DNA of 64,000 bases from an uncultured Chloroflexia bacterium (GCA_963797095.1 CAWCNY010000001.1:527924-591923), one strand, 5' to 3'. Shown: positions 1 to 64,000, numbered from the stretch's first letter. Notes: a model not told the origin generated them from the sequence alone. Made by a program: numbers and translations.

Positions 1-1834
1 CGGCACTGATGCGCGCGTTGACAGCGGCAATACGCTCCTCCAACTGACATTCGAGGTCAGCAAGATGCTCCTGGATGGGTTGTAACAGAGAGGACAAGCC
101 CGTTTCGGTGAGTAAGGTGGCCTTGTTTTGTTGCCATTCCTGTTCATCAATGAGATCATCCTCAAAACTGCGGAACCGCACGCTGGTGGGGCAATAGAGA
201 TCGCCGGCCTCCAACCCATTGCGTAGTAGCCGATAGACAAGAAACTCGTAGCGGTCAGGGTTGAGTTGTTTGTGGCCAGTAGCGCCGGTGCCGTTACGGT
301 CGCGATCACGCTGATCGCGGGTATGACGGTGATAGAGGCAGCGTTTGTCTCGAACCGGCATGAAGTGGGTAGGGAAGTCCACTGCATCTATCTGCCGGAG
401 GGAGCGGTCTTTTTGAAAGGCCATCTTGAGAAACTCTCCTGCCTCCAGAATGGGGGCATTAGCACGGGTGGCCTCAAGATCGACCGCTCGTAGGATGGGA
501 CGTAAATGCTGCTTGAAGCGCCGAGCCATCAGGTCAAGATGCGCCCATTGAAGGTCGGTTTCGTCAAAGCTCGCCTCCCCTGCAATGTAGTCCGCAACCG
601 CAGCCAAGCGCATACGGTCAAGCATGGTAAAGGCTGTGGCTTGGACATCCCTGAATGAGGTTTCCGGCGCGTAATCGGTCGTGAAGAGCTTGAGAACCTG
701 GCCGGCCCTGGGCAAGTCCCGGTTGTTTAGCACCCTTTGCTGATAGACCGCTTCCTTGGCGGCAGTTTTGGCTTCATCATTGTACTGCTTCACCAGATGA
801 ATGAAGCAGGTGAGCAGATTGTCCGAGAAGCACTGATATCGATGGACGATAAAACAGAGCAGATACAAGTACACCATCCATGGGTCCAGTTGCTTGAGCC
901 GGAAGACGGAATAGTACGAGACCAAGGAAGAGTAGTAGGTAATGGCTTCGTTGGAGATGCCCAACTGCGGCACGATCTGCATGGCCAGATGGTATAGCGG
1001 AGCGAGTTGCTCGCCGCAGGTTATTTCACGGCGCATTTCTCCCAGGCTGAAGTCTCTGGGCTGATGTTTCAGCAGCGTGATGGCATAGAGCCCCTCGGTT
1101 TCGGCGAGAGCGACGAGTTGGTCGAGCGCTACACACACAGTGGGAGACAACTTTGTCTGAAGCATGGTCATCAAGCGCTTGGCTTCCGCAGTTAGCGCCT
1201 TGCCGACGATCTCCTCCTGGAGTACGGTATAGCCGGGGCTGACAATGCGCTGTTCGGTCAGATAGTGAAGTATCTCGCGAAAGACATAGACAGGTTTGCT
1301 GCTGATGCGAGCGGCCTGTTGGGCACGAAGGAACAAGCGCTTGCGGTCCGTAGGCGTGCAGAGCCGATACTGGAACAGTTCCAGGATACGCTGCCGCTGT
1401 TTGAGGATGGTGCGTTTATTGAGAGGGCGCAGTTTTGGCTGTGGTTCATGTTGGCCATCAGTGCCACTCGACCCACCTGGCCTATCTGGCCCAAGTGGGT
1501 CGAGTGGCACCCCAGGGAAATAGCGTTGGAGGAGGTGCGTCACATCGTTAGCAACGTCATGAAAGGTAAAGGTGAAGAAAAGCTGTTTGGCTTTGAAGTA
1601 GCCCAGTTGGAGGATGAAGTATAGCTGGACGTGAATGGGTGAAAAGGAAGCGAGTAGGTCCTTCTCGGACTGGGTGAGCATGAAAGCTTGGATTCTATCG
1701 TCTTCAGTGAAGAGCGGTCTAGCGTAGAGGGCCTCGATTTCCTGGTCATCGAGGATGTATAGCCGCTTTGGTGTCTTGCTGGGCTCGCTGGCCTTGGCCT
1801 CACCCACTTCCAGGTTTGTCACAAGATTGGTCAC
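1..1834 (-). CDS. tnpA: Tn3-family transposase, N-terminal part (runs off the left window edge; absent from the ORF track because no stop is reached)
   Basis: Manual translation: GTG at 1834 after AAGGAG; KRLYILDDQEIEALYARPLF..FILQLGYFKAK..LNPDRYEFLVYRLLRNGLEAGDLYC..RFRSFEDDLI, typical of Tn3 TnpA. Divergent resolvase at 3537. Confidence 0.9.
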   Translation of the reverse strand, partial: MTNLVTNLEVGEAKASEPSKTPKRLYILDDQEIEALYARPLFTEDDRIQAFMLTQSEKDLLASFSPIHVQLYFILQLGYFKAKQLFFTFTFHDVANDVTHLLQRYFPGVPLDPLGPDRPGGSSGTDGQHEPQPKLRPLNKRTILKQRQRILELFQYRLCTPTDRKRLFLRAQQAARISSKPVYVFREILHYLTEQRIVSPGYTVLQEEIVGKALTAEAKRLMTMLQTKLSPTVCVALDQLVALAETEGLYAITLLKHQPRDFSLGEMRREITCGEQLAPLYHLAMQIVPQLGISNEAITYYSSLVSYYSVFRLKQLDPWMVYLYLLCFIVHRYQCFSDNLLTCFIHLVKQYNDEAKTAAKEAVYQQRVLNNRDLPRAGQVLKLFTTDYAPETSFRDVQATAFTMLDRMRLAAVADYIAGEASFDETDLQWAHLDLMARRFKQHLRPILRAVDLEATRANAPILEAGEFLKMAFQKDRSLRQIDAVDFPTHFMPVRDKRCLYHRHTRDQRDRDRNGTGATGHKQLNPDRYEFLVYRLLRNGLEAGDLYCPTSVRFRSFEDDLIDEQEWQQNKATLLTETGLSSLLQPIQEHLADLECQLEERIAAVNARISA

Positions 1835-1915
1835 ACTGCTCCTTCGTTATGAGAGGACAATCGTGTCAGCGCCCAAAGTCTCAAAAAGTATACAATTAAA
1901 TCCCGTCCAGATCCC

Positions 1916-3382
1916 GTAAGTGTTCAGACTAATGGTGTAGAGGGTTGAACCAAGAGGAGCATACATTCTGAGAAGGGATTGAGACCCTTAGCACGCCAGG
2001 TGCCAAACAAGGAGGCCAACGTCATGCGAGTGCGTGAGCCGCGCTCGGATTGAGAGCCGCCTGATACCTTACGCATCACCACCACAGGACGTACCGAGCG
2101 CTCGGCCAGGTTGTTGTCAGCCGACAAGCCCTCTTGTAGCACGAACTGAAACAGGCTGTCCTGGTGCAGCATCAATCGTTTGGACAATGTGTGGCATGGG
2201 TGAGCACCATGTTCTTTGGCATTTGAGTACCGCCCTGCCAGTTGTGCCACACCTTCAACCAGTTCTATGTAGAGCACTTCTCGTTGTTGCTGGGTGGGAG
2301 GCCATCGTCCCCAACGACCCTTACCTTTCAAGGCGTTTTGAGCCTGGTCGTACAGCTTGCGTAACTGAGCAGCCCAACCCAGCACTGCCTCGTTATCCGG
2401 ACCCTCTTTGTGCTCTTCTTTCAGCTTATGTAAGTCTCTCAGCAGATGCACCCAGCAGCGTTGGTGCTCACATGGCAAGTCGTTGTACGCTACATAGAAG
2501 TCGGTCACAAGGGTGCCTTTGAACTCTGAGCCGAGTATCCGTTTGACTACAGCCCCTGCTCGTGAGTGGTCATACTCGTAGTATCGCTCACCATCGGGTG
2601 TACAAAAGCACCAGATGTAGCCGTTGTGTCCCCCTTCTCGCCACCCTGTTTCATCGCCATGCACGATAGCACTCTTTCTCACCCGTTCCTTGATTGACTG
2701 GGTAGCCGCTTGCACCTTTTCAGCCCCTGCCACTCGATGCAGCAACTCCACTATCTCTCCAGTGGAGATGGTCAGATTGTGCAGGCTCAACAGGTACTCC
2801 CTGATGAGGCGGACCGGCATTCTCAATGTGGTACGTAGGTAAGCTATGAGGGAGGCAATGCGTACTCCCATTCTGCTTTGTCCGATTACCTGTGTGCTCA
2901 GGTCAACGTGCGCCTGATGCCACTTCTCACAACGAGGGCACCAACTCTTGTACAACTGGTGCTCGGTAACTTCTACAGGAAGGGGAGGAGGCAGTTCTAT
3001 CACCTGACGGCGCTGGGCGATTTGGGGGTGTTGCAGAGGGTAGGCGCAGGTGGGACACTGCTGCACTGTATGCTGTATCGTTTGGGTGGGGTTTTGCTCC
3101 CGACGACGAGCACCGTTTTGGTCTTTGGCTCGTTTGCGGCGGGGCTGCTTTTGGGCTTTGTCTTTGGGTTTGGCACTGTTGGGCTTGACGAAGGAAGGTG
3201 GTTTGCTCTTGTTCTCTCTGTACTTGTCCAGTTCTGCACGTAGTTGAGCAATCACAGCCAATGCTTGCTCAAGCTGTTCACGTAGCTGCCTATTCTCTTC
3301 CCTCAGCTGGGCAACTTCTTCTTCAACAGTCATGCCCATAGCATATAGTGGAAATTGCTCCACCTCAAGTCTGAACACTTAC
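1916..3382 (-). mobile_element. IS66-family insertion sequence (single-ORF type), 1467 bp
   Basis: Perfect 15-bp IRs GTAAGTGTTCAGACT (1916-1930) / AGTCTGAACACTTAC (3368-3382); 8-bp target duplication CAGATCCC at 1908-1915 and 3383-3390. Confidence 0.95.
1924..3333 (-). CDS. IS66 DDE transposase
   Basis: N-terminal coiled coil, CPTC..CPRC zinc finger, HGDETGW, LVTDFY, QRCWVHLLR, NNLAERSVRP. Probable start ATG 3333 (the ORF-track start at 3378 lies in the IR). Confidence 0.92.
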   Translation of the reverse strand: MTVEEEVAQLREENRQLREQLEQALAVIAQLRAELDKYRENKSKPPSFVKPNSAKPKDKAQKQPRRKRAKDQNGARRREQNPTQTIQHTVQQCPTCAYPLQHPQIAQRRQVIELPPPLPVEVTEHQLYKSWCPRCEKWHQAHVDLSTQVIGQSRMGVRIASLIAYLRTTLRMPVRLIREYLLSLHNLTISTGEIVELLHRVAGAEKVQAATQSIKERVRKSAIVHGDETGWREGGHNGYIWCFCTPDGERYYEYDHSRAGAVVKRILGSEFKGTLVTDFYVAYNDLPCEHQRCWVHLLRDLHKLKEEHKEGPDNEAVLGWAAQLRKLYDQAQNALKGKGRWGRWPPTQQQREVLYIELVEGVAQLAGRYSNAKEHGAHPCHTLSKRLMLHQDSLFQFVLQEGLSADNNLAERSVRPVVVMRKVSGGSQSERGSRTRMTLASLFGTWRAKGLNPFSECMLLLVQPSTPLV

Positions 3383-3390
3383 CAGATCCC

Positions 3391-3536
3391 AGCGTCTTGA
3401 CGCGTCTCATAACATGTCTCATAATCCGATTATCATAGCTTCTTAAGGTTTCTGAGACGACCCCCCTCAGACAATAGGATAGACAACAGGAGAATCGAAA
3501 CAACAAAATAGACAGTAGCCCAGAGAACGGGAGCAT
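3391..3536. promoter_or_regulatory. Probable res (resolution) site / divergent promoter region of the left Tn3 element
   Basis: Lies between divergent tnpA and tnpR; repeated GTCTCATAA / TGAGAC / AGACA half-site-like motifs. Confidence 0.5.
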
Positions 3537-4100
3537 GTGATGGCGCTGATTGGCTATGCGCGGGTTAGCTCGGCGGGGCAGAGTCTCGAGGTCCAACAAG
3601 ATACGCTGAAGCACTGCGACAAGCTCTTTGAAGAGAAGCGCAGTGGTAGTGGCACATCTGATAAACGTCCGCGCCTGGTAGCCTGCCTGGAATACGTCCG
3701 CGAAGGTGATACACTCGTCGTTACCCGACTGGACCGCCTGGCGCGTTCAACGCTGCACCTGTGCCAGATCGCTGAGCAACTTGCGCGTAAGGGGGTTCAG
3801 TTGCAGGTGCTGGATCAGCAAATCAACACCAACGACGCCACCGGACGGCTACTATTTAATATGTTGGGGGCAATTGGCCAATTCGAGACGGAGATCCGTG
3901 CTGAACGTCAAATGGATGGCATTGCGAAGGCCAAAGCGAAGGGCGTGCCGTTTGGTAGGCACAAGAGCCTGACGGACCAGCAGATTGCTGATATACGGAC
4001 CAAACGACAGCAGGGAACGACCATACGAACCTTGATGAAAGAATATGGCGTCTCAAAAGCGACGGTCTACCGCTACCTTCAGGATCCCGCGATCCCGTGA
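3537..4100 (+). CDS. tnpR: Serine resolvase (Tn3 TnpR)
   Basis: IGYARVSS catalytic Ser, GDTLVVTRLDRLARS, C-terminal HTH (GVSKATVYRYL). Confidence 0.93.
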   Translation: MMALIGYARVSSAGQSLEVQQDTLKHCDKLFEEKRSGSGTSDKRPRLVACLEYVREGDTLVVTRLDRLARSTLHLCQIAEQLARKGVQLQVLDQQINTNDATGRLLFNMLGAIGQFETEIRAERQMDGIAKAKAKGVPFGRHKSLTDQQIADIRTKRQQGTTIRTLMKEYGVSKATVYRYLQDPAIP

Positions 4101-4103
4101 ACC

Positions 4104-4142
4104 CTAAAATGCACCGTTTTGGGGGGATATGCAAAAACCTCC
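4104..4142 (-). repeat. Probable terminal inverted repeat of the left Tn3 element
   Basis: Reverse complement GGAGGTTTTTGCATATCCCCCCAAAACGGTGCATTTTAG (39 nt, Tn3-like layout) directly after tnpR; the partner IR would be outside the window. Confidence 0.5.
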
Positions 4143-4208
4143 ATATAGCACACGAGCGGATGGGAGTTTCTCGGCTCACGATAAATAAGAGATAGAAGGG
4201 GGGATTGG

Positions 4209-5498
4209 ATGTCTACTTTGCGGGTAGTACACACGGCCGACCTGCATTTCGGGGTGGAGAACTACGGCCATATGGATCCTGATACAGGCCTGTCGACGCG
4301 TCTAAGCGACTTCATTCGCACGTTCAACGAGACGATCGACTGGGCTATCGACAAAAAGGTCCATCTCTTCGTGATCGCGGGAGACCTTTTCAAGAATCGC
4401 GAGCCGAACCCTACCGTGCAGCGGGAACTGTCGCGCTGCATTCGTAGACTCTCCAGAGTTGGGATACCTACCTTCATTATCACCGGAAACCATGACGTGC
4501 CGCATGCCTGGCAGCGAGCCAATCCCATGGAGATTTACTCAATGCTCGAGGTACCGTATGTGACGATTGCGTGGAAGCCGGGATTACACACCATCGAGAC
4601 TAAAGCTGGGCCTGTGCAGGTTGTTGCTCTGCCCTGGGTGGCGAGGTCACAACTCACGCTCGACGGAGCAGCGAGAAACCTGACGCCGGACGAACTGTCG
4701 CACCTAGCCGTGCTACTGATCGAGGATTTCGTCACCAAGATGTCGGCGCAGATCAACAGGTCGCTGCCGGCGATCATGGTGGCGCACTGCGCCGTGTCTG
4801 AAGCTACCACGTCCACCGAGAGATCAATGATGCTCGGCAATGAGCCGTCAATACCCCGCTCCGTGCTGCTCAACGAGGCATTCGATTATGTTGCACTGGG
4901 GCACGTGCACAAGTACCAGGTTTTAGGGCATGGCAGGCCGATGATGGCCTATCCGGGATCTCTGGAGCGTATCGACTTTGGTGAAGAGAAAGACAAGAAG
5001 GGATTCATCTCGGTCGAGATCGATAAGGTGGGTCAGGGGAGCGGCGACGAGCGGAAGGTGGAACTGGAGTTCCACGAGGTACAGGCAAGGCGCTTCGTGA
5101 CACTGGCGATAACAGTCGATAAAGAGGAGCCGACCGAGCAGATCCTGCGCTACCTGGAATCTCATGGAGCCGACCTGAAGGACGCGGTAGTGCGGCTGAT
5201 CATAACCGTTCCCAGTGAGGCTGCTTACTCGCTCCGCCGCAACGATGTATACCGGGCGATGCGAGAGCTCGGAGCCTCGTACCAGGTTGTGAATTTCGAT
5301 GTGGAGCGGACGTCTCGAACTCGGCTTGGCAATGTTGCCATGTCAAACATGAGCCGGGAGGATCTGCTGAGGTGGTATCTGGACACCAAGGGCGCGTCGA
5401 AGCAATATGCCGAAGAGGTAGTTACCGAGTACAACGTGCTGTCAGGAGTGCTCGATGAAGAAAGAAGCTGGGCGGCGCTGACGCCGGCACATCAATAG
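4209..5498 (+). CDS. sbcD: SbcD/Mre11 metallophosphoesterase nuclease
   Basis: HTADLH, AGDLF, GNHD, VAH, LGHVH and YPGSLERIDFGE motifs; directly upstream of sbcC. Confidence 0.93.
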   Translation: MSTLRVVHTADLHFGVENYGHMDPDTGLSTRLSDFIRTFNETIDWAIDKKVHLFVIAGDLFKNREPNPTVQRELSRCIRRLSRVGIPTFIITGNHDVPHAWQRANPMEIYSMLEVPYVTIAWKPGLHTIETKAGPVQVVALPWVARSQLTLDGAARNLTPDELSHLAVLLIEDFVTKMSAQINRSLPAIMVAHCAVSEATTSTERSMMLGNEPSIPRSVLLNEAFDYVALGHVHKYQVLGHGRPMMAYPGSLERIDFGEEKDKKGFISVEIDKVGQGSGDERKVELEFHEVQARRFVTLAITVDKEEPTEQILRYLESHGADLKDAVVRLIITVPSEAAYSLRRNDVYRAMRELGASYQVVNFDVERTSRTRLGNVAMSNMSREDLLRWYLDTKGASKQYAEEVVTEYNVLSGVLDEERSWAALTPAHQ

Positions 5499-5653
5499 TA
5501 GACATTAGTAGACATTGGGGAATCGGGGCACGAGGTACTAAGCACGAGCAGTCGGAAGCGAGTTGTGTAGACAGCCGGGATGTGTGCGTTCCAGACGTGA
5601 CGCAGCCCCATATAGTTGCGTAGGCAAGGGAAAAAGGAGAAAGGGAGAGAGCC

Positions 5654-8266
5654 ATGATACCAATTAGCCTCCAGATGAGAAACTTCATGTGCTACCGCGA
5701 GGTGGCACCGATCGATTTCAGAAACGTGCACCTGGCGTGCCTGAGCGGGGAGAACGGAGCCGGCAAGTCGGCCGTCATTGACGCGATGACCTGGGCACTC
5801 TGGGGAGAGGCCAGGGGCAATGCATCGGACGAAGATCTGATGTGTAAGGGCACTCTCGAGATGGAAGTTGAGTTCCAGTTCGTTCTGAACGAGCAGTACT
5901 TCCTGGTTATGCGCAAACGCCAGAAGAAAGGCAAGTCAGCAGTACCAATGCTTGATCTGCACACAAGCCCTACTGGCGAGGAAGGAACCTGGCACAGCCT
6001 TACCGAGGCCAACATAACGCTTACCCAGAAGCGGATCGACGAGTTCCTGAAGATCAACTACGCCACGTTCGTCAACTCAGCGTTCATCATGCAGGGGAAG
6101 GCTAACTCGTTCTCGGTGGCAGACCCGAGGATGCGTAAGAAGCTCCTTTCCGAGATCCTGGGGCTCGACAGTTACGAGGAGTACGAGAAGCGAGCCAAGC
6201 AGACCCTGAACGATCTGAAGAGCGAGGGGAGACAACTGGAGGAGGAAGTCGTCCGTATCAACGAATTCCTCAGGGGAAGACCTGAGTATGAAACCGATTT
6301 GAGGGTTGTACTGGCTGCCTTGCAAATAGAGGCGCAACAGCTTGGGGTGCTCAGGCCGGAACTGTCAGGGATGGAGAAGGATCAGGCCAAGCTTCAGGAG
6401 AGCGGGCAGAGGGTAACCGAGCTCACGCAGCTGATTCAGAAGTCCATCGCGGAACGCGAATTGTGGCGACTGCAGATCAGCGATGGCGAGAAGCGAGTAG
6501 CCGAGTTGGGAACTCTGCTTGGGAGCCGCGAGGATATCGAGCAGCAATACATGGAGTTGCAGAAGGCAAAGGAGACGGAGCAGACGCTAACCGAGGCGCT
6601 GGGCCGCGTGCGCACGTTGGAGAATCGCCAGGCACTTATAGCTGGGATGATCGATAAGGAGAAGACGCGGCTTGAGGGCGAGGCGAATACCCAGAGGCAG
6701 TTAGCCGAGAGCGAGAAAGCAGAACTCGAGAAGCGGTCGGGCTGGGAAACCGAGCTCGCTGTCATACTTCAGGAGATTACAGCCCTGGGCACAGTCGAGG
6801 ACGAGCTAAAGCAAGAGCAGCAGCGGCAAAGCGAGTTGGAAACCGAGTCAAAGAGGGCCCGCTCCGACCAGAACTCGAAATTGCAGGAACGCAGCAAGAT
6901 AGAAGACAAGTTGCGACAGTTGAAGGCACTGCACGTGGAGCACACAGGTGAAGCAGAGTGCCCATTATGCGGGTCGGAACTAACCGAGGAGGCGCTGCTC
7001 ATCGTCGAGCAGAACTGGCAAAGCGAAATCGAGGGTCTGGTCTCGCAGTATGACAAGCTAGTTCAGGAAGCGGCGGCGAGGGATGTGAAGCTTGCGGAGT
7101 GCAGGAAAGCGTCCGAAATACTGGTGGGCAAGGTACAGGAGCTAAGGAGGCTGACCCGCAGCGAAGCAGAGCTGCGCCAGAAACTGGAGGGGCTAGTCGA
7201 CAGGCAGCGGCGGTATGACGAGGCGGTGGCCAATAGAGAAAAGATTGAGACAACGCTCGCCTCAGGGGAGTACGCGGTAGAGAGCCGAGCGGAGTTGGCG
7301 AAGATCGTCGAAGGCATCTCCACACTCGGGTACAGCGATGAGCAACACAAGGAAGTTGCAGAGCGACGGCGCAAATTAGAAGCGGGCGGGTATGAGGAAC
7401 TGTACCATAAGTTGCAGAGTGCGACCGAAGATCTACCACGTCAAGAGCAGACGTTGAACAATGCGCGGGTGCGAGTTGAGAAGATACAGCGCGAACAAGA
7501 GGACGCGGAGAAAGAAACGGAGAGCCTTCGACCAAGAGCCGAAGAGCTAAAGGCGCTGAATGAGAGCATAAGCACGCACAAGGCGAAGATAGAGCTCCTG
7601 GAAAGCGAGGAGCGGTTAGGACTGCAGAGGCAAGGCACGCTGCAGCAACTGCTGAAGGATTGCGACTCCAGAGAGGAGGCGCGTAAGGAGAAAGTAAGCG
7701 AGCACGAAAGGGTATCGCACCGGCAAAAGCTCTACAGCGATCTGGCCACCGCGTTCGGCCGCAACGGGATCCCGGCGATCATAATCGAGAACGTGATACC
7801 CGAATTGGAGGACGAAGCGAACGAATTGCTCGGGAGGATGACCGACGGCCGGATGAGCGTACAGTTAATAACGCAGAAGGAACTGAAGACAAGAGAGGGC
7901 CTGGTCGAAACCCTGGAAGTTATCATCTCTGATGAGTTAGGTACGCGACCATACGGCCTCTACTCGGGCGGCGAGTCGTTCAGGGTGAACTTCGCGTTGA
8001 GAGTAGCGCTCAGCAAGCTTCTAGCCAGGCGAGCGGGGACCCACTTGCAGATGCTGGTTGTGGACGAGGGCTTCGGGTCGCAGGACGCGAGTGGTCGAGA
8101 GCGGATGGTGTCGGCGATTCAGTCTATACAGGACGATTTCGCGACCATCCTGGTTATCACGCACATTGAGGAGTTGAAAGAGGAGTTCTCGACGCGGATC
8201 ATGATCAGCAAGACACCAAACGGCTCGCGTATTAGCATGAGCGGAGCTGGTGTTGCATTTGCATGA
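5654..8266 (+). CDS. sbcC: SbcC/Rad50 SMC-family ATPase
   Basis: Walker A GENGAGKS, Q-loop FIMQG, long coiled coil with CPLC zinc hook, signature YSGGE, Walker B VVDEGFG, ITH. Confidence 0.93.
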   Translation: MIPISLQMRNFMCYREVAPIDFRNVHLACLSGENGAGKSAVIDAMTWALWGEARGNASDEDLMCKGTLEMEVEFQFVLNEQYFLVMRKRQKKGKSAVPMLDLHTSPTGEEGTWHSLTEANITLTQKRIDEFLKINYATFVNSAFIMQGKANSFSVADPRMRKKLLSEILGLDSYEEYEKRAKQTLNDLKSEGRQLEEEVVRINEFLRGRPEYETDLRVVLAALQIEAQQLGVLRPELSGMEKDQAKLQESGQRVTELTQLIQKSIAERELWRLQISDGEKRVAELGTLLGSREDIEQQYMELQKAKETEQTLTEALGRVRTLENRQALIAGMIDKEKTRLEGEANTQRQLAESEKAELEKRSGWETELAVILQEITALGTVEDELKQEQQRQSELETESKRARSDQNSKLQERSKIEDKLRQLKALHVEHTGEAECPLCGSELTEEALLIVEQNWQSEIEGLVSQYDKLVQEAAARDVKLAECRKASEILVGKVQELRRLTRSEAELRQKLEGLVDRQRRYDEAVANREKIETTLASGEYAVESRAELAKIVEGISTLGYSDEQHKEVAERRRKLEAGGYEELYHKLQSATEDLPRQEQTLNNARVRVEKIQREQEDAEKETESLRPRAEELKALNESISTHKAKIELLESEERLGLQRQGTLQQLLKDCDSREEARKEKVSEHERVSHRQKLYSDLATAFGRNGIPAIIIENVIPELEDEANELLGRMTDGRMSVQLITQKELKTREGLVETLEVIISDELGTRPYGLYSGGESFRVNFALRVALSKLLARRAGTHLQMLVVDEGFGSQDASGRERMVSAIQSIQDDFATILVITHIEELKEEFSTRIMISKTPNGSRISMSGAGVAFA

Positions 8267-8488
8267 ATATGTCTGTAGGGGCCACAGGTGCAAATGGACC
8301 TCTGATCTGTCCTCCCATATTCTATCCAGGCTCGCGAGTGCCCTGCCGGCCAATGAGTGACCTGAATAGATGGCACTTTCGTTTCCCTCGGTTCCCTTTA
8401 CGTTGACCTTGTGCGCATCGCATATAGAGTATGGCATATAGTGTAGGACCGCAATGACCGCCGGTATCATGGCTGAAGGAGTTAAAAG

Positions 8489-10378
8489 ATGATAGCCCAA
8501 TCAGGTTCTAGTATTCCCGTCTCTTCGAAAGACTACACGAGGCATAGCGATTCGGTCAGAGGAAATTGCTTTCTCATAAAAGTAAATCACCACATACAGC
8601 AGTTCAACGGCACGATCTGCAGGAACGCTGCGAACGTTCAGTGCGGCGCGTCGGATACTTTCCGGTCGCAGTACTGCGCCCGGGGCCGAGATGAATGCTA
8701 TGACATGTATGAGTTCGCTCCTCAGAACCCCTATTTTAGGAGGCGCATTAACTTCGATGGCGCCGAGTTGCTGGAGAGCATAAACACCGGCGACTTGCTC
8801 ATCTTTTGGACCTATCAAACTCACAACAGAGGTTTCAGCAAGCAGATAATTACGGGTGTCTACCTGGTTGATGTTATTGATGTGGACGACAACCTTCTAC
8901 CTCCGGTTTACACCTTTTACCCGAAATCAGATCAGTATGCCTATATCGATTTTCCCCTGCCTGGGGAACAGATAATCCGGCGAGCGCTTGGACCTTATGC
9001 GTGGGTGAAGCAGCTTGGCTCGAACGACATCGGCTGGGCATTGAACCTAATCCACGAGGACCTCGATAGCCAGGCTCGTCAGATGCAGGGACGGAAGAGT
9101 TATGATGAGCAGATCGACGTACTCGACGCATTGCTCAAGCAATTCGATACCGACGAGAGTTCGCCGATGTATGCCAAGCTAGCCGAGGCAGGCGTGCTGG
9201 ATATGCCGGTTGCCCCATCACTGGTTGCTGCGCCTACTACCGTTACTACCGTTACTACCGTTACTCCACCGGGAGAGCCAAAGCCTGCGGCCATAGCTAC
9301 CGGCTCAGCAGCCACTTCACCAGCTACTATAAATGCACCAGCACCAGCAACTGTAGACCACAAATCACCAGTCGAGCGGCTTTCAGAGACCGCAGCCAGC
9401 AATCAGCTCCATTACCCCCTCCCGCTACTCACACGCTTCCACATATCAATGGCAACCCACCCCATTGTCGTCCTGAGTGGGCATTCTGGCACCGGCAAAA
9501 CGCAACTCGCCCGCATTTACGCCGAAGCCGAAGGCGCAAGCTTCGGATTGGGTAAGGTACAGCCTGACTGGGTAAGCCCATCCTACTTGTGGGGAGCTTA
9601 CGACTATCTTGCAGGAGCCTTTGCCGCGACGGAGTTTGCTGCTATGGTCCGTAAAGCTGGCGACGAGTGGGAAGATGCCAGGCAGCAGGGGCGGGAGCCG
9701 ACAAAGTTCGTGCTTTGCCTGGACGAGATGAACCTGGCCCGGGTCGAGTACTACCTGGCGGATGTGCTCTCTGCTTTGGAGCAGCCGCTTGGCAGTCGCT
9801 GGATCGACCTATACAGTCCGGCACTCAACGATGCACGAGGGTTTCCATCTCGACTGCAACTCACTCCGAACATAAGATTCGTTGGAACAATCAACGTGGA
9901 TGAGACTACTTACAGTCTCAGCCCGAAAGTCCTAGACCGCGCTCACATGCTCCGCCTCGACCAGGTGGACCTCTCCGCTCTAAGGGCGCTGTTGGGAAGC
10001 GAGGGAAGCATCAGCTCTGAAGTTTTGGACTTCGTCTTCTTGCATCTTGGCGAGATACACCGGCGTATGACTGATGATCCCACGCAGCAGTTTGGTTACA
10101 GAGTCGCCCGTCAGATAGCGGAGTGGGTGGCCGTGGCCACACAGGAGCCGTACAAGATGCCTATAGAAACCGCCCTGGACGCTGAAATCGCTCAGAAGAT
10201 ATTGCCCAGGCTGCAAATCGATCCAGATAGCGACATGCATATGGCGATGTTTGAAAAGCTCTTCGCCTATTTCGAGCAGTTCGAGCGGATTACGCCTGGC
10301 TTCGATGAAACGTTGCGGTGGATGCATGGCAGACGTGAGCGGCTAAATCTTGCGGAGGCAGTCAGTGGACAGCAGTAA
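8489..10378 (+). CDS. McrB-like AAA+ GTPase with Cys-rich N-terminal domain and P/T/A-rich linker
   Basis: GHSGTGKT, LDEMNLARVEYY, GTINVDE, SPKVLDRA; followed by a DUF2357-like gene. Confidence 0.88.
   Translation: MIAQSGSSIPVSSKDYTRHSDSVRGNCFLIKVNHHIQQFNGTICRNAANVQCGASDTFRSQYCARGRDECYDMYEFAPQNPYFRRRINFDGAELLESINTGDLLIFWTYQTHNRGFSKQIITGVYLVDVIDVDDNLLPPVYTFYPKSDQYAYIDFPLPGEQIIRRALGPYAWVKQLGSNDIGWALNLIHEDLDSQARQMQGRKSYDEQIDVLDALLKQFDTDESSPMYAKLAEAGVLDMPVAPSLVAAPTTVTTVTTVTPPGEPKPAAIATGSAATSPATINAPAPATVDHKSPVERLSETAASNQLHYPLPLLTRFHISMATHPIVVLSGHSGTGKTQLARIYAEAEGASFGLGKVQPDWVSPSYLWGAYDYLAGAFAATEFAAMVRKAGDEWEDARQQGREPTKFVLCLDEMNLARVEYYLADVLSALEQPLGSRWIDLYSPALNDARGFPSRLQLTPNIRFVGTINVDETTYSLSPKVLDRAHMLRLDQVDLSALRALLGSEGSISSEVLDFVFLHLGEIHRRMTDDPTQQFGYRVARQIAEWVAVATQEPYKMPIETALDAEIAQKILPRLQIDPDSDMHMAMFEKLFAYFEQFERITPGFDETLRWMHGRRERLNLAEAVSGQQ
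9236..9265 (+). repeat. 9-bp tandem repeat (ACTACCGTT)x3 encoding TTVTTVTTVT linker
   Basis: Read directly from the sequence. Confidence 0.9.
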
Positions 10379-12221
10379 TCTAGAACAAACAGCTTTTGCT
10401 GCCTCTGAAGTGCCGCTTGATTGGTGGGCTGCCGTACATCTGGCGCTCGGTACGCGCGCACTTGAATGGGGCGGTGAGTACGAGGTCGACAGTACAACAC
10501 CTCTGAGCCTAACACTGCGTTGGCCCGCCGTTACATCTCATTTAGGATCGCTGCTCGGGCTGCAACTTCATCTGCCTCCTGATCCTGAGGCCGAGGCGGG
10601 CTGGCGCGCCCAGGGAGCTGCCGGGATCGCCATACAAATGGATCCTGCTCGAGAGGATCACCGCACGGTCACTTCTCAGTGGCAGGCGCAATTTGCCAAC
10701 CGGCGCTACACAGGTGAAACAGTGGTGTCGCTCACACTTTCCGGACAAGCCGTAGCGGGGGCAGATTGCGTGATCATTTACCGCCTCGACACTTCTGACC
10801 AGGCTCGGTATGAGTATATGCGTCAGTGGCTTGAGAAACAGCAGGAGGGCAGGGCAGTAACAGATCAGGTGATCGCTATCCTGGCCCAAGCATCTTTGCC
10901 GACAACGTACAGCCGTCTTGAGGCCAAGTGGGACGCGCTGCGGAAGGCCCATGAGCATCTGTCTGCTGCATTGCCACCGATCCTTGCCAGCCCTAACGTG
11001 GTGCTCAAGCGTGCCGACCGAGTCGTCGAATGGACTGAGTGGATTGGGCGTCATGACCTTTCACGGGCGTTACCCGAACCTGGCACCACCTGGATGCGAA
11101 TGCCCTCTACGTCGGGGTTAGGTGGCGGCGAGGCCGAGGTAAAGGTGCTGCCACGCCGCCTCGTGCTGCGAAACACGGTACGCAGTTTTGATGTCTCGGC
11201 TAATCGATACGTAAGGGACACCGTCGACATGCTTGTGGACGAAGCGCGCGCAGTTGAGCGCGAGGCCGCAAAGCGTATGACCCAACTGCAGCAGGAATCC
11301 GCGATCGCGATGCACCCACGTTGGAAGGCACGCTTCCTCAATGCCCTTGTACATTACGAAAGTCTGGCTGCGAAGGCCCGTAGCCTGCGCAAGCGCGCAA
11401 ATCACCAATGGATCGTATCCAGTTTTCTGGGTGACATAGCACCCGCCCAACCGAAGGCGAGTGACCTCGTGTGGCGGGACAACACCTATTACAGGCACGT
11501 ACGGACAATTCGGGCAACTCTGGAGCGCGAATTGCAGGCCGCAGAAAATGCGCTATTTATGGATCGAGTAGTGACTGGTACTGCTAGTATCAACGAAATC
11601 TTCGAGGTGTGGCTAGCTGCTATCGTGTTGCGAACGCTTACAGAGGAACTAGGGTGCCAGTTGCTAAGGAAAGGTGGCAGACCAATAGACAGAAAGAGCG
11701 ACCGCCCGCCAAGTTACTTGCTCAACCGTGGTTCATCGGCGGAGCTGTTCAGTCCGATCGGGCGGCGACTGGTCGTGCGCTTCGATACCGAATATCCGGC
11801 AATTCGGTCAGAAACCGATCTATTGTGGCGTGAAAGACTGTTGAGTTATGGGGTCGATCGGCGTAGCTGGCCCGGAGCAAAAGGGAGACCCGACATTGCA
11901 ATCGAGGTATGGGATGATGAGCAGCGTGTGCAAGTACCTCGAATAATCGTACTGGACGCGACCTGGAGCAGCCGCCTTGAAACGCATATTGAGAAGTTTC
12001 TGTACCGCGAAACCATTAGAGACTTCACCACAGTCGAGGCCAGTGGTAAGCCTGCCCGCCCTGTAATCGCATCATGGGTTGTCTACCCTGGGGATCCGAA
12101 TGAAGTCGACCATGAAGACGATTACCGGACCGGGCGTTTGCCAATCGAGCCTGGACCGGGTTGTGAAGCCATTCTGCTTACATATTTGCAGCAATTCCTG
12201 AAGATTGCGGGTGGGTATTGA
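10365..12221 (+). CDS. McrC-like protein (DUF2357 + PD-(D/E)xK-like C-terminal domain)
   Basis: Overlaps the McrB stop; GTG 10365 after GGAGG; SFDVSANRYV, NEIFEVW and RPDIAIE..IVLDATW motifs. Confidence 0.75.
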   Translation: MDSSNLEQTAFAASEVPLDWWAAVHLALGTRALEWGGEYEVDSTTPLSLTLRWPAVTSHLGSLLGLQLHLPPDPEAEAGWRAQGAAGIAIQMDPAREDHRTVTSQWQAQFANRRYTGETVVSLTLSGQAVAGADCVIIYRLDTSDQARYEYMRQWLEKQQEGRAVTDQVIAILAQASLPTTYSRLEAKWDALRKAHEHLSAALPPILASPNVVLKRADRVVEWTEWIGRHDLSRALPEPGTTWMRMPSTSGLGGGEAEVKVLPRRLVLRNTVRSFDVSANRYVRDTVDMLVDEARAVEREAAKRMTQLQQESAIAMHPRWKARFLNALVHYESLAAKARSLRKRANHQWIVSSFLGDIAPAQPKASDLVWRDNTYYRHVRTIRATLERELQAAENALFMDRVVTGTASINEIFEVWLAAIVLRTLTEELGCQLLRKGGRPIDRKSDRPPSYLLNRGSSAELFSPIGRRLVVRFDTEYPAIRSETDLLWRERLLSYGVDRRSWPGAKGRPDIAIEVWDDEQRVQVPRIIVLDATWSSRLETHIEKFLYRETIRDFTTVEASGKPARPVIASWVVYPGDPNEVDHEDDYRTGRLPIEPGPGCEAILLTYLQQFLKIAGGY

Positions 12222-12376
12222 AATTTAGCAGACGACCTAGCCGTCTTCGCCTATCGTTCGCCCGACGATCCGCGGTTCGCAGGCATAGATCCTTTATTGA
12301 AGGGTACAACGCAACCGGAGTGCAAGCATAGAACCGCCGAAGTTTGCCTCAGAGCGCCGTCAACATAGGATAAGTA

Positions 12377-13318
12377 TCAACTTCGGCTTACCACCTCCGA
12401 ATGCCGAGATGGGATACGCTTATAGCGGGTAGGAAGAAAATGGAACATCCAACGCATGAGTGTTTGCCAGGCGTAAGTTGCGTTGAACTCCGGCTGATTC
12501 CTACATGGAAGCGTCCGCAGAAAGTTGCAGACAGCCCCAAACCGCTGCAACTCAATGAGGAACTCGTCTACCGCTCTGACAATCGGCTTCTGTAGTAGTA
12601 ACACGCCTATGCAGGCCTCGAATGCAGCCCGTGGCAGCCCTGACTGTACGGGAAGCTCGACAAGTTCCACTTCCGCCACCGCCTGCGATGCCGCAGTCAA
12701 CTCGTGGAGGCGCCCTGAATACGCGACATACAAGTCGGCAGGATCACGAAGCTTTGGTAGCCAACTCTCCTGAGACACTGGTTGAAACTGCTCATTAGGG
12801 GATTCGCCTGTGACAGCAGTTTCGCCTGAAGGAGCAGGCGGAGTAGGGATGTATTGCCGTACTAACTCGACAGCAGCAACCGTGTGGTTGTAGAGGTCAT
12901 CATCAACCTTTATGCAGCCTATGAACAACTCGGTTTCAAATGACTGGAGCTCTCCTGCAGACAAGGGCACTAGCAGTTCGAGGTTTGGCTGACTTGACCA
13001 ACCTAATGCAGTTGCCGTGAGGTTTGCTGATCCTACTAGGCAACTATCATCGGCCCTGTAGTATTTCGCATGTAAATCGGACCGAAGCCACAATGATGCA
13101 CCGGACCGAGCCCTAAGTAATGGCCAAACCTCCAAGTCGCTAACCCCAATGGCGATCTCATCCGTTCGCCACCGCGTCACGCACTTTATCGGGAGATCAT
13201 TCTCCACCAGTGCCAGTAAACGCGCTAATGTTCCTGCCTTAACGAATGGGGCGACCAGCAGTATGTTTCGTCGCCCCGCTCGGCACAGTTGCTCTAGTTG
13301 TATACCTAGCGCTGTCAA
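12377..13318 (-). CDS. Single-HKD phospholipase-D-family nuclease
   Basis: VAPFVK, LHAKYYRADD (HxKx4D), VGSANLT, NLEL. Probable TTG start 13318 overlaps the MORC stop. Confidence 0.85.
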   Translation of the reverse strand: MTALGIQLEQLCRAGRRNILLVAPFVKAGTLARLLALVENDLPIKCVTRWRTDEIAIGVSDLEVWPLLRARSGASLWLRSDLHAKYYRADDSCLVGSANLTATALGWSSQPNLELLVPLSAGELQSFETELFIGCIKVDDDLYNHTVAAVELVRQYIPTPPAPSGETAVTGESPNEQFQPVSQESWLPKLRDPADLYVAYSGRLHELTAASQAVAEVELVELPVQSGLPRAAFEACIGVLLLQKPIVRAVDEFLIELQRFGAVCNFLRTLPCRNQPEFNATYAWQTLMRWMFHFLPTRYKRIPSRHSEVVSRS

Positions 13319-15105
13319 TCCTCTCGTTCCAGAAACATCCTTGCCATCTTCCCCCAATCGGAACGAGCATCCTGTGCACGTCTCCTAGGCTGACCATCAG
13401 GTTGCTCATCTTCATACCGCGCCCATGCCGACAGCAACAGTTTAAGTCCATCAGAGGCTAGGTTCAGGCGCTCCTGCAGTTTGTCGGCGTCTATGGTGTC
13501 TTCCTCCCTCTCAAGTACCTCTACCAAGTGTTGGTAAGCAGGATGATTTGTGTTTAATATGATAACGATAGCACCGCCTCTCGGCTTAACAGTGAAAAAG
13601 GCCGGCATCTCTAGATCTGCCTGTGCGAATAGGTACTTCAGCCCATCACCCACCGTTGTTGCCGCCATCTGCTTGGCAGCCTCCTCCGGCACACCTTCAT
13701 CAAGTAGTGTGCGCTCAATATCGGCTTCACGCTGCTGAGGTGACAGATTCTCGTCCTTATCACTTTCGCCTTTATAGCCCTCATGTTGGCGCTCACGAGT
13801 AGCATTTGTCGCTATAGCCTCAGGAGATGTGGGTGCATGGCGCTGCTCTTTAGTTCGCACTCCCTTCGTCTGCTGCCTCAACCATGTACGCATCTGTGAG
13901 AGGTTCGTGCGTATACGTTGTGCAATCTCCAAAAGGGGAGCGCGGGGGTCCTCATCTTCACGCATCTCTGCTATGGCTGCTGCACTTGTCTCTAACTGAC
14001 TCAACTCGCTCAATTCGGCGAAGTTCCGCGCCGCTTGCTTGTTGTTCGTAACACCAAATAGCTCGTCCAATGCAGGGGGAAACTCCACCTCGATGCCCCA
14101 CCAACGCTCTACTGGATCGTAGTGGATTATCCATGATTGATCGAGGTCTAGCTCTCGTGCTGCTCGCACAATCGAGACACCAGTGTTCTTGGCTGCGTGC
14201 TTCCCGTGTGGTTGCGACCCGGGATTCTGACCTTCCCGTGCTTCCTTCTTGGCAAGAGAGAAGCGCGTCTTGACAATGTGTTCCTGCCCACGGAAGCTTA
14301 CTGTATGCGAGATCTCATAATATTCATCACTCGGCCATGGATTGAACATGGCTATATCGTGGAAAGGTGGAGGACAGGATGTGTGCTTCATTAAGTACCC
14401 TGGGTCATTTGGCAGCGCGTCCGCCTCACTTTGTTGGAAACTGGGATTGTCCGCGTCAAACGCAAGCATACGAATTCTGACCTGCTTATTATCTAGGAAG
14501 CGTCTATACATTCGGCCTATCAGGAATTCGGAGTTCTCGATAATTGCGCGAGCCGTACGCCACATGATACGGTCTAGATCCGACCAGACTACCAATGTAC
14601 CACTCTTCTCAAAGGTAGCACCAACCTGGCGCCACAGATTAGGAATCTCTACGTGCCTGGGATCGGGAATAGCTGTCTGCTTCTTGGTGCGGATTTCATT
14701 GACATCCAGGTATGTATATAGGGACGAGTCCGGACCGTCCTGCCAAGACCATACTTCTACTCGTGTGCATTGTGAGATTGATGCGCTAGGCAGGCCCATT
14801 CCGAACTTGCCCATGCCCTGCTGTTCGGCCGGGACGAGGTGCATACCATTGCCAAACTGTAGAGCAACCTTCAGTACATGAGCATCCATTCCACAACCAT
14901 TGTCAAGTACGGCAATCTGATGAATGCGGGAGCGCTGGCGAAGCTCAATAATTGAAGTACGCTCGGCACAGAGCAATTCGACAACCGTTGCTCTGGCCTG
15001 AATTGAATTATCCATCAACTCAGCAATAGCATAGGCCGCGTTCTTATAGCCGTTGTCACGCATTGCCTGCACTGCAAGATGAGCAGGCACAATCTCTTCG
15101 CTCAT
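13315..15105 (-). CDS. MORC-like GHKL ATPase
   Basis: AIAELMDNSIQA, DNGCGM, GKFGMGL, GTLV; ATG 15105 overlaps the helicase TGA. Confidence 0.88.
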   Translation of the reverse strand: MSEEIVPAHLAVQAMRDNGYKNAAYAIAELMDNSIQARATVVELLCAERTSIIELRQRSRIHQIAVLDNGCGMDAHVLKVALQFGNGMHLVPAEQQGMGKFGMGLPSASISQCTRVEVWSWQDGPDSSLYTYLDVNEIRTKKQTAIPDPRHVEIPNLWRQVGATFEKSGTLVVWSDLDRIMWRTARAIIENSEFLIGRMYRRFLDNKQVRIRMLAFDADNPSFQQSEADALPNDPGYLMKHTSCPPPFHDIAMFNPWPSDEYYEISHTVSFRGQEHIVKTRFSLAKKEAREGQNPGSQPHGKHAAKNTGVSIVRAARELDLDQSWIIHYDPVERWWGIEVEFPPALDELFGVTNNKQAARNFAELSELSQLETSAAAIAEMREDEDPRAPLLEIAQRIRTNLSQMRTWLRQQTKGVRTKEQRHAPTSPEAIATNATRERQHEGYKGESDKDENLSPQQREADIERTLLDEGVPEEAAKQMAATTVGDGLKYLFAQADLEMPAFFTVKPRGGAIVIILNTNHPAYQHLVEVLEREEDTIDADKLQERLNLASDGLKLLLSAWARYEDEQPDGQPRRRAQDARSDWGKMARMFLERED

Positions 15106-16715
15106 TCTTCCCTCCAAACATCTTCCCAGTTGCCAAAGGCTTCAGCCATGCTGCCGAATCCTGGCAACTCAGTATCGACAACGGTTACGACTTCCGCGTC
15201 GACGTTTCCACCTACCTTCGGCCCCCTGGTCGCTCGACCCACCATTTGACTATAAAGCACTAACGACTTCGTGGGTCGTGCTATGAGGGCCGCGCTTGTT
15301 TTAGGTGCATTAAAACCTGTGGTCAGCACGCCATAGTTGCAGATAATTCTAGGGTCATCGCCTTCCCCTTTGTAGCGCGCGAGCAGGCGACTTCTCTCAA
15401 GGGATGACGTGGTTCCTGTCACAGCGGCTGCATCGTGCCCACGCGCGCTAAGTACAGCTGCCAGTAAATGTGAGTGCTCCACTGACGCCGCAAAGATCAG
15501 CACCCGTTTATGCCTCCTGATAAGTTTCTCCACCTCCACTATGATCGCGAGATTGCGCTGATCGTCCTCAGCAAGCCGCTTTAGTATTCTTTCTGGGATA
15601 TCTAGCTCCTGCCCTATCTCCTTCATGTCTGCGGAGCTCAAGCCTAAGCCGCTACCACTTGGCAGTGTTCGGTAATTGACACGGGCTAAGTAGCCCTCGG
15701 CCACGAGGTACGCAATAGGATTGGTGTAACCCTCAATCCTGAGTCCGACTTTGTGCCGACCAAAGTAGTCGGACAACTCTGCGTCAGCACTAGGATCATT
15801 CCAGGTCCGGCCCGGTGTGGCGGTAAGCCCTAATAGGCCTGCCGCCCGACCTTGTGTCACCAGCATATCAAGCACTAATCGGTAAGCTGGAGCAATTGCC
15901 TGATGAGCCTCGTCGATAATGACTAGCGTACATCGGCCTGCTAGCGTTCCCAATAGGGACGATCCTTGGCGACCTGCAATGAACAGCTTCGCAAGCCCAG
16001 CAATGACGATGCCATCCGATGCTCGTTCAAGCTCCAATGAATGGGGACCCCAGAATCGGTTTACATTGACTTCACGATCCCCCAAGACGGCCCAGGTTGA
16101 TTCGAATTCCGATGCAGCCTGCTCGCACAACTCTTCGCTGTAGGCTAACCAAACCGCCAACGCCGGCTCTTGGGTGCGGAGATGATCTGCAATTACCTGC
16201 ATGGCCATTCTGGTCTTGCCAGCACCTGTGGGCATGTGCAAGAGCACCCGATGCGGTTCCTGGCTCAGTGCGGTTCGTACCTCACGCACTGCGGTACGCT
16301 GGTGTTCAAATAGTGAAAGCTCGCCTATGACGGAACCACTTGAGGGTACATAAGCGACTTCATTTGGTGCAGGAACGACCAACTCGAAGAACTCAAATAA
16401 CAGACGTTCGCGCTCTGAGCCTCTTCGAATCTCGATGGAGCGTAGAGCAGCGAAAACATCCCCACTGTTCTTCAAACCCAGGGCATTTGCTAGCCTGTTT
16501 GCCTCAGGGGTGCGCAAGAGGTCTAGCAGAAGCTCGCGGCTTGTACGACTAATGAGGAGATCCTCACGTGAGCGCAATTGGAGCATGATCTCACTAAGAT
16601 TGCCAGGATTCACAGAACGTGAGTCGAGTAACCCGAGCAGTCGAATAGTAGGCCCGCCAAGTAAATCCTGGAGGGTCGCGTCATCGGCTCGGGATAGTAG
16701 ATCATCGAACTTCAT
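15102..16715 (-). CDS. SF2 DEAH helicase (type III restriction Res-like)
   Basis: MPTGAGKT, IIDEAH, GLTATP, VLTTGFN, QMVGRATR. Confidence 0.92.
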   Translation of the reverse strand: MKFDDLLSRADDATLQDLLGGPTIRLLGLLDSRSVNPGNLSEIMLQLRSREDLLISRTSRELLLDLLRTPEANRLANALGLKNSGDVFAALRSIEIRRGSERERLLFEFFELVVPAPNEVAYVPSSGSVIGELSLFEHQRTAVREVRTALSQEPHRVLLHMPTGAGKTRMAMQVIADHLRTQEPALAVWLAYSEELCEQAASEFESTWAVLGDREVNVNRFWGPHSLELERASDGIVIAGLAKLFIAGRQGSSLLGTLAGRCTLVIIDEAHQAIAPAYRLVLDMLVTQGRAAGLLGLTATPGRTWNDPSADAELSDYFGRHKVGLRIEGYTNPIAYLVAEGYLARVNYRTLPSGSGLGLSSADMKEIGQELDIPERILKRLAEDDQRNLAIIVEVEKLIRRHKRVLIFAASVEHSHLLAAVLSARGHDAAAVTGTTSSLERSRLLARYKGEGDDPRIICNYGVLTTGFNAPKTSAALIARPTKSLVLYSQMVGRATRGPKVGGNVDAEVVTVVDTELPGFGSMAEAFGNWEDVWREE

Positions 16716-16786
16716 CAGCTATTTAAGAACACCCACAGCTTTTACTTGGAGTACACAGCGTGCCCACTTTGGATTCACATGAGGAG

Positions 16787-17968
16787 CTACCGTACCGAGG
16801 ACTGAACAGTATGAAGGCGCTCTGCTGCCCGAATGATAGCGTCAGTAGCGTGGGCGACTTCGTCATCGGTAGTGAATCTTCCCACGCCAATGCGCACGGT
16901 GCTGTATGCGTCTTCTCTGCTCAGCCCTATCGCCAACAGCACGTATGAGGGTTCTGGGGCTCCGCTAGTACAGGCAGAGCCCGTGCTTAGCGCTACCTGA
17001 GGCGTATTAGCTATCAGCGCTTCGGCGTCCAGTCCTGGGAATGTAAGGCTGCTGTTGCCAGGTAGGCGTGCGTGAACAGCTCCGTTGCGCCGGGCAGCAG
17101 TGAGAGCGTTCATCAAAACACCTTCGAGCCTATCTCGCAGCTCGCTGACACGAGCTGCTTCGGTTGGGAGCGAATCCATATATAGCGCGCACGCGGCGCC
17201 CAGCCCGACAATGCCTGGCACATTCAGAGTTCCAGGGCGTAGATCCCGCTCCTGGCCTCCTCCAAAAACCAGGGGCTGCATAGGGAGTGAGTATGCACCG
17301 CCCCTGATGTAGAGCGCACCAACTCCTTTCGGTCCATATATCTTGTGGGCGCTCAAGGACAAGAGGTCTACATCGCACGCATCGACATTGACCGGGATCT
17401 TACCTACCGCCTGCGCGGCGTCACTATGCACAAGAGCCCCTTTGTCGTGGGCTAGAGCAGCGATCTCGGCCAGGGGTTGAATTGTCCCTATTTCGTTGTT
17501 TGCTGCCTGTACTGAAACCAATAGCGTATCATCTGTAATCGCACTCTTCACAGCGATCATTTCAACGCGCCCGTCCGCGCCAACCGGTAGCAGGACTAGC
17601 TCGAACCCTTCTTTCTCGAGTTGGTGGCAGGGTTCGAGCACGGCCTTATGTTCGATAGAAGTCGTAACGATCCGCCGCCGGACATGACCGCCTCTCAACT
17701 CTGCAATACCCGCCATACCCCGGGCCAGCCCTAATATTGCCAGGTTGTTGCTCTCAGTGGCCCCTGACGTGAAGACAATCTCACCAGGTTGAGCCCCTAG
17801 CAAATCAGCCACATGCGCTCGCGCCGCTTCAACCGCAGACAATGCCTCGCGCCCAGCTGCATGGAGTGTACTTGAGGCGTTTCCAAAGGTATGTCCAAAG
17901 AAGGGTAACATTTGTTCCACAACCCTCGGATCACATGGAGTCGTGGCATGGTAGTCTAAATAAATCAT
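16787..17968 (-). CDS. sspA: Cysteine desulfurase (SspA/DndA/IscS type)
   Basis: IYLDYHATTP, SGATESNN, SAHKIYGPKG (PLP Lys), STGSACTSG (catalytic Cys); ATG at 17968; directly downstream of sspD. Confidence 0.9.
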   Translation of the reverse strand: MIYLDYHATTPCDPRVVEQMLPFFGHTFGNASSTLHAAGREALSAVEAARAHVADLLGAQPGEIVFTSGATESNNLAILGLARGMAGIAELRGGHVRRRIVTTSIEHKAVLEPCHQLEKEGFELVLLPVGADGRVEMIAVKSAITDDTLLVSVQAANNEIGTIQPLAEIAALAHDKGALVHSDAAQAVGKIPVNVDACDVDLLSLSAHKIYGPKGVGALYIRGGAYSLPMQPLVFGGGQERDLRPGTLNVPGIVGLGAACALYMDSLPTEAARVSELRDRLEGVLMNALTAARRNGAVHARLPGNSSLTFPGLDAEALIANTPQVALSTGSACTSGAPEPSYVLLAIGLSREDAYSTVRIGVGRFTTDDEVAHATDAIIRAAERLHTVQSSVR

Positions 17969-17984
17969 TAAGTGCCTCGCACTA

Positions 17985-18797
17985 TTATAGCTGACAGACC
18001 AGACAGCCGCCATCGTCGTCTAAGCTGTCTGGCTCGCCTGTGAACATCTCGGCCAGCGTCTTCGGCCTTCTGCGGGCGGCCGCCTGCGTCTTTCGCTTCT
18101 GTTCCTCGCGCTGGATCTGCTCGACACGTTCTGGTCGAGCGAGTTCTTGCAGGCTCTCGTGCTGAGCCCAAGTATATCCTTGCTCAGGCTTCTCATAGCC
18201 CTTCGCGCTCTCGTACAGTTCAGGGTGCTTCTCAAGTAAACCCACCCACTCCTTCTTCCGCTGAAAGAAGCAGAAATAGCACCCCGAACGGGTGCGCCAC
18301 TCGTAATACTCAGGCATGCCTATCCCACTATCATCTAGAATTCGGAACACGTCGTCTTTTGTTATGCCATCTTCCTTGAAGGGGAATACCGGGGTTATTG
18401 TGGGTTTGGTGCTGATATATCCTTCGCGGTTCTCATCACTTCGAATGGCGACATAAAGATTCACCGGGTCGTCGCCAACATACTGCTCAAACGGTTCTAT
18501 CTTGAGCTTACGCGTACACCAGCGGACGCTCGGAGAGGGCAGAAATCCTCCATACATATCGAGCCAGTGGTCAAAACCACGATCTCCTAGGCCGCTAGCT
18601 AGCCGTGTGATAGGCTTTTCCAGATAAGCTTCAACTCGAGTCAGATATTCGTAGGTCTCGGGCAGTTCCTTCTGGGTATCACAGAAGAGATACTCCATAT
18701 CTATTTCTGGGTGATGGTCCCGCATATAGATAGCGAGCCCTGTGCTGTCTTTGCCACCGGACAACAGCAATATGTTACGTCGCAGCTTCTCACTCAT
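17985..18797 (-). CDS. sspD: PAPS-reductase-family protein SspD
   Basis: SGGKDS PP-loop, RWCTRKLKI, RSGCYFCFFQ, C-terminal CLVC; ATG 18797 overlaps the end of sspC. Confidence 0.88.
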   Translation of the reverse strand: MSEKLRRNILLLSGGKDSTGLAIYMRDHHPEIDMEYLFCDTQKELPETYEYLTRVEAYLEKPITRLASGLGDRGFDHWLDMYGGFLPSPSVRWCTRKLKIEPFEQYVGDDPVNLYVAIRSDENREGYISTKPTITPVFPFKEDGITKDDVFRILDDSGIGMPEYYEWRTRSGCYFCFFQRKKEWVGLLEKHPELYESAKGYEKPEQGYTWAQHESLQELARPERVEQIQREEQKRKTQAAARRRPKTLAEMFTGEPDSLDDDGGCLVCQL

Positions 18798-21700
18798 TAT
18801 CGTGCCCTCCCTGGCCACCGATGTCTCGGCCACCGATGTCTCCCATGTCTCCCAGATAGCGCATTGCAGCCTGGGCGAGGGCGGCTATACGCACCCTGCG
18901 TGCCTCCTCACTACCGTCCGTGCCTTGGCTCAACAGCGTGCTTATACGTTCCGTAAGGGCGTCTACAGAAGCAACTCGCTCAGGCGTCAAAGCAACGATA
19001 GCACGCGCTTCCTTAATGTGGCCGTTTAGTAACCCAATGCGCAGGACCTGGGTCGCGCCCGTGAGCTGTTGCTCTGTCACCAACTCTTCCAACCGGACAA
19101 AGTCGCTGGCTATCTGGCGCAGCCGTAAACCGAAGCCCACAGCGTCCGGGTCTCGCCATTGATTGGGAGGCGTGCCCTGGTTAACCACACGTCCTAGCAC
19201 TTCTCGCCACTCGCGACCTTCCAGGCGGCTGGACTCGCGTATGAACAACGTCAGGGTCTGCTCGGCGGACGTTCCTTCGATGGCTGCAGCCCTTCGTTGG
19301 AGCTGGCTACGCACGCTGTCAGACGATCCTTGCAGGTCGAACACAATCCGCACTTGCTCCTCTATCTGGTCCAGAAGCTTGTGATAGGCGTGCTGTAGAG
19401 CCAACAAGCAGTCTTTGAGCAGGCTGGCGAAAGAACCGCCCGGGTCCCACCGCAGCGAGGGGAGCCCCAGTGCTCGTGGCAGGTCCACAAACAGTAAGGC
19501 GTACGGATCGGCGGACCGCAACAGAATATCGCGGACCGCCACAGCCTGTGGCGGCTCTAGCTTCTTCGTGTTCTTAGCATATTGAGGCAGGTGCGCCGCG
19601 AACAGCACGAGGGGTTTTACCACCCCTAGCAGTTGCGAAGCACTATCGTCTTCTTTGAGCGGCCCTTGCACCGTTTCGAGTATGTCAGTAATATCGGCGA
19701 ACGCCTGCCGGTCTTCATCCGACACCACAAACTGCTGAATTTCAAAGGCTTCCGGTACACGGAGTAACCGCTCGATAACTTCGACCCTTAGTTCCGGCAC
19801 GAACACCCCGCCGTCGTAGAGCGCCACATCGTCCTTATGCGCCAGCAGTAGGGCGCACGTCAGGAGAGGAACGACCCCCTCGCGGAGGCCGAACGGAGCG
19901 CGTCTCAATCGGGAAGCTATCTCAAGGATTGGTCGGCGGTTGCTGTGTGTCTCTTGCAAGAATTCGTTTAGCGTGTGCCACACGGGTAGCCAGGTGCTGT
20001 TCGGTTCCCCTAGCTGCAGGCGCCCGCCCCGGAAGCCGTGGAAGCCGCCATCTTGTAGGAGCGACCGATACATGCTCACTTCGGGAGGGTTGCCTGTGAA
20101 GCCGAGGGTTGGCTCCCCTTCTCGACTCAGCATAGCTTCGAGCAGGTTGCGTCGAGCTTTGGCAGCTGAAGATGACAGATGATCGCGGTTGAGCAGCTCG
20201 TTACGCAGTACTGGGGCCTGGTTGTATACCTGATCGCAAAGCTTCGAGATCCACTGCGAGAAGCTCCTCGCGGAATGTAATTCGTGCAGTGTGCCCCCTT
20301 GCACCCATTCGCAGGCCGATACATCTAGCGAGTAGCCGCGGAGACCAAGTACGGAGCCAGCTAGGCTCTCCAGCCGCTCTATCGCCTGTCTCAGGCGCGC
20401 CTTCACTTCTTGCCTTGCCACAGGATCGCCCTGCAGCCCCGGGACATTTGAGGTCACCCACTCCCAGCTTTCGACTTCCCGCAGAGCCTCTTCCAAACCA
20501 GTCATCGGCCTAGGGAACGCCAAGATACGGAGGCGATGCTCAGGCTGTTGGCTGAACGTCAGCTCTTGCGCGTATTTAATGAGAGCCTCGCGCTCGGCGT
20601 CGGCCGGGGTAAGGACATAAAGTATCTGGCCGTCGGCTGGGGTAAGAGGCTGGTTGAACGTTTGGCGAAGGGTCAATGGATCGCCATCAATTAGATCGAC
20701 CGAGAAATAGCGGAGTGTGCCACGCTTGATGTAGTGAGAGCGCGCCACCAACGGGCGCACAGCAATTGACGCCTTAAGGCGCTCGGCCAGCCTACCATGC
20801 CCAACCATCTGTAGGGCTTCCTGGATAGCGGTGTCGAGGTCGACGTCCGAACCTTCCCACAGCGCGTAGGCGTCTTCGTGGCGCCTGTAGACCAATATCG
20901 AGGCGCGTTGTAGGTGAGCTATGGCTTCGTTCACGCCCTCGCGATTGCCCAATGCTAGCGCGATAAGCTCTTGCGAAGCCTTCAGGCCAACGGCCGCCCC
21001 GTAAAGGTTGAGTAAGCCAACAGTCTTAATAACGGCAGTCGCAAGGCGTGGGGCACCGACGGTAACTCGCTCCAGGGCGTTCTCTATCTCCGACCAGCGC
21101 CTGGCTCGATCTCCGCGATAGATAGCAGCGCCTAACGCAGTAGTAACGTAGTCATACAGATCGTCGCTGCGGTAGAAGGGTGGTAAACCCTCGCTCCAGG
21201 TGATACCTGCTAGAAACTGCTGGAAGCCGAACGGCTCTCGCCCCGTGAGAAAAGCGAATAAAGACCGCTCATTCTGGGCTAGCTTACTCCGGAACAGGGG
21301 CCACAGGAGCAGGGCAGTCACCGGGTGCAAAGGCGCACAATTCGCCAGCAATTCGCCTAAGGCCGGGAAGCGCTGTCCCACCTCACCAAAAGGTGGTGCT
21401 TGTACAACCTGCTCCGTCGCGTAGATATAGCTTGTCTCCAAGTCAGTAGGCATCTCACGGCCTATCGCAGCCCCTACCAGGCGTAGGAGCTGCTCTGGTG
21501 GCTCTTGGAAAGCGACATCAGTGAAGCGACCTTGAACTTTCTGCCACTCCCTGCGGCGTAAGTCGTCGAGCGTATCAAGATAGTCAGCAAATGACGCATG
21601 AAGTATTGTGACCAGCAGGATGGGGATGGTACTTCTGGCCGCTGCCTCTGCCAAGTGCTGCATGACTAGCAGGTCTTCGCTTTCCGGATGCTGGGACGCA

Positions 21701-22272
21701 TGCTCGAGGAGCTTGCCAAACTCGTCAATAACCAGTAGCAGCCCACCATAACCCCGTGCTCTAGATGCCCGCGCCGCTGATTCGACCAGAGTTAAAACGT
21801 GGTCTCCTTGCCCTCCAGCACTGTCGGCGGTGGCTGGGTAGAGGGTATCAAAATCCTCGGTAAGTCCAAGGGTCACTGGCTCGACCGCCTCACGCAGTGC
21901 GGACATAATCGTGGGTACGAGCGGGGCGCGCTGCCCTACACACAGCATGGGCAAAAAGGGAGGTAGGTCAAACCCTACGCTTTGGCGTAGAGGGTAGCTT
22001 TGAGGGTGTTCCGGGGTAGCTTGGGCCAGCAGATCCGTCAAAAAGAGAGCGAAGGCGGATTTCCCAGTCCCATACGGCCCAGTAATGGACCAAGCCCGAC
22101 TGCCTCCAGGTATCTGCAGACCAGCTAGCATCTGAGTCGCCAGATCACGGGCGGTCGGTGTCAGAAGATACTCGTGGACACTTCGCGGGTTTTTCCAGTC
22201 CTTGGCTATTTGCACAGAACGATAGAATCTCCCTCTGACAGTTACTGCTTCGTGGAATGCTACTGCAGTCAT
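18790..22272 (-). CDS. sspC: SspC large P-loop ATPase
   Basis: RFYRSVQI, GPYGTGKS, LLVIDEFGK, EWQKVQGRF, QNERSLFAFL; 1160 aa, between a DUF4007-type gene and a PAPS reductase. Confidence 0.85.
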   Translation of the reverse strand: MTAVAFHEAVTVRGRFYRSVQIAKDWKNPRSVHEYLLTPTARDLATQMLAGLQIPGGSRAWSITGPYGTGKSAFALFLTDLLAQATPEHPQSYPLRQSVGFDLPPFLPMLCVGQRAPLVPTIMSALREAVEPVTLGLTEDFDTLYPATADSAGGQGDHVLTLVESAARASRARGYGGLLLVIDEFGKLLEHASQHPESEDLLVMQHLAEAAARSTIPILLVTILHASFADYLDTLDDLRRREWQKVQGRFTDVAFQEPPEQLLRLVGAAIGREMPTDLETSYIYATEQVVQAPPFGEVGQRFPALGELLANCAPLHPVTALLLWPLFRSKLAQNERSLFAFLTGREPFGFQQFLAGITWSEGLPPFYRSDDLYDYVTTALGAAIYRGDRARRWSEIENALERVTVGAPRLATAVIKTVGLLNLYGAAVGLKASQELIALALGNREGVNEAIAHLQRASILVYRRHEDAYALWEGSDVDLDTAIQEALQMVGHGRLAERLKASIAVRPLVARSHYIKRGTLRYFSVDLIDGDPLTLRQTFNQPLTPADGQILYVLTPADAEREALIKYAQELTFSQQPEHRLRILAFPRPMTGLEEALREVESWEWVTSNVPGLQGDPVARQEVKARLRQAIERLESLAGSVLGLRGYSLDVSACEWVQGGTLHELHSARSFSQWISKLCDQVYNQAPVLRNELLNRDHLSSSAAKARRNLLEAMLSREGEPTLGFTGNPPEVSMYRSLLQDGGFHGFRGGRLQLGEPNSTWLPVWHTLNEFLQETHSNRRPILEIASRLRRAPFGLREGVVPLLTCALLLAHKDDVALYDGGVFVPELRVEVIERLLRVPEAFEIQQFVVSDEDRQAFADITDILETVQGPLKEDDSASQLLGVVKPLVLFAAHLPQYAKNTKKLEPPQAVAVRDILLRSADPYALLFVDLPRALGLPSLRWDPGGSFASLLKDCLLALQHAYHKLLDQIEEQVRIVFDLQGSSDSVRSQLQRRAAAIEGTSAEQTLTLFIRESSRLEGREWREVLGRVVNQGTPPNQWRDPDAVGFGLRLRQIASDFVRLEELVTEQQLTGATQVLRIGLLNGHIKEARAIVALTPERVASVDALTERISTLLSQGTDGSEEARRVRIAALAQAAMRYLGDMGDIGGRDIGGQGGHDNE

Positions 22273-23303
22273 ACCGTTCGCACCTGTGCATGTTCGCTAT
22301 CTAAAGCCTGCTTGAAGTACCTTGCTAATGTCGAGAAAGCAGATAGGTCTTGGCGTGAGTAGTCGTTGCCATCGTAGCTTGGGCGCATGACCAATCGGCG
22401 TCCGGCCGTTTCGTCATAGCTCAATGGGCACCACCTGGGCAGCTCTTCTAAATATGCCGCCAGAGCATTCTCGGATAACTTGAAAGCCGCACCCGGGCTT
22501 CCGCCGCCGTATTGGATCGACTCGAAAGAGAGTGTGCGCTGTGAGGGTGCAATTCGCTCCCAAAACTCTAACAAAGCATACACAAAAATAGCCTGAGGCA
22601 ATGCGGGTTTTGGGCCGCGCACGAACTCGTAAACGCCACGCTCGACTTCCCGGATCAGCCCCAGTTCGACCAGTGGACAGTCGAATGTATCTTCCAAGGG
22701 CAGATCACGGGTCGCATGTGCGGGGGTGTAGGTGCGGATGAACACTTCGACATCCCTACGGACGGAAGCCGTAGTCGCTCGCACTAGCGGCGTCTGCTGG
22801 ACCCGCTTCATTAGCCATTCAGTCAGGCTGTCACGGGTGAATGTAGGCTCATGGAACTGGGTATAGGTCAGATACCAGGTTGAGGCCCTATCCCGGCGAC
22901 TTACTAGAAGCCAATGAAGTAACCATAGCGTGCCTGGATCCTCTAAATATGGGTCCCAGCCCCCATCGCTGAAGAGCGCCTGGCCCAAGGGAGTAGTTTG
23001 GACTACCTTCCCCCGGTCGGCGGACTGTATCAGCCTTAGCGTCTCGCACCAGAAGCGTATAGAAGTGACCATGTTCTTACCGACGCCCAGGATGACCATA
23101 GCGTCGTCACGGGTAAAGAGGTTAGGGTAGCTCTGCAATCCTTGTACGCCTTTTGGCAGCCAGGCATAGCGTAGTGGAAACGTCTCGTGCCCACTGAAGC
23201 TGTAGCGGCCCGTGTCGACCGATGACATGGCCACGCCGGACAGAGGGTTGTCGCTTTGTGTACCGAGAAAGTTAGTCATTAGCGTCGGGGTATCGGGTAG
23301 CAA
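22269..23303 (-). CDS. sspB: DUF4007 protein SspB
   Basis: FSGHETFPLRYAWLPKG, LGVGKNMVTSIRFW, DPYLEDPGTLWLLHW; TTG start after AAGGAGG. Confidence 0.9.
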   Translation of the reverse strand: MLPDTPTLMTNFLGTQSDNPLSGVAMSSVDTGRYSFSGHETFPLRYAWLPKGVQGLQSYPNLFTRDDAMVILGVGKNMVTSIRFWCETLRLIQSADRGKVVQTTPLGQALFSDGGWDPYLEDPGTLWLLHWLLVSRRDRASTWYLTYTQFHEPTFTRDSLTEWLMKRVQQTPLVRATTASVRRDVEVFIRTYTPAHATRDLPLEDTFDCPLVELGLIREVERGVYEFVRGPKPALPQAIFVYALLEFWERIAPSQRTLSFESIQYGGGSPGAAFKLSENALAAYLEELPRWCPLSYDETAGRRLVMRPSYDGNDYSRQDLSAFSTLARYFKQALDSEHAQVRTV

Positions 23304-23511
23304 AGGGTTCCCTCCTTGTAGAGCATCTAAACTCCTGCCTATAGTGTATCACAGTCGACGGGATGTGGATAAAATCGCTACCAGGCACAATATGTAGTAG
23401 TTATTCTGTGCCGTTGCGCTTTTTCTAGATGTTCTAGGAATCGGATAGCTCATTGGAAGTGTCAGAAGTAAGGGTAGCACCTGGTTGACGGCTGTTCATT
23501 GGTGTAGAATG

Positions 23512-24429
23512 TCACCGACCGAGATGAATGAGCGCCATAACAGTAGGCGTATTTCGCATCCTCACCAGCGTGGTCTCTACATGAAATCGGCCCTTGATTT
23601 GTTGGAAGTCAAGCACTTCATTGCACGCATCGATCTCACCGAAGATGCTCCCTCGTAGACCCTTCTGCAACGCCCGGTATATCGAGGTACTCGGAGGAAT
23701 TGTCTCACTCGGGGCGAAGCACTTCCCAGCACTAGGTGAGTTCCACTGCCGCCACACGCGCAAATCAGCAGATGATCTCCATGGGGGCACATGATAGACC
23801 GAGGAGCCTTGATTAGACAGCATGGGCTGCGACCAGCGTAGCGTGCCCTCCTGAGCCAGGACGAAGATGCAAGGCGACACATCAGCTTCCACCATTCGCC
23901 GCACGATTGGGGTCACCGACAACCTACAATCCCTTGCCCACTGGAACCCATAGGAAAGCCTAACTCTTCTGCTGCGCACGACAGGGAAGAAGAGAGCCCC
24001 GGGTAACATGATCTCTGCAGCGCCCCAGTCGCACCAGAATTCTTTGTGCCTCCAAAGCTGCTCCATCTCCCCCCGAGTGTAGCGACCCGGCACCTCAGCA
24101 CGAAGTGCGGCAAATAACCCTTCTACGAACTCGTGTGCTTTGCTGTAATTCTGTACTCCCGCGGGATCATCGCCGTTGATGACCATACGATTGCCCATCA
24201 AGAAACCACGCTGTTTACTGTCGCCGTCGGACAGCAACTCAACGCGGAGCCTGAAGCCGTGGTGCTCGATGAGACGGTCAATGTCCACGGGCAAGCGCCA
24301 AGTACCTGCGGAGCGGAGCATATACTCGGCATACTCCTGGACGAGGATGCGTGTGTCACGAGTCTCAGTCTGTCTGAGGAAAGCCTGCGGCGCATTAGGT
24401 AGGTTGAGGGCATTCGCTAAGTTCATCAT
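23512..24429 (-). CDS. ImmA/IrrE (CapP-like) metallopeptidase-family protein, HExxE variant
   Basis: LPVDID, NYSKAHEFVE, EFWCDWGAAEIMLP, followed by a C-terminal beta-rich region; directly downstream of an XRE repressor. Confidence 0.7.
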   Translation of the reverse strand: MMNLANALNLPNAPQAFLRQTETRDTRILVQEYAEYMLRSAGTWRLPVDIDRLIEHHGFRLRVELLSDGDSKQRGFLMGNRMVINGDDPAGVQNYSKAHEFVEGLFAALRAEVPGRYTRGEMEQLWRHKEFWCDWGAAEIMLPGALFFPVVRSRRVRLSYGFQWARDCRLSVTPIVRRMVEADVSPCIFVLAQEGTLRWSQPMLSNQGSSVYHVPPWRSSADLRVWRQWNSPSAGKCFAPSETIPPSTSIYRALQKGLRGSIFGEIDACNEVLDFQQIKGRFHVETTLVRMRNTPTVMALIHLGR

Positions 24430-24461
24430 TACCTACGCTTCCTCGTTCCTCCTTCTGAGGG

Positions 24462-24863
24462 CTATCGAGCCTCTTCTTCCTCTTCTAGCATTGCTTTAAT
24501 CACCGAGTATATCGCCCGCCACTCACGCGGAGTAGTAGGCTTCCGCCCACGGTACTCTATCTGGGCCAGCATAGTGAGCTCACGAGTGCTCAACCCTGAC
24601 TGCTCCGCAAATTCCTGAAGGCTAGCTGGTATTTCTACTGCGTCGAACCGCTCGCCCAGTAACTCACTGGGCCTGGCATCGAGCGCATCTGCAAGCTTCT
24701 TGATCTTATCCTCGGTTGGAGCGCTTTCACTACGCTCGATTTGGTACAGGTAACTGCGTGAGATCTTTGACTTCTCAGCAAGGTCGCTGAGGCTCCAGCC
24801 TCTCTTCTCACGTAATTGGCGGACCCGATCTCCAATCTTCTCATTAGGCACTTGTTCAGGCAT
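24462..24863 (-). CDS. XRE-family HTH transcriptional repressor
   Basis: IGDRVRQLREKRGWSLSDLAEKSKISRSYLYQIE..IKKLADAL. Confidence 0.92.
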   Translation of the reverse strand: MPEQVPNEKIGDRVRQLREKRGWSLSDLAEKSKISRSYLYQIERSESAPTEDKIKKLADALDARPSELLGERFDAVEIPASLQEFAEQSGLSTRELTMLAQIEYRGRKPTTPREWRAIYSVIKAMLEEEEEAR

Positions 24864-24898
24864 ATGCAGGTCTTCCCTCTGTCCTTTACTCTGTTGCC

Positions 24899-24927
24899 AT
24901 TATAAAGGCCGACGGAAGCGGCGTCAA
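24899..24927 (-). promoter_or_regulatory. Sigma70-type promoter for the HTH/peptidase transcript
   Basis: Minus strand TTGACG-17 nt-TATAAT. Confidence 0.8.
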
Positions 24928-24967
24928 TATAGCGGTACGATATTCTCCGGTATTGTGGAAAAACCTC

Positions 24968-24997
24968 TTGACGCCGCTGTCGTTATAGCAGTATGCT
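24968..24997 (+). promoter_or_regulatory. Divergent sigma70-type promoter for the small-protein operon
   Basis: TTGACG-18 nt-TATGCT. Confidence 0.65.
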
Positions 24998-24999
24998 TA

Positions 25000-25017
25000 T
25001 GTACGTAATATCGTACA
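25000..25017. promoter_or_regulatory. Operator-like palindrome TGTACG-TAATAT-CGTACA
   Basis: Overlaps the predicted +1 of the plus-strand promoter; GTACGATATT at 24935-24944 is the reverse complement of 25007-25016. Confidence 0.6.
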
Positions 25018-25053
25018 GAGCGGTGCGGTAAATCTAATGAAAGGAGGGCCAAG

Positions 25054-25287
25054 ATGATGAGCAAGAACAGACATGTGGTGCCCCATGGCAATGACTGGGC
25101 GGTTCGCAAAGAAGGCGCATCTCGCGTTTCTTCCACGCACCCGACCCAGCAGGCAGCTATCGATAGCACCAAGCAGGGTGCAATACGTGACCACGCTGAA
25201 GTGGTAATCCACCGTCCGGATGGGCGCATTCGGGACAAGGACTCCTATGGCAATGACCCCTGCCCGCCGAGGGATAACCAGCACTAG
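25054..25287 (+). CDS. DUF2188-family small protein
   Basis: HVVPHGNDWAVRKEG..TQQAAI..IHRPDGRIRDKDSYGNDP; RBS AAGGAGG. Confidence 0.85.
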   Translation: MMSKNRHVVPHGNDWAVRKEGASRVSSTHPTQQAAIDSTKQGAIRDHAEVVIHRPDGRIRDKDSYGNDPCPPRDNQH

Positions 25288-25333
25288 GGCTGCGGCAGAC
25301 ATCGGCATTCCATACTGGACAATTAGCGTTACG

Positions 25334-25361
25334 CCTCAACTGACCCTAGGGTCGGTTGAGG
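25334..25361 (+). other. Intergenic near-perfect palindrome/hairpin
   Basis: CCTCAACTGACCC-TA-GGGTCGGTTGAGG (13-bp arms, one G.U pair); no U-tract; just upstream of the next RBS. Confidence 0.6.
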
Positions 25362-25378
25362 GAAAGGAGAATTAGGAG

Positions 25379-25555
25379 ATGTACAAGACTGGACAGGAAG
25401 CTCCAGAATCGGGGCAATACTATTGGGCGGGCTATACTGATGGCACGAGCACGCCTGCCCCCACGGTAGAGGAGCGCGTAATCTGGCTACAGAGAGGTGA
25501 AGTCTTTCCTCCGATCCGCTCGTGCAACAAGGGTGCCTATTGGCGCCTGAAATAA
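25379..25555 (+). CDS. YjzC-like small protein, 58 aa (not in ORF track)
   Basis: AGGAG RBS; MYKTGQEAPESGQYYWAGYTDGTSTPAPTVEERVIWLQRGEVFPPIRSCNKGAYWRLK matches the KTGxxAPxSGxY..GExFPP..W pattern of YjzC-like proteins. Confidence 0.8.
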   Translation: MYKTGQEAPESGQYYWAGYTDGTSTPAPTVEERVIWLQRGEVFPPIRSCNKGAYWRLK

Positions 25556-25572
25556 GAGGTTTTGGAGGTGGG

Positions 25573-25686
25573 ATGAGAGCCACCGAAGAGTGTCCGTATG
25601 TAAAAGGCCCATCCGACCGGCCTCTCAAGCCGCCGAGGCCGACCATGTTTAATATCGGTCCCGGCGCCCTGCGAGACGTCGCTTGA
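25573..25686 (+). CDS. Putative 37-aa small protein (not in ORF track)
   Basis: Strong GGAGGTGG RBS directly after the YjzC-like stop; MRATEECPYVKGPSDRPLKPPRPTMFNIGPGALRDVA. Confidence 0.4.
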   Translation: MRATEECPYVKGPSDRPLKPPRPTMFNIGPGALRDVA

Positions 25687-25871
25687 TAAGGTGACCTTCC
25701 TGAGAGTGGTCTATATGTCCCTACTCTTGACCACTCTCAGGTCACGGTCAGAATGCGTGATTGGGCTTACCCTCTTTTCTGGAGAAGCCCAAGGCACAAC
25801 ATAATCGAAAACTGAGACTACAGCAAGATCAGGTACAGCTGTTAAGGCGGGTAGTATCTGGTGTAAGCCTG

Positions 25872-25929
25872 TGATATAATTGCTGTAAAGGCATAGACGA
25901 GTCAGCAACCGTGAACTCGCTGACTCGTC
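25872..25929 (+). promoter_or_regulatory. Extended -10 promoter followed by a perfect 11-bp inverted repeat
   Basis: TGaTATAAT (25872-25880); GACGAGTCAGC (25896-25906) / GCTGACTCGTC (25919-25929); upstream of the kinase operon. Confidence 0.6.
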
Positions 25930-26082
25930 AGTAATATTCCTAACCCGTCAGTTCGTACCGCTACCGGTTGGCTCGCCGATACTTCCTCGGGAAACGACCC
26001 TATTAGAAGGGCCGCGGTTATACTTGGCACGAACTCTCGCACCGTGATCGTTGCATGCTAATCTACGCGAAAGGTTCACGTC

Positions 26083-27453
26083 TTGGCTACTGTAAGGCGA
26101 ATAGGACTTCCAGAGAACGGTAGTGAACGAAAGGCGATTGAGTACTTTGCCCGGAATCTGCCTGATGCAAGGTACACTCTATTCCATAATCTTGAGTTGC
26201 CTGCTCCCTCCGGCTTACCCTACGAATACGACCAGATAATCGTTGGGCCCACTGCTGTGTATGTAATCGAGGTCAAGGGCTATCAGGGCAATATTCATGG
26301 CAACGCAGATGAGTGGAGATTGCACTCTGGGGCGATACATAAGAGCCCCATACCACTGGCAAACAAAAAGGCAAAGATCGTAAAAGATTTGCTGTCCAGA
26401 TCTAGTCCGCTTCTCTCAGATGTCTGGGTTGAGGCCTTGATAGTGCTTACGGACGATCGCGTTAGGATCAACTTGAGCCATGATCAAGCGGGCCGCGTGT
26501 TGACTTTGCCAGACGCCGCCGATTACCTCCTGGAAGCACGCACGATTATTTTCGAGCCGCCTATTATTGCCCACTTGCACGAACAGATTTCAGAGGCTAT
26601 TTACGAACGCTTCCGACCACTTCAGCGCCAACATGAGATAGGTGACTACGCCATAATCGAGCCGATAGACAGGAATAATCTATACAGTTCCTACCTGGCA
26701 GAGAACAAGCTGCTCAGGGGGCACGGCCGAGTTGCTCTCAAAGTCTACACTTTCAACGTGTATGCTCGACTGGAAATGCAGCAAGAAGAAAAGGAGCGGC
26801 TGCTGCGTGACGCGCAAGCCCTTGTCCGTCTGAGAGAGCATCCGAACGTGGTTCGCTCTTACCCCCCATTCGCATGGCAGGATAACCACATTGTGGTGCC
26901 AACCGAATGGGTGGATGGTTTTTCTCTTCACAGCCGACTGGATAGCCAGCAACCTATCGCCTTCGAGCGCAAACTACAGATAGTACTGGACGTTTGCCAG
27001 GCTCTTGGCTACGCCCATAGCCATGGAATTGTGCATCGGAACGTACGGCCAGATAACATAATAGTCCCGGATACGGGACCAGCTAAACTGGCGAACTTCG
27101 ACTGCGCGCGAATCTCAGATCCCGACGTAAAGACAATCGCAACGCAGCTCAGGGGTCAGCTAGACGAGCGTTATGTTGCACCCGAAGTATGGAAGAACCC
27201 CGCTGCCGCATCGCCAGCCTCCGATATCTACTCTGCTGGCGTTGTTCTCTTCGAACTCGTCACCGGAAGGCGGCCATACGAGAAGATACGAGAAGTGTTA
27301 GCCAAGGGTGCGTTACCCATAATCCCGACAGAGGTGGACCACGAACTTCCAAGCGACATTGATCACATAGTATCCAAGATGTGTGCATTCCGGCCCGAGG
27401 ATCGATATACGGATTCAATGGAGCTTCTTGAGGACTTGCAGATTATCTCTTGA
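26083..27453 (+). CDS. NERD nuclease domain + degenerate Ser/Thr kinase domain (PglW N-terminus-like)
   Basis: ENGSERKAI, EYDQIIVGPTAVYVIEVKGY (NERD); kinase VALK and YVAPE present, but HRN replaces HRD and NFD replaces DFG. Confidence 0.85.
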   Translation: MATVRRIGLPENGSERKAIEYFARNLPDARYTLFHNLELPAPSGLPYEYDQIIVGPTAVYVIEVKGYQGNIHGNADEWRLHSGAIHKSPIPLANKKAKIVKDLLSRSSPLLSDVWVEALIVLTDDRVRINLSHDQAGRVLTLPDAADYLLEARTIIFEPPIIAHLHEQISEAIYERFRPLQRQHEIGDYAIIEPIDRNNLYSSYLAENKLLRGHGRVALKVYTFNVYARLEMQQEEKERLLRDAQALVRLREHPNVVRSYPPFAWQDNHIVVPTEWVDGFSLHSRLDSQQPIAFERKLQIVLDVCQALGYAHSHGIVHRNVRPDNIIVPDTGPAKLANFDCARISDPDVKTIATQLRGQLDERYVAPEVWKNPAAASPASDIYSAGVVLFELVTGRRPYEKIREVLAKGALPIIPTEVDHELPSDIDHIVSKMCAFRPEDRYTDSMELLEDLQIIS

Positions 27454-27500
27454 GTAGCTGTCCGGCAACGTGCCGGACCTGCAGTGAAAGCGCTACCCAC

Positions 27501-28394
27501 ATGACCGACCACCTTCACAAAGGCGACGTACTTCGTAGCCGCTACCTAGTCGAGGGACACCTCGGAGACGGCACTTATGCTCAGGTCTATAAGGCTCTCG
27601 ACAATATCACTGGGGAAATAGTCGTCCTCAAGTTGCTCAACGAGGGTGAGGGAACTTTGGATCAACTTGTCCACGAGTTTCGTCTACTGGCTTCCCTTCA
27701 ACACCCGCATATTGCTCGAGTACTTAATGTCGAGGAGCGGTCCCCCGGAACGTTCTTCCTGTTGCTGCAGCACATAAATGGTCACGTACTCAGCGAGGAC
27801 ATCCGGGAAGGGGCCGTACCATCCCTCCAAGCAAAGCAATATACGCTCGATCTGATGGATGCGCTCGGTTATCTGCACTTGAATAGGATCATGCATCGAG
27901 ATATCAAGCCGAGTAATCTGCTCGTCGACGGGCGACACTGCTTCATCATAGACTTCAACGTCAGCAAGAGGGTCGAAAGCCACGCCTCGACAATCGTTGG
28001 CACTAGGCTATATATCCCGCCAGAAGTGTATGTTTCTGGATGGAATTGGACGTGCGATCTCTACTCGGCGGGAATAGTCATTTACCAGATGTTGACAGGG
28101 ACGTTGCCGTTTCCAGAGGGCGAGCCCCTTGACGACGACCAGGCGATAGACCCCAGAGAGATCAATCCCTCCATTGGACATGCTCTGGCTACTGCTATCA
28201 TGAAAGCAATAGCCACTGAGCCGGGGGAGAGATTTCAATCTGCCCCGGAGATGAGCCACGCCCTTGCCAGTTCAAGTTGGGACTTTATGCCGACTACAAA
28301 ACAGCGAAGCCAATCGGTGGGCGTATCTCACGCCATGCCCAAATCAGCCTCGATGCAACCACAACAAAAGGAGTCTCAGTCCGTGAAATCTTAA
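27501..28394 (+). CDS. Hanks-type Ser/Thr protein kinase
   Basis: LGDGTYAQVY, VLK, HRDIKPSN, DFN, YIPPE, DLYSAG; probable ATG 27501. Confidence 0.9.
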   Translation: MTDHLHKGDVLRSRYLVEGHLGDGTYAQVYKALDNITGEIVVLKLLNEGEGTLDQLVHEFRLLASLQHPHIARVLNVEERSPGTFFLLLQHINGHVLSEDIREGAVPSLQAKQYTLDLMDALGYLHLNRIMHRDIKPSNLLVDGRHCFIIDFNVSKRVESHASTIVGTRLYIPPEVYVSGWNWTCDLYSAGIVIYQMLTGTLPFPEGEPLDDDQAIDPREINPSIGHALATAIMKAIATEPGERFQSAPEMSHALASSSWDFMPTTKQRSQSVGVSHAMPKSASMQPQQKESQSVKS

Positions 28395-29100
28395 CGAGTT
28401 TGTCGTAGCCAAGCCCAGACCCTTACCCGTGTTTATCCTTGCCGACACCAGCGGCAGTATGAAGGGTGAGAAGATACAGAGCCTTAATTCTGCTCTTCGA
28501 GAAATGGTGTCTTCCCTGCGCTCCGTTGAGGACGTCCGTGGGCAGATCGAAGTTTGCTTGATAACGTTTGGTAACGAGGCTACCGTTGTACATCCACTTA
28601 GCTCAGTAGCTGATGTCAATTTGCCCGAGCTTCTTGCAGCAGGGAAAACTCCCATGGGTGCAGCATTCGAATTGCTGACAGGGCTGATCGAAGATACCAC
28701 AGTTGTCCCGCCGCGTGCCTTTAGCCCTACGATTGTGCTCGTGAGTGATGGCATACCCACTGACATCCCGGGTGATCTGTATCGGAAGTACGCAGATGGC
28801 GCGGTAACCAGCGGGGACTTCCTGAATTGGGATCCTTTGCGCGCACTCCTGGCGTCAGAGAGAGGTAGCAAATGTATTAGGCTGGCTATAGGAATAGGTG
28901 CCGATACTAATGACGCAATGCTCGAGGCCTTCGTGAATTCGGACACCATACCCGTGATACGTGCTCAAGATGCCCGCAGCATTCAGCGCTTCTTCCGCTG
29001 GGTAACCATGTCGGTGTCGTCCAGATCAGTTAGCCGAGACCCTAACCAGCCTGTCATACCGGCGTTCGATGAGTTCGACGAGGAAGAACTGGCCTTCTAG
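28383..29100 (+). CDS. terY: TerY-type vWA protein (apparent 1-nt insertion just after the true start)
   Basis: MIDAS DTSGSM, TPMG, VSDG, FFRWVTMSV. The natural N-terminus LNEFVVAKPRPLPV is in frame upstream of 28429; RBS AAGGAG + GTG 28383 is offset by one A. Confidence 0.85.
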
Positions 29101-29893
29101 ATGCCACGCGACACACTTTACGCTCGGGTCCTTACCACTCGGAAGCACCCTTTGCGCGTTGACCTGGTCGGACTTTCTGTGCCGAAGCCGATTAAGGATA
29201 GGATGTTCGGTAGGAGCCAGGATAGCGTGTTGATCGCAGCGAAGGATGGCTTCTCTGGCATTGCTGTTGCGGATGGTCTGGGTTCTCGATCAAGGTCAGC
29301 GGACGGATCGCGGCTCGCGAACTCGAGTGGCTCTTGAAGTACTGGGCGAATATCTCAACGATTGGCCCATCGAGCGCGGCAAATCAGCCACGCTCGTCAA
29401 GGCAATACTTGACAGGTGGTGCAGCCAATTGCCATCGAACGAGGTAGACGAGTTCAGCACCACTCTCCTATTTTCCGCACATTCAGAGGATCGATTGATT
29501 GTCGGCGGGATCGGGGACGGTTTAGCCCATGTATGGGCAGGTAGTTCGATGACAACGAGCGTCATCTCGGGAAGACCAACGTTCAGCAATATCACGTATT
29601 CACTAACTAGCCGCAATGCGTCAGCTGAATTTCGGACAAAGGAATTCAGAATTACCCCCGAAAACCTACCTATTTGTGTGTTACTCGCCAGTGATGGCAT
29701 TTCTGACGATCTTGAGCCCAGCCGGTTCGCGGAATTGGCCCCGACTCTGGCTCGGAAGGTACAGATGAACGGTCTCGCTGCCACATTGGACGAACTCCGT
29801 ACCTGGCTACTAAGCTGGCCAACTGCAGGTCACCAGGACGATAAGTCCTTGGCGGCAATGCTGATCTGGGCTGAGGATGGTACAGATGGCTGA
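29101..29893 (+). pseudogene. PP2C-type phosphatase of TerY-P, frameshifted at about 29320
   Basis: Frame 1 has SQDS and AVADGLGS; frame 2 has STTLL, IGDG, LASDGISDD, QDDKSL. Removing one A from gcgAActcga restores GSRLATRVALE. Confidence 0.85.
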
Positions 29894-31274
29894 GAGTTTC
29901 GTAAGCAAAGTAGTGCGCGACCGCAGTGGGAATCCCTACGAACTTGCACGGGTTGCTGGCCGGGGCAGCCAGGGTGTCGTTTATGAGGTGGCCCATAGTT
30001 CGTTCATGGTGAAGCTGGCAACTACCAAAGACCCCGCGCACCGTGAAGAACTGCAGCGGCGCTATGAGTGGTTGCGAAATAGAACGCTGCATTCTGGCAC
30101 GCGGCTTGTCACACCCAGATACCTGCTAGCTCCGCCACACACCGGCTACGTTATGGATCGCGTAAAGGGGCATGAGCCTCTTTCACATCTCTTCCGGCCT
30201 CCCAACGACCGGCCCCTTGGTGAATGGTACAACAAGCTCACGGGAGGTCTGCGCCGTCGTCTCCTCTTGGGGGCTCAGATTTCACGCGCTTTCCACTACA
30301 TACAGATAGACGGGCTATCGTACTGTGATCTATCTGGCTCGAACATACTTGTCGCCAAGGATCCGGCTGTTCTGTCGATCGCTATCGTTGACTCTGATAA
30401 CCTATCGGTCTCTGGCAAAGCCCAATCTCTAGTTATGGGCACCCCGAGGTTCATGGCCCCGGAAGTACTGGACGGCAGTCACCAGCCTGATGCGCTTACA
30501 GACAATTACTCCTTGGCGGTTCTCTTGTTTCACCTTCTACGGCTGAACCACCCCTTAATTGGCGATGCGGTCGAGCATGCCCCTCCAGAACAGGAGGAGG
30601 TCGCCTTGAGTGGCAGGCTGCCATATATAGATCATTCATCCGATACCTCCAACCGCTCTAGCAGAGTTCTGCCTGCTGAGGCCGTCTGCACGAAACAGCT
30701 TTCTGAGTTGTTCGCGCAGGTCTTCGTTGACGGGTTGCTGACGAGATCAAAGCGCCCGACCCCGGGCGATTGGGAGTCCGCCTGCCTGCAGGCCGTAGAT
30801 GCAACGGTAACATGCGCCAACTGTAAAGCGACATTCTTTCCTCGATCGCTCGACGCTCAATCCGGGCTATGTCAGTGCCCTTGGTGTGGCATTACTCGCT
30901 CGATACCTCCTTCGCTGATCTTCCAAGACCTAGCACTTGTTGAAGGCCAATTCATTAGAGGAAAGCCTTATAGCCCGATCTTCCTCGATGCTGAGATAAC
31001 CAACATTACCGCTCGCAACGCGTACTGTGGTTGCTATGGTGAAGAAGGTGATCGAGTTGTAATGCGCGTTCGCCACGACTTAGAAAGAGGATCGGTAATA
31101 GGTCAGAACAAGACCGACAACCCCTTGCACGTGCGCAAGCCGAAGGAAGAGCGGTGGCTACCGGTAAAGACCGAAGGGTTCTTCCCGATCGCACCAGGCA
31201 CACAAATAAGGTTTGGAGAGGCTCAGGATGGATGCGCAGTGCGGCTAGCTATATTGCGATTGGGTCAGAGGTAG
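29886..31274 (+). CDS. TerY-P kinase with Zn ribbon and C-terminal FHA-like region
   Basis: GRGSQGVVY, YCDLSGSNIL, DSDN, GTPRFMAPE, CANC..CPWC; third gene of a vWA-PP2C-kinase triad. Confidence 0.85.
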   Translation: MAESFVSKVVRDRSGNPYELARVAGRGSQGVVYEVAHSSFMVKLATTKDPAHREELQRRYEWLRNRTLHSGTRLVTPRYLLAPPHTGYVMDRVKGHEPLSHLFRPPNDRPLGEWYNKLTGGLRRRLLLGAQISRAFHYIQIDGLSYCDLSGSNILVAKDPAVLSIAIVDSDNLSVSGKAQSLVMGTPRFMAPEVLDGSHQPDALTDNYSLAVLLFHLLRLNHPLIGDAVEHAPPEQEEVALSGRLPYIDHSSDTSNRSSRVLPAEAVCTKQLSELFAQVFVDGLLTRSKRPTPGDWESACLQAVDATVTCANCKATFFPRSLDAQSGLCQCPWCGITRSIPPSLIFQDLALVEGQFIRGKPYSPIFLDAEITNITARNAYCGCYGEEGDRVVMRVRHDLERGSVIGQNKTDNPLHVRKPKEERWLPVKTEGFFPIAPGTQIRFGEAQDGCAVRLAILRLGQR

Positions 31275-31279
31275 GTAAT

Positions 31280-34200
31280 GTGATCATCTCTGAAATAGAA
31301 GGGAACATCCAACTCGTGGGCACGTTTGAACATCGGGCCGAAAACGTGTCAAGGAAGGATGAAGGCTCACTAGTCACCATAGGGTCGGATAGCAGCGATG
31401 ACGAAGCCCTGCTTCTGCTGCCAGACCGACGGAGTCTCACCATCTATCCCTCGGACATCAATAGCCGACGAGCACTGAGAGAATTGCGGTCTGCTGCCAT
31501 GACGGCGTTGTGCTATATAGCAAAGATCCGACCATCGCAGATCGTCTTGCACGCGAACATATTTGATAGCTACATCGCGTTCCCGCAGGATGCACCTCTG
31601 CGTATTCTTGTTACCGCCGCCACTCTTGAGGATATTCCTAAGCTGCTAAGGGAAAAACCCAAAGCGTTTCTTGATGGCCAATTCTTGGTTGGCGATGCGG
31701 CCTTGGCTCAGGTCTATGTGACCGGCCAGAGGAGCGATTTCCACCTCATATCACCCAAATGGATCTGCGAGGTGAAAATAATCGCGGGTAGAACGGCAGA
31801 ATGTGTTCGGCTCCGGCAGCGGCGAAGACAACTTCGTAATCAGCCCATCGTGTTATTGCGGGGTGATATAGGCTTCACACTCGACCCGACCCATGATGGC
31901 TCAGTAGCGGTGATGGAGAGTCAATTACGCGACACGTTGGCCAATCCTCGAAGTTATCTTAAGGGCTGGGAGATTTACAACCAGCTGGAAGAGCGTCAGC
32001 GCCAGCTGGAGGCACTTGAGATTGGCTCGTTGCCTTATCGTTCCGTTAGGGTGGGCAGTTTTGGCGACCAGATTGAATACATCTTTCAACTCACCGAAGG
32101 CGTTACCCCAGCTTTTCGGTATGGCGGCATGGACCTGGAGGCCGCAAGCAAGCCACTTGTGGAGAATCCAGAGACCAAGCAAATAGAACCTCCTAGCCCC
32201 AGAGTGCCAGTAGGAGAAGCGGATGCAAGTACACCCGGCTCCAAGCAACTTATCACGCGGGTACGAGCTGAACCGGATAGCCCTGCCCCGCCCAACCAGG
32301 GATATCTGATCCCGTCGCTTCAAGGCGACAAAGTACGCCTCAGACGTCGAGAGCGAGCACTCAACAAGGTAATGAATGGCGAGGTCCCGCTGCGTAGCAC
32401 CCTCGGACTGCTACTTGAAAGCGGCGATGCTCCTGTTCAGCTGCATACGCATATTGCGCCTATGTCCGCTGCCACCAGAAAGGCGTTCGGTCATCCCCCT
32501 ACGGAGAGTCAAATTGCCGCAATGGAGGTGGCGCTGAATACTCCAGACATTGCGCTGATCCAGGGTCCTCCCGGTACGGGAAAGACCACAGTCATTCGGG
32601 CTCTCATGACTCGACTTCTTGAGCTTGGCGAGCATAGAGGCGAGCAGGCCTCCATACTGGTTAGCAGCTACCAGCACGATGCTGTTGACAACGTCATCAC
32701 AGGTGCAGATGTAGGAGGATTGCCCCCGAATAGAGTTGGAGGTAGACGTGGTTCCAGCCAGGAGGCGCGTGAGCAGGGTCTCTGGGATTGGGTTCGTGAC
32801 CGGCAACTCGAGTGCAACAGAGTTCTTGAGTCGTTGCCAAGCAGTTCCATGCGTGAAGTGGCACGGAGTGTCGACCGCTTGATAGATCAATGGCGGCGGG
32901 TACGTGGCGGCTCTTCAGGCGCAGCCCTTCTCACAAAGGAGATATGCGATCTGGTGGGACCGTTCTTACGGGCTGAACAGCTTGTCGAATTGCGCGCGCT
33001 TACGTCCGAGATCGAGAGTGAAGTAATGCACAGACCTGGCAGCGGAAACCACGACGAGCGATCTGAACTAGCAGAGATGGGAAGCATCCTTTCAGCGCAG
33101 CGGCTAGAAGCAAGTTCCTTTCTCGACGACGGTACACTACAGGCTCGGCGCCTCTTGCGATATCTTGAGCGCATCTCAGACGTCATAGACGTTGCCATAC
33201 CTGAACAAGTGCGAAGAGCTACCCACAGCAGCTTGGAAGATGCAGAAGAGGAGGAGTTAGTGGCTTTCCTAACTGACTATGCACAAGCGCTTAGTCAGAT
33301 GCTCAGTGATTTGCCGGGTCAGGGTTCCGCTCCAGAGGGATCCTCAGATACCGTAGTTCGCCTGGACCGCTGCTTGTCGGAGGTTTCCCATGCCCTACAT
33401 GCGCGCTGGCGGAATTCCGCGGACTCGGTTGCGGACATAGTAACCGAGTTCCGCGATGAACTCGATGATCCTCGTGAGGTAAAGAAGCTAGTCGATAGGT
33501 ATTCGGCTGTGGTAGCAGGCACGTGCCAACAGGTGGCGCCTCAGTCGTACCGGCTGTCGGAGCCGGAGCGGAGATACGATTACGTTATCATTGATGAAGC
33601 GGCGCGTGCCAACCCGCTCGACCTGCTGATACCGATGTCCCTGGGGCAGAAGATCGTATTGGTTGGAGATCACAGGCAATTGCCTCATGTACTGGAACAA
33701 ACCGTTGTTGACGCTTTCCAGGGTGATCTCGACGAACAGGTTGGAAATTTCCTGAGCGAAAGTCTGTTCGAACGGCTCTTCCGAACGTTGGATGCATCGT
33801 ACTCAAAGGGCGGCCCGAGAAGAACAGTAACGCTGCTTGATGACTTTCGTATGCACCCAGTGATCGGTGAATTCGTCAGTAGCACGTTCTATGGCGGGCA
33901 AGTAAAACCTCGGTCTTCCGTTGTTGAACGATCTCATGGCCTTGACATATATGGCGGTCGCCCGGTCTGTTGGCTGGATGTGCCTCGCTCATCTGGCCTG
34001 GAAGCACCAGGGCAAAGCAAAATGCGCCCAGCGGAAGTCAAGGTCATTGCTGAAGAGGCTGAGCGGGTCTTGCGGCTACATCCCACCTATAGAATTGGCC
34101 TGATTACCTTCTATAGCAAGCAGGCTGAGTTGCTCCAATTGGAAATCGACAAACTGCCGGTGGACTGGAAGAACCGAGTACTGGTTGGGACTGTCGATGC

Positions 34201-34462
34201 TTTTCAAGGACGTGAGTTCGACATCACTTTCTTGTCGACCGTTCGGAGTAACAACCAGAATGGTCCATTGAGGTCAAGAGTCGGCTTCCTTGCTCTTCCC
34301 AACCGGATGTGCGTGGCGCTTAGTAGAGCCAAGCGCGCTCTAATAGTTGTTGGAGATGCAGAGACCGTAGCAGGTACCAGGCAAAGCCCCGTTGTGAAGG
34401 AACTGCAGGCTTTCTATGAGTTGTGCCTCAGCACGGAGGGTTGGCATGAGCAGCGGCACTAA
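31280..34462 (+). CDS. Upf1/DNA2-like SF1 helicase (CoCoNuT CnuH-like)
   Basis: QGPPGTGKT, AVDN, IDEAAR, VGDHRQL, SLFERL, FRMHP, TVDAFQGRE, NRMCVALSRA; probable GTG 31280. Confidence 0.9.
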   Translation: MIISEIEGNIQLVGTFEHRAENVSRKDEGSLVTIGSDSSDDEALLLLPDRRSLTIYPSDINSRRALRELRSAAMTALCYIAKIRPSQIVLHANIFDSYIAFPQDAPLRILVTAATLEDIPKLLREKPKAFLDGQFLVGDAALAQVYVTGQRSDFHLISPKWICEVKIIAGRTAECVRLRQRRRQLRNQPIVLLRGDIGFTLDPTHDGSVAVMESQLRDTLANPRSYLKGWEIYNQLEERQRQLEALEIGSLPYRSVRVGSFGDQIEYIFQLTEGVTPAFRYGGMDLEAASKPLVENPETKQIEPPSPRVPVGEADASTPGSKQLITRVRAEPDSPAPPNQGYLIPSLQGDKVRLRRRERALNKVMNGEVPLRSTLGLLLESGDAPVQLHTHIAPMSAATRKAFGHPPTESQIAAMEVALNTPDIALIQGPPGTGKTTVIRALMTRLLELGEHRGEQASILVSSYQHDAVDNVITGADVGGLPPNRVGGRRGSSQEAREQGLWDWVRDRQLECNRVLESLPSSSMREVARSVDRLIDQWRRVRGGSSGAALLTKEICDLVGPFLRAEQLVELRALTSEIESEVMHRPGSGNHDERSELAEMGSILSAQRLEASSFLDDGTLQARRLLRYLERISDVIDVAIPEQVRRATHSSLEDAEEEELVAFLTDYAQALSQMLSDLPGQGSAPEGSSDTVVRLDRCLSEVSHALHARWRNSADSVADIVTEFRDELDDPREVKKLVDRYSAVVAGTCQQVAPQSYRLSEPERRYDYVIIDEAARANPLDLLIPMSLGQKIVLVGDHRQLPHVLEQTVVDAFQGDLDEQVGNFLSESLFERLFRTLDASYSKGGPRRTVTLLDDFRMHPVIGEFVSSTFYGGQVKPRSSVVERSHGLDIYGGRPVCWLDVPRSSGLEAPGQSKMRPAEVKVIAEEAERVLRLHPTYRIGLITFYSKQAELLQLEIDKLPVDWKNRVLVGTVDAFQGREFDITFLSTVRSNNQNGPLRSRVGFLALPNRMCVALSRAKRALIVVGDAETVAGTRQSPVVKELQAFYELCLSTEGWHEQRH

Positions 34463-36005
34463 CCAGATGCGAGCAGATCTGCTCTTGGAGCGCCAAAAGA
34501 GTTGGGATCTTCTACGCTTCCCCACGCGCGCCCCAGCCGCTTCGGTACTCTCTGTGCGGCTGGCTTGGCCAGTCTACGGGTGGCGGGTAATAGCTCCACG
34601 GCCCGCGGATGAGAATACTAACGCTATTGAACGGGCAGTTCTTCGTCTGTGCTCAATAGGCAGCAGTAATCCAGGTGAAGCGGGCATATTGCTCGGTATA
34701 CCGGCAGCGCTTGTCAGGACGGTTCAGCGCTCATTAATAGACCGTAAATACCTGAATGAGAGACTGGAGGTCCAGGAAATAGGCAAAGCTATTCTGGTTG
34801 GCAACGAGCCAGATGAGGTTGACACCAACTCCGAAGAACTAGGCTGGATCTTCCGAGACGCACTCAGCGGTGACGTGCTGCCGATGTTTGTTCGTGGTTC
34901 TCTACCCCTCGCCCCTGCTGCTGCGGCTAAAGAAGTGTACTTGCTTCCATATGGGGACGAGTTCAGCACAAGACCTTCGAGCCTTTCAATTTTGACTGGG
35001 CTCCGTTTGTATGGGCGAGTCTCCAGGTTTGAATCTGAAACTACAGATAGTTCGGGGCTCAGCGCCAATTCCTTTGATCCTGAGCAATTGAGGTTCATGG
35101 AGTGGGGAAATGTAGCAGATGTTGGGGGGACGGTTAGCGCCGAGTCGGCGCTGAGCCCGGATTTTGTCCGGGTCCTGAACTCCAAAGCGGAGGCTCTCGA
35201 TCTGGAAACTCCACTTTACATTACCGGCGACGATTTCAACGATTGGCACATACGATCCCCCTTCGGTACTGCCGGAGGCTGGTGGTTTAAGAAGAAACTC
35301 GAATGGGGCATTGCACATAGCCCTGTCTTGGAGTACCAGATAGAGAGCTGGCTTAAATCGGCAAGGGATACTATTCTGGCCCGATATCCTGAGTTCCCTA
35401 TCGCCGGGGACGAAAGTCGGATCCTAATGGCGCTCTTCCCCACCTTGGTCGGCAACCCGCGTTTTGATCATGTGAATCGAGAGCTCGCTGGGGCCCTCCG
35501 ATCTGAGAGCCTCTTCCGGGTGGATAACAACAACCTGGACGTCGTCCTCAATCGATATCAGAAGGCCCTGGAGGCCCTGTTGACATTGTGCATCGAAGCA
35601 GTCCCAGCGAGGGAAGATCTGGCACGAAAGATAGGCTCTCAGGACTTTGCTAACAAGGCCCAAGTTATGGCACAAGCCCTCTCTGTTCATATGCCTGCAT
35701 CGTTCTCTCGCGCTTCGAACGGCCACAAAATGGTAGCAGTAGCCCGCTATGGTGGGGCTGCTCTGCGGGATCGTGCACTATTCCTTCTGGGACATGCCTA
35801 CTACGAGAGCGGCTCACCTTTCCGGTCTGTATTGATTGATCAGCCTGATTTGCTCGTGTTACTTGATGAAGTCGCCGAGCGGCGTAACCGCCAGGGGGCG
35901 CACTTCTCCGACTCAATCTCTTCGGAGGAACCCGAAGATATCTTCAACGCCGTGCGCGATGCGTCCCACCGCATCATACATGCAATCACCAAGCACTATA
36001 GTTAG
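34446..36005 (+). CDS. wHTH + HEPN putative RNase effector (CnuE-like)
   Basis: N-terminal wHTH-like segment (IERAVLRL..LGIPAALVRTVQRSL); C-terminal RRNRQGAH fits the HEPN Rx4-6H motif; lies between the helicase and McrB. Confidence 0.65.
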   Translation: MSSGTNQMRADLLLERQKSWDLLRFPTRAPAASVLSVRLAWPVYGWRVIAPRPADENTNAIERAVLRLCSIGSSNPGEAGILLGIPAALVRTVQRSLIDRKYLNERLEVQEIGKAILVGNEPDEVDTNSEELGWIFRDALSGDVLPMFVRGSLPLAPAAAAKEVYLLPYGDEFSTRPSSLSILTGLRLYGRVSRFESETTDSSGLSANSFDPEQLRFMEWGNVADVGGTVSAESALSPDFVRVLNSKAEALDLETPLYITGDDFNDWHIRSPFGTAGGWWFKKKLEWGIAHSPVLEYQIESWLKSARDTILARYPEFPIAGDESRILMALFPTLVGNPRFDHVNRELAGALRSESLFRVDNNNLDVVLNRYQKALEALLTLCIEAVPAREDLARKIGSQDFANKAQVMAQALSVHMPASFSRASNGHKMVAVARYGGAALRDRALFLLGHAYYESGSPFRSVLIDQPDLLVLLDEVAERRNRQGAHFSDSISSEEPEDIFNAVRDASHRIIHAITKHYS

Positions 36006-36013
36006 GAGGATCT

Positions 36014-38194
36014 GTGGCTTCCAAGAATCGTAGAGCACAGAACAGGGGACCGCTTCAGCGGAATGCCTCACCAGCGGTCCGACAAAGTCCGTCCCAGGTG
36101 CAGACGCGCCCTTCTCAAGCGCCGCCCATGCCAGCAACTCCAGCTGCCGAAAAAGCTGTGCATGCGGTCTCAAGTGCCGACGAAATCAGGCGAGCGGTCG
36201 AGGAGAAAATTCGCGGGGAACTTACAGAGGCGATTCAGAAAGATGAAACCGCTATCCGTGCTGACTACCGCCAGCGCGAGGAAGCCCAGCTACTGGCCCA
36301 AATCGAAAAGGCGGAGGCAGATGCTGAAGCAATTAGGGCTGAGGCCCAGAGTGCTGCAGACGACATTGTAGCTTCCGCACATGCTGACGCTGAAAGTGTG
36401 CGGAATGCAGCCAGAACGGAAGCGTCCGAGGAACTATCGAAGCAGCGGCAGGGTCTTGAAGAGATAGAGCACCAGTTGCGCTCACTGGAGATCGAACTTC
36501 AGAAGCGATCGAAATCGCTACGCCGTCAGGAGGAAGACATTGCACTGGAGCTGGAAGAGATTACAGGGGAAAAGGCACGGCTAAAGGGGCGTTGGGAGCA
36601 GTGCTCACCCGGGCGAGTTCGCGAGTTGGAGAACGAACTGAACTTGCTGGCGCAGTATCGAGAAGCCGATGCGCTGATCGCGGACAAGCTCCGCGAGGAG
36701 AATGCGCAATTGCGGGCACAAATCGGGGCAAGTGGTGGTCGAAGCGCCGACAATCTCCTCGGGGAACTGGAGTCTGAGCGAGAACAGACGAGATACCTGC
36801 GGGACCAGTTAGCCAATTACCCACGCCTTGAGGTTATTGAGGTTCTGAGATCTGATGCAGAGTCGCTCGTAAAGCTTCGTGAGGAGTACGCAACGCTCAG
36901 GTCCAAACTCACGGAGGTGGAGGGACGAGCGGCCCGGTTGGAGATAGGAAATCGGGAGGTTGAGCAGACCAGAGTTCAGGCCGAGGCTCTACGCGCCCTG
37001 AACAACGAACTTAGAAAAGAGTTGCAGCAGTTCAAAGAAACGCTTGAGGGGCGCTCCGGTGAGCGGTTCCCGGAGCTTGTACGGATTGATAGTCGACAGA
37101 GACAAAGCGAGGCACCCCTGCTTCAGAATAAGCTGATAAGATTTCAAGCACTTGCCGACCACGTGTGTGACTATGCCGCCAGCCGGACTCCGGCTTTGTA
37201 CTACTCGCGGACTGCAATACGCGCTTTCATCGCAGGATTGGCGTCGTCACGCTTGAGCATACTGCAGGGACTCAGTGGGACGGGCAAGACCAGCCTCCCG
37301 CGAGTGTTTGCTGACGCCATAGCTGGCCGCTATGTATCGATCCCTGTCCAGTCTGGTTGGAGGGATCGACACGAACTGCTCGGCTACAACAACGATTTCA
37401 GTAAGCGCTTCAGCGAGAGTGAGTTCACCAAAGCGGTTTACCAGGCGGGGCTTCCCGAGAACCGTGAGACCTTATGGTTCTTGGTGCTCGATGAGATGAA
37501 TTTGGCTCGTATTGAATATTACTTCGCCGATTTCCTTTCTGTACTGGAGGAGCCTAAGCACGAGAACTGGTACGTCCCTCTTATGAGCTATGACCCAAGG
37601 AATGGATCGGACAGTGGGCCTCAGTATTTGCAGGATGGCTACAAGCTAAGGGTGCCCGAAAATCTCTGGTTTGTCGGAACAGCAAACCAGGATGAATCGA
37701 CATTCGAGATCACTGACAAGGTATATGATCGGGCTCAGGTGATCACGTTCAGGAGAAGGCAGGAGGAGTTCCAGGTTGATCAACCGCTGGAGGTCGCTCC
37801 GGTCTCGCTCCATGCGCTTGAGCGCAGCTTCAAGAAAGCTGTTGAACAGGGTAAAGGACGGCTCATCGACGACGACTGGGCGTTTGTCGAGAGAGTAGAC
37901 AATTTCCTACAGGAGCATTGCGGTATAACTTTCGGGAACAGGATAAAAGCGCAATTGGAGAGGTTTGTGCCCGTATTCGTTGAGTGTGGGGGGCTGAAGT
38001 CGGAGGCCGTCGATTTCCAACTTGTACAGAAGGTTCTAAGAAAAGTCGAAAACCTGCATGATCCCGCGATCAGCACTGCGCTAAAGGACTTGAGAGACTT
38101 GCTTACCAACGATAAGCCTTCCGGATGGGGGCCACTGAACCTTAGCCAAGAGCTTATAGAGCGCCAAGTAGCACATGCGAGTGTCCTGCGGTAA
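36014..38194 (+). CDS. Coiled-coil McrB-like GTPase (CnuB-like)
   Basis: About 300-aa coiled coil, then GLSGTGKT, LDEMNLARIEYY, GTANQDES, DKVYDRA. Confidence 0.88.
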   Translation: MASKNRRAQNRGPLQRNASPAVRQSPSQVQTRPSQAPPMPATPAAEKAVHAVSSADEIRRAVEEKIRGELTEAIQKDETAIRADYRQREEAQLLAQIEKAEADAEAIRAEAQSAADDIVASAHADAESVRNAARTEASEELSKQRQGLEEIEHQLRSLEIELQKRSKSLRRQEEDIALELEEITGEKARLKGRWEQCSPGRVRELENELNLLAQYREADALIADKLREENAQLRAQIGASGGRSADNLLGELESEREQTRYLRDQLANYPRLEVIEVLRSDAESLVKLREEYATLRSKLTEVEGRAARLEIGNREVEQTRVQAEALRALNNELRKELQQFKETLEGRSGERFPELVRIDSRQRQSEAPLLQNKLIRFQALADHVCDYAASRTPALYYSRTAIRAFIAGLASSRLSILQGLSGTGKTSLPRVFADAIAGRYVSIPVQSGWRDRHELLGYNNDFSKRFSESEFTKAVYQAGLPENRETLWFLVLDEMNLARIEYYFADFLSVLEEPKHENWYVPLMSYDPRNGSDSGPQYLQDGYKLRVPENLWFVGTANQDESTFEITDKVYDRAQVITFRRRQEEFQVDQPLEVAPVSLHALERSFKKAVEQGKGRLIDDDWAFVERVDNFLQEHCGITFGNRIKAQLERFVPVFVECGGLKSEAVDFQLVQKVLRKVENLHDPAISTALKDLRDLLTNDKPSGWGPLNLSQELIERQVAHASVLR

Positions 38195-40605
38195 TGTCTG
38201 TCTTCTTCCGAGATGGACTTGGTAAGAGTGAGTGGGCCGAAGTCGACCCAGGAACTCATCATGTGATCTCGCCGGTTGGTGCTTTTCTGATGATTCGTGC
38301 TGCGGCGGGACCTTCCAATCGGGGTGTCGTTCTACTGAACGGGCACGCGGTGGAGTGTGATCCCGGCGCGGAAAGCTGCGTGGTTCCCTTTGTTCCGAAT
38401 GATCAGGGCATTTGCGTACTTACACTTGTTGATGAGGACGGTGTCCGACCGAGATATGAATTCGTAGCGAACGCGGCTCTGGAACCCGACACTCGCCTCA
38501 AAGCAAAGCTTCAAGATTTCAGGCGCCGCCTGAGAGATATTTCTGACGGGAACGTCATAAGGGCTGGCCAACTCTATGGCGCGATAGCCAATATGTCGCT
38601 GCCTCTGCTCGCTGTTCAGGAAACCTTTACAGCAGCAGATGAGGACTGGCTGCTTGACGAGATCGAAGCAGCCATACCTTTCTTACTCCGCGCGTGCGAC
38701 AAACCCCGTACACACCTACGAACTGAGGAGGCCGTGCGTCCAATCGAGGTTGTGACTAGATCCGGTCCGGCTGCTCTCAGGCATTTGGCCTCTCATAGCG
38801 AGCATTGGGAAGCCCGTACCGTCGGTGGACTGAGACCCGTTCGTCTCCTGGCTCAGATTACAGAGGATGATCTCAGCCTCTATGAGAACCGGTTTGTCAA
38901 AACCCTCATTGATCGGCTGGTCAGGCACGTTCTGGGATCGCGCCGTGAGGTAGAACGGGCACTGGGCCAGGCGGAAAACGCCCTCGATTGGGACCATCTG
39001 GCAAGCCAGTTCTCTGATTACCGTAGACTCGAGATGCTCACGACACTCTTCCCAACTTTCGGTTCCGCGAGCATACAATCACAGAAATCTGTCTTCCAAG
39101 AGACCAAGCATAGAATTGTAAGGATACAACGCATTCTTACTTCCTGTGTGGCATCGCGCTTCTACCAGGCGCTTAGGCATTGTGAGCCAGTCTCCTCACC
39201 TATACGGCCCACAAATATCCTTACGATGGACCCAGCCTATAAATGGCTCTTCCACCTTTGGCTAGAGCTGGATAGGGATGATCACCATATTGAAGAGGCT
39301 GTGGACGGATCACTACCAGCAGATACAGAAGGAGCGTACCGCTCCTTCTGCCAGGTCATGCTGCTTCAGGCGCTGAAGTCCTCTCGCTTTGCACCGCTGG
39401 CGGGAGATCTTGAGCAAGTAGGTGTTCTGAATGATGACGGCAGCTTTCAAATTACCGGCCGGTTCGTTAGGGACAACTGGTCGGCGAACCTGTCAATGCT
39501 CGAAGCGCGGCACACCAGGGAAGTTATCCGGCTGACACTGGACCAGCAACTAGATGAAGAGTTCGACCTGCCCGCAGATATCGACGTGCCCCCGACTATA
39601 CCCGCAGATCTTGAGCATATAGTTGGTCTAATTGGGCGAAAGCTCGTTTTCCGGGACAAGCCTACGAATGCGGAAAAGTTGCACCTATCGAGGCTGTTTC
39701 ATTCAGATGCGGCGACGGCCAAGCGGAAAGGGTATGTAAATGCGGGGGCCCTCCAGAGGACCCACAATGTCTGGGCCTCCTTCGTCGACAGCGTTGTGGC
39801 ACGTCTGCCGAAGAAGACGTCTCTGCGGATCTTGCTGGTACCTGTGTTCAGCGAACTAGGTGTGGATGTAGCGGATATACGAGCCAACACCAAGATGCTG
39901 CTGAACGCTGCCTCACACAGTAACCAGACCTACGGGGCGACGAGTACTCTGATTCTGATCCCCAGTGCCCCACGTGAGTTACCGGACTCCACACCGGCGG
40001 ATGTGGCTCGAAGACTCTGCAATCTGGGCGATTGTTTCACGGAAGAGGACTCCAGGTTATGGGGAAACCGGGTTGCTGGTCTTCTCTCGATCTCGCCCTG
40101 GCAGTTGAATTCCCTCCTACGTCTTACCAGAACCGTAAAGTCCCACATGCTCAGGGTGCATATCGAGAATGCAGTACGACTTAAGCGCCGCTCCCTTTTG
40201 GAGGCGTGTCCCGTATGCGAGGGCTACCGACTACGCATGGAAGAGCCCAAGTGGCAGAAGTGCCTTGAGTGTGGCTCGGAGTGGGGGGTCACTAGATGTC
40301 CATCCCCCGATTGTGCTCATGAATTCGCCTGGTTGCGCACAGGACAGTATCGAGCGCCACAAATGCAACTGGAGGAGTCGGCTTACGGACGTGTTATTGA
40401 GGCGCTTGAAACCGCCGCCGGGGAGAGTGCTGTCACTGCATATTGTGAATCTCGTCTCGATGGCCGGGCGGTGGCACCCATTTGCCCAAAGTGCGGGCGG
40501 TGTCCGCGAAGCAAAGACTCGGGCAATTCGTGCTTGCGTTGTGTCCACCGAGAAATGCCTTCGAAAGCACAGGTGGCTCATAGTCCAGCCTCACAAGCGG
40601 GCTAA
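38194..40605 (+). CDS. DUF2357/McrC-like protein with C-terminal Zn ribbons (CnuC-like)
   Basis: HLASHSEHW, LYENRFVKTLIDRL, TNILTMDPAY; CPVC, CLEC, CPSPDC, CPKC, CLRC. Confidence 0.75.
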   Translation: MSVFFRDGLGKSEWAEVDPGTHHVISPVGAFLMIRAAAGPSNRGVVLLNGHAVECDPGAESCVVPFVPNDQGICVLTLVDEDGVRPRYEFVANAALEPDTRLKAKLQDFRRRLRDISDGNVIRAGQLYGAIANMSLPLLAVQETFTAADEDWLLDEIEAAIPFLLRACDKPRTHLRTEEAVRPIEVVTRSGPAALRHLASHSEHWEARTVGGLRPVRLLAQITEDDLSLYENRFVKTLIDRLVRHVLGSRREVERALGQAENALDWDHLASQFSDYRRLEMLTTLFPTFGSASIQSQKSVFQETKHRIVRIQRILTSCVASRFYQALRHCEPVSSPIRPTNILTMDPAYKWLFHLWLELDRDDHHIEEAVDGSLPADTEGAYRSFCQVMLLQALKSSRFAPLAGDLEQVGVLNDDGSFQITGRFVRDNWSANLSMLEARHTREVIRLTLDQQLDEEFDLPADIDVPPTIPADLEHIVGLIGRKLVFRDKPTNAEKLHLSRLFHSDAATAKRKGYVNAGALQRTHNVWASFVDSVVARLPKKTSLRILLVPVFSELGVDVADIRANTKMLLNAASHSNQTYGATSTLILIPSAPRELPDSTPADVARRLCNLGDCFTEEDSRLWGNRVAGLLSISPWQLNSLLRLTRTVKSHMLRVHIENAVRLKRRSLLEACPVCEGYRLRMEEPKWQKCLECGSEWGVTRCPSPDCAHEFAWLRTGQYRAPQMQLEESAYGRVIEALETAAGESAVTAYCESRLDGRAVAPICPKCGRCPRSKDSGNSCLRCVHREMPSKAQVAHSPASQAG

Positions 40606-40829
40606 GAGCGTCTTTCAAAACCGAGTCATTGCTGTAGAATCAGAATATGGCCAGACCGGTACTCAGTCGCATCACCTACCGGTCGCCTTTCAGAGGATAG
40701 TATAAAGCGGTCCGGCCCGGTTGAAGTAATACGACGCACCAGTGCTGCATCAATTATTGCAGATCGGTACGAAATACCATATGTCGGAGAGCAGTAAAAA
40801 GCCGGGGGATCACGTCAGGATAGACGTTC

Positions 40830-40981
40830 TCAGGGCTTCGGTAGCGTGCTGCTATCTGAACGAGTGTACTTGTAATACGTATTGCGCGAGATGCCTACGA
40901 TCTCACAAATCTCGCGGATGCTGTAACTCCCATCCTTCTTTAGTGCAAGCGCGGCTTTCTGCTTCTTCTGGTCTCCTCCCT
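40830..40981 (-). pseudogene. C-terminal HTH of a serine resolvase split by IS21
   Basis: Continues in frame from 45074 across the target duplication: GRPKG-GDQKKQKAALALKKDGSYSIREICEIVGISRNTYYKYTR..stop at 40830-40832. Confidence 0.85.
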
Positions 40982-41142
40982 TGTTTCTGCTAATGTAAAA
41001 GGGAGCCATTCGATGAAATCTTGACAGTCAAAAAGGGAGCCACTTAGCTCTCTCTTTGCTATCGTTGGGACAAGGCAAAGATGTTGCCTTTCGGTTACTC
41101 GGCTAGACCGTTAGACCGCAAACGATACGATAGCAAAGAGAG

Positions 41143-42837
41143 GTGGAGATGATTACCGTGGAACAACACGAAGCCATCCGCCGCGCCTTCTACCTCGAAC
41201 ACAAGAGTGTCAGGCAGATCGCACGAGAACAAAGGCACTCCCGCAAGACTGTTGACAAAGCCATTGCCCAAGCCCAAGCCCAGGCTCAGGACCCATCCCA
41301 GTCCCAATTCTACCAACCGTACCCTTACCCAACTTACCGGCGCACCAAACCTAGACCCGCTCCGGTGTTCGGCTCTTTCCAGACCCGTGTCGACGAACTC
41401 CTACAGCAAAACGACCGTCTCCCACGCAAACAACGCTACACCGCTCGCAAGATCTTTGAACTTTTGGTCAAGGAAGGCTACCAGGGTAGCGAGTCTCGCG
41501 TGCGATTGCACGTGAGCAGATATCGCAAAGCCCATCACGCACCACCCCTGTTCATACCACTAGAGTTCGAGCCTGGGAAGGACGCCCAGGTTGACTGGGG
41601 TGAAGCTGTTGCCGTCATCGGTGGCGAGCGCCAAACCGTGCAGTTGTTCATCATGCGTCTGAACTACTCAAGGCGATCCTTCGTGATGGCCTACCCCTCG
41701 CAGAAACAAGAAGCCTTCTTTGCCGGTCATGTGGCAGCTTTCCAGCACTTTGGTGGAGTTCCCCAACGTATCAGCTACGACAACCTGGCCTCGGCGGTGG
41801 ATCCGGTTGCCTCTTTCAGCTCGGTGCGCCTCCTGATCGAAGGACGAGTACGACGAGAGCAGAGAGCATTCGTAGCCTTTCGTAGTCATTACCTGTTCGA
41901 GAGCCACTTCTGCACGCCTGGACAAGGGCATGAGAAGGGAGGTGTTGAACACAGCGTAGGGTTTAGCCGCCGCAACTTCCTGGTACCTATCCCAGATGTG
42001 GCCTCATTTGAAGCATTGAACATCTTTCTTCTGAGCGAGTGCCTGCGAGATGATCAGCGCCGGGTTGCGCGCCAACCCACCACCATCAAAGAAGCCTGGG
42101 AGCAGGAGCTACCTCATCTGCGTCCTCTACCTTCCTACCAATATGAATGTTGCGTGACGAGCACGGCACATCTCACTCCATACAGCCAGGTGATCTTTGA
42201 GACCAATCGCTACTCGGTGCCCGTCGAGAGAGCAAGGCGAGAAGTGATCGTCAAGGCTTACCCTTTCCATGTGGACATATTCGACCCCAATCCCAACCCC
42301 AATCCCAACGATGGCCAGCCACGTAATCAATCGCATGACCAGCCCGGCCGCTCCGGCCTACCAGGATTGCTTGCCCGTCATCCCCGCTGCTACGAGCGAG
42401 AGCAGGATATCTTCGAGCCACTGCATTACCTGCCTTTGCTCGCTCAGCGGCCAGGGGCATTCGATTATGCCAAACCATTGCGCCGGTGGCGAGCCAAATG
42501 GCCACCTACATATGAGAAGGCGTTGGAACTGTTACGGGAGAAGTGGCCGGAAGGCAGAGGAGTGAAGGAGTTTGTCCGCATCTTGCAACTTCATCAGGAT
42601 TATCCCGCTGTGCTTGTGGAGCGAGCAGTTGGGCAGGCTCTTTCGTATGGGTGTGTTCATTTTGATGGAGTTACCCATTGTTTGAGGCAACTCACCACGC
42701 CTGAAACAGAGCTGACCATGCTTGCAGGTCTTGATCTGGTAGGGCTGGCCGATCACCCACACCTGCAAGCCATTGGCAAAATCGGCAGCCAGCCCATCGA
42801 CTTACGTCGTTATGAGCAACTGCTTCAAGGAGGATGA
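41143..42837 (+). CDS. istA: IS21 transposase IstA
   Basis: AQVDWG, ISYDNL, EKGGVE, NRYSVP. Confidence 0.93.
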   Translation: MEMITVEQHEAIRRAFYLEHKSVRQIAREQRHSRKTVDKAIAQAQAQAQDPSQSQFYQPYPYPTYRRTKPRPAPVFGSFQTRVDELLQQNDRLPRKQRYTARKIFELLVKEGYQGSESRVRLHVSRYRKAHHAPPLFIPLEFEPGKDAQVDWGEAVAVIGGERQTVQLFIMRLNYSRRSFVMAYPSQKQEAFFAGHVAAFQHFGGVPQRISYDNLASAVDPVASFSSVRLLIEGRVRREQRAFVAFRSHYLFESHFCTPGQGHEKGGVEHSVGFSRRNFLVPIPDVASFEALNIFLLSECLRDDQRRVARQPTTIKEAWEQELPHLRPLPSYQYECCVTSTAHLTPYSQVIFETNRYSVPVERARREVIVKAYPFHVDIFDPNPNPNPNDGQPRNQSHDQPGRSGLPGLLARHPRCYEREQDIFEPLHYLPLLAQRPGAFDYAKPLRRWRAKWPPTYEKALELLREKWPEGRGVKEFVRILQLHQDYPAVLVERAVGQALSYGCVHFDGVTHCLRQLTTPETELTMLAGLDLVGLADHPHLQAIGKIGSQPIDLRRYEQLLQGG

Positions 42838-43915
42838 ATTGGAGAAAGAGAGGGAGAGAACGGAGAGGACGCAGACCGTGAACACGGCGAATACGAACAC
42901 GGTAAAGCCAGCAAGGGCAGCAAGGGCGACAGAACATCACATGTTGCTGGAAAGCTATCTACGCCAGTTACGATTGCCCAGCTTCGTGCAACACTACCAG
43001 AAGTTGGCTCAAGATGCCGCACAGACCAACCTCAGCTATGAACGTTTTCTGTTAGCTCTGGCTGAAGGAGAGGTAGGCCAACGAGAAGTGCATCGAGTGG
43101 AACGCTCTATCGCCTCCGCCAAATTCCCGGTGCTCAAAGAGCTTGCTGACTTCGATTTCAGTGTCGTGCAGGGTTTAGCCAAGACGAGGGTACTTGAACT
43201 GGCTCAGGGTGGGTACATTCAGAGGGCAGAGCCGATCCTTTTGGTTGGCAATCCAGGGCTTGGCAAGACCCATATTGCCACAAGTCTTGCCCTTGCGGCT
43301 TGCCGTCAGGGCCATCATGTGCGCTTCTACAACGTAGCAGGCTTAATCAATGATATGATCCAGGCACAACAGGAGCTGCGATTGTCCCGTTTCATGACAC
43401 AGATGTGCAAGCAGCAGGTGATTGTGCTGGACGAGCTAGGCTTCATACCATTTACAGCGGCGGGTGCGCAGTTGCTCTTCCAGTTCTGTTCGACCCTTTA
43501 CGAGAGAGTGGCAATCATCATAACTACGAACCTGCGATTTGGAGATTGGAACAGTGTGTTAGGAGATGAGCGAATGACGGCTGCACTTTTGGACCGGCTC
43601 ACGCACAAAGCACACATTCTGGAGTTTGTTGGAGAGTCGTTTCGTTTTCGCCAGCGTCTTCAACAGCAACAGGTGCAGGGGCAGGGGCAGGGGCGAAGTG
43701 AAAGAACAGGTGATGGTGCGAACGGGAATTTCGGGTACGGTTCTATTCAGAGTCTGGAGAGCCGAGAGATGGAAGGAGGGGAGGAAGACGAGGGGGCAGA
43801 AGCGGGGGAGATCGGGGAGAGCGGGGAGAGCGGGGAGATTGGGGAGATCGGGGAGAGCGGGGAGACAGAGGAAGCAGAACCGGCGCAAATGGCAAGCATC
43901 GCTGATCGGCCTTAG
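42773..43915 (+). CDS. istB: IS21 helper ATPase IstB with low-complexity C-terminal tail
   Basis: LRQLRL, FDF, GNPGLGKTH, LDELG, TTNL, LLDRLTH; the true start is probably further downstream. Confidence 0.92.
   Translation: MAKSAASPSTYVVMSNCFKEDELEKERERTERTQTVNTANTNTVKPARAARATEHHMLLESYLRQLRLPSFVQHYQKLAQDAAQTNLSYERFLLALAEGEVGQREVHRVERSIASAKFPVLKELADFDFSVVQGLAKTRVLELAQGGYIQRAEPILLVGNPGLGKTHIATSLALAACRQGHHVRFYNVAGLINDMIQAQQELRLSRFMTQMCKQQVIVLDELGFIPFTAAGAQLLFQFCSTLYERVAIIITTNLRFGDWNSVLGDERMTAALLDRLTHKAHILEFVGESFRFRQRLQQQQVQGQGQGRSERTGDGANGNFGYGSIQSLESREMEGGEEDEGAEAGEIGESGESGEIGEIGESGETEEAEPAQMASIADRP
43806..43866 (+). repeat. Degenerate 9-bp tandem repeats (GGGGAGAGC/GGGGAGATC) in the istB tail
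   Basis: Encodes GEIGESGESGEIGEIGESGE. Confidence 0.85.
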
Positions 43916-43956
43916 TTTTTTCGCAAAATTGACCTCAAAATGGCCGAAATTAAGTC

Positions 43957-44280
43957 ATGACCTCTAACTCCAGCTCTAACCCAAGCGCACTCCCAGCTAG
44001 CGAACCTGCCGTCGAACCGCCCTCGAAGGTGGTAACGACCTGCCGGGGCTACACACGAACCCTCCACGCTCAACTCGTTTCGTTCCGTTGCGAGTGGTGC
44101 AGCGAGGAGCGAGAGGTGTGGCAGTATCCAGGGGCAGCTCCGCGTTACTGCGATGGTTGCCGAAGGGAAGCCCAAAGGGCGATGAACACGGCGCGCCAGC
44201 GGGAGAAGCGCAAGCGAGACACTAGCCCCTACGGATGGCGACCACGGGTAGGACGGCCTCGCAAGCCTTGGAATCGGTGA
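43957..44280 (+). CDS. Small basic CxxC..CxxC zinc-finger protein (IS21 passenger)
   Basis: CEWC..YCDGC and an Arg/Lys-rich tail ending GRPRK. Confidence 0.6.
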   Translation: MTSNSSSNPSALPASEPAVEPPSKVVTTCRGYTRTLHAQLVSFRCEWCSEEREVWQYPGAAPRYCDGCRREAQRAMNTARQREKRKRDTSPYGWRPRVGRPRKPWNR

Positions 44281-44382
44281 ACTGAGCGTATCCTAATTGG
44301 CACACCGAGCCTTATTGCGTCTGGGTAAATGAGCAGGATGGTCCCTGTGCCTACTCTTCCGATGCCAAATGGCTATAACCAT

Positions 44383-44892
44383 TCACTGTGATATCTCTAG
44401 CTTCAATATCACCGGATCCGAGGGATCGCCGTCTATGTGGGCATACCAAATCTTGACTTGTAGCCCCTCTTTCATTGGCCCCCCAAGTGTACTTACATGG
44501 TGAAAGCCAAGGCTCTCGCTGTATTCGGAGTAACTAAACTGGACCCCTTGCACCCTAAAGCTCTCGGCCTTGCCACTGGCCGTACTGGTTAGGTCTATTA
44601 CTTGCCCCTCAGCAACCTGTGCCTGATTAGTGGCGAGCAAATCGCTGCCAGTATGATATGCGGAAAGCGTCGACGCAAAGAGGAAGATCGCAACGCACAA
44701 ACCAGCACAGATCAGGGTTACAGATCCAGATATCCTTATGGCACTAGGTACCTTGGGTATGCGGCTGCGATTGACCAATATTCCAACACCGACGAACGCA
44801 ACCGCCAGAGGGATTATTACAACCCACCATGCAAACGATTGTTGCGAAGCGTCAAAGACCGTTCGATAAGCCACGACCGTGCTGCGGTCCAT
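44383..44892 (-). CDS. Two-TM membrane protein (IS21 passenger)
   Basis: Two hydrophobic helices, then a beta-rich C-terminal domain. Confidence 0.65.
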   Translation of the reverse strand: MDRSTVVAYRTVFDASQQSFAWWVVIIPLAVAFVGVGILVNRSRIPKVPSAIRISGSVTLICAGLCVAIFLFASTLSAYHTGSDLLATNQAQVAEGQVIDLTSTASGKAESFRVQGVQFSYSEYSESLGFHHVSTLGGPMKEGLQVKIWYAHIDGDPSDPVILKLEISQ

Positions 44893-45073
44893 GTTGTTCC
44901 AAATGTCGACTAGAAGTCATGTCCGTGATGTCCCCACTAGACTTGCGATTTCCGTGTGGCCCCCTTTTCGATTATCAAATGGCTCCCTTTTTAATTATCA
45001 ATATTTTCGTCGGGGAGGAGAAGTGGCTCCCTTTTTGGTTATCAAATGGCTCCCTTTTCTATTGACAAAAACA

Positions 45074-45303
45074 CTCCCTTCGGACGCCCGCCTTTCCTGC
45101 CTCTAGCTCGTGCCGCGTGGAGGCCTGCATTCGTTCTTTCGCGGATGAGATCGCGTTCGAACTCTGCCAGAGAAGCAAAGATGTGGAAGATAAGGTTGCC
45201 GGCTGAGGTCGTGGTGTCAATCTGCTCCTGCAAACTCTTGAAGCCGACCCTTCGGGTGCTCAGGTCGCGCACGGTCTCTACTAGGTGTGGAAGTGAGCGT
45301 CCC
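45074..45303 (-). pseudogene. Central fragment of a serine resolvase (N-terminus lost)
   Basis: GRSLPHL..EQIDTTTSAGNLIFHIFASLAEFERDLIRERTNAGL, closely similar to tnpR at 63260. Confidence 0.88.
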
Positions 45304-45415
45304 GTGATTACCGCAGGAAGTTGTGGGCAGGGCAACTGACATGAGTGGAATATGCTTGCTAGTTCTGAGAATTAGGGATTCTCGTTACTTAGCTTTCTAT
45401 GGCTGGGTTGGCAAA

Positions 45416-45668
45416 CGAAGAGTACCACAAGTCGCTCAAGCAGAACGCCTCTCTTGAGAAGTCTCCAACCCGCACCGTGCTGACGCAGACCAATCACTTC
45501 TTCTGTGCGCTGTGTGCCTTCGTGAAGCTGGAGTGGCTCAAGATGGACACTAATCTCAACCATTTTGCATTGCGCACCCGCCTCTACTTGTCGGCTCTGA
45601 AGAGTGTCTTTCATCAGTTACAAACCCTGTCACCTGTGGCTCTAGGTGGCTCCGCCCTGGCTGCGTAA
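45416..45668 (+). pseudogene. IS701-like transposase C-terminal remnant
   Basis: EEYHKSLKQNASLEKSPTRTVLTQTNHFFCALCAFVKLE. Confidence 0.7.
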
Positions 45669-46051
45669 CATGAGTCCTGAAGTTACACGCCACCTGCGTG
45701 GCGTGTTTCGCATACCCAATTACAGCAACGGCAGCACAAAAATACGTGTATCCATGGGCCTATGTGGGTGTATACACGCATGGCAGCCGGGCTGTTTTGC
45801 TCTATATACATTGCACGGGTGGTTCGCCGGACGTTGGGGGCTTCCGCACCTGACACCCGGCGGACCACCCAGATAGCAGGGCGGCAGTCCAACACAGAGT
45901 CCGCACGCACCTGACCAATCCCGCCACCCGCCCTGCAGGAGAGCAAGAGCAGATAAGCAGTGTGTGAAGGAGGTCGAACAATGATAAGCAACACTGGTAA
46001 CGAAGCCGCCGTAACGAGATCGCTGTCCATATTCTTTACAGGAGGAGAGAC

Positions 46052-46515
46052 ATGAAAACCAACCGGCACCTCAAGAATGCCCCACTCATAGCTAGCCTGG
46101 TCGTGATGCTCCCGATATTCGCCCCCTCGAGCGCGACACCGGACGTGGGCCTGGTGCCGGTTGCGCAGGCCGCCTCCCTGTCCGCGGCGCCGGTCGTCTA
46201 CTGGAGCCGCGAGGCCGGGCGCGCCATCGTGCCGCCTGGTCCCGGAGGCGTATTCGGCCCGAACAACTACGGGAACAAAACCCCCGCCGAGGCAGCCGTC
46301 TACATGGGGATCGTCCACGTAGCAATCTACGATGCCGCATTGGCATTCGAGGGCGGCTACCAGCCATATGCGATCGCGCTTAGCGCGCCGCCGGGTGCGT
46401 CCGCGGAGGCTGCCATCGCCACTGCGACGCACAACGTACTCATCGGTCTGCAGCCCGAGCTTGGCCTGTCGCCTTCCCAGCAGGCGATCCTCGATGGGCA
46501 CTACGCCGACTACCT
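46052..46515 (+). pseudogene. Secreted vanadium haloperoxidase/PAP2-like protein, truncated by a Tn3 end
   Basis: RBS AGGAGG, signal peptide, VVYW..MGIVHVAIYDAA..GASAEAAIATATHNVL; the frame ends inside the IR at 46516. Confidence 0.65.
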
Positions 46516-49230
46516 GGGGTAAACCCAACAATGCTGCATTTTGACGCAATGTAACGGGTCGAAAGCGGGTATGTCCAAAGAGGTATTCGGTTCCCTTCTC
46601 CGTTTTGGAGTTGGAACTTATGCACATTTTCACTTTGTCGAGTCTGTGCCCGTGCCTGAGGAACGGCTGGCTCACGCCTGATTTGTGCTCACTCGCTCAA
46701 GAAGATATACTCGGCGGTACCGGCGAAGCGAACAGGAAGTGCCGTCACCATGTCTTCTGGGAACTTCTCTGCAAACTGCTTGCCGCACCTCAAGTCTGAG
46801 AGTGAAACCTGATGAAGCGCAACTGGACTACCGAAGAACTGGTCGAGCACTGGACCCTGTTGCCCAAGGAACTGGAGTTGATGGGTAACAAAACCGGCCC
46901 CACACGCCTCGGCTTCGCCGTTCTGCTCAAGTTCTTCCAATTAGAAGCTCGCTTTCCCCAAGCCAAGAACGAAATCCCTCGCCTGGTCGTTAGCTATGTT
47001 GCCAAACAGGTGAGCGTGGAAGCCGACGAATACCTGCGCTACGACTGGCGTGGCCGCATGATTAGCAATCACCGCGTGCAAATCCGCGACTTCTTTGGCT
47101 TTCGTGAGGCCTTGCGAGCGGATACAGAGGAGGTGAGTGATTGGCTTTGCAATTATGTACTCGCTCAGGACCAGGATATTGAACACCTCAAGGAACTGGT
47201 CTATGCTCGCTTCCGGCAGTTGCACATCGAGCCTCCTGCGCCTGATCCCATTATGCGCCTAATCCGCTCGGCTTTCCACACCTATGAGGAGCGCCTGTTC
47301 GTAGACATCTCCGGGCGCTTGTCCGTAACTACCAAGCAGAGTCTCCAGAAGTTGTTGCATGTGACCACCTCTAGGTCTATGTCAGCAAGTATGAGTAGTG
47401 TGAGTGTTGAAGCAGCAAACAGCGTAAACAGTTCCAATTACAACGAGCTTGACGACCGCCCCTTCTGGCTGGAGTTGCGGCATGACCCTGGCCGACCAAG
47501 CCTCGAAAGCGCACTGACCGAGATAGGTAAGCTAGCTCGACTACGTGAATTGGATTTACCGGCCAGCCTGTTTGCCGGGCTTTCTCCGAAAGTGCTGACC
47601 GGCTATCGCCAGCGTGCTGTCGCCGAAGAACTGTACGAACTACGCCGCCACCCCGACAACATTCGCTACACGCTGGTTGCCGCCTACTGCTATCTGCGCC
47701 GACAGGAGATCACAGACAACCTGGTGGAACTGCTCATAGATATTGTACATGCTATTGGAGCGCGGGCTGAGAAGAAGGTTACCCAGCAGTTTGTGGCCGA
47801 GTTGCGTAAGGTCGAGGGTAAGAACGCCATGTTCGGCCAATTGGCCGGTGCATTGGTTGCCAATCCAGACGGCTTGGTCAAAGAAGTCGCCTTCCCTGTA
47901 GTAAGTGAGGAAACCCTGCGCCATGTATCTGAGGAGTACAAAGCGAGCCGCACCTATCAACAGGAGGTCCATCTGCGTATGCGCTCCTCATACAGCCACC
48001 ACTACCGCCGTATGGTGCCTCGTATCCTGGAGGTGCTAGAGTTCCACTCCAATAACAATGTGCATCGACCGCTGGTCTCCGCCCTCGCATTGCTGAAGAA
48101 ATACGCTGAGAGCAGCATCCAATACTATCCACCAGGAGAAACCGTGCCGATTGAAGGGGTCATCCGGTCACCCTGGAGGCCAATAGTTATCGGTGAAGAC
48201 AAGTACGGTCAGCCTCGCCTGAACCGCATCAACTATGAGCTATGCGTGCTGGAAACGTTACGCGAGAGGCTGCGTTGTAAAGAAATATGGGTGCTGGGCG
48301 CCGATCACTACCGTAATCCTGAAGAGGACTTGCCGCCCGACTTCGATATACACCGTGCTGCCTACTACGAAGCGTTAGAGAAGCCATTAGATGTGGAGAG
48401 CTTCATCCATGACCTACAGCAACAATTGACCCATGAGTTAGGGGAACTGGACCGAACGTTACCCAAGAATCAGAAGGTGCGCCTTTTGAACCGTGGTGGC
48501 GGTTGGATATCTCTAACCCCGCTCGATGCGCAGCCGGAGCCTCGTAACCTGAACCAGCTAAAAGCTGCCGTCTTCGCCCGTTGGCCTATGACCTCTCTGT
48601 TGGATATCCTGAAGGAAACGGACCTACGTGTTGGGTTCACCAATCACTTCAAGAGCGCGACCGCATGGGAAGTGCTCGACCGCTCAACGCTGCAAAAGCG
48701 CTTGCTCTTGTGCTTGTATGCGCTGGGCACCAATACTGGTCTCAAGCGGGTCTGCGCCGGTGACCATGGAGAAGCGTACAAGGATCTACAATATGTGCGG
48801 CGCCGCTTCCTGGATCGTGAGCAGTTACGCGCTGCCAATGCCACAGTGGCCAACGCGATTTTCGCTCAGCGTCTACCCCAGATATGGGGCGAGGGCACGA
48901 CGACATGCGTGTCTGACTCCAAGAAATTCGGAGCATGGGACCAGAACCTGTTGACCGAGTGGCATATCCGCTACCGCGGCCCCGGGGTTATGGTGTATTG
49001 GTCAGTGGAGAAGAGTACGGTTTGTATCTACTCGCAACTCAAGAGTTGTTCGTCCTCTGAGGTGGCCGCCATGCTGGAAGGCTTGCTTCGGCATTGCACC
49101 ACGATGGAGGTTGAGCGCAACTTCGTCGACTCCCATGGCCAGAGCGTTATGTGGACAACTGACCGTCACGGGGAAAGGATGCTACAATCGGTCAGGACAG
49201 GTGTTCTACATAATAGTTACAGAGGGGCCT

Positions 49231-50460
49231 ATGAGAGTCCAACGCAACCCGGATATCCTATCCAGCGAGGTTTGTGTCCAGCTTCTTGACGATGCTGACC
49301 AACCTGTACCTTCTGTTTGCCATTTCCTTCACCATCTTCAGGCTCGTGGCTACTCGCCCAATACCCTGGCAGCCTATGCTTACGATCTTCTCCACTTCAT
49401 GCGCTTCCTCCAGCACGAAAAGCTGGCACCACAGCAGTTCACCCCCACCAAGGCGCTGGACTTGCTCGAATATCTACGCGCCATTACCAGCCACCGCCCG
49501 GCACAACGTCTCGGTCTCGCCCTTTGTAGCCTGGACGCAGACAATCGGCCCGCAAGACGCCTCTCCCCAGCGACCGTCAATCGCATACTGGCCGCTGTTT
49601 CCTCTTTTTATGAGTATCTCATCCTGGCCGGTCAGCTAGACCAGGATGAGAATCCCATGCAGAAGCAAGCCGATCCGGAACGAGCCCGGGTATCTGCCTC
49701 TGAGCGACACCAGCCTTTCATGGGTTATGCCAGCCGCCAAAGGCCCATCCGCCGGGTCATACGTGTCAAGACCGTACTGCGTGTTCCCCGCCCATTGTCC
49801 GATGAGCAAGTTGCCGCTCTTTTGGCTTCATTCCATCGCTGGCGAGACAAAGCCATCTTCCTGCTCATGCTGCAGGGTGGTTTGCGCCCGGGCGAAGTGC
49901 TCAATCTCCATCTGGAAGACATCCAGTATGGCCGCCGCCGGATCCTTGTTGCTTACCGAACCGATCACCCAAGGGGAGTGCGCACCAAATCGCGTACGGA
50001 GCGCCTGGTCGACCTGCATGAGCCGGAAGCTCTCCAGGCACTCAGCAACTACGTCATGCAGGAACGACCAACCGATGCCAAGACCACCCTGGTATTCCTG
50101 GTTGGTGGCAAGGGCAAGAACTGCACCTCACCCTTGAGCTACTCGGCTCTAGTCAAGGCGTTCCAGCGGCACTGTGACCGCCTGCAAATCCGGCAGTCCT
50201 GGCTAACCCCGCATGCGCTGCGGCATACACATGCAACTCGCATGTGGGAAGGTGGGATGCGCGAGCTAGCGTTGCAGAAGCGGCTGGGTCATGCATCTGC
50301 GGACTCCACCCGCCTTTACACACGAGTTTCGGATCCGATAGTGACTGCGGAATATCTGAAGGCACTCGGTTCCAATCATACTGAGCCTACCGAGCAGCAG
50401 GAACTGGCACATGGGAAAGAACCGGGGAAAGAGCCGAGGACGGAGCAGGAAATGCAATGA
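49231..50460 (+). CDS. Tyrosine recombinase (Tn554 TnpA-like)
   Basis: [31 protein letters not shown]; probable ATG 49231. Confidence 0.9.
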
Positions 50461-52541
50461 ACGCGCTGCATCTGATTGAATTCGACGATCAACCGCGACC
50501 AGGGGACGTATCAGGGGACGCATCAGCCGCCCATGTATACCATCCACATCATGCTTCAGAAGAAGAGTACGCCCAATTCATCGGTAGCTACCGTTATACG
50601 CTGCGCTCATGCCACTACTATCTGCTGGAGCGCGCCCGGTTTGTGCGAGCCTACCCCAATCTGCACAACTGGTTTAGCGCACCCCTACCCGAGCGGGTAG
50701 GGCGCCTGTACGGTGAGGGCTTTCACACGCCCAGCAGCCGGGTCAACTACAAAGCCCGACCCTATCTGTACTTTCTGGCCTTCCGTGGCTACGCGAGCTT
50801 CGATTGGGAATGGCTGCTTGCGGTGCCCAGGCTGGATCCGTGGAACCTGTTTGAGCATGGAAGGCTCGACCTGGGCATACCTGAACTGGTTTCAGAAGGG
50901 GTACGACAAGGCTACCGTCAGGCTCATGCTCAGCACGCCTTGCGCTGGACGATTGGGCGGATGTACATGCACAATCCCAGTGCTGGAAAGGCCGGCATCA
51001 CCGGCACAGCCCTGGCCGAGTTGGAAACAGCAATGCGCAGCTTCGGGCAACGCGCAGACGTAGGCCTGTATTTTGGTAGCGACAAACGTTACCGAGCAGC
51101 AGTCAAGAACTACCACTCACACCTGCACATGGTACACGTGGCTTTGTACCACCACGGGCTGGCCGACACCGAACCTCGTCGTGTCATGCCACCATACGTG
51201 GTACGATCCTTCAACAGGCCGCGCATGGAGGCAGTAGCGCAGCGCTACCTGGCAGTGCGCCGTCTGACAGATCGGCCCACGACATTGGAGCGAATCGATT
51301 CGACGCTGCGGGAACTGATTGGCTGGGTAGTACAAGCTTACCCGCAGATCGAGTCGTTTGGAGAACTGACCAGAGCGCATATCCTGCAGTTTTTGGACGT
51401 CCTGAACGCGCGTATCGCTCCCCGCACAGGGCTACCTTTGGCTCCATCCAGCAAACTGCGGCGCATGTCCTGCCTCTCCGTCTTTTTCCGAGAGGTGGCG
51501 AAGTGGGAATGGGAAGACGTACCGGTGCGCCCACTTCTGGGTATTGGTGATCTGCCCAAGGTGCCGCAACGGGTGCCTCGCTATATCCCGGAAGATGAGT
51601 TAGCGCGATTGATGGAGGCCATCAGAGCCCTGGACTGTCCTTACCAACGGGCAGCCTTGCTCATTGCTCGCTGGAGTGGAGCACGACGCAACGAGATCCG
51701 CCGCCTGGAGGTGAATTGTCTGGATCAATATCCCGACTCTGATCGCACGCCACGTTTGCATATCCCGGCTGGTAAAACCAAACAGGAGCGCCTGGTGCCG
51801 CTGAACGAGGAAGCAGCTGCGGCAATTCGGCTGATTCAGGCAGAGCGGCAAGGGGACAGGGGTTTGCTTGATGATGTGACCGGGAAGCTGACCCATTACC
51901 TGTTCATGCGGCATGGAAAGGTGCTGGGCTGTAACTACCTGTTTGATGCAGCCTTGACCAAAGCCTGCCAGTCAGCAGGACTGGTAACGCCTGATGGGAA
52001 GCGAACAGTCACACCGCACCGCTTCCGGCACACAGTGGGTACTCAACTTGCTGAGCGGGGAGCCAAACTCCACACGATCATGAAGATCCTTGGGCACAGC
52101 AGTGCGACTATGTCGTTGGTGTATGCCCATATCAGTGATCAAACCGTGCTCAAGGATTACCAGGCGGTTTTGGGCCCTGGGGCGTCAATCGTCGGACCTT
52201 TTGCCAGGACGTTGCGAGAAGGTGGTCTATCAGCGGACGATATCGACTGGTTACAGACGAACTTCTTCAAGACTGAGTTGGAGTTGGGACACTGTCTGCG
52301 CCTGCCGCAGGAAGGGCCTTGCGAGTGCGAGCTGTATCTGACCTGTGCCAAGTTCGTCACAACGAGAGAATACGCTCCCCGACTACGTCGTAGGCGTCGC
52401 CTTGAGTTGGAGTTAGTAGCAGATGCACAAGCTCGGGGTTGGCTGCGGGAAGTGGAACGCCACCAATGTACGGTCCGGCGTATCGAGCAATACCTGCATG
52501 ACTTGGGAGAACTTGTGGAGGGTTCTGAAGCGCAGGACTGA
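50457..52541 (+). CDS. Large tyrosine recombinase (Tn554 TnpB-like) with Cys-rich C-terminus
   Basis: GARRNE, GKT, HRFRH, LGH, VYA; GHCLRLPQEGPCECELYLTCAKF. Confidence 0.9.
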   Translation: MNALHLIEFDDQPRPGDVSGDASAAHVYHPHHASEEEYAQFIGSYRYTLRSCHYYLLERARFVRAYPNLHNWFSAPLPERVGRLYGEGFHTPSSRVNYKARPYLYFLAFRGYASFDWEWLLAVPRLDPWNLFEHGRLDLGIPELVSEGVRQGYRQAHAQHALRWTIGRMYMHNPSAGKAGITGTALAELETAMRSFGQRADVGLYFGSDKRYRAAVKNYHSHLHMVHVALYHHGLADTEPRRVMPPYVVRSFNRPRMEAVAQRYLAVRRLTDRPTTLERIDSTLRELIGWVVQAYPQIESFGELTRAHILQFLDVLNARIAPRTGLPLAPSSKLRRMSCLSVFFREVAKWEWEDVPVRPLLGIGDLPKVPQRVPRYIPEDELARLMEAIRALDCPYQRAALLIARWSGARRNEIRRLEVNCLDQYPDSDRTPRLHIPAGKTKQERLVPLNEEAAAAIRLIQAERQGDRGLLDDVTGKLTHYLFMRHGKVLGCNYLFDAALTKACQSAGLVTPDGKRTVTPHRFRHTVGTQLAERGAKLHTIMKILGHSSATMSLVYAHISDQTVLKDYQAVLGPGASIVGPFARTLREGGLSADDIDWLQTNFFKTELELGHCLRLPQEGPCECELYLTCAKFVTTREYAPRLRRRRRLELELVADAQARGWLREVERHQCTVRRIEQYLHDLGELVEGSEAQD

Positions 52542-52672
52542 AACACGATCCAGATGCTGTGGGGTGAGGGGTGAGGAGGGCTCGTCCTTTTCTTTACTAC
52601 ATACCACATAGCGGCTACATCGTGGGCGCTCCACAGTCATTTTACGAGCGCTCGATTGGAAAGGTAATTGAA

Positions 52673-52972
52673 ATGGTCTGGTTTCTTGGAGTTGTGATAA
52701 TCTACCTATTGCTTGATGTTCTCTTGATCGCGGTTGGTCTGGTCATCGGCTTTGTCCTCCATTGGCTGGTGCCGGAGATCGATATGGGGATAGGCACCCT
52801 AATCGGCATAGTCTCGACTGGTTTGGTCATCTATTTCCTTGGGCGGGTCACATCGTCCCTGGACGAGGAGACTGCTGACACCGATAGTGGAACGGGACCC
52901 CAAAAGGAGGACCATGTCTATCCCTATGCGATGCTGCCACTACCACGTCGCAGGAGCCGGAGGCGGAGGTAG
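52673..52972 (+). CDS. Small membrane protein (passenger)
   Basis: Two hydrophobic segments and an Arg-rich tail; probable ATG 52673. Confidence 0.55.
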   Translation: MVWFLGVVIIYLLLDVLLIAVGLVIGFVLHWLVPEIDMGIGTLIGIVSTGLVIYFLGRVTSSLDEETADTDSGTGPQKEDHVYPYAMLPLPRRRSRRRR

Positions 52973-53728
52973 CTCGGATGGGATCGTCATGGGATACTCA
53001 TCTACCCGTAGTGCTTGATTTCCGATCGGCGGGGCCAAAATTGTCCACATAAAGTCGGAGGTAGCGTTTGCCTTCTGCAAGCTCTTGAATTTCGACCTGT
53101 TGCCCAGGCTCAAGGCTATTCACGCGCAGAAACTCTACCGCCCAGACATCGGAAAACCTGACGCATACCCAAATCTGCAGTTGATCCTCACCAGACCTAT
53201 TCAGTGGGACCTGATCCGTCAGCAGTACGATCAAATGATGAAGTACGCAACTGCTTTGCGTCTGGGAACCGCCGAAACGGAGGCAATTCTGCGACGCTTC
53301 ACTCGCAACAACCTGCAACACCCGACCTATCAAGCACTAGCCGAACTGGGAAAGGCCATAAAGACTATCTTCCTTTGTCGCTACCTACGTTCAGAAGCAC
53401 TGCGGCGGGAAATCCACGAGGGATTGAACGTTATCGAGAATTGGAATTCAGCAAACGGCTTCATCTTTTATGGGCGAGGTGGAGAGTTAGCCAGCAACAG
53501 CCGGGACGACCAGGAACTCGGTCTGCTTGCACTGCACCTGGTGCAGAATTGCCTGGTCTACATTAACACACTGATGTTGCAGGAGGTGCTTGGCGAGGAG
53601 GGTTGGCTTGAGCGAATGAAGCCGGAAGACCTGCGAGCACTCACTCCTCTGATCTACAGCCATATCAACCCATATGGTCTGTTCCGCTTGAACATGGAGG
53701 AGCGATTGCCCTTGATGGAGGCTGTTGT

Positions 53729-54514
53729 ATGAGCAGATTGGAGAATGACGTAAACAAAGAACTTACAGCAAGCAAAGAAACCGAAGGAACAGCAACGAAG
53801 ACATCGGTACGAACCTCCCGAACACCGGCGCGCAAGAAGGCAAAGGAGTTAGCAAAGTATCTGCGGGGAGAGCGGCCTGACTACATATATATGAAGGAGT
53901 TGTTCCGACATCTGCGAACGGAACTGGAGATTAAGGTTCCTCGTCAGCAGCAGAAACTGCCCTACGTACCAACAGAGGAGGAAATACAGCGCTACTACCG
54001 AGTGGTGTGGGAGAGCAAGAATCTGCAGGACGTAATATTGATCAAGCTGTTATTGGTCACAGGAGTACGTGTCGGCGAGTTGGTGAAGATTCAGCTTGCC
54101 GATATAGACCTTGGGCAGTGCCAAATCAGCATCAACGGTGGCAAGGGGGGCAAAGACCGGCGGGTGCCATTCCCGGCGACGTTCAAAGAGGCGTTGGGGT
54201 TGCACATACAGACGATGCGCCACAAAGATGCCAGTTACCTCTTTGAGTTGAGTTGGAAGAAGCCTTACAGTGAGCGTGGTGTGCGTAAGATCCTGGCACG
54301 CTACAGCCAGGCGGCAGGGTTCGCCCAGGCGATATCACCCCACAAATTGCGCCACTTCCTACTGACCTGGTTGAAGAAACAAGGGATCGATGATGCTGCA
54401 ATCCAGCCATACTCCGGGCATGCGAGCCGCCAGTCACTAGAAATCTATTCTCGACTGGCAATGAGCGATGCACAGCGGGAATACAATGAGGTGATCGGGA
54501 GATTTCCGATCTGA
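53729..54514 (+). CDS. Tyrosine recombinase, probable cointegrate resolvase (TnpI-like)
   Basis: GVRVGE, GKGGKDR, HKLRH, SGH, IYS; ATGA overlap with the tnpA stop. Confidence 0.85.
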
Positions 54515-54668
54515 TAATTCTTAGCGCTGACTGGTTATTTTGAGGCCTGTAAAGGCACAGGGTTCCTCGCCGCACTATAGACTCACCCGTATAGCCTGCT
54601 AGTCTGTTGTGTGATTTTCCCCCACGTCAATAGCCTTGTTACCTACTAGAAGTTATCCGCTCTGAGTG

Positions 54669-55505
54669 CTATGGCGAGACCCATTGTAGAGTAGCTAGAT
54701 CAAACACAAACACAAAGTTGGGAATAGGGGTTACATCAATATCGGGTGGTTGAACTGATTGGGATTGCACTAGGTAAACTCTGGTGCCATCAACTGCGGC
54801 TATCTCCACGCTCCCCTGTCTTGATGGTGTCAGGTAAGTTCCGATCAAGTCAAACCTGTTGTCAGTGCCCATTTCATAAACTGTAATCAACCCTTGTCCC
54901 TCATCAGATAGATACCCAAATCGTCCTGCCCAAATACTGTAAAGATGCCCGTTCATTATCAATTGCCAGCAACTTGCATACTGGTTTTCATATGAGTTTG
55001 CCGCGCCACCACAAAATGGCGTCCAGCCAATGATCTCTGTAGCAGTGGGTGCTGGGGTGGAAGTTGCTGTGGGAGAGCCGGGAGTGTTGGAAGGTGTCAA
55101 ATCGAGAATAGCCCATCTGGTAGCTTGGTTCTGTGCCACACGTGTATCAAACGCAGACTTGCTATCTCCGGGAACATATGTAGGTTTAGGTACGAAGGTT
55201 CTTGTTCTTGGCACCCAGGTGGGAGCTTGAGTTCCGGGTATTAGAGTACGTTCCATTGTAGCCACAGGCGGGCTTGTTTCCGTTACTTGCGGCGTTAGCT
55301 GGGCAGTTGCTGAAGAACCTGCTGTCGAACTGGCGATAGTGGTCACAGTAGCAATAGCAGTCGCAACCTGAGGTACTGAACCTTCATCAGTGGACTTAAT
55401 AGTCCCGCAGGCCACTAATAGGAGGCCGAGCATAATCAGGGACGATGTTGCAAGAACTTGAACAAATGCACGAGATTTGCTTTGCTGCTTTTGGTGCTGG
55501 CTCAT
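54669..55505 (-). CDS. Putative lipoprotein, Thr/Pro-rich
   Basis: Lipobox LLVAC; P/T linker; C-terminal globular domain. Confidence 0.7.
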   Translation of the reverse strand: MSQHQKQQSKSRAFVQVLATSSLIMLGLLLVACGTIKSTDEGSVPQVATAIATVTTIASSTAGSSATAQLTPQVTETSPPVATMERTLIPGTQAPTWVPRTRTFVPKPTYVPGDSKSAFDTRVAQNQATRWAILDLTPSNTPGSPTATSTPAPTATEIIGWTPFCGGAANSYENQYASCWQLIMNGHLYSIWAGRFGYLSDEGQGLITVYEMGTDNRFDLIGTYLTPSRQGSVEIAAVDGTRVYLVQSQSVQPPDIDVTPIPNFVFVFDLATLQWVSP

Positions 55506-55562
55506 ATAGTGATCCTCTTATTCATGAACATGGCGATTGGTTATAGAGTATCAAATTCTAAG

Positions 55563-58500
55563 TCATTGTTGAGCACTGAGGTCGATATAGGTTGGCCAAT
55601 CAGGATACAGGCCAGTTACGGGATCGGAATTGAGTTCCAACCAAAGAATAGACCATGCTTGGCGATATTCTAGTCCACGACCACCATCAGGGAAATTAGA
55701 TTGGCAGATGGGGAAACCAGCGTTACATTCGCTCATCACGCCTTTAAATTGCATAGGTGCTTTGTCTGGGTAACGTTCCATACCCCAACGTTTCACGATA
55801 TACCAATCCCTAGCCCAGCCTGAGTTATATATCTCAGGAGCGGGTCGGGCTGCTTCTATACCCCACGTAACGTTATAATCTCTATCTTGATCCCAAGAGT
55901 CACCGCGGCATGGACGGGGCGGTGGGAAACCGGGATAACCCGAAGGTCTGCAAGGATAGCCATCAAGACTGCCAAAATTGAATACAGGACTAACGCTAGC
56001 GTCACTGTAAGCTTGCATCCATATTTCTGTGTCCGATAATCCTGTTCCAAAATTGCCTGGGTCGAAGTTAGGTTCCGCATCGATTCCTGCTGAAACAAAT
56101 ATTTCTGGATAACCCTTTGCATAGTCTTGGAGATTGCTCACCATCTGTGCCCAAGCAGCGGCGTGGCCGGCATTGAGTGCCGGACTTCCGCTAACATTAG
56201 CCATATTATCATTGTTAATAGAGACCGCTATGTGAAGTTGAGTAAGACCTGTTAGTTCGCACTCAACATATCCATCCATAAAGCTCTCTACTGCCGCCAT
56301 TATGTCAGTTATGCGGGCCTTACGCGCTGAGACAGGTAGTGGATGACAGAGATCAGTTATCAGAAACGTACCCCAGTCATGTGAGGTCGGTGCTGGCCAA
56401 TCCTTTGGTTGACCGTAATCTAGTATCACCAAACCGTTGGGGTTGTTGCTAGGATCCTGATTGGCGGCTGCGCACCCTTGTTGGTGATGTATGGCCTTGT
56501 TTGTTGTTTGCTCGTAATAACTCCTTGTGCGGACAGGTGCTGTAGGAGGCGTGATGTGCTCTATCAGGGTTTGCGATGGGCTAAGACCGCTATTTATGTA
56601 GCTACCCACCGCCCAATTGCTGCTGATTATTTTGCCAGCACTCGATAGTGACGTTGCTCCCGTAATCGCCAGAAGCTGGCTACCCACACCAGGCGATATG
56701 CTGTCTATCTGGTCCCACGATTGACCATTCCAGTGCAAGATAAGCGTCTTCTGGCCCAGGGTGACCGAATCCTGCGGTGCCTTCAATGGGCTATTATCAT
56801 AAGCGCCCACAGCCCATACATCTCCCGGAAACGTTACATACACCTTGTACAAGTAATTCCCCTCTTGGCTTGGGTTGGGGCTAGGGACAATGCGCCAGGT
56901 AGCGCCGTCCCAGTATTCGACTAGAGTGTGATAGTAATCATTGGCATAGTAAGAACCGACAACCCACACGCTGTCCGAACTGTAAGCATCAACGCTATTC
57001 AATGTAACGACGGATGCAGCTGTAGGGGTTGGGATAGCTACTGTGGTCCAACTACCAGTGTAGTGCATGGCTAATGGGTTTGTTCCCATATTACCAACAG
57101 CCCAAACATTGTTATGATCTATGGCTGCTACTCCGTTAAGTACACCTCCACTTGGAACGGGGGTACTTATGGACCATGATACGCCATCATAGTGCTCTAC
57201 ATTAGTTGCGCCAACGGCCCAGACGTCATATGCTGCAGGTGAGACTGTTGCATAAACAGCAACTGCCTTAGCTCCGTTGGGGGCTGGGGACGTCGCCCAG
57301 CTAGTGCCCTTCCAATGGATAACACCATTATCACTCACAGCCCACACATCATTGCTGGCGAGCGCTGCCACACCATTCAAGATGCCGATAGTGGGGACAG
57401 GACTCGATGTGGACCACATAGTGCCGTTCCAACGCTCCACAAGCGGTTGACCACCTTGAACTGTTATATCATACCCTCCAACGGCCCACACATCGTCATT
57501 GCTTGTGGCAACGATACCCCTTAATTCGTTTGAGCCGGTGCCAACGTTCACACCAAGCTGAGTACACCAAGCCGACCCTGCTACACATGTGATAGTCGGT
57601 ACGGGGGTTGTGGTGGGAGTGGCGATAGGTGTGGGAGTAGCTGTGGGTTGCCCGGCAGTGACCTCACCCTTGACACAAATTCCCGCCATGATAAGAGTCG
57701 TAATACCAGGGACATTGACCTCCACAGCACCAGTTGCGATGTTGAACCGATAAAGACTTCGGCTTTCAGAATCACCTGTCCAAAACGAGGCACCATTATT
57801 AACAGGATCAATGTTCAAGCCAAACCAAAAGTTCGCACCGCTTACATCGTATGTTTGCACGACTTGGCCGCTACCGTTCAGACGTAAGATGTCATCTCCA
57901 TCAGCGACAAGTAGACCGCCTGTTCCATCGCCTGGAGGCAATAGGCGGAACGCAAAAGCAGTACCAGTGCCGGGAAGTGTAGCAAAGTCCGATAATTGCT
58001 GGTTTGTAGCCAAGTCATAACGTTTGATATGCCTGCCTTCAGACGTATAGAACATTGTATGCTGGTCGCTGGACAGGTCAATCCAATCTGAGCCAGCACC
58101 TTCGCCAGCTACATCATAATTCTGTTGCCAAACTCCAGCCGCGTTATATTTCTGTATGTCTGCGTTGCCGAACGTAACTCCCACATAGAAATCGCCATTA
58201 CGAGCGAAGGCAATCAATTCGGGGTGGGAACCGCCATGAAGGGTTGGATCCATAGTCTGGAGAACATCGTGGGGATCGGCGCCATCCACTTTGAAGACGA
58301 TGCTGTTCTCCCATGCTGTTGTATATAGGTTCGCTTGTACATCGAAGGCACAACCAGTAGTTTCGCCACCCGTTGGCAAAAAAACTGAATCCTTGAGAGC
58401 TCCTGAGTGATCGTAGACGGCGTAAGTTCCAGCACTTATGGCTACGAAGACATCTCCCGTTACCCATGTAGACAACGGGCTAACTCGGCGGAAGGCGCTT

Positions 58501-58742
58501 GCGGAACTAGCAGCAGGATAGTAGCGTAATAAGACGCCGATTATCGCAACTCCTAACAAAAGCACGAAAATAGACCATCGTTGAAAATGAAGGCGCAATG
58601 GGGTCGTGAAAGGACTCTGACTAAGTGGGGTCTGTATTTTGGAAGATGTATTCGGAATACCATCACAACTGGCGGTGCCAGACTTCAATGTGCCTACATG
58701 TGTATGTGTGGAAGGCGAGAGCAAGCGAGACATAGAGGGCAC
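55563..58742 (-). CDS. Large secreted multi-domain protein (beta-propeller, PT linker, VWAVG repeats, C-terminal putative hydrolase-like domain)
   Basis: Hydrophobic N-terminal segment, propeller-like repeats, TPTPIATPT, about 6 copies of (D/N/S)VW(A/V)V(G/S)..W. Confidence 0.75.
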   Translation of the reverse strand: MPSMSRLLSPSTHTHVGTLKSGTASCDGIPNTSSKIQTPLSQSPFTTPLRLHFQRWSIFVLLLGVAIIGVLLRYYPAASSASAFRRVSPLSTWVTGDVFVAISAGTYAVYDHSGALKDSVFLPTGGETTGCAFDVQANLYTTAWENSIVFKVDGADPHDVLQTMDPTLHGGSHPELIAFARNGDFYVGVTFGNADIQKYNAAGVWQQNYDVAGEGAGSDWIDLSSDQHTMFYTSEGRHIKRYDLATNQQLSDFATLPGTGTAFAFRLLPPGDGTGGLLVADGDDILRLNGSGQVVQTYDVSGANFWFGLNIDPVNNGASFWTGDSESRSLYRFNIATGAVEVNVPGITTLIMAGICVKGEVTAGQPTATPTPIATPTTTPVPTITCVAGSAWCTQLGVNVGTGSNELRGIVATSNDDVWAVGGYDITVQGGQPLVERWNGTMWSTSSPVPTIGILNGVAALASNDVWAVSDNGVIHWKGTSWATSPAPNGAKAVAVYATVSPAAYDVWAVGATNVEHYDGVSWSISTPVPSGGVLNGVAAIDHNNVWAVGNMGTNPLAMHYTGSWTTVAIPTPTAASVVTLNSVDAYSSDSVWVVGSYYANDYYHTLVEYWDGATWRIVPSPNPSQEGNYLYKVYVTFPGDVWAVGAYDNSPLKAPQDSVTLGQKTLILHWNGQSWDQIDSISPGVGSQLLAITGATSLSSAGKIISSNWAVGSYINSGLSPSQTLIEHITPPTAPVRTRSYYEQTTNKAIHHQQGCAAANQDPSNNPNGLVILDYGQPKDWPAPTSHDWGTFLITDLCHPLPVSARKARITDIMAAVESFMDGYVECELTGLTQLHIAVSINNDNMANVSGSPALNAGHAAAWAQMVSNLQDYAKGYPEIFVSAGIDAEPNFDPGNFGTGLSDTEIWMQAYSDASVSPVFNFGSLDGYPCRPSGYPGFPPPRPCRGDSWDQDRDYNVTWGIEAARPAPEIYNSGWARDWYIVKRWGMERYPDKAPMQFKGVMSECNAGFPICQSNFPDGGRGLEYRQAWSILWLELNSDPVTGLYPDWPTYIDLSAQQ

Positions 58743-59188
58743 CTCTGGAGGGAGATCTCATAGTGAGCATAAATGGCCCTGAACACTATGATTGATCGCC
58801 AATATCGGATCGTCGTTCATGTCCATTGTACTTCAAAATGGCCGCAAAGGCAATAGATACCAAACCGCGGTTTACTCATCAATTACTTAGAATACCATTT
58901 GGACAAGTATTAGGACCAGTACTAGTATCTAATTCTTCCAACGAGTGGAGTTGCATCATAAGATCAATGGGTTAATAACTCCACGGATGCTAATTATCTG
59001 TACAGAGCAGGAAACGGTTCAGATGTGAAGCAGTGACAATGAAAGTCACAAACCGGGGACAGCTAGAGTTGCACTCAGTAACGCCCAAAGGCTCGCGCGG
59101 GGACAATTAAGGACTAACGTGACACTACGGCGCTAAAATGACAGGCCCACTACATTGCGTCAAAATGCAGTAATGTTGGGTTTACCCC

Positions 59189-59806
59189 GTGTAATGGGGA
59201 GCAGCCCGCACCAATACATCCTCACCGACAAGCACTGACAACTCCGGGTGCCAGTAACGCTCCGCGGCATACTTGATCCCGTCCTTATGCACCTTCCTGG
59301 TGGCCGGCTCCTTGAGCAACATGTCCAGCAAGCGCAGGAGGGGTTCATCAACAGGAATTGGGGTGGCATTGAGCTGCCAGAACTCAAGAGGTGTCTGACC
59401 GGTCTCGCTGTGGACCTCGTTGTGGTAGCGGTCAATGAACGCTCGGAAGCGCTCGTCGAGTTGGGAAATGGTAAGATCGGCTTTGGCCTTCGGGTTGCGC
59501 TCCACGACATTGGAGCCCACATAGCCCGGCAATGTGGACCAAAGCCTTGTGTCCAGGGTCCTGTGCAGCCGCTCGACGATACCCCGTATCTCCGGCTCGT
59601 GTGGAGGTCCAGGCACCAGCTTGATGCCCAACCCTTCCACCAGTTGATAGACGTGGCGAGCGACCAGGTCTTTGCCGTTGTCAATCCATATCTCGTCGGG
59701 AATACCCCCAATGGGCTTATGCTCACTCGCCTCGTTGGCCAGCCCTCCTAGCATGGCTTCCCGGATGGCAGCGGCCACCGTAAAGCGGTTGGGCTCGTCA
59801 TAGCTA
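59189..59806 (-). pseudogene. Mu/TnsB-type DDE transposase, central fragment
   Basis: PDEIWIDNGKD, GIVERLHRTL, YHNEVHSETG; cut at both ends by Tn3 IRs. Confidence 0.85.
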
Positions 59807-59864
59807 GGCCCAAACCCAACATTCGTAACACCAGGGGCAAAGTAGCCCAACCTCGTGGTTCAAG

Positions 59865-62800
59865 CTAAGCTGCATAATGCAAGGGCAAGCGCTCTTCCAT
59901 ATTCAAGCGGAACAGGCCGTACGGATTGACGTGGCTGTAGATGAGGGGCGTTAGTGCCCGCATGTCTTCTGGCTTCATTCGCTCCAGCCACCCCGGCTCA
60001 ACCAACACCTCCTGCAGCATCAACGTGTTGATGTACACCAGGCAGTTCTGCACCAGATGCAGCGCGAGCAGGCCAAGCTCCTGGTCAGCCCGGTTGTTGG
60101 TGGCCAACTCCCCGCTCCGTCCGTAGAAGATGAAGCCGTTTGCTGAGTTCCACGTCTCGATGACGTTCAACCCTTCGTGAATCTCCTGCCTGAGCGCTTC
60201 GGATCGCAGGTAGCGACACAGAAAGACAGTCTTGACCGCCTTACCGAGTTCGATCAGCGCTTGGTACGTCGGGTGCTGCACGTTGTTGCGCGTGAATCGA
60301 CGAAGGATGGCTTCGGTTTCCGCTGTTCCCAACCGCAACGCGGTAGCGTACTTGACCATCTCGTCGTATTGCTGGCGGATCAGGTCCCAGTTGATGGGCC
60401 TTGTCAGCACCGGTTGTAGATTGGGATAAGCCTCGGGCCTGCCAGTGTCCGGCCGGTAGAGCTTCTGCGAGTGGATAGCCTTGAGGCGAGGCAGCAGGTC
60501 GAAGTTGAGGAGTTTGCAGAATCCGAATGCTACCTCCGACTGGCCGTGAGAGTCCACCAGATTGCGTTCCACCTCCATTGTGGTGCAGTGTCGCAGCAAG
60601 CCTTCGAGCATCGCCGCCACTTCCGAGGAGGAGCAGCTCTTCAGTTGAGAGTAGATGCACACCGAGTTCTTCTCAACGTGCCAGTACACGAGTACACCGG
60701 GGCCTCGGTAACGGATGTGCCACTCCGTCAGCAGGTTCTGGTCCCATGCTCCGAACTTCTTGGAGTCCGATGCGCAAGTGGTCGTGCCTTCACCCCAGAT
60801 CTGCGGCACTCGTTTGGCGAAGATGGCGTTGGCCACCGCGGCGTTTGCCGCCCGCAGCTGCTCCCGGTCAAGGAAGCGCCGCCGCACGTACTGCAGGTCT
60901 TTGTACGTCTCGCCGTGATCTCCGGCGCACACTCGCTTGAGGCCGGCGTTGGTACCCAACGCATACAGGCAAAGGAGCAGCCGCTTCTGTAGAGTGGCGC
61001 GGTCCATTGCTTCCCAGGCGGTCGCGCTCTTGAAATGCTGGGTGAACCCGACGCGCAGGTCCGTCTCCTTGAGAATGTCGAGCAGCGAGGTCATGGGCCA
61101 ACGGGCGAAGACGGCGGCTTTGAGCTGACCCAGGTTACGAGGCTCCGGCTGCTTATCGAGGGGAGTTACGGAGATCCAACCGCCTCCCCTGTCCAGAATG
61201 CGCACTTTCCGGTTCCTGGGCATTGTCCGGTCCAGTTCCTCCAATTCGCGCCTCATCTGCCCTTGCAGTTCCTGGATAAAGCTCTCCACGTCGAGGGGTT
61301 TTCGGAGCGCTTCGTAGTACACCACCCTCTGGCTGTCAAAGTCGGTGGGCAGGTCCTCGTCAGGGTTGCGGTAAATTCTGCCCCCGAGCACCCAGATCTC
61401 CTTGCAGCGCAGCTTCTCGCGGAGTGTCTCCAGCACGCATAGCTCGTAGTTTATGCGGTTGAGGCGGGGCTGGCCATACTTGTCCTCCCCGACCACAATC
61501 GGCCGCCACTGGGCACGAATGACCCCATGTATGGGCACGATCTCGCCCGCAGGGTAGTATTGCACGGGGCTGTCCGCGTACTTTTCGAGCAAGCGCAGAG
61601 CCTCAATCACCGGCTTGTGAGCCGCATTGTTGGAGTGGAAGTCGAGAACCTCCAGAATGAGGGGTACCATACGGCGGTAGTGGTGGCTGTACGAGGAGCG
61701 CATTCGCAAATGAACTTCCTGATGATAGGTGTGGCTGGCCTTGTACTCCTCGGCCACTTGTCGCAGGGTCTCTTCACTCACCACAGGGAAGGCCACCTCT
61801 TTGACGATACCATCCGGGTGCTCGACCAATGCGCCGGCCAACTGGCCGAAAAGGGCATTCTTGCCCTCTACCTTGCGCAACTCAGCGACGAACCGCTGTG
61901 TGACTTTCTTCTCAGCTCGTGCTCCGATGGCATGCACAATATCGATGAGCAGTTCGACCAGGTTATCGGTGATCTCCTGGCGGCGCAGGTAGCAGTAGGC
62001 TGCGACCAGGGTGTAGCGGATGTTGTCGGGGTGGCGGCGTAGCTCGTACAGTTCCTCAGCGACCGCACGCTGCCGGTAACCGGTCAGCACTCTTGGCGAC
62101 AAACCGGCGAACAAATCGGCGGGCAAATCCAACTCGCGCAACCGGGCGAGTTTGGCGACCTCATTCAGAGCGCTTTCGAGGCTTGGCCGGCCAGGATCGT
62201 GGCGCAGTTCCAGCCAGAAGGGCCGTTCATCAACCTCATCAGCCTCGTCAGCTTCATTAGCCTCGTCGGCGAAGTTAGCCTCGTCAGCATCAGTTCTATT
62301 CCCCTTATTCTTGTTCGCCGCCTTGTTCGCCGCCTTGTTTGCCGCTTCTACGCTAATGGACATTGATGAGGAAACATATGTGGTCGTCTGCAGCAGTTGC
62401 TGAAGTTTCAGTTTCGTGGTTTCCGACAAGCGCCCGGCGATGTCTCCGAACAGGCGCTCCTCATAGGTGTGTAGGGCTGTGCGAATGAGCTTGGCCAATC
62501 GTTCAGGAGTTGGAGGCTCGATGTGCAATGTGCGAAGTCCCCCCATGGCGGCAACTCGCACGTGTTCGATGTCCTGGTCCTGGGCCAGGATCTCGGCGCA
62601 CAGCCATGCAACGAGTTGGTCTTCATCGGCAAGAGTGGGCTCTCGGAATCCAAGGAACTCTCGGATCTGAGCGCGATGGTACTTGATTGCGCGCCCTCGC
62701 CAGTCATACTGTAGGTAAAGAGAAGGTTCCAGGCCGAGTTGTTTGGCGACGTACGTGACCGCTGCACGTGGTATCTCGTTCTTCGCAGACGGAAAGCGAG

Positions 62801-62936
62801 CCTCCAGTTGGAAGAACTTGAGAATGAGAGCGAAGCCCAATCTGGTGGGGCCGGTCTTGTTTTCGAGCAAGGCTAACTCGTTGGGCAGCAATGTCCAGTC
62901 TTCGATCAGGTCCTCGGTGCTCCAGTTACGCTTCAT
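59865..62936 (-). CDS. tnpA: Tn3-family transposase (intact)
   Basis: ATG 62936 (MKRNWS); [24 protein letters not shown] motifs. Confidence 0.95.
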
Positions 62937-63259
62937 GGCTGTGTCTCGCCTCTCCTGGCCTCTTCCAGTGATCAATGAAAATGACAGGTGAGACAGAGTA
63001 TATTCCTGTCGTAACCTGGGCAGACAGAAAGGCGCTGTATGCACAGTTGGATGTGGAAAACCGGGGCAGCGGGGACGGGCCCTGTAGCAGCGTATCGAAA
63101 TCTGAGTACCAAAAACGCTCGATTCTGCGACTCTCCCCGGAACTCTCTTCTGCCCACCCGCTTCGCGCTTGGAAAGCAGCCGGTGTATGTCACAAAACCC
63201 GTTCCAAAATCAACGTTTCATTTGTTGCATTCTGCCGCGAGTTTTGATACTCTCTAGAC

Positions 63260-63829
63260 ATGCTAGTTGGCTATGCGCGCGTCTCCACCCAGGAGCAGAC
63301 CCTGGGTCTCCAACAGGATGCCTTGAAGAAGGCCGGGTGCGATCGGATCTTCACCGATACAGTAAGCGGTGCGAAATGGACCGCGCAGGAGCGGGTAGGC
63401 CTCTCGGAGGCAATTGAGTTTATGCGCTCCGGAGATACGCTTGTCGTGTGGAAGCTCGACCGATTGGGACGGTCGCTAAAGCACCTGATTGAAACGGTAA
63501 ACATTATTCAAGAGCGAGGCATTGCCTTCAAGAGTTTGACTGAGCAGATAGACACTACCAGTTCCGGCGGTAAGCTAATCTTCCATGTATTTGGGGCATT
63601 AGCCGAGTTCGAGCGCGACCTCATCCGCGAGAGAACAAACGCCGGGCTTCAGGCGGCCCGAGCTAGAGGTAGGCATGGAGGCAGACCTCGGAGGCTCGAT
63701 GAGAAGAAGCTCAAGATGCTCCATGCCTTGTATGCCGACAAGAGCAACTCGGTTGCCGACATATTGGCTACTCTCAACATCTCCAGGTCCACCCTCTACC
63801 GGCACGTGAAAGCAGACAAGCAGCGGTAG
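63260..63829 (+). CDS. tnpR: Serine resolvase
   Basis: GYARVST, GDTLVVWKLDRLGRS, HTH ISRSTLYR. Confidence 0.95.
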   Translation: MLVGYARVSTQEQTLGLQQDALKKAGCDRIFTDTVSGAKWTAQERVGLSEAIEFMRSGDTLVVWKLDRLGRSLKHLIETVNIIQERGIAFKSLTEQIDTTSSGGKLIFHVFGALAEFERDLIRERTNAGLQAARARGRHGGRPRRLDEKKLKMLHALYADKSNSVADILATLNISRSTLYRHVKADKQR

Positions 63830-63904
63830 AAGCCGCTTCCACGACCCTGGCTAGGCCTCGCTACTTTGCCCCTGGTGTTACGAATGTTGGGTTAGGGCCA
63901 GCTA

Positions 63905-64000
63905 AGCAGTCCGGCCATCACCAAGCGAGAGGCGCTGTCGACCACCATAGTCAGGAATGGTCGCACCTCTCCTGAAGGCCGCCGGTGAGAGGGTGCTCTG
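63905..64000 (-). pseudogene. Upstream part of the same Mu/TnsB-type transposase
   Basis: EVRPFLTMVVDSASRLVMAGLLS joins across the duplication to YDEPNRFTVAAA at 59801. Confidence 0.85.

Follow-up and report, generated by a model that had tools for sequence, protein, structure and literature searches.

The seven-gene array

Seven genes form an array on the minus strand at 12377-23303 of the window, the 64,000-nucleotide stretch from an uncultured Chloroflexia bacterium that was analysed here. Their order is sspB, sspC, sspD, sspA, SF2 DEAH helicase, MORC-like GHKL ATPase and PLD nuclease (Table 1), which confirms the original observation. PADLOC and Pfam identify the first four as a contiguous, single-strand SspABCD module. 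The last three are referred to below as the trio.

The genes are closely packed. Reading of the sequence gave an ATGA overlap at the sspB/sspC junction and the overlap ATGAGTGA at sspC/sspD, given an sspD start at ATG 18797; this is the likely start and overlaps the sspC stop. The likely sspA start, ATG 17968, lies 16 nt beyond the sspD stop, and 71 nt separate sspA from the helicase gene. Within the trio, helicase and GHKL genes share an ATGA overlap (ATG 15105, the likely GHKL start), and GHKL and PLD genes a TTGA overlap (TTG 13318, the likely PLD start). The ssp overlaps and 16-bp spacing, and the 71-bp gap and trio overlaps, are exactly as first described. The common strand of all seven genes, their start/stop overlaps and the 16- and 71-nt gaps argue for a single unit.

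Table 1. Genes of the array and its upstream flank, in order of transcription
Feature	Coordinates	Strand	Description
capH-like HTH	24462-24863	minus	PADLOC capH 1.5e-14; HTH_3 1.6e-17
capP-like protein	23512-24429	minus	PADLOC capP 4.2e-13
sspB	22269-23303	minus	DUF4007 protein, 344 aa; Pfam DUF4007 5.7e-85; PADLOC SspB 2.8e-91
sspC	18790-22272	minus	BrxC-like P-loop ATPase, 1160 aa; PADLOC SspC E=0, profile positions 1-1063 of 1065
sspD	17985-18833 (longest ORF)	minus	PAPS-reductase-like sulfurtransferase; PADLOC SspD 1.7e-114; Pfam PAPS_reduct 1.3e-06
sspA	16787-18013 (longest ORF)	minus	Cysteine desulfurase; PADLOC SspA 2e-147, DndA 3.7e-147; Pfam Aminotran_5 2.8e-78
SF2 DEAH helicase/translocase	15102-16715	minus	537 aa; Pfam ResIII 3e-22, Helicase_C 3.3e-10
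MORC-like GHKL ATPase	13315-15117	minus	Pfam HATPase_c_3 2.3e-20
Single-HKD PLD-family nuclease	12377-13357	minus	PLD residues ~13-165; C-terminal tandem HTH/winged-helix ~192-326

Directly upstream of sspB and on the same strand, the capH-like/capP-like pair (23512-24863) possibly encodes regulators. Its membership of the unit is tentative, and the pair is not conserved in related loci. A sigma-70-like match (11-of-12) at 24927-24899 is the sole one at that score in the region, where the number of such sites does not exceed that in shuffles. The GC content of the region (0.53-0.58) does not differ from that of its flanks. The window as a whole is an island densely packed with mobile elements and further defence-like genes. 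The lack of a recognisable methyltransferase, pglZ or brxL, noted at first, was borne out for the window ORFs scanned (33 by Pfam, 18 by PADLOC). BREX type 4 was rejected as an identity for the locus, with neither PglZ nor BrxL among those ORFs.

Proteins of the trio

Catalytic motifs could be read in all three translations, in line with the original description of them as intact. The helicase carries the Walker A sequence GAGKT and a DEAH box. Walker A, DEAH, motif III and motif VI each occur in 54/54 full-length homologues, the window gene included, and together with the ResIII and Helicase_C matches (two RecA-like domains) they identify an SF2 helicase. RadD (7.9e-22) and SauUSI (8.3e-08) are its nearest solved relatives. 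An N-terminal domain of ~130 aa has no family assignment.

Residues 1-420 of the GHKL protein hold a GHKL domain and an S5-like transducer; the C-terminal region that follows is specific to the family. The protein carries the N (E..DNS), G1 (DNGCGM) and G2 (GKFGMG) boxes of the Bergerat ATP-binding fold; of 82 family members, 76 have the N box, 80 have G1 and 79 have G2. Foldseek matched the structure model to MORC2 (E 3.9e-11). Alignment of model residues 1-420 with VIA-align gave SMCHD1 (Z 19.1, 333 aligned), MORC3 (Z 18.4, 299 aligned), MutL (Z 16.7) and MORC2 (Z 16.4). An S5-fold transducer follows the GHKL domain in this model, the pLDDT of which is only 77. The modelled fold is of the MORC/MutL GHKL+S5 type, and the protein is here called MORC-like.

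In the third protein, H96-x-K98 ... G-S110-x-N112 corresponds to the HxK(x)4D(x)6GSxN motif of PLD/HKD nucleases, and the model has a PLD fold. Residues H96, K98, S110, N112, N125 and E127 are invariant among 39 sequences. The Pfam PLDc_2 score of 23.0 bits is below the 27-bit cut-off, which counts against the interpretation reached below. The model (pLDDT 91.6) was closest to the PLD domain of SauUSI (Z 16.1, rmsd 2.2, 140 aligned), followed by Nuc (Z 13.9) and BfiI (Z 13.6). The C-terminal domain gave middling scores with an ArsR-type wHTH (Z 7.9), N.BspD6I (6.8), BrxA (6.5) and FokI (6.2). The modelled fold is nuclease-type, and cleavage by the protein is predicted.

Linkage of the trio to ssp genes

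Neighbourhoods were surveyed in the best 80 of 433 species genomes encoding a GHKL relative, a set that covers the closest relatives only. These loci span at least nine phyla, nine of them named. Helicase and GHKL genes are contiguous in 67 of the 80, and 61 of the 80 contain sspB/C/D or a BrxP-like substitute. Where at least 8 kb of upstream sequence was available, sspB/C/D was found at 53/60 loci; where each flank reached at least 9 kb, the count was 40/47. In 31 loci the trio is nested inside the ssp genes, with sspBCD on one side and sspA on the other. Of the window ORFs, the seven genes of the array are the only ones to recur, save for a kinase ORF with a match in a single locus. Plasmids gave a similar picture: among 13 records inspected of 14 matches (GHKL identity 26-60%), 12 had sspB, C or D within ~12 kb, down to 26% GHKL identity. 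Examples are a Treponema plasmid (30%) and Trichormus variabilis ATCC 29413 plasmid A. Plasmid H4, with the trio and sspA and no sspBCD in the flank, counts against a coupled unit. The proposed coupling held in this survey, ssp genes being the usual neighbours of trio relatives. Association with Ssp is a conserved feature of the trio, and the linkage is both wide and tight.

Phylogeny points the same way. The label "trio" needs 8 changes on a 70-row SspC tree, where shuffled labels need 21.7 on average and 0/500 shuffles were as low. The window SspC falls in a starred six-row set with trio-linked SspC of other phyla, apart from the SspFGH-linked SspC of its own phylum. Pairwise identities of GHKL and SspC correlated with a Spearman coefficient of 0.61 (0/500 permutations as high), shared host ancestry inflating both. 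From these comparisons, ssp genes and trio appear to travel together.

The exceptions raise another reading, namely that the trio is an independent MORC-type restriction or abortive-infection module, captured near ssp genes in shared islands, for which phosphorothioate (PT) is irrelevant. At 7 of the 60 assessable loci, all cyanobacterial, sspBCD is not nearby, a point against the coupled unit. Whole-genome search of five of these seven found only a weak PAPS-reductase match elsewhere, which in the one cyanobacterial genome examined is DndC in a dndB-C-D cluster. Plasmid H4, mentioned above, likewise carries the module without sspBCD. Two divergent trios (L113 and L114; GHKL 38-40% identical) sit amid housekeeping genes in genomes 98-100% complete. 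Neither genome has an SspC or DndC match, nor SspD at E <= 1e-20, again counting against the coupled unit; in one of them a weak SspD-like ORF (1.3e-12) adjoins the helicase gene. This shows that relatives of the trio are able to exist without a recognisable PT writer. Because these two trios stand alone without sspC or dndC, PT dependence of the trio is something we only infer. The abundance of mobile elements and defence-like genes in the window also fits capture, and DndFGH has been argued to be commonly decoupled from Dnd modification genes (Rakesh et al. 2024, PMC10853773). We nevertheless consider independence improbable. Chance co-location does not explain the fixed order and strand, and other flanking genes of the window do not recur with the trio, save the single kinase match. 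Nesting between sspD and sspA, and linkage in 53 of 60 loci across nine phyla and on plasmids down to 26% identity, would be left unexplained.

The nuclease position is variable. PLD is present in 43 of the 80 loci. In Nostocales the position is filled by small HNH proteins or an HTH-HNH protein, and in Agrobacterium and Aminobacter by an unassigned 359-aa protein. The nuclease slot is exchangeable (PLD, HNH, 359-aa protein), as would be predicted of an effector module. Five Microcoleus-type loci keep helicase and GHKL genes and lack a recognised nuclease, which counts against this role.

Comparison with SspE, SspFGH and other named systems

PADLOC models of SspE, SspF, SspG and SspH gave no match to the trio at E <= 0.01. 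The same models detected real SspE in L029 and L098 (E=0 and 1.1e-128) and real SspFGH in L086, L088 and L108 (SspF 3e-235, SspG 1.3e-47 to 5.1e-187, SspH E=0); overall, SspFGH of other genomes scored from 1e-45 down to 0. Identity with SspE was rejected, as no SspE, GmrSD_N or GmrSD_C match was obtained for any of the three proteins, and identity with SspFGH was rejected on the lack of SspF/G/H matches where real SspFGH matched strongly. The trio is accordingly distinct from both, as had been proposed. The window's own genome gave no match with SspE model PDLC02789, nor with one SspF model that was itself silent in all 14 control genomes.

The further claim that the trio replaces SspE or SspFGH holds as regards non-homology but is too strong. 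Trio and SspE occur together in 5 of the 80 loci, as judged by ORF clustering with the SspE identity checked by PADLOC, and trio and SspFGH together on an Agrobacterium plasmid. Since it co-occurs with both, the trio is not simply a replacement; it is an alternative or additional module beside them.

Such further partners have been proposed, 2,211/2,678 sspBCD clusters having neither sspE nor sspFGH (Wang et al. 2021, PMC8092258). Among 28 SspD-positive genomes sampled from the window's phylum, only 2 had the full trio and 13 had SspFGH, so that the trio is a minority Ssp partner there. Four other genomes of this sample have true PglZ and BrxL after sspBCD, and two other genomes have true PbeA- and PbeC-like genes in that position (L102 by PADLOC, L103 by blastp). 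No GHKL match was found in 24/28 SspD-positive genomes by a search that is a lower bound, and a GHKL-family ORF or fragment was absent from 23/27 other SspD loci.

This distribution bears on whether the trio could instead be a modification accessory, its helicase and MutL/MORC-like ATPase helping SspBCD to scan, nick, load or repair DNA, with a facultative nuclease. Identity at the same loci is 52-66% for GHKL, the most conserved gene of the cluster, and 21-46% for SspB and SspC; sspA often lies downstream of the trio (the 31 nested loci), and nuclease-less helicase-GHKL pairs adjoin an sspA-like gene in Microcoleus loci L052 and L065. In mismatch repair, ATPases of the MutL type work together with helicases at nicks, as discussed in PMC2292703. 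Against this, most SspD-positive genomes and loci of the phylum sample have no GHKL match, most intact loci hold a nuclease with invariant catalytic residues beside the pair, and PT modification in E. coli needs no more than SspABCD, or SspBCD plus IscS (PMC8092258). An accessory role is very unlikely.

Several described systems resemble the array in part. In SspABCD-SspFGH, as described by Wang et al. (2021, PMC8092258), a three-gene cassette likewise lies directly after sspBCD; damage to non-PT DNA has been proposed, and a second effector can be accommodated in the locus. Unlike the SF2 helicase, GHKL and PLD proteins of the trio, its components include a Walker-A protein, SspF, and a protein with an FtsK-like C-terminus, SspH (PMC8092258). 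SspE too is encoded after sspBCD (Xiong et al. 2020, via PMC8092258 and PMC13251355), but it is one protein of DUF262 + DUF1524 type, with GmrSD_N and GmrSD_C matched on the homologue that was checked, and the trio has neither domain. PbeA ("dnd_restrict_1", TIGR04095; PMC10853773) places an HKD nuclease and SF2 motor immediately downstream of PT-writing genes. The helicase matched PbeA weakly (1.8e-21, helicase core only), as it did TIGR04095 (3.3e-11). In PbeA the nuclease is fused to the SF2 helicase, whereas the trio has separate genes with the GHKL ATPase between them. PbeB/C/D are absent from the trio locus, and its PT writer is Ssp where that of PbeA is Dnd. Equating the trio with PbeA/TIGR04095 was rejected (42.8 bits against a cut-off of 600; no PbeA match to the PLD protein).

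For prokaryotic MORCs, a joint role with SF2 helicases and nucleases in restriction-modification systems has been predicted (Iyer et al. 2008, PMC2292703). The MORC/paraMORC operons described there (Iyer, Abhiman and Aravind 2008) share with the trio a GHKL+S5 ATPase, an SF2 helicase, a nuclease that is occasionally HKD, and a setting in mobile islands. Their described partners are DNA methylases and Vsr, whereas that of the trio is SspABCD; the terms "PAPS" and "PLD" are absent from the text of PMC2292703. SauUSI (PDB 7clg), the best structural match of the PLD domain, also has a PLD nuclease driven by an SF2 motor. This ATP-dependent type IV restriction enzyme is one polypeptide that attacks modified cytosine DNA, with neither a GHKL partner nor linked modification genes, both of which the trio has. 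MzaB was the only PADLOC/NCBIfam defence match of the GHKL protein (PADLOC 2.1e-19; NCBIfam 9.4e-22) and is confined to the N-terminal ATP-binding domain. An MZA identity was rejected (77 bits against a cut-off of 850; other Mza components not matched). The literature searched holds no name for the trio module.

A putative PT-dependent restriction module

The gene identities, intact motifs, folds and conserved ssp linkage described above are best accommodated by a mobile defence unit. We think it probable that SspABCD writes PT and that the trio, which has no homology to SspE or SspFGH, serves it as a dedicated module for ATP-dependent restriction. SspABCD would put PT marks on host DNA. The PLD protein would bind DNA through its C-terminal HTH domain and, having a single HKD, would have to pair with a second copy for one active site. 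Nuc and BfiI each build one active site from two single-HKD copies. The MORC-like ATPase may dimerise on ATP binding and clamp or loop DNA, along which the SF2 motor would translocate. DNA lacking PT would then be cleaved and PT-marked host DNA spared. We infer that the three proteins act as a complex and cut DNA, with PT as the mark that spares the host.

A different logic, PT sensing, would have host PT sites recruit the trio or switch it on against incoming DNA, the trio being inert without PT. SspE, the best-studied Ssp effector, works in this way, PT recognition licensing its nuclease through GTP-driven switching (PMC13251355, PMC8092258), and the trio shares one array with SspE in 5/80 loci. 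Stand-alone trios and nuclease-less helicase-GHKL pairs, in which self-killing is not evident, are also easier to understand if the trio is inert by default. The trio has no recognised PT-reading domain of a known kind and no DUF262 or SspE match, and the C-terminal domain of the PLD protein resembles only generic HTH/wHTH folds (Z 6-8). An SF2 motor with an HKD nuclease is instead the classical layout of ATP-dependent restriction, as in SauUSI (Z 16.1). PT sensing seems unlikely to us.

We favour restriction of unmarked DNA. The trio is probably a machine, without a name so far, that destroys unmarked foreign DNA, and its genes suggest a putative new effector variant of PT-based defence.

Organization of the seven-gene unit and its surroundings

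The unit consists of seven minus-strand ORFs, in which sspB-sspC-sspD-sspA precede the helicase-GHKL-PLD trio. The gene junctions of the original prediction were all confirmed exactly when read from the sequence: ATGA at sspB/sspC and helicase/GHKL, ATGAGTGA at sspC/sspD and TTGA at GHKL/PLD, with 16 nt between sspD and the sspA ATG and 71 nt between sspA and the helicase. The translations carry the intact catalytic motifs claimed for the trio, and the window ORFs scanned included no methyltransferase, PglZ or BrxL. Promoter and terminator scanning of 12000-25800 gave site counts no higher than in shuffles, and no terminator-like site past the PLD gene. The only 11-of-12 sigma-70-like match of this region lies just ahead of a capH/capP-like pair. 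CapH/CapP pairs are DNA-damage-responsive switches of defence operons; this pair is missing from related loci.

Features of the window and of related loci (L-numbers denote fetched loci; each has its own coordinates)
Feature	Location	Strand	Evidence or remark
Seven-gene unit	window 12377-23303	-	seven ORFs
SspB	window	-	PADLOC 2.8e-91; Pfam DUF4007
SspC	window	-	PADLOC E=0, full length
SspD	window	-	PADLOC 1.7e-114; Pfam PAPS_reduct
SspA	window	-	PADLOC 2e-147; Pfam Aminotran_5
SF2 helicase	window	-	Pfam ResIII 3e-22, Helicase_C 3.3e-10
GHKL ATPase	window	-	Pfam HATPase_c_3 2.3e-20
PLD-family protein	window	-	Pfam PLDc_2 23.0 bits, below 27-bit cut-off
capH-like HTH and capP-like genes	window 23512-24863	-	PADLOC capH 1.5e-14, capP 4.2e-13; directly upstream of sspB, same strand
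Sigma-70-like match	window 24927-24899		sole 11-of-12 match of the region
Calcineurin-like phosphoesterase, then SbcC/LmuB-like SMC ATPase	window 4209-8266		LmuB 3.5e-23; adjoins resolvase
PDC-M26A-like ATPase, two copies, each with a large ORF after it	window 8489-12221; 36014-40605		9.3e-45; 1.4e-46
Kinase/phosphatase/helicase row	window 26083-34462		PglW-like 6.6e-51; PD-T4-6-like 3e-49; MkoA-like 2.6e-107
Region with apparently split Tn3-family transposase	window 46812-54514		DDE profile 1-182 in 46812-49289, 192-389 in 53085-53732
Two tyrosine-recombinase genes	window 49111-52541		between transposase pieces
1059-aa ORF	window 55563-58742		no Pfam or PADLOC match
Divergent trios	L113 8466-12705; L114 7827-12739		GHKL 38-40% identical
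PbeA-like and PbeC-like genes	L102 8036-12581; L103 8002-12564		PbeA-like 2.1e-189; PbeC-like 8e-54
359-aa protein after GHKL	L115 9028-10107; L120 12798-13877		no PLD similarity
DndB-like (DGQHR) protein	L010 6069-8339; L117 6851-9157; L128 6010-8346		RefSeq 'DNA sulfur modification protein DndB'
Two-gene GHKL variant	L110: GHKL 10722-12464, small ORF 10175-10708; L098: 10145-12468; also L041, L043, L078

Tn3-family, IS66 and IS21 transposases, resolvases and integrases crowd the window, an island that also carries a number of further defence-like genes. A NERD-kinase, a second kinase, a PP2C phosphatase, a third kinase and an SF1 helicase in a row look, by sequence similarity, like a kinase-based, Mokosh-like defence cluster. 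Both PDC-M26A-like ATPase genes are followed by a large ORF without confident family match, and the second, McrBC-like pair has AAA_5 and weak DUF2357 matches. A third tyrosine-recombinase gene comes after the two that lie between the Tn3 transposase pieces.

Linkage of the trio to ssp genes

The GHKL family is coherent, with proteins of ~600 aa and 588 representatives at 50% clustering with E <= 1e-30; the best 120 matches of a nearer search bore generic names only. Scanning one genome per species identified GHKL relatives in 433 species, and the best 80 loci (52-66% identity) were queried by tblastn with the seven window proteins, and 1,133 ORFs were clustered. Among these best 80 of 433, sspB/C/D or a BrxP-like substitute was present in 61, and in 40 of the 47 flanked by 9 kb or more on each side. 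The original prediction would fail if the trio usually occurred without ssp genes; in this sample the linkage held in 53 of the 60 assessable loci, those with at least 8 kb upstream. The canonical order is sspB-sspC-sspD-helicase-GHKL-PLD(-sspA). Within the same best 80, the helicase adjoins GHKL in 67, helicase-GHKL-PLD are contiguous in 34, all six genes are strictly contiguous in 13, and in 31 the module sits nested inside the ssp genes, with sspBCD on one side and sspA on the other. By record title the 80 loci fall into Cyanobacteriota (50), Bacteroidota (8), Chloroflexota (7), Pseudomonadota (4), Armatimonadota (3), Acidobacteriota (2), Myxococcota (2), Ignavibacteriota (1) and Actinomycetota (1), with 2 unassigned. 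None of the window's flanking ORFs recurs in other loci, except one kinase ORF in a single locus, so the conserved unit comprises these seven genes.

Plasmids showed the same association. PLSDB held 14 with a GHKL relative (26-60% identity), and sspB, C or D lay within ~12 kb in 12 of the 13 inspected, including plasmids of Pannonibacter, Mesorhizobium, Roseobacter, Aminobacter, Pleomorphomonas, Hymenobacter and Planktothrix. Linkage extended to low GHKL identity, with 30% in Treponema saccharophilum and 26% in a plasmid of Rhodobacteraceae. The Cyanobacterium sp. HL-69 plasmid has the trio and sspA only, and a Geminocystis plasmid has sspD without sspB or sspC. The full set is present on plasmid A of Trichormus (Anabaena) variabilis ATCC 29413, where RefSeq names the trio 'DEAD/DEAH box helicase', 'ATP-binding protein' and 'phospholipase D family protein'.

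In a FastTree phylogeny of 70 SspC proteins the trio label required 8 changes against a shuffled mean of 21.7 (0/500 shuffles as low), and pairwise-identity correlations were 0.61 for GHKL-SspC, 0.73 for GHKL-helicase and 0.81 for SspC-SspD, both measures being inflated by shared host ancestry and based on rows picked via the GHKL gene or within one phylum. The SspC of the window is highly divergent, its best identity being 37%, and groups in a starred set of six rows with trio-linked SspC of Acidobacteriota and Myxococcota records and one contig-cut row of its own phylum, separate from the SspFGH-linked SspC of that phylum. Pbe- and SspFGH-linked rows are nested within trio-linked groups, which indicates that partners were swapped over time. 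Tree and correlations are supportive, not decisive, of ssp and trio having travelled together.

That the arrangement stays fixed, nested and translationally coupled from phylum to phylum points to the trio being a functional partner of Ssp. Mere co-location in defence islands would not account for it.

Loci without a recognizable PT writer nearby

SspBCD was missing in 7 of the 60 assessable loci, all seven cyanobacterial. The whole genomes of five of these yielded only a weak PAPS-reductase match elsewhere, with no sspB or sspC beside it; in the one genome examined (L047; region L081) this match is DndC within a dndB-HNH-dndC-x-dndD cluster. Five loci from Microcoleus and one Oscillatoriaceae record (L046, L047, L052, L056, L065) encode full-length helicase and GHKL proteins with no recognized nuclease and no sspBCD nearby, two of them with an sspA-like gene upstream. 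Whole-genome searches for L047, L052 and L065 gave nothing but the weak PAPS-reductase match.

The phylum sample contributed two divergent trios, L113 and L114, surrounded by housekeeping genes (H+-pyrophosphatase, SurE, ABC transporter). Their genomes (98-100% complete) had no SspC or DndC match and no SspD match at E <= 1e-20. In L114 a 324-aa, weakly SspD-like ORF (1.3e-12) directly precedes the helicase, which lacks the N-terminal domain. The trio family can therefore exist without a recognizable PT writer, which speaks against an obligate tie to PT. These divergent trios and cyanobacterial loci would favor the trio being an independent system, a reading we regard as decidedly unlikely since defence-island co-location does not explain the nested, translationally coupled order elsewhere.

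Comparison with known effectors and predicted folds

PADLOC models of SspE, SspF, SspG and SspH, the comparison proposed in the original prediction, gave no match to the three trio proteins at E <= 0.01. The same models recognized genuine effectors, with E=0 and 1.1e-128 for SspE homologues adjoining sspD in other genomes, and 3e-235 (SspF), 5.1e-187 (SspG) and E=0 (SspH) for SspFGH of the window's phylum. Identity of the trio with SspE or SspFGH was thereby ruled out. SspFGH as originally defined (PMC8092258) includes a Walker-A protein and an FtsK-like protein and no helicase/GHKL/PLD set, in contrast to the trio. A single GHKL copy is present in the window's own genome (6.0 Mb, 8 contigs, 93% complete), which gave no match to one SspE and one SspF model. 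The helicase matched RadD (8.5e-30), PbeA (1.8e-21), TIGR04095 (3.3e-11) and type I/IV restriction enzymes, all far under family cut-offs; the GHKL protein scored 77 bits against MzaB (cut-off 850), and the PLD protein matched DrmC (1.4e-9), likewise far below family level. PADLOC v2, NCBIfam and RefSeq offer only generic names for the trio proteins, so current defence-system finders would call such loci effector-less Ssp. A role as a type IV enzyme against PT-modified DNA was rejected because the trio adjoins the PT writer and would attack its own host.

Searching solved structures with the PLD sequence gave no match at E <= 0.1, so a fold search was needed. The predicted model (39-row alignment, pLDDT 91.6) has an N-terminal nuclease-type PLD domain, with the SauUSI PLD domain as top match (Z 16.1, rmsd 2.2, 140 residues), followed by Nuc (Z 13.9), NucT (13.8), BfiI (13.6) and NgoAVII (12.2). 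H96, K98, S110, N112, N125 and E127 are invariant across the 39 sequences. Residues ~192-326 are predicted to be helical and winged-helix-like, resembling ArsR-type wHTH (Z 7.9), N.BspD6I (6.8), BrxA (6.5) and the FokI recognition domain (6.2); as these scores are middling, we claim only an HTH-type fold for the modelled C-terminal domain. Common ancestry of this domain with SspB, and hence shared target recognition, was unsupported (hhalign probability 0.2%).

Residues 1-420 of the GHKL model (18 alignment rows, pLDDT 77) resemble the GHKL+S5 modules of SMCHD1 (Z 19.1), MORC3 (18.4), MutL (16.7) and MORC2 (16.4; Foldseek E 3.9e-11), and the final 180 residues bear the family's most conserved motifs. 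ESM Atlas searches with the helicase N-terminal domain (1-130) and GHKL C-terminal region (350-600) gave only unnamed clusters or scores < 0.8. Complex prediction for GHKL and PLD, run without controls, scored 0.00, a value that bears on binding in neither direction.

Ssp partners and module variants

Of 401 genomes sampled evenly from the window's phylum, 28 contained SspD at E <= 1e-20 and at least 6 a GHKL relative, not counting a GHKL-family gene adjoining sspD in L110. Neighbourhoods were fetched for the 27 SspD loci besides the window. The full trio recurred in one of them; including the window, 2 of 28 SspD-positive genomes carry it, against 13 loci with SspFGH. The trio is thus a minority Ssp partner in this phylum, yet frequent in cyanobacteria.

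Partners beside sspBCD in the 27 SspD loci
Partner	Loci	Remark
SspFGH	13	three by HMM, others by blastp
Second SspB/BrxC-like pair + PglZ + BrxL	4
PbeA/PbeC-like	2
Full trio	1
SspE + GHKL + small protein	1
GHKL + GIY-YIG-like	1
No recognized partner	1
Truncated at contig ends or too weak for assessment	4

Pbe is a described companion of Dnd modification genes, whereas in L102 and L103 the PbeA- and PbeC-like genes directly follow sspB-C-D. In L094, L097, L107 and L111 a second SspB-like gene, divergent from the first, comes after sspBCD, and then a BrxC-like gene (1400-1700 aa), PglZ (5.2e-90) and BrxL (8.6e-214), an Ssp/BREX-type-4-like hybrid. The Ssp core is modular, with at least five other partner kinds in a small phylum sample: SspE, SspFGH, PbeA/PbeC-like, PglZ/BrxL, and GHKL with a GIY-YIG-like protein.

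The nuclease is also exchanged. PLD is present in 43 of the best 80 of 433 loci; in Nostocales its place is taken by either an HNH protein of 148 aa downstream of GHKL or an HTH-HNH protein of 460 aa ahead of a shortened helicase, often with transposase-like insertions. On Agrobacterium (L115) and Aminobacter (L120) plasmids a 359-aa protein follows GHKL, and in L115 the helicase-GHKL set is continued without a break by SspF-G-H, in convergent orientation to sspABCD. Five of the best 80 of 433 loci have SspE between sspD and the helicase, and a DndB-like protein of ~750-780 aa occupies this position in several cyanobacterial loci. A second GHKL gene with a small GIY-YIG-like gene is a further add-on.

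A two-gene variant comprises a GHKL ATPase of ~580-610 aa and then a 156-177-aa protein, with no helicase between the pair and the ssp/SspE genes. It lies directly after sspD (L041, L043, L110), after SspE (L098) or one ORF past sspD (L078). The small protein has a weak GIY-YIG match under the Pfam cut-off in L041 and L110 and none in L098. The pair may be another unnamed Ssp partner.

Discussion

In its parts the trio corresponds to an ATP-dependent restriction enzyme, with a motor of the SF2 type, a single-HKD nuclease and a MORC/MutL-type ATPase. A single-HKD nuclease needs a second copy of itself to complete one active site, as established for Nuc and BfiI, and known MORC/MutL-type relatives dimerize on ATP and clamp DNA. 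In our preferred model, PT marks would spare host DNA and the trio would cut unmarked DNA; the unit is probably a PT-linked restriction module. A PT-licensed mode like that of SspE seems rather unlikely, and an accessory role of the trio in modification very improbable. We tentatively raise a more specific form of the restriction model as a possibility: the trio may add a third major class to the restriction partners of Ssp, one where ATP-driven MORC dimerization would join two single-HKD PLD monomers into an active nuclease only on PT-lacking DNA, thus coupling a MORC ATPase to a DNA-backbone epigenetic mark.

No name for a helicase-MORC-PLD module was found in the literature searched, and published neighbourhood tables may list the trio unnamed. 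'MORC' and 'GHKL' are absent from a Dnd comparative-genomics paper (PMC10853773) and a BREX/Ssp-related paper (PMC12839542), as are 'helicase' and 'HATPase' from a gut PT-systems paper (PMC12914056), 'MORC' from a 2026 SspE paper (PMC13251355) and PAPS reductase from the 2008 MORC paper (PMC2292703). One passage of the SspE paper lists no companion PT systems besides Dnd and SspFGH (PMC13251355). Of 2,678 surveyed sspBCD clusters, 2,211 have no SspE or SspFGH nearby (PMC8092258).

Ssp systems are widespread, and effector-less sspBCD clusters could be true orphans or have unknown partners, for which the trio is a concrete candidate. Conserved across phyla, carried on plasmids and mobile islands and present in culturable strains such as ATCC 29413, the module is directly testable. 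To our knowledge, prokaryotic MORC-like ATPases have so far been tied only by prediction to methylation-based restriction systems; the finding would link them to backbone modification. If true, the third-class reading would explain part of the ~84% of sspBCD clusters without a known effector. It would also make reading DNA as 'marked versus unmarked' an ancestral function of MORC proteins, reminiscent of the way eukaryotic MORCs silence elements that are unmarked or foreign.
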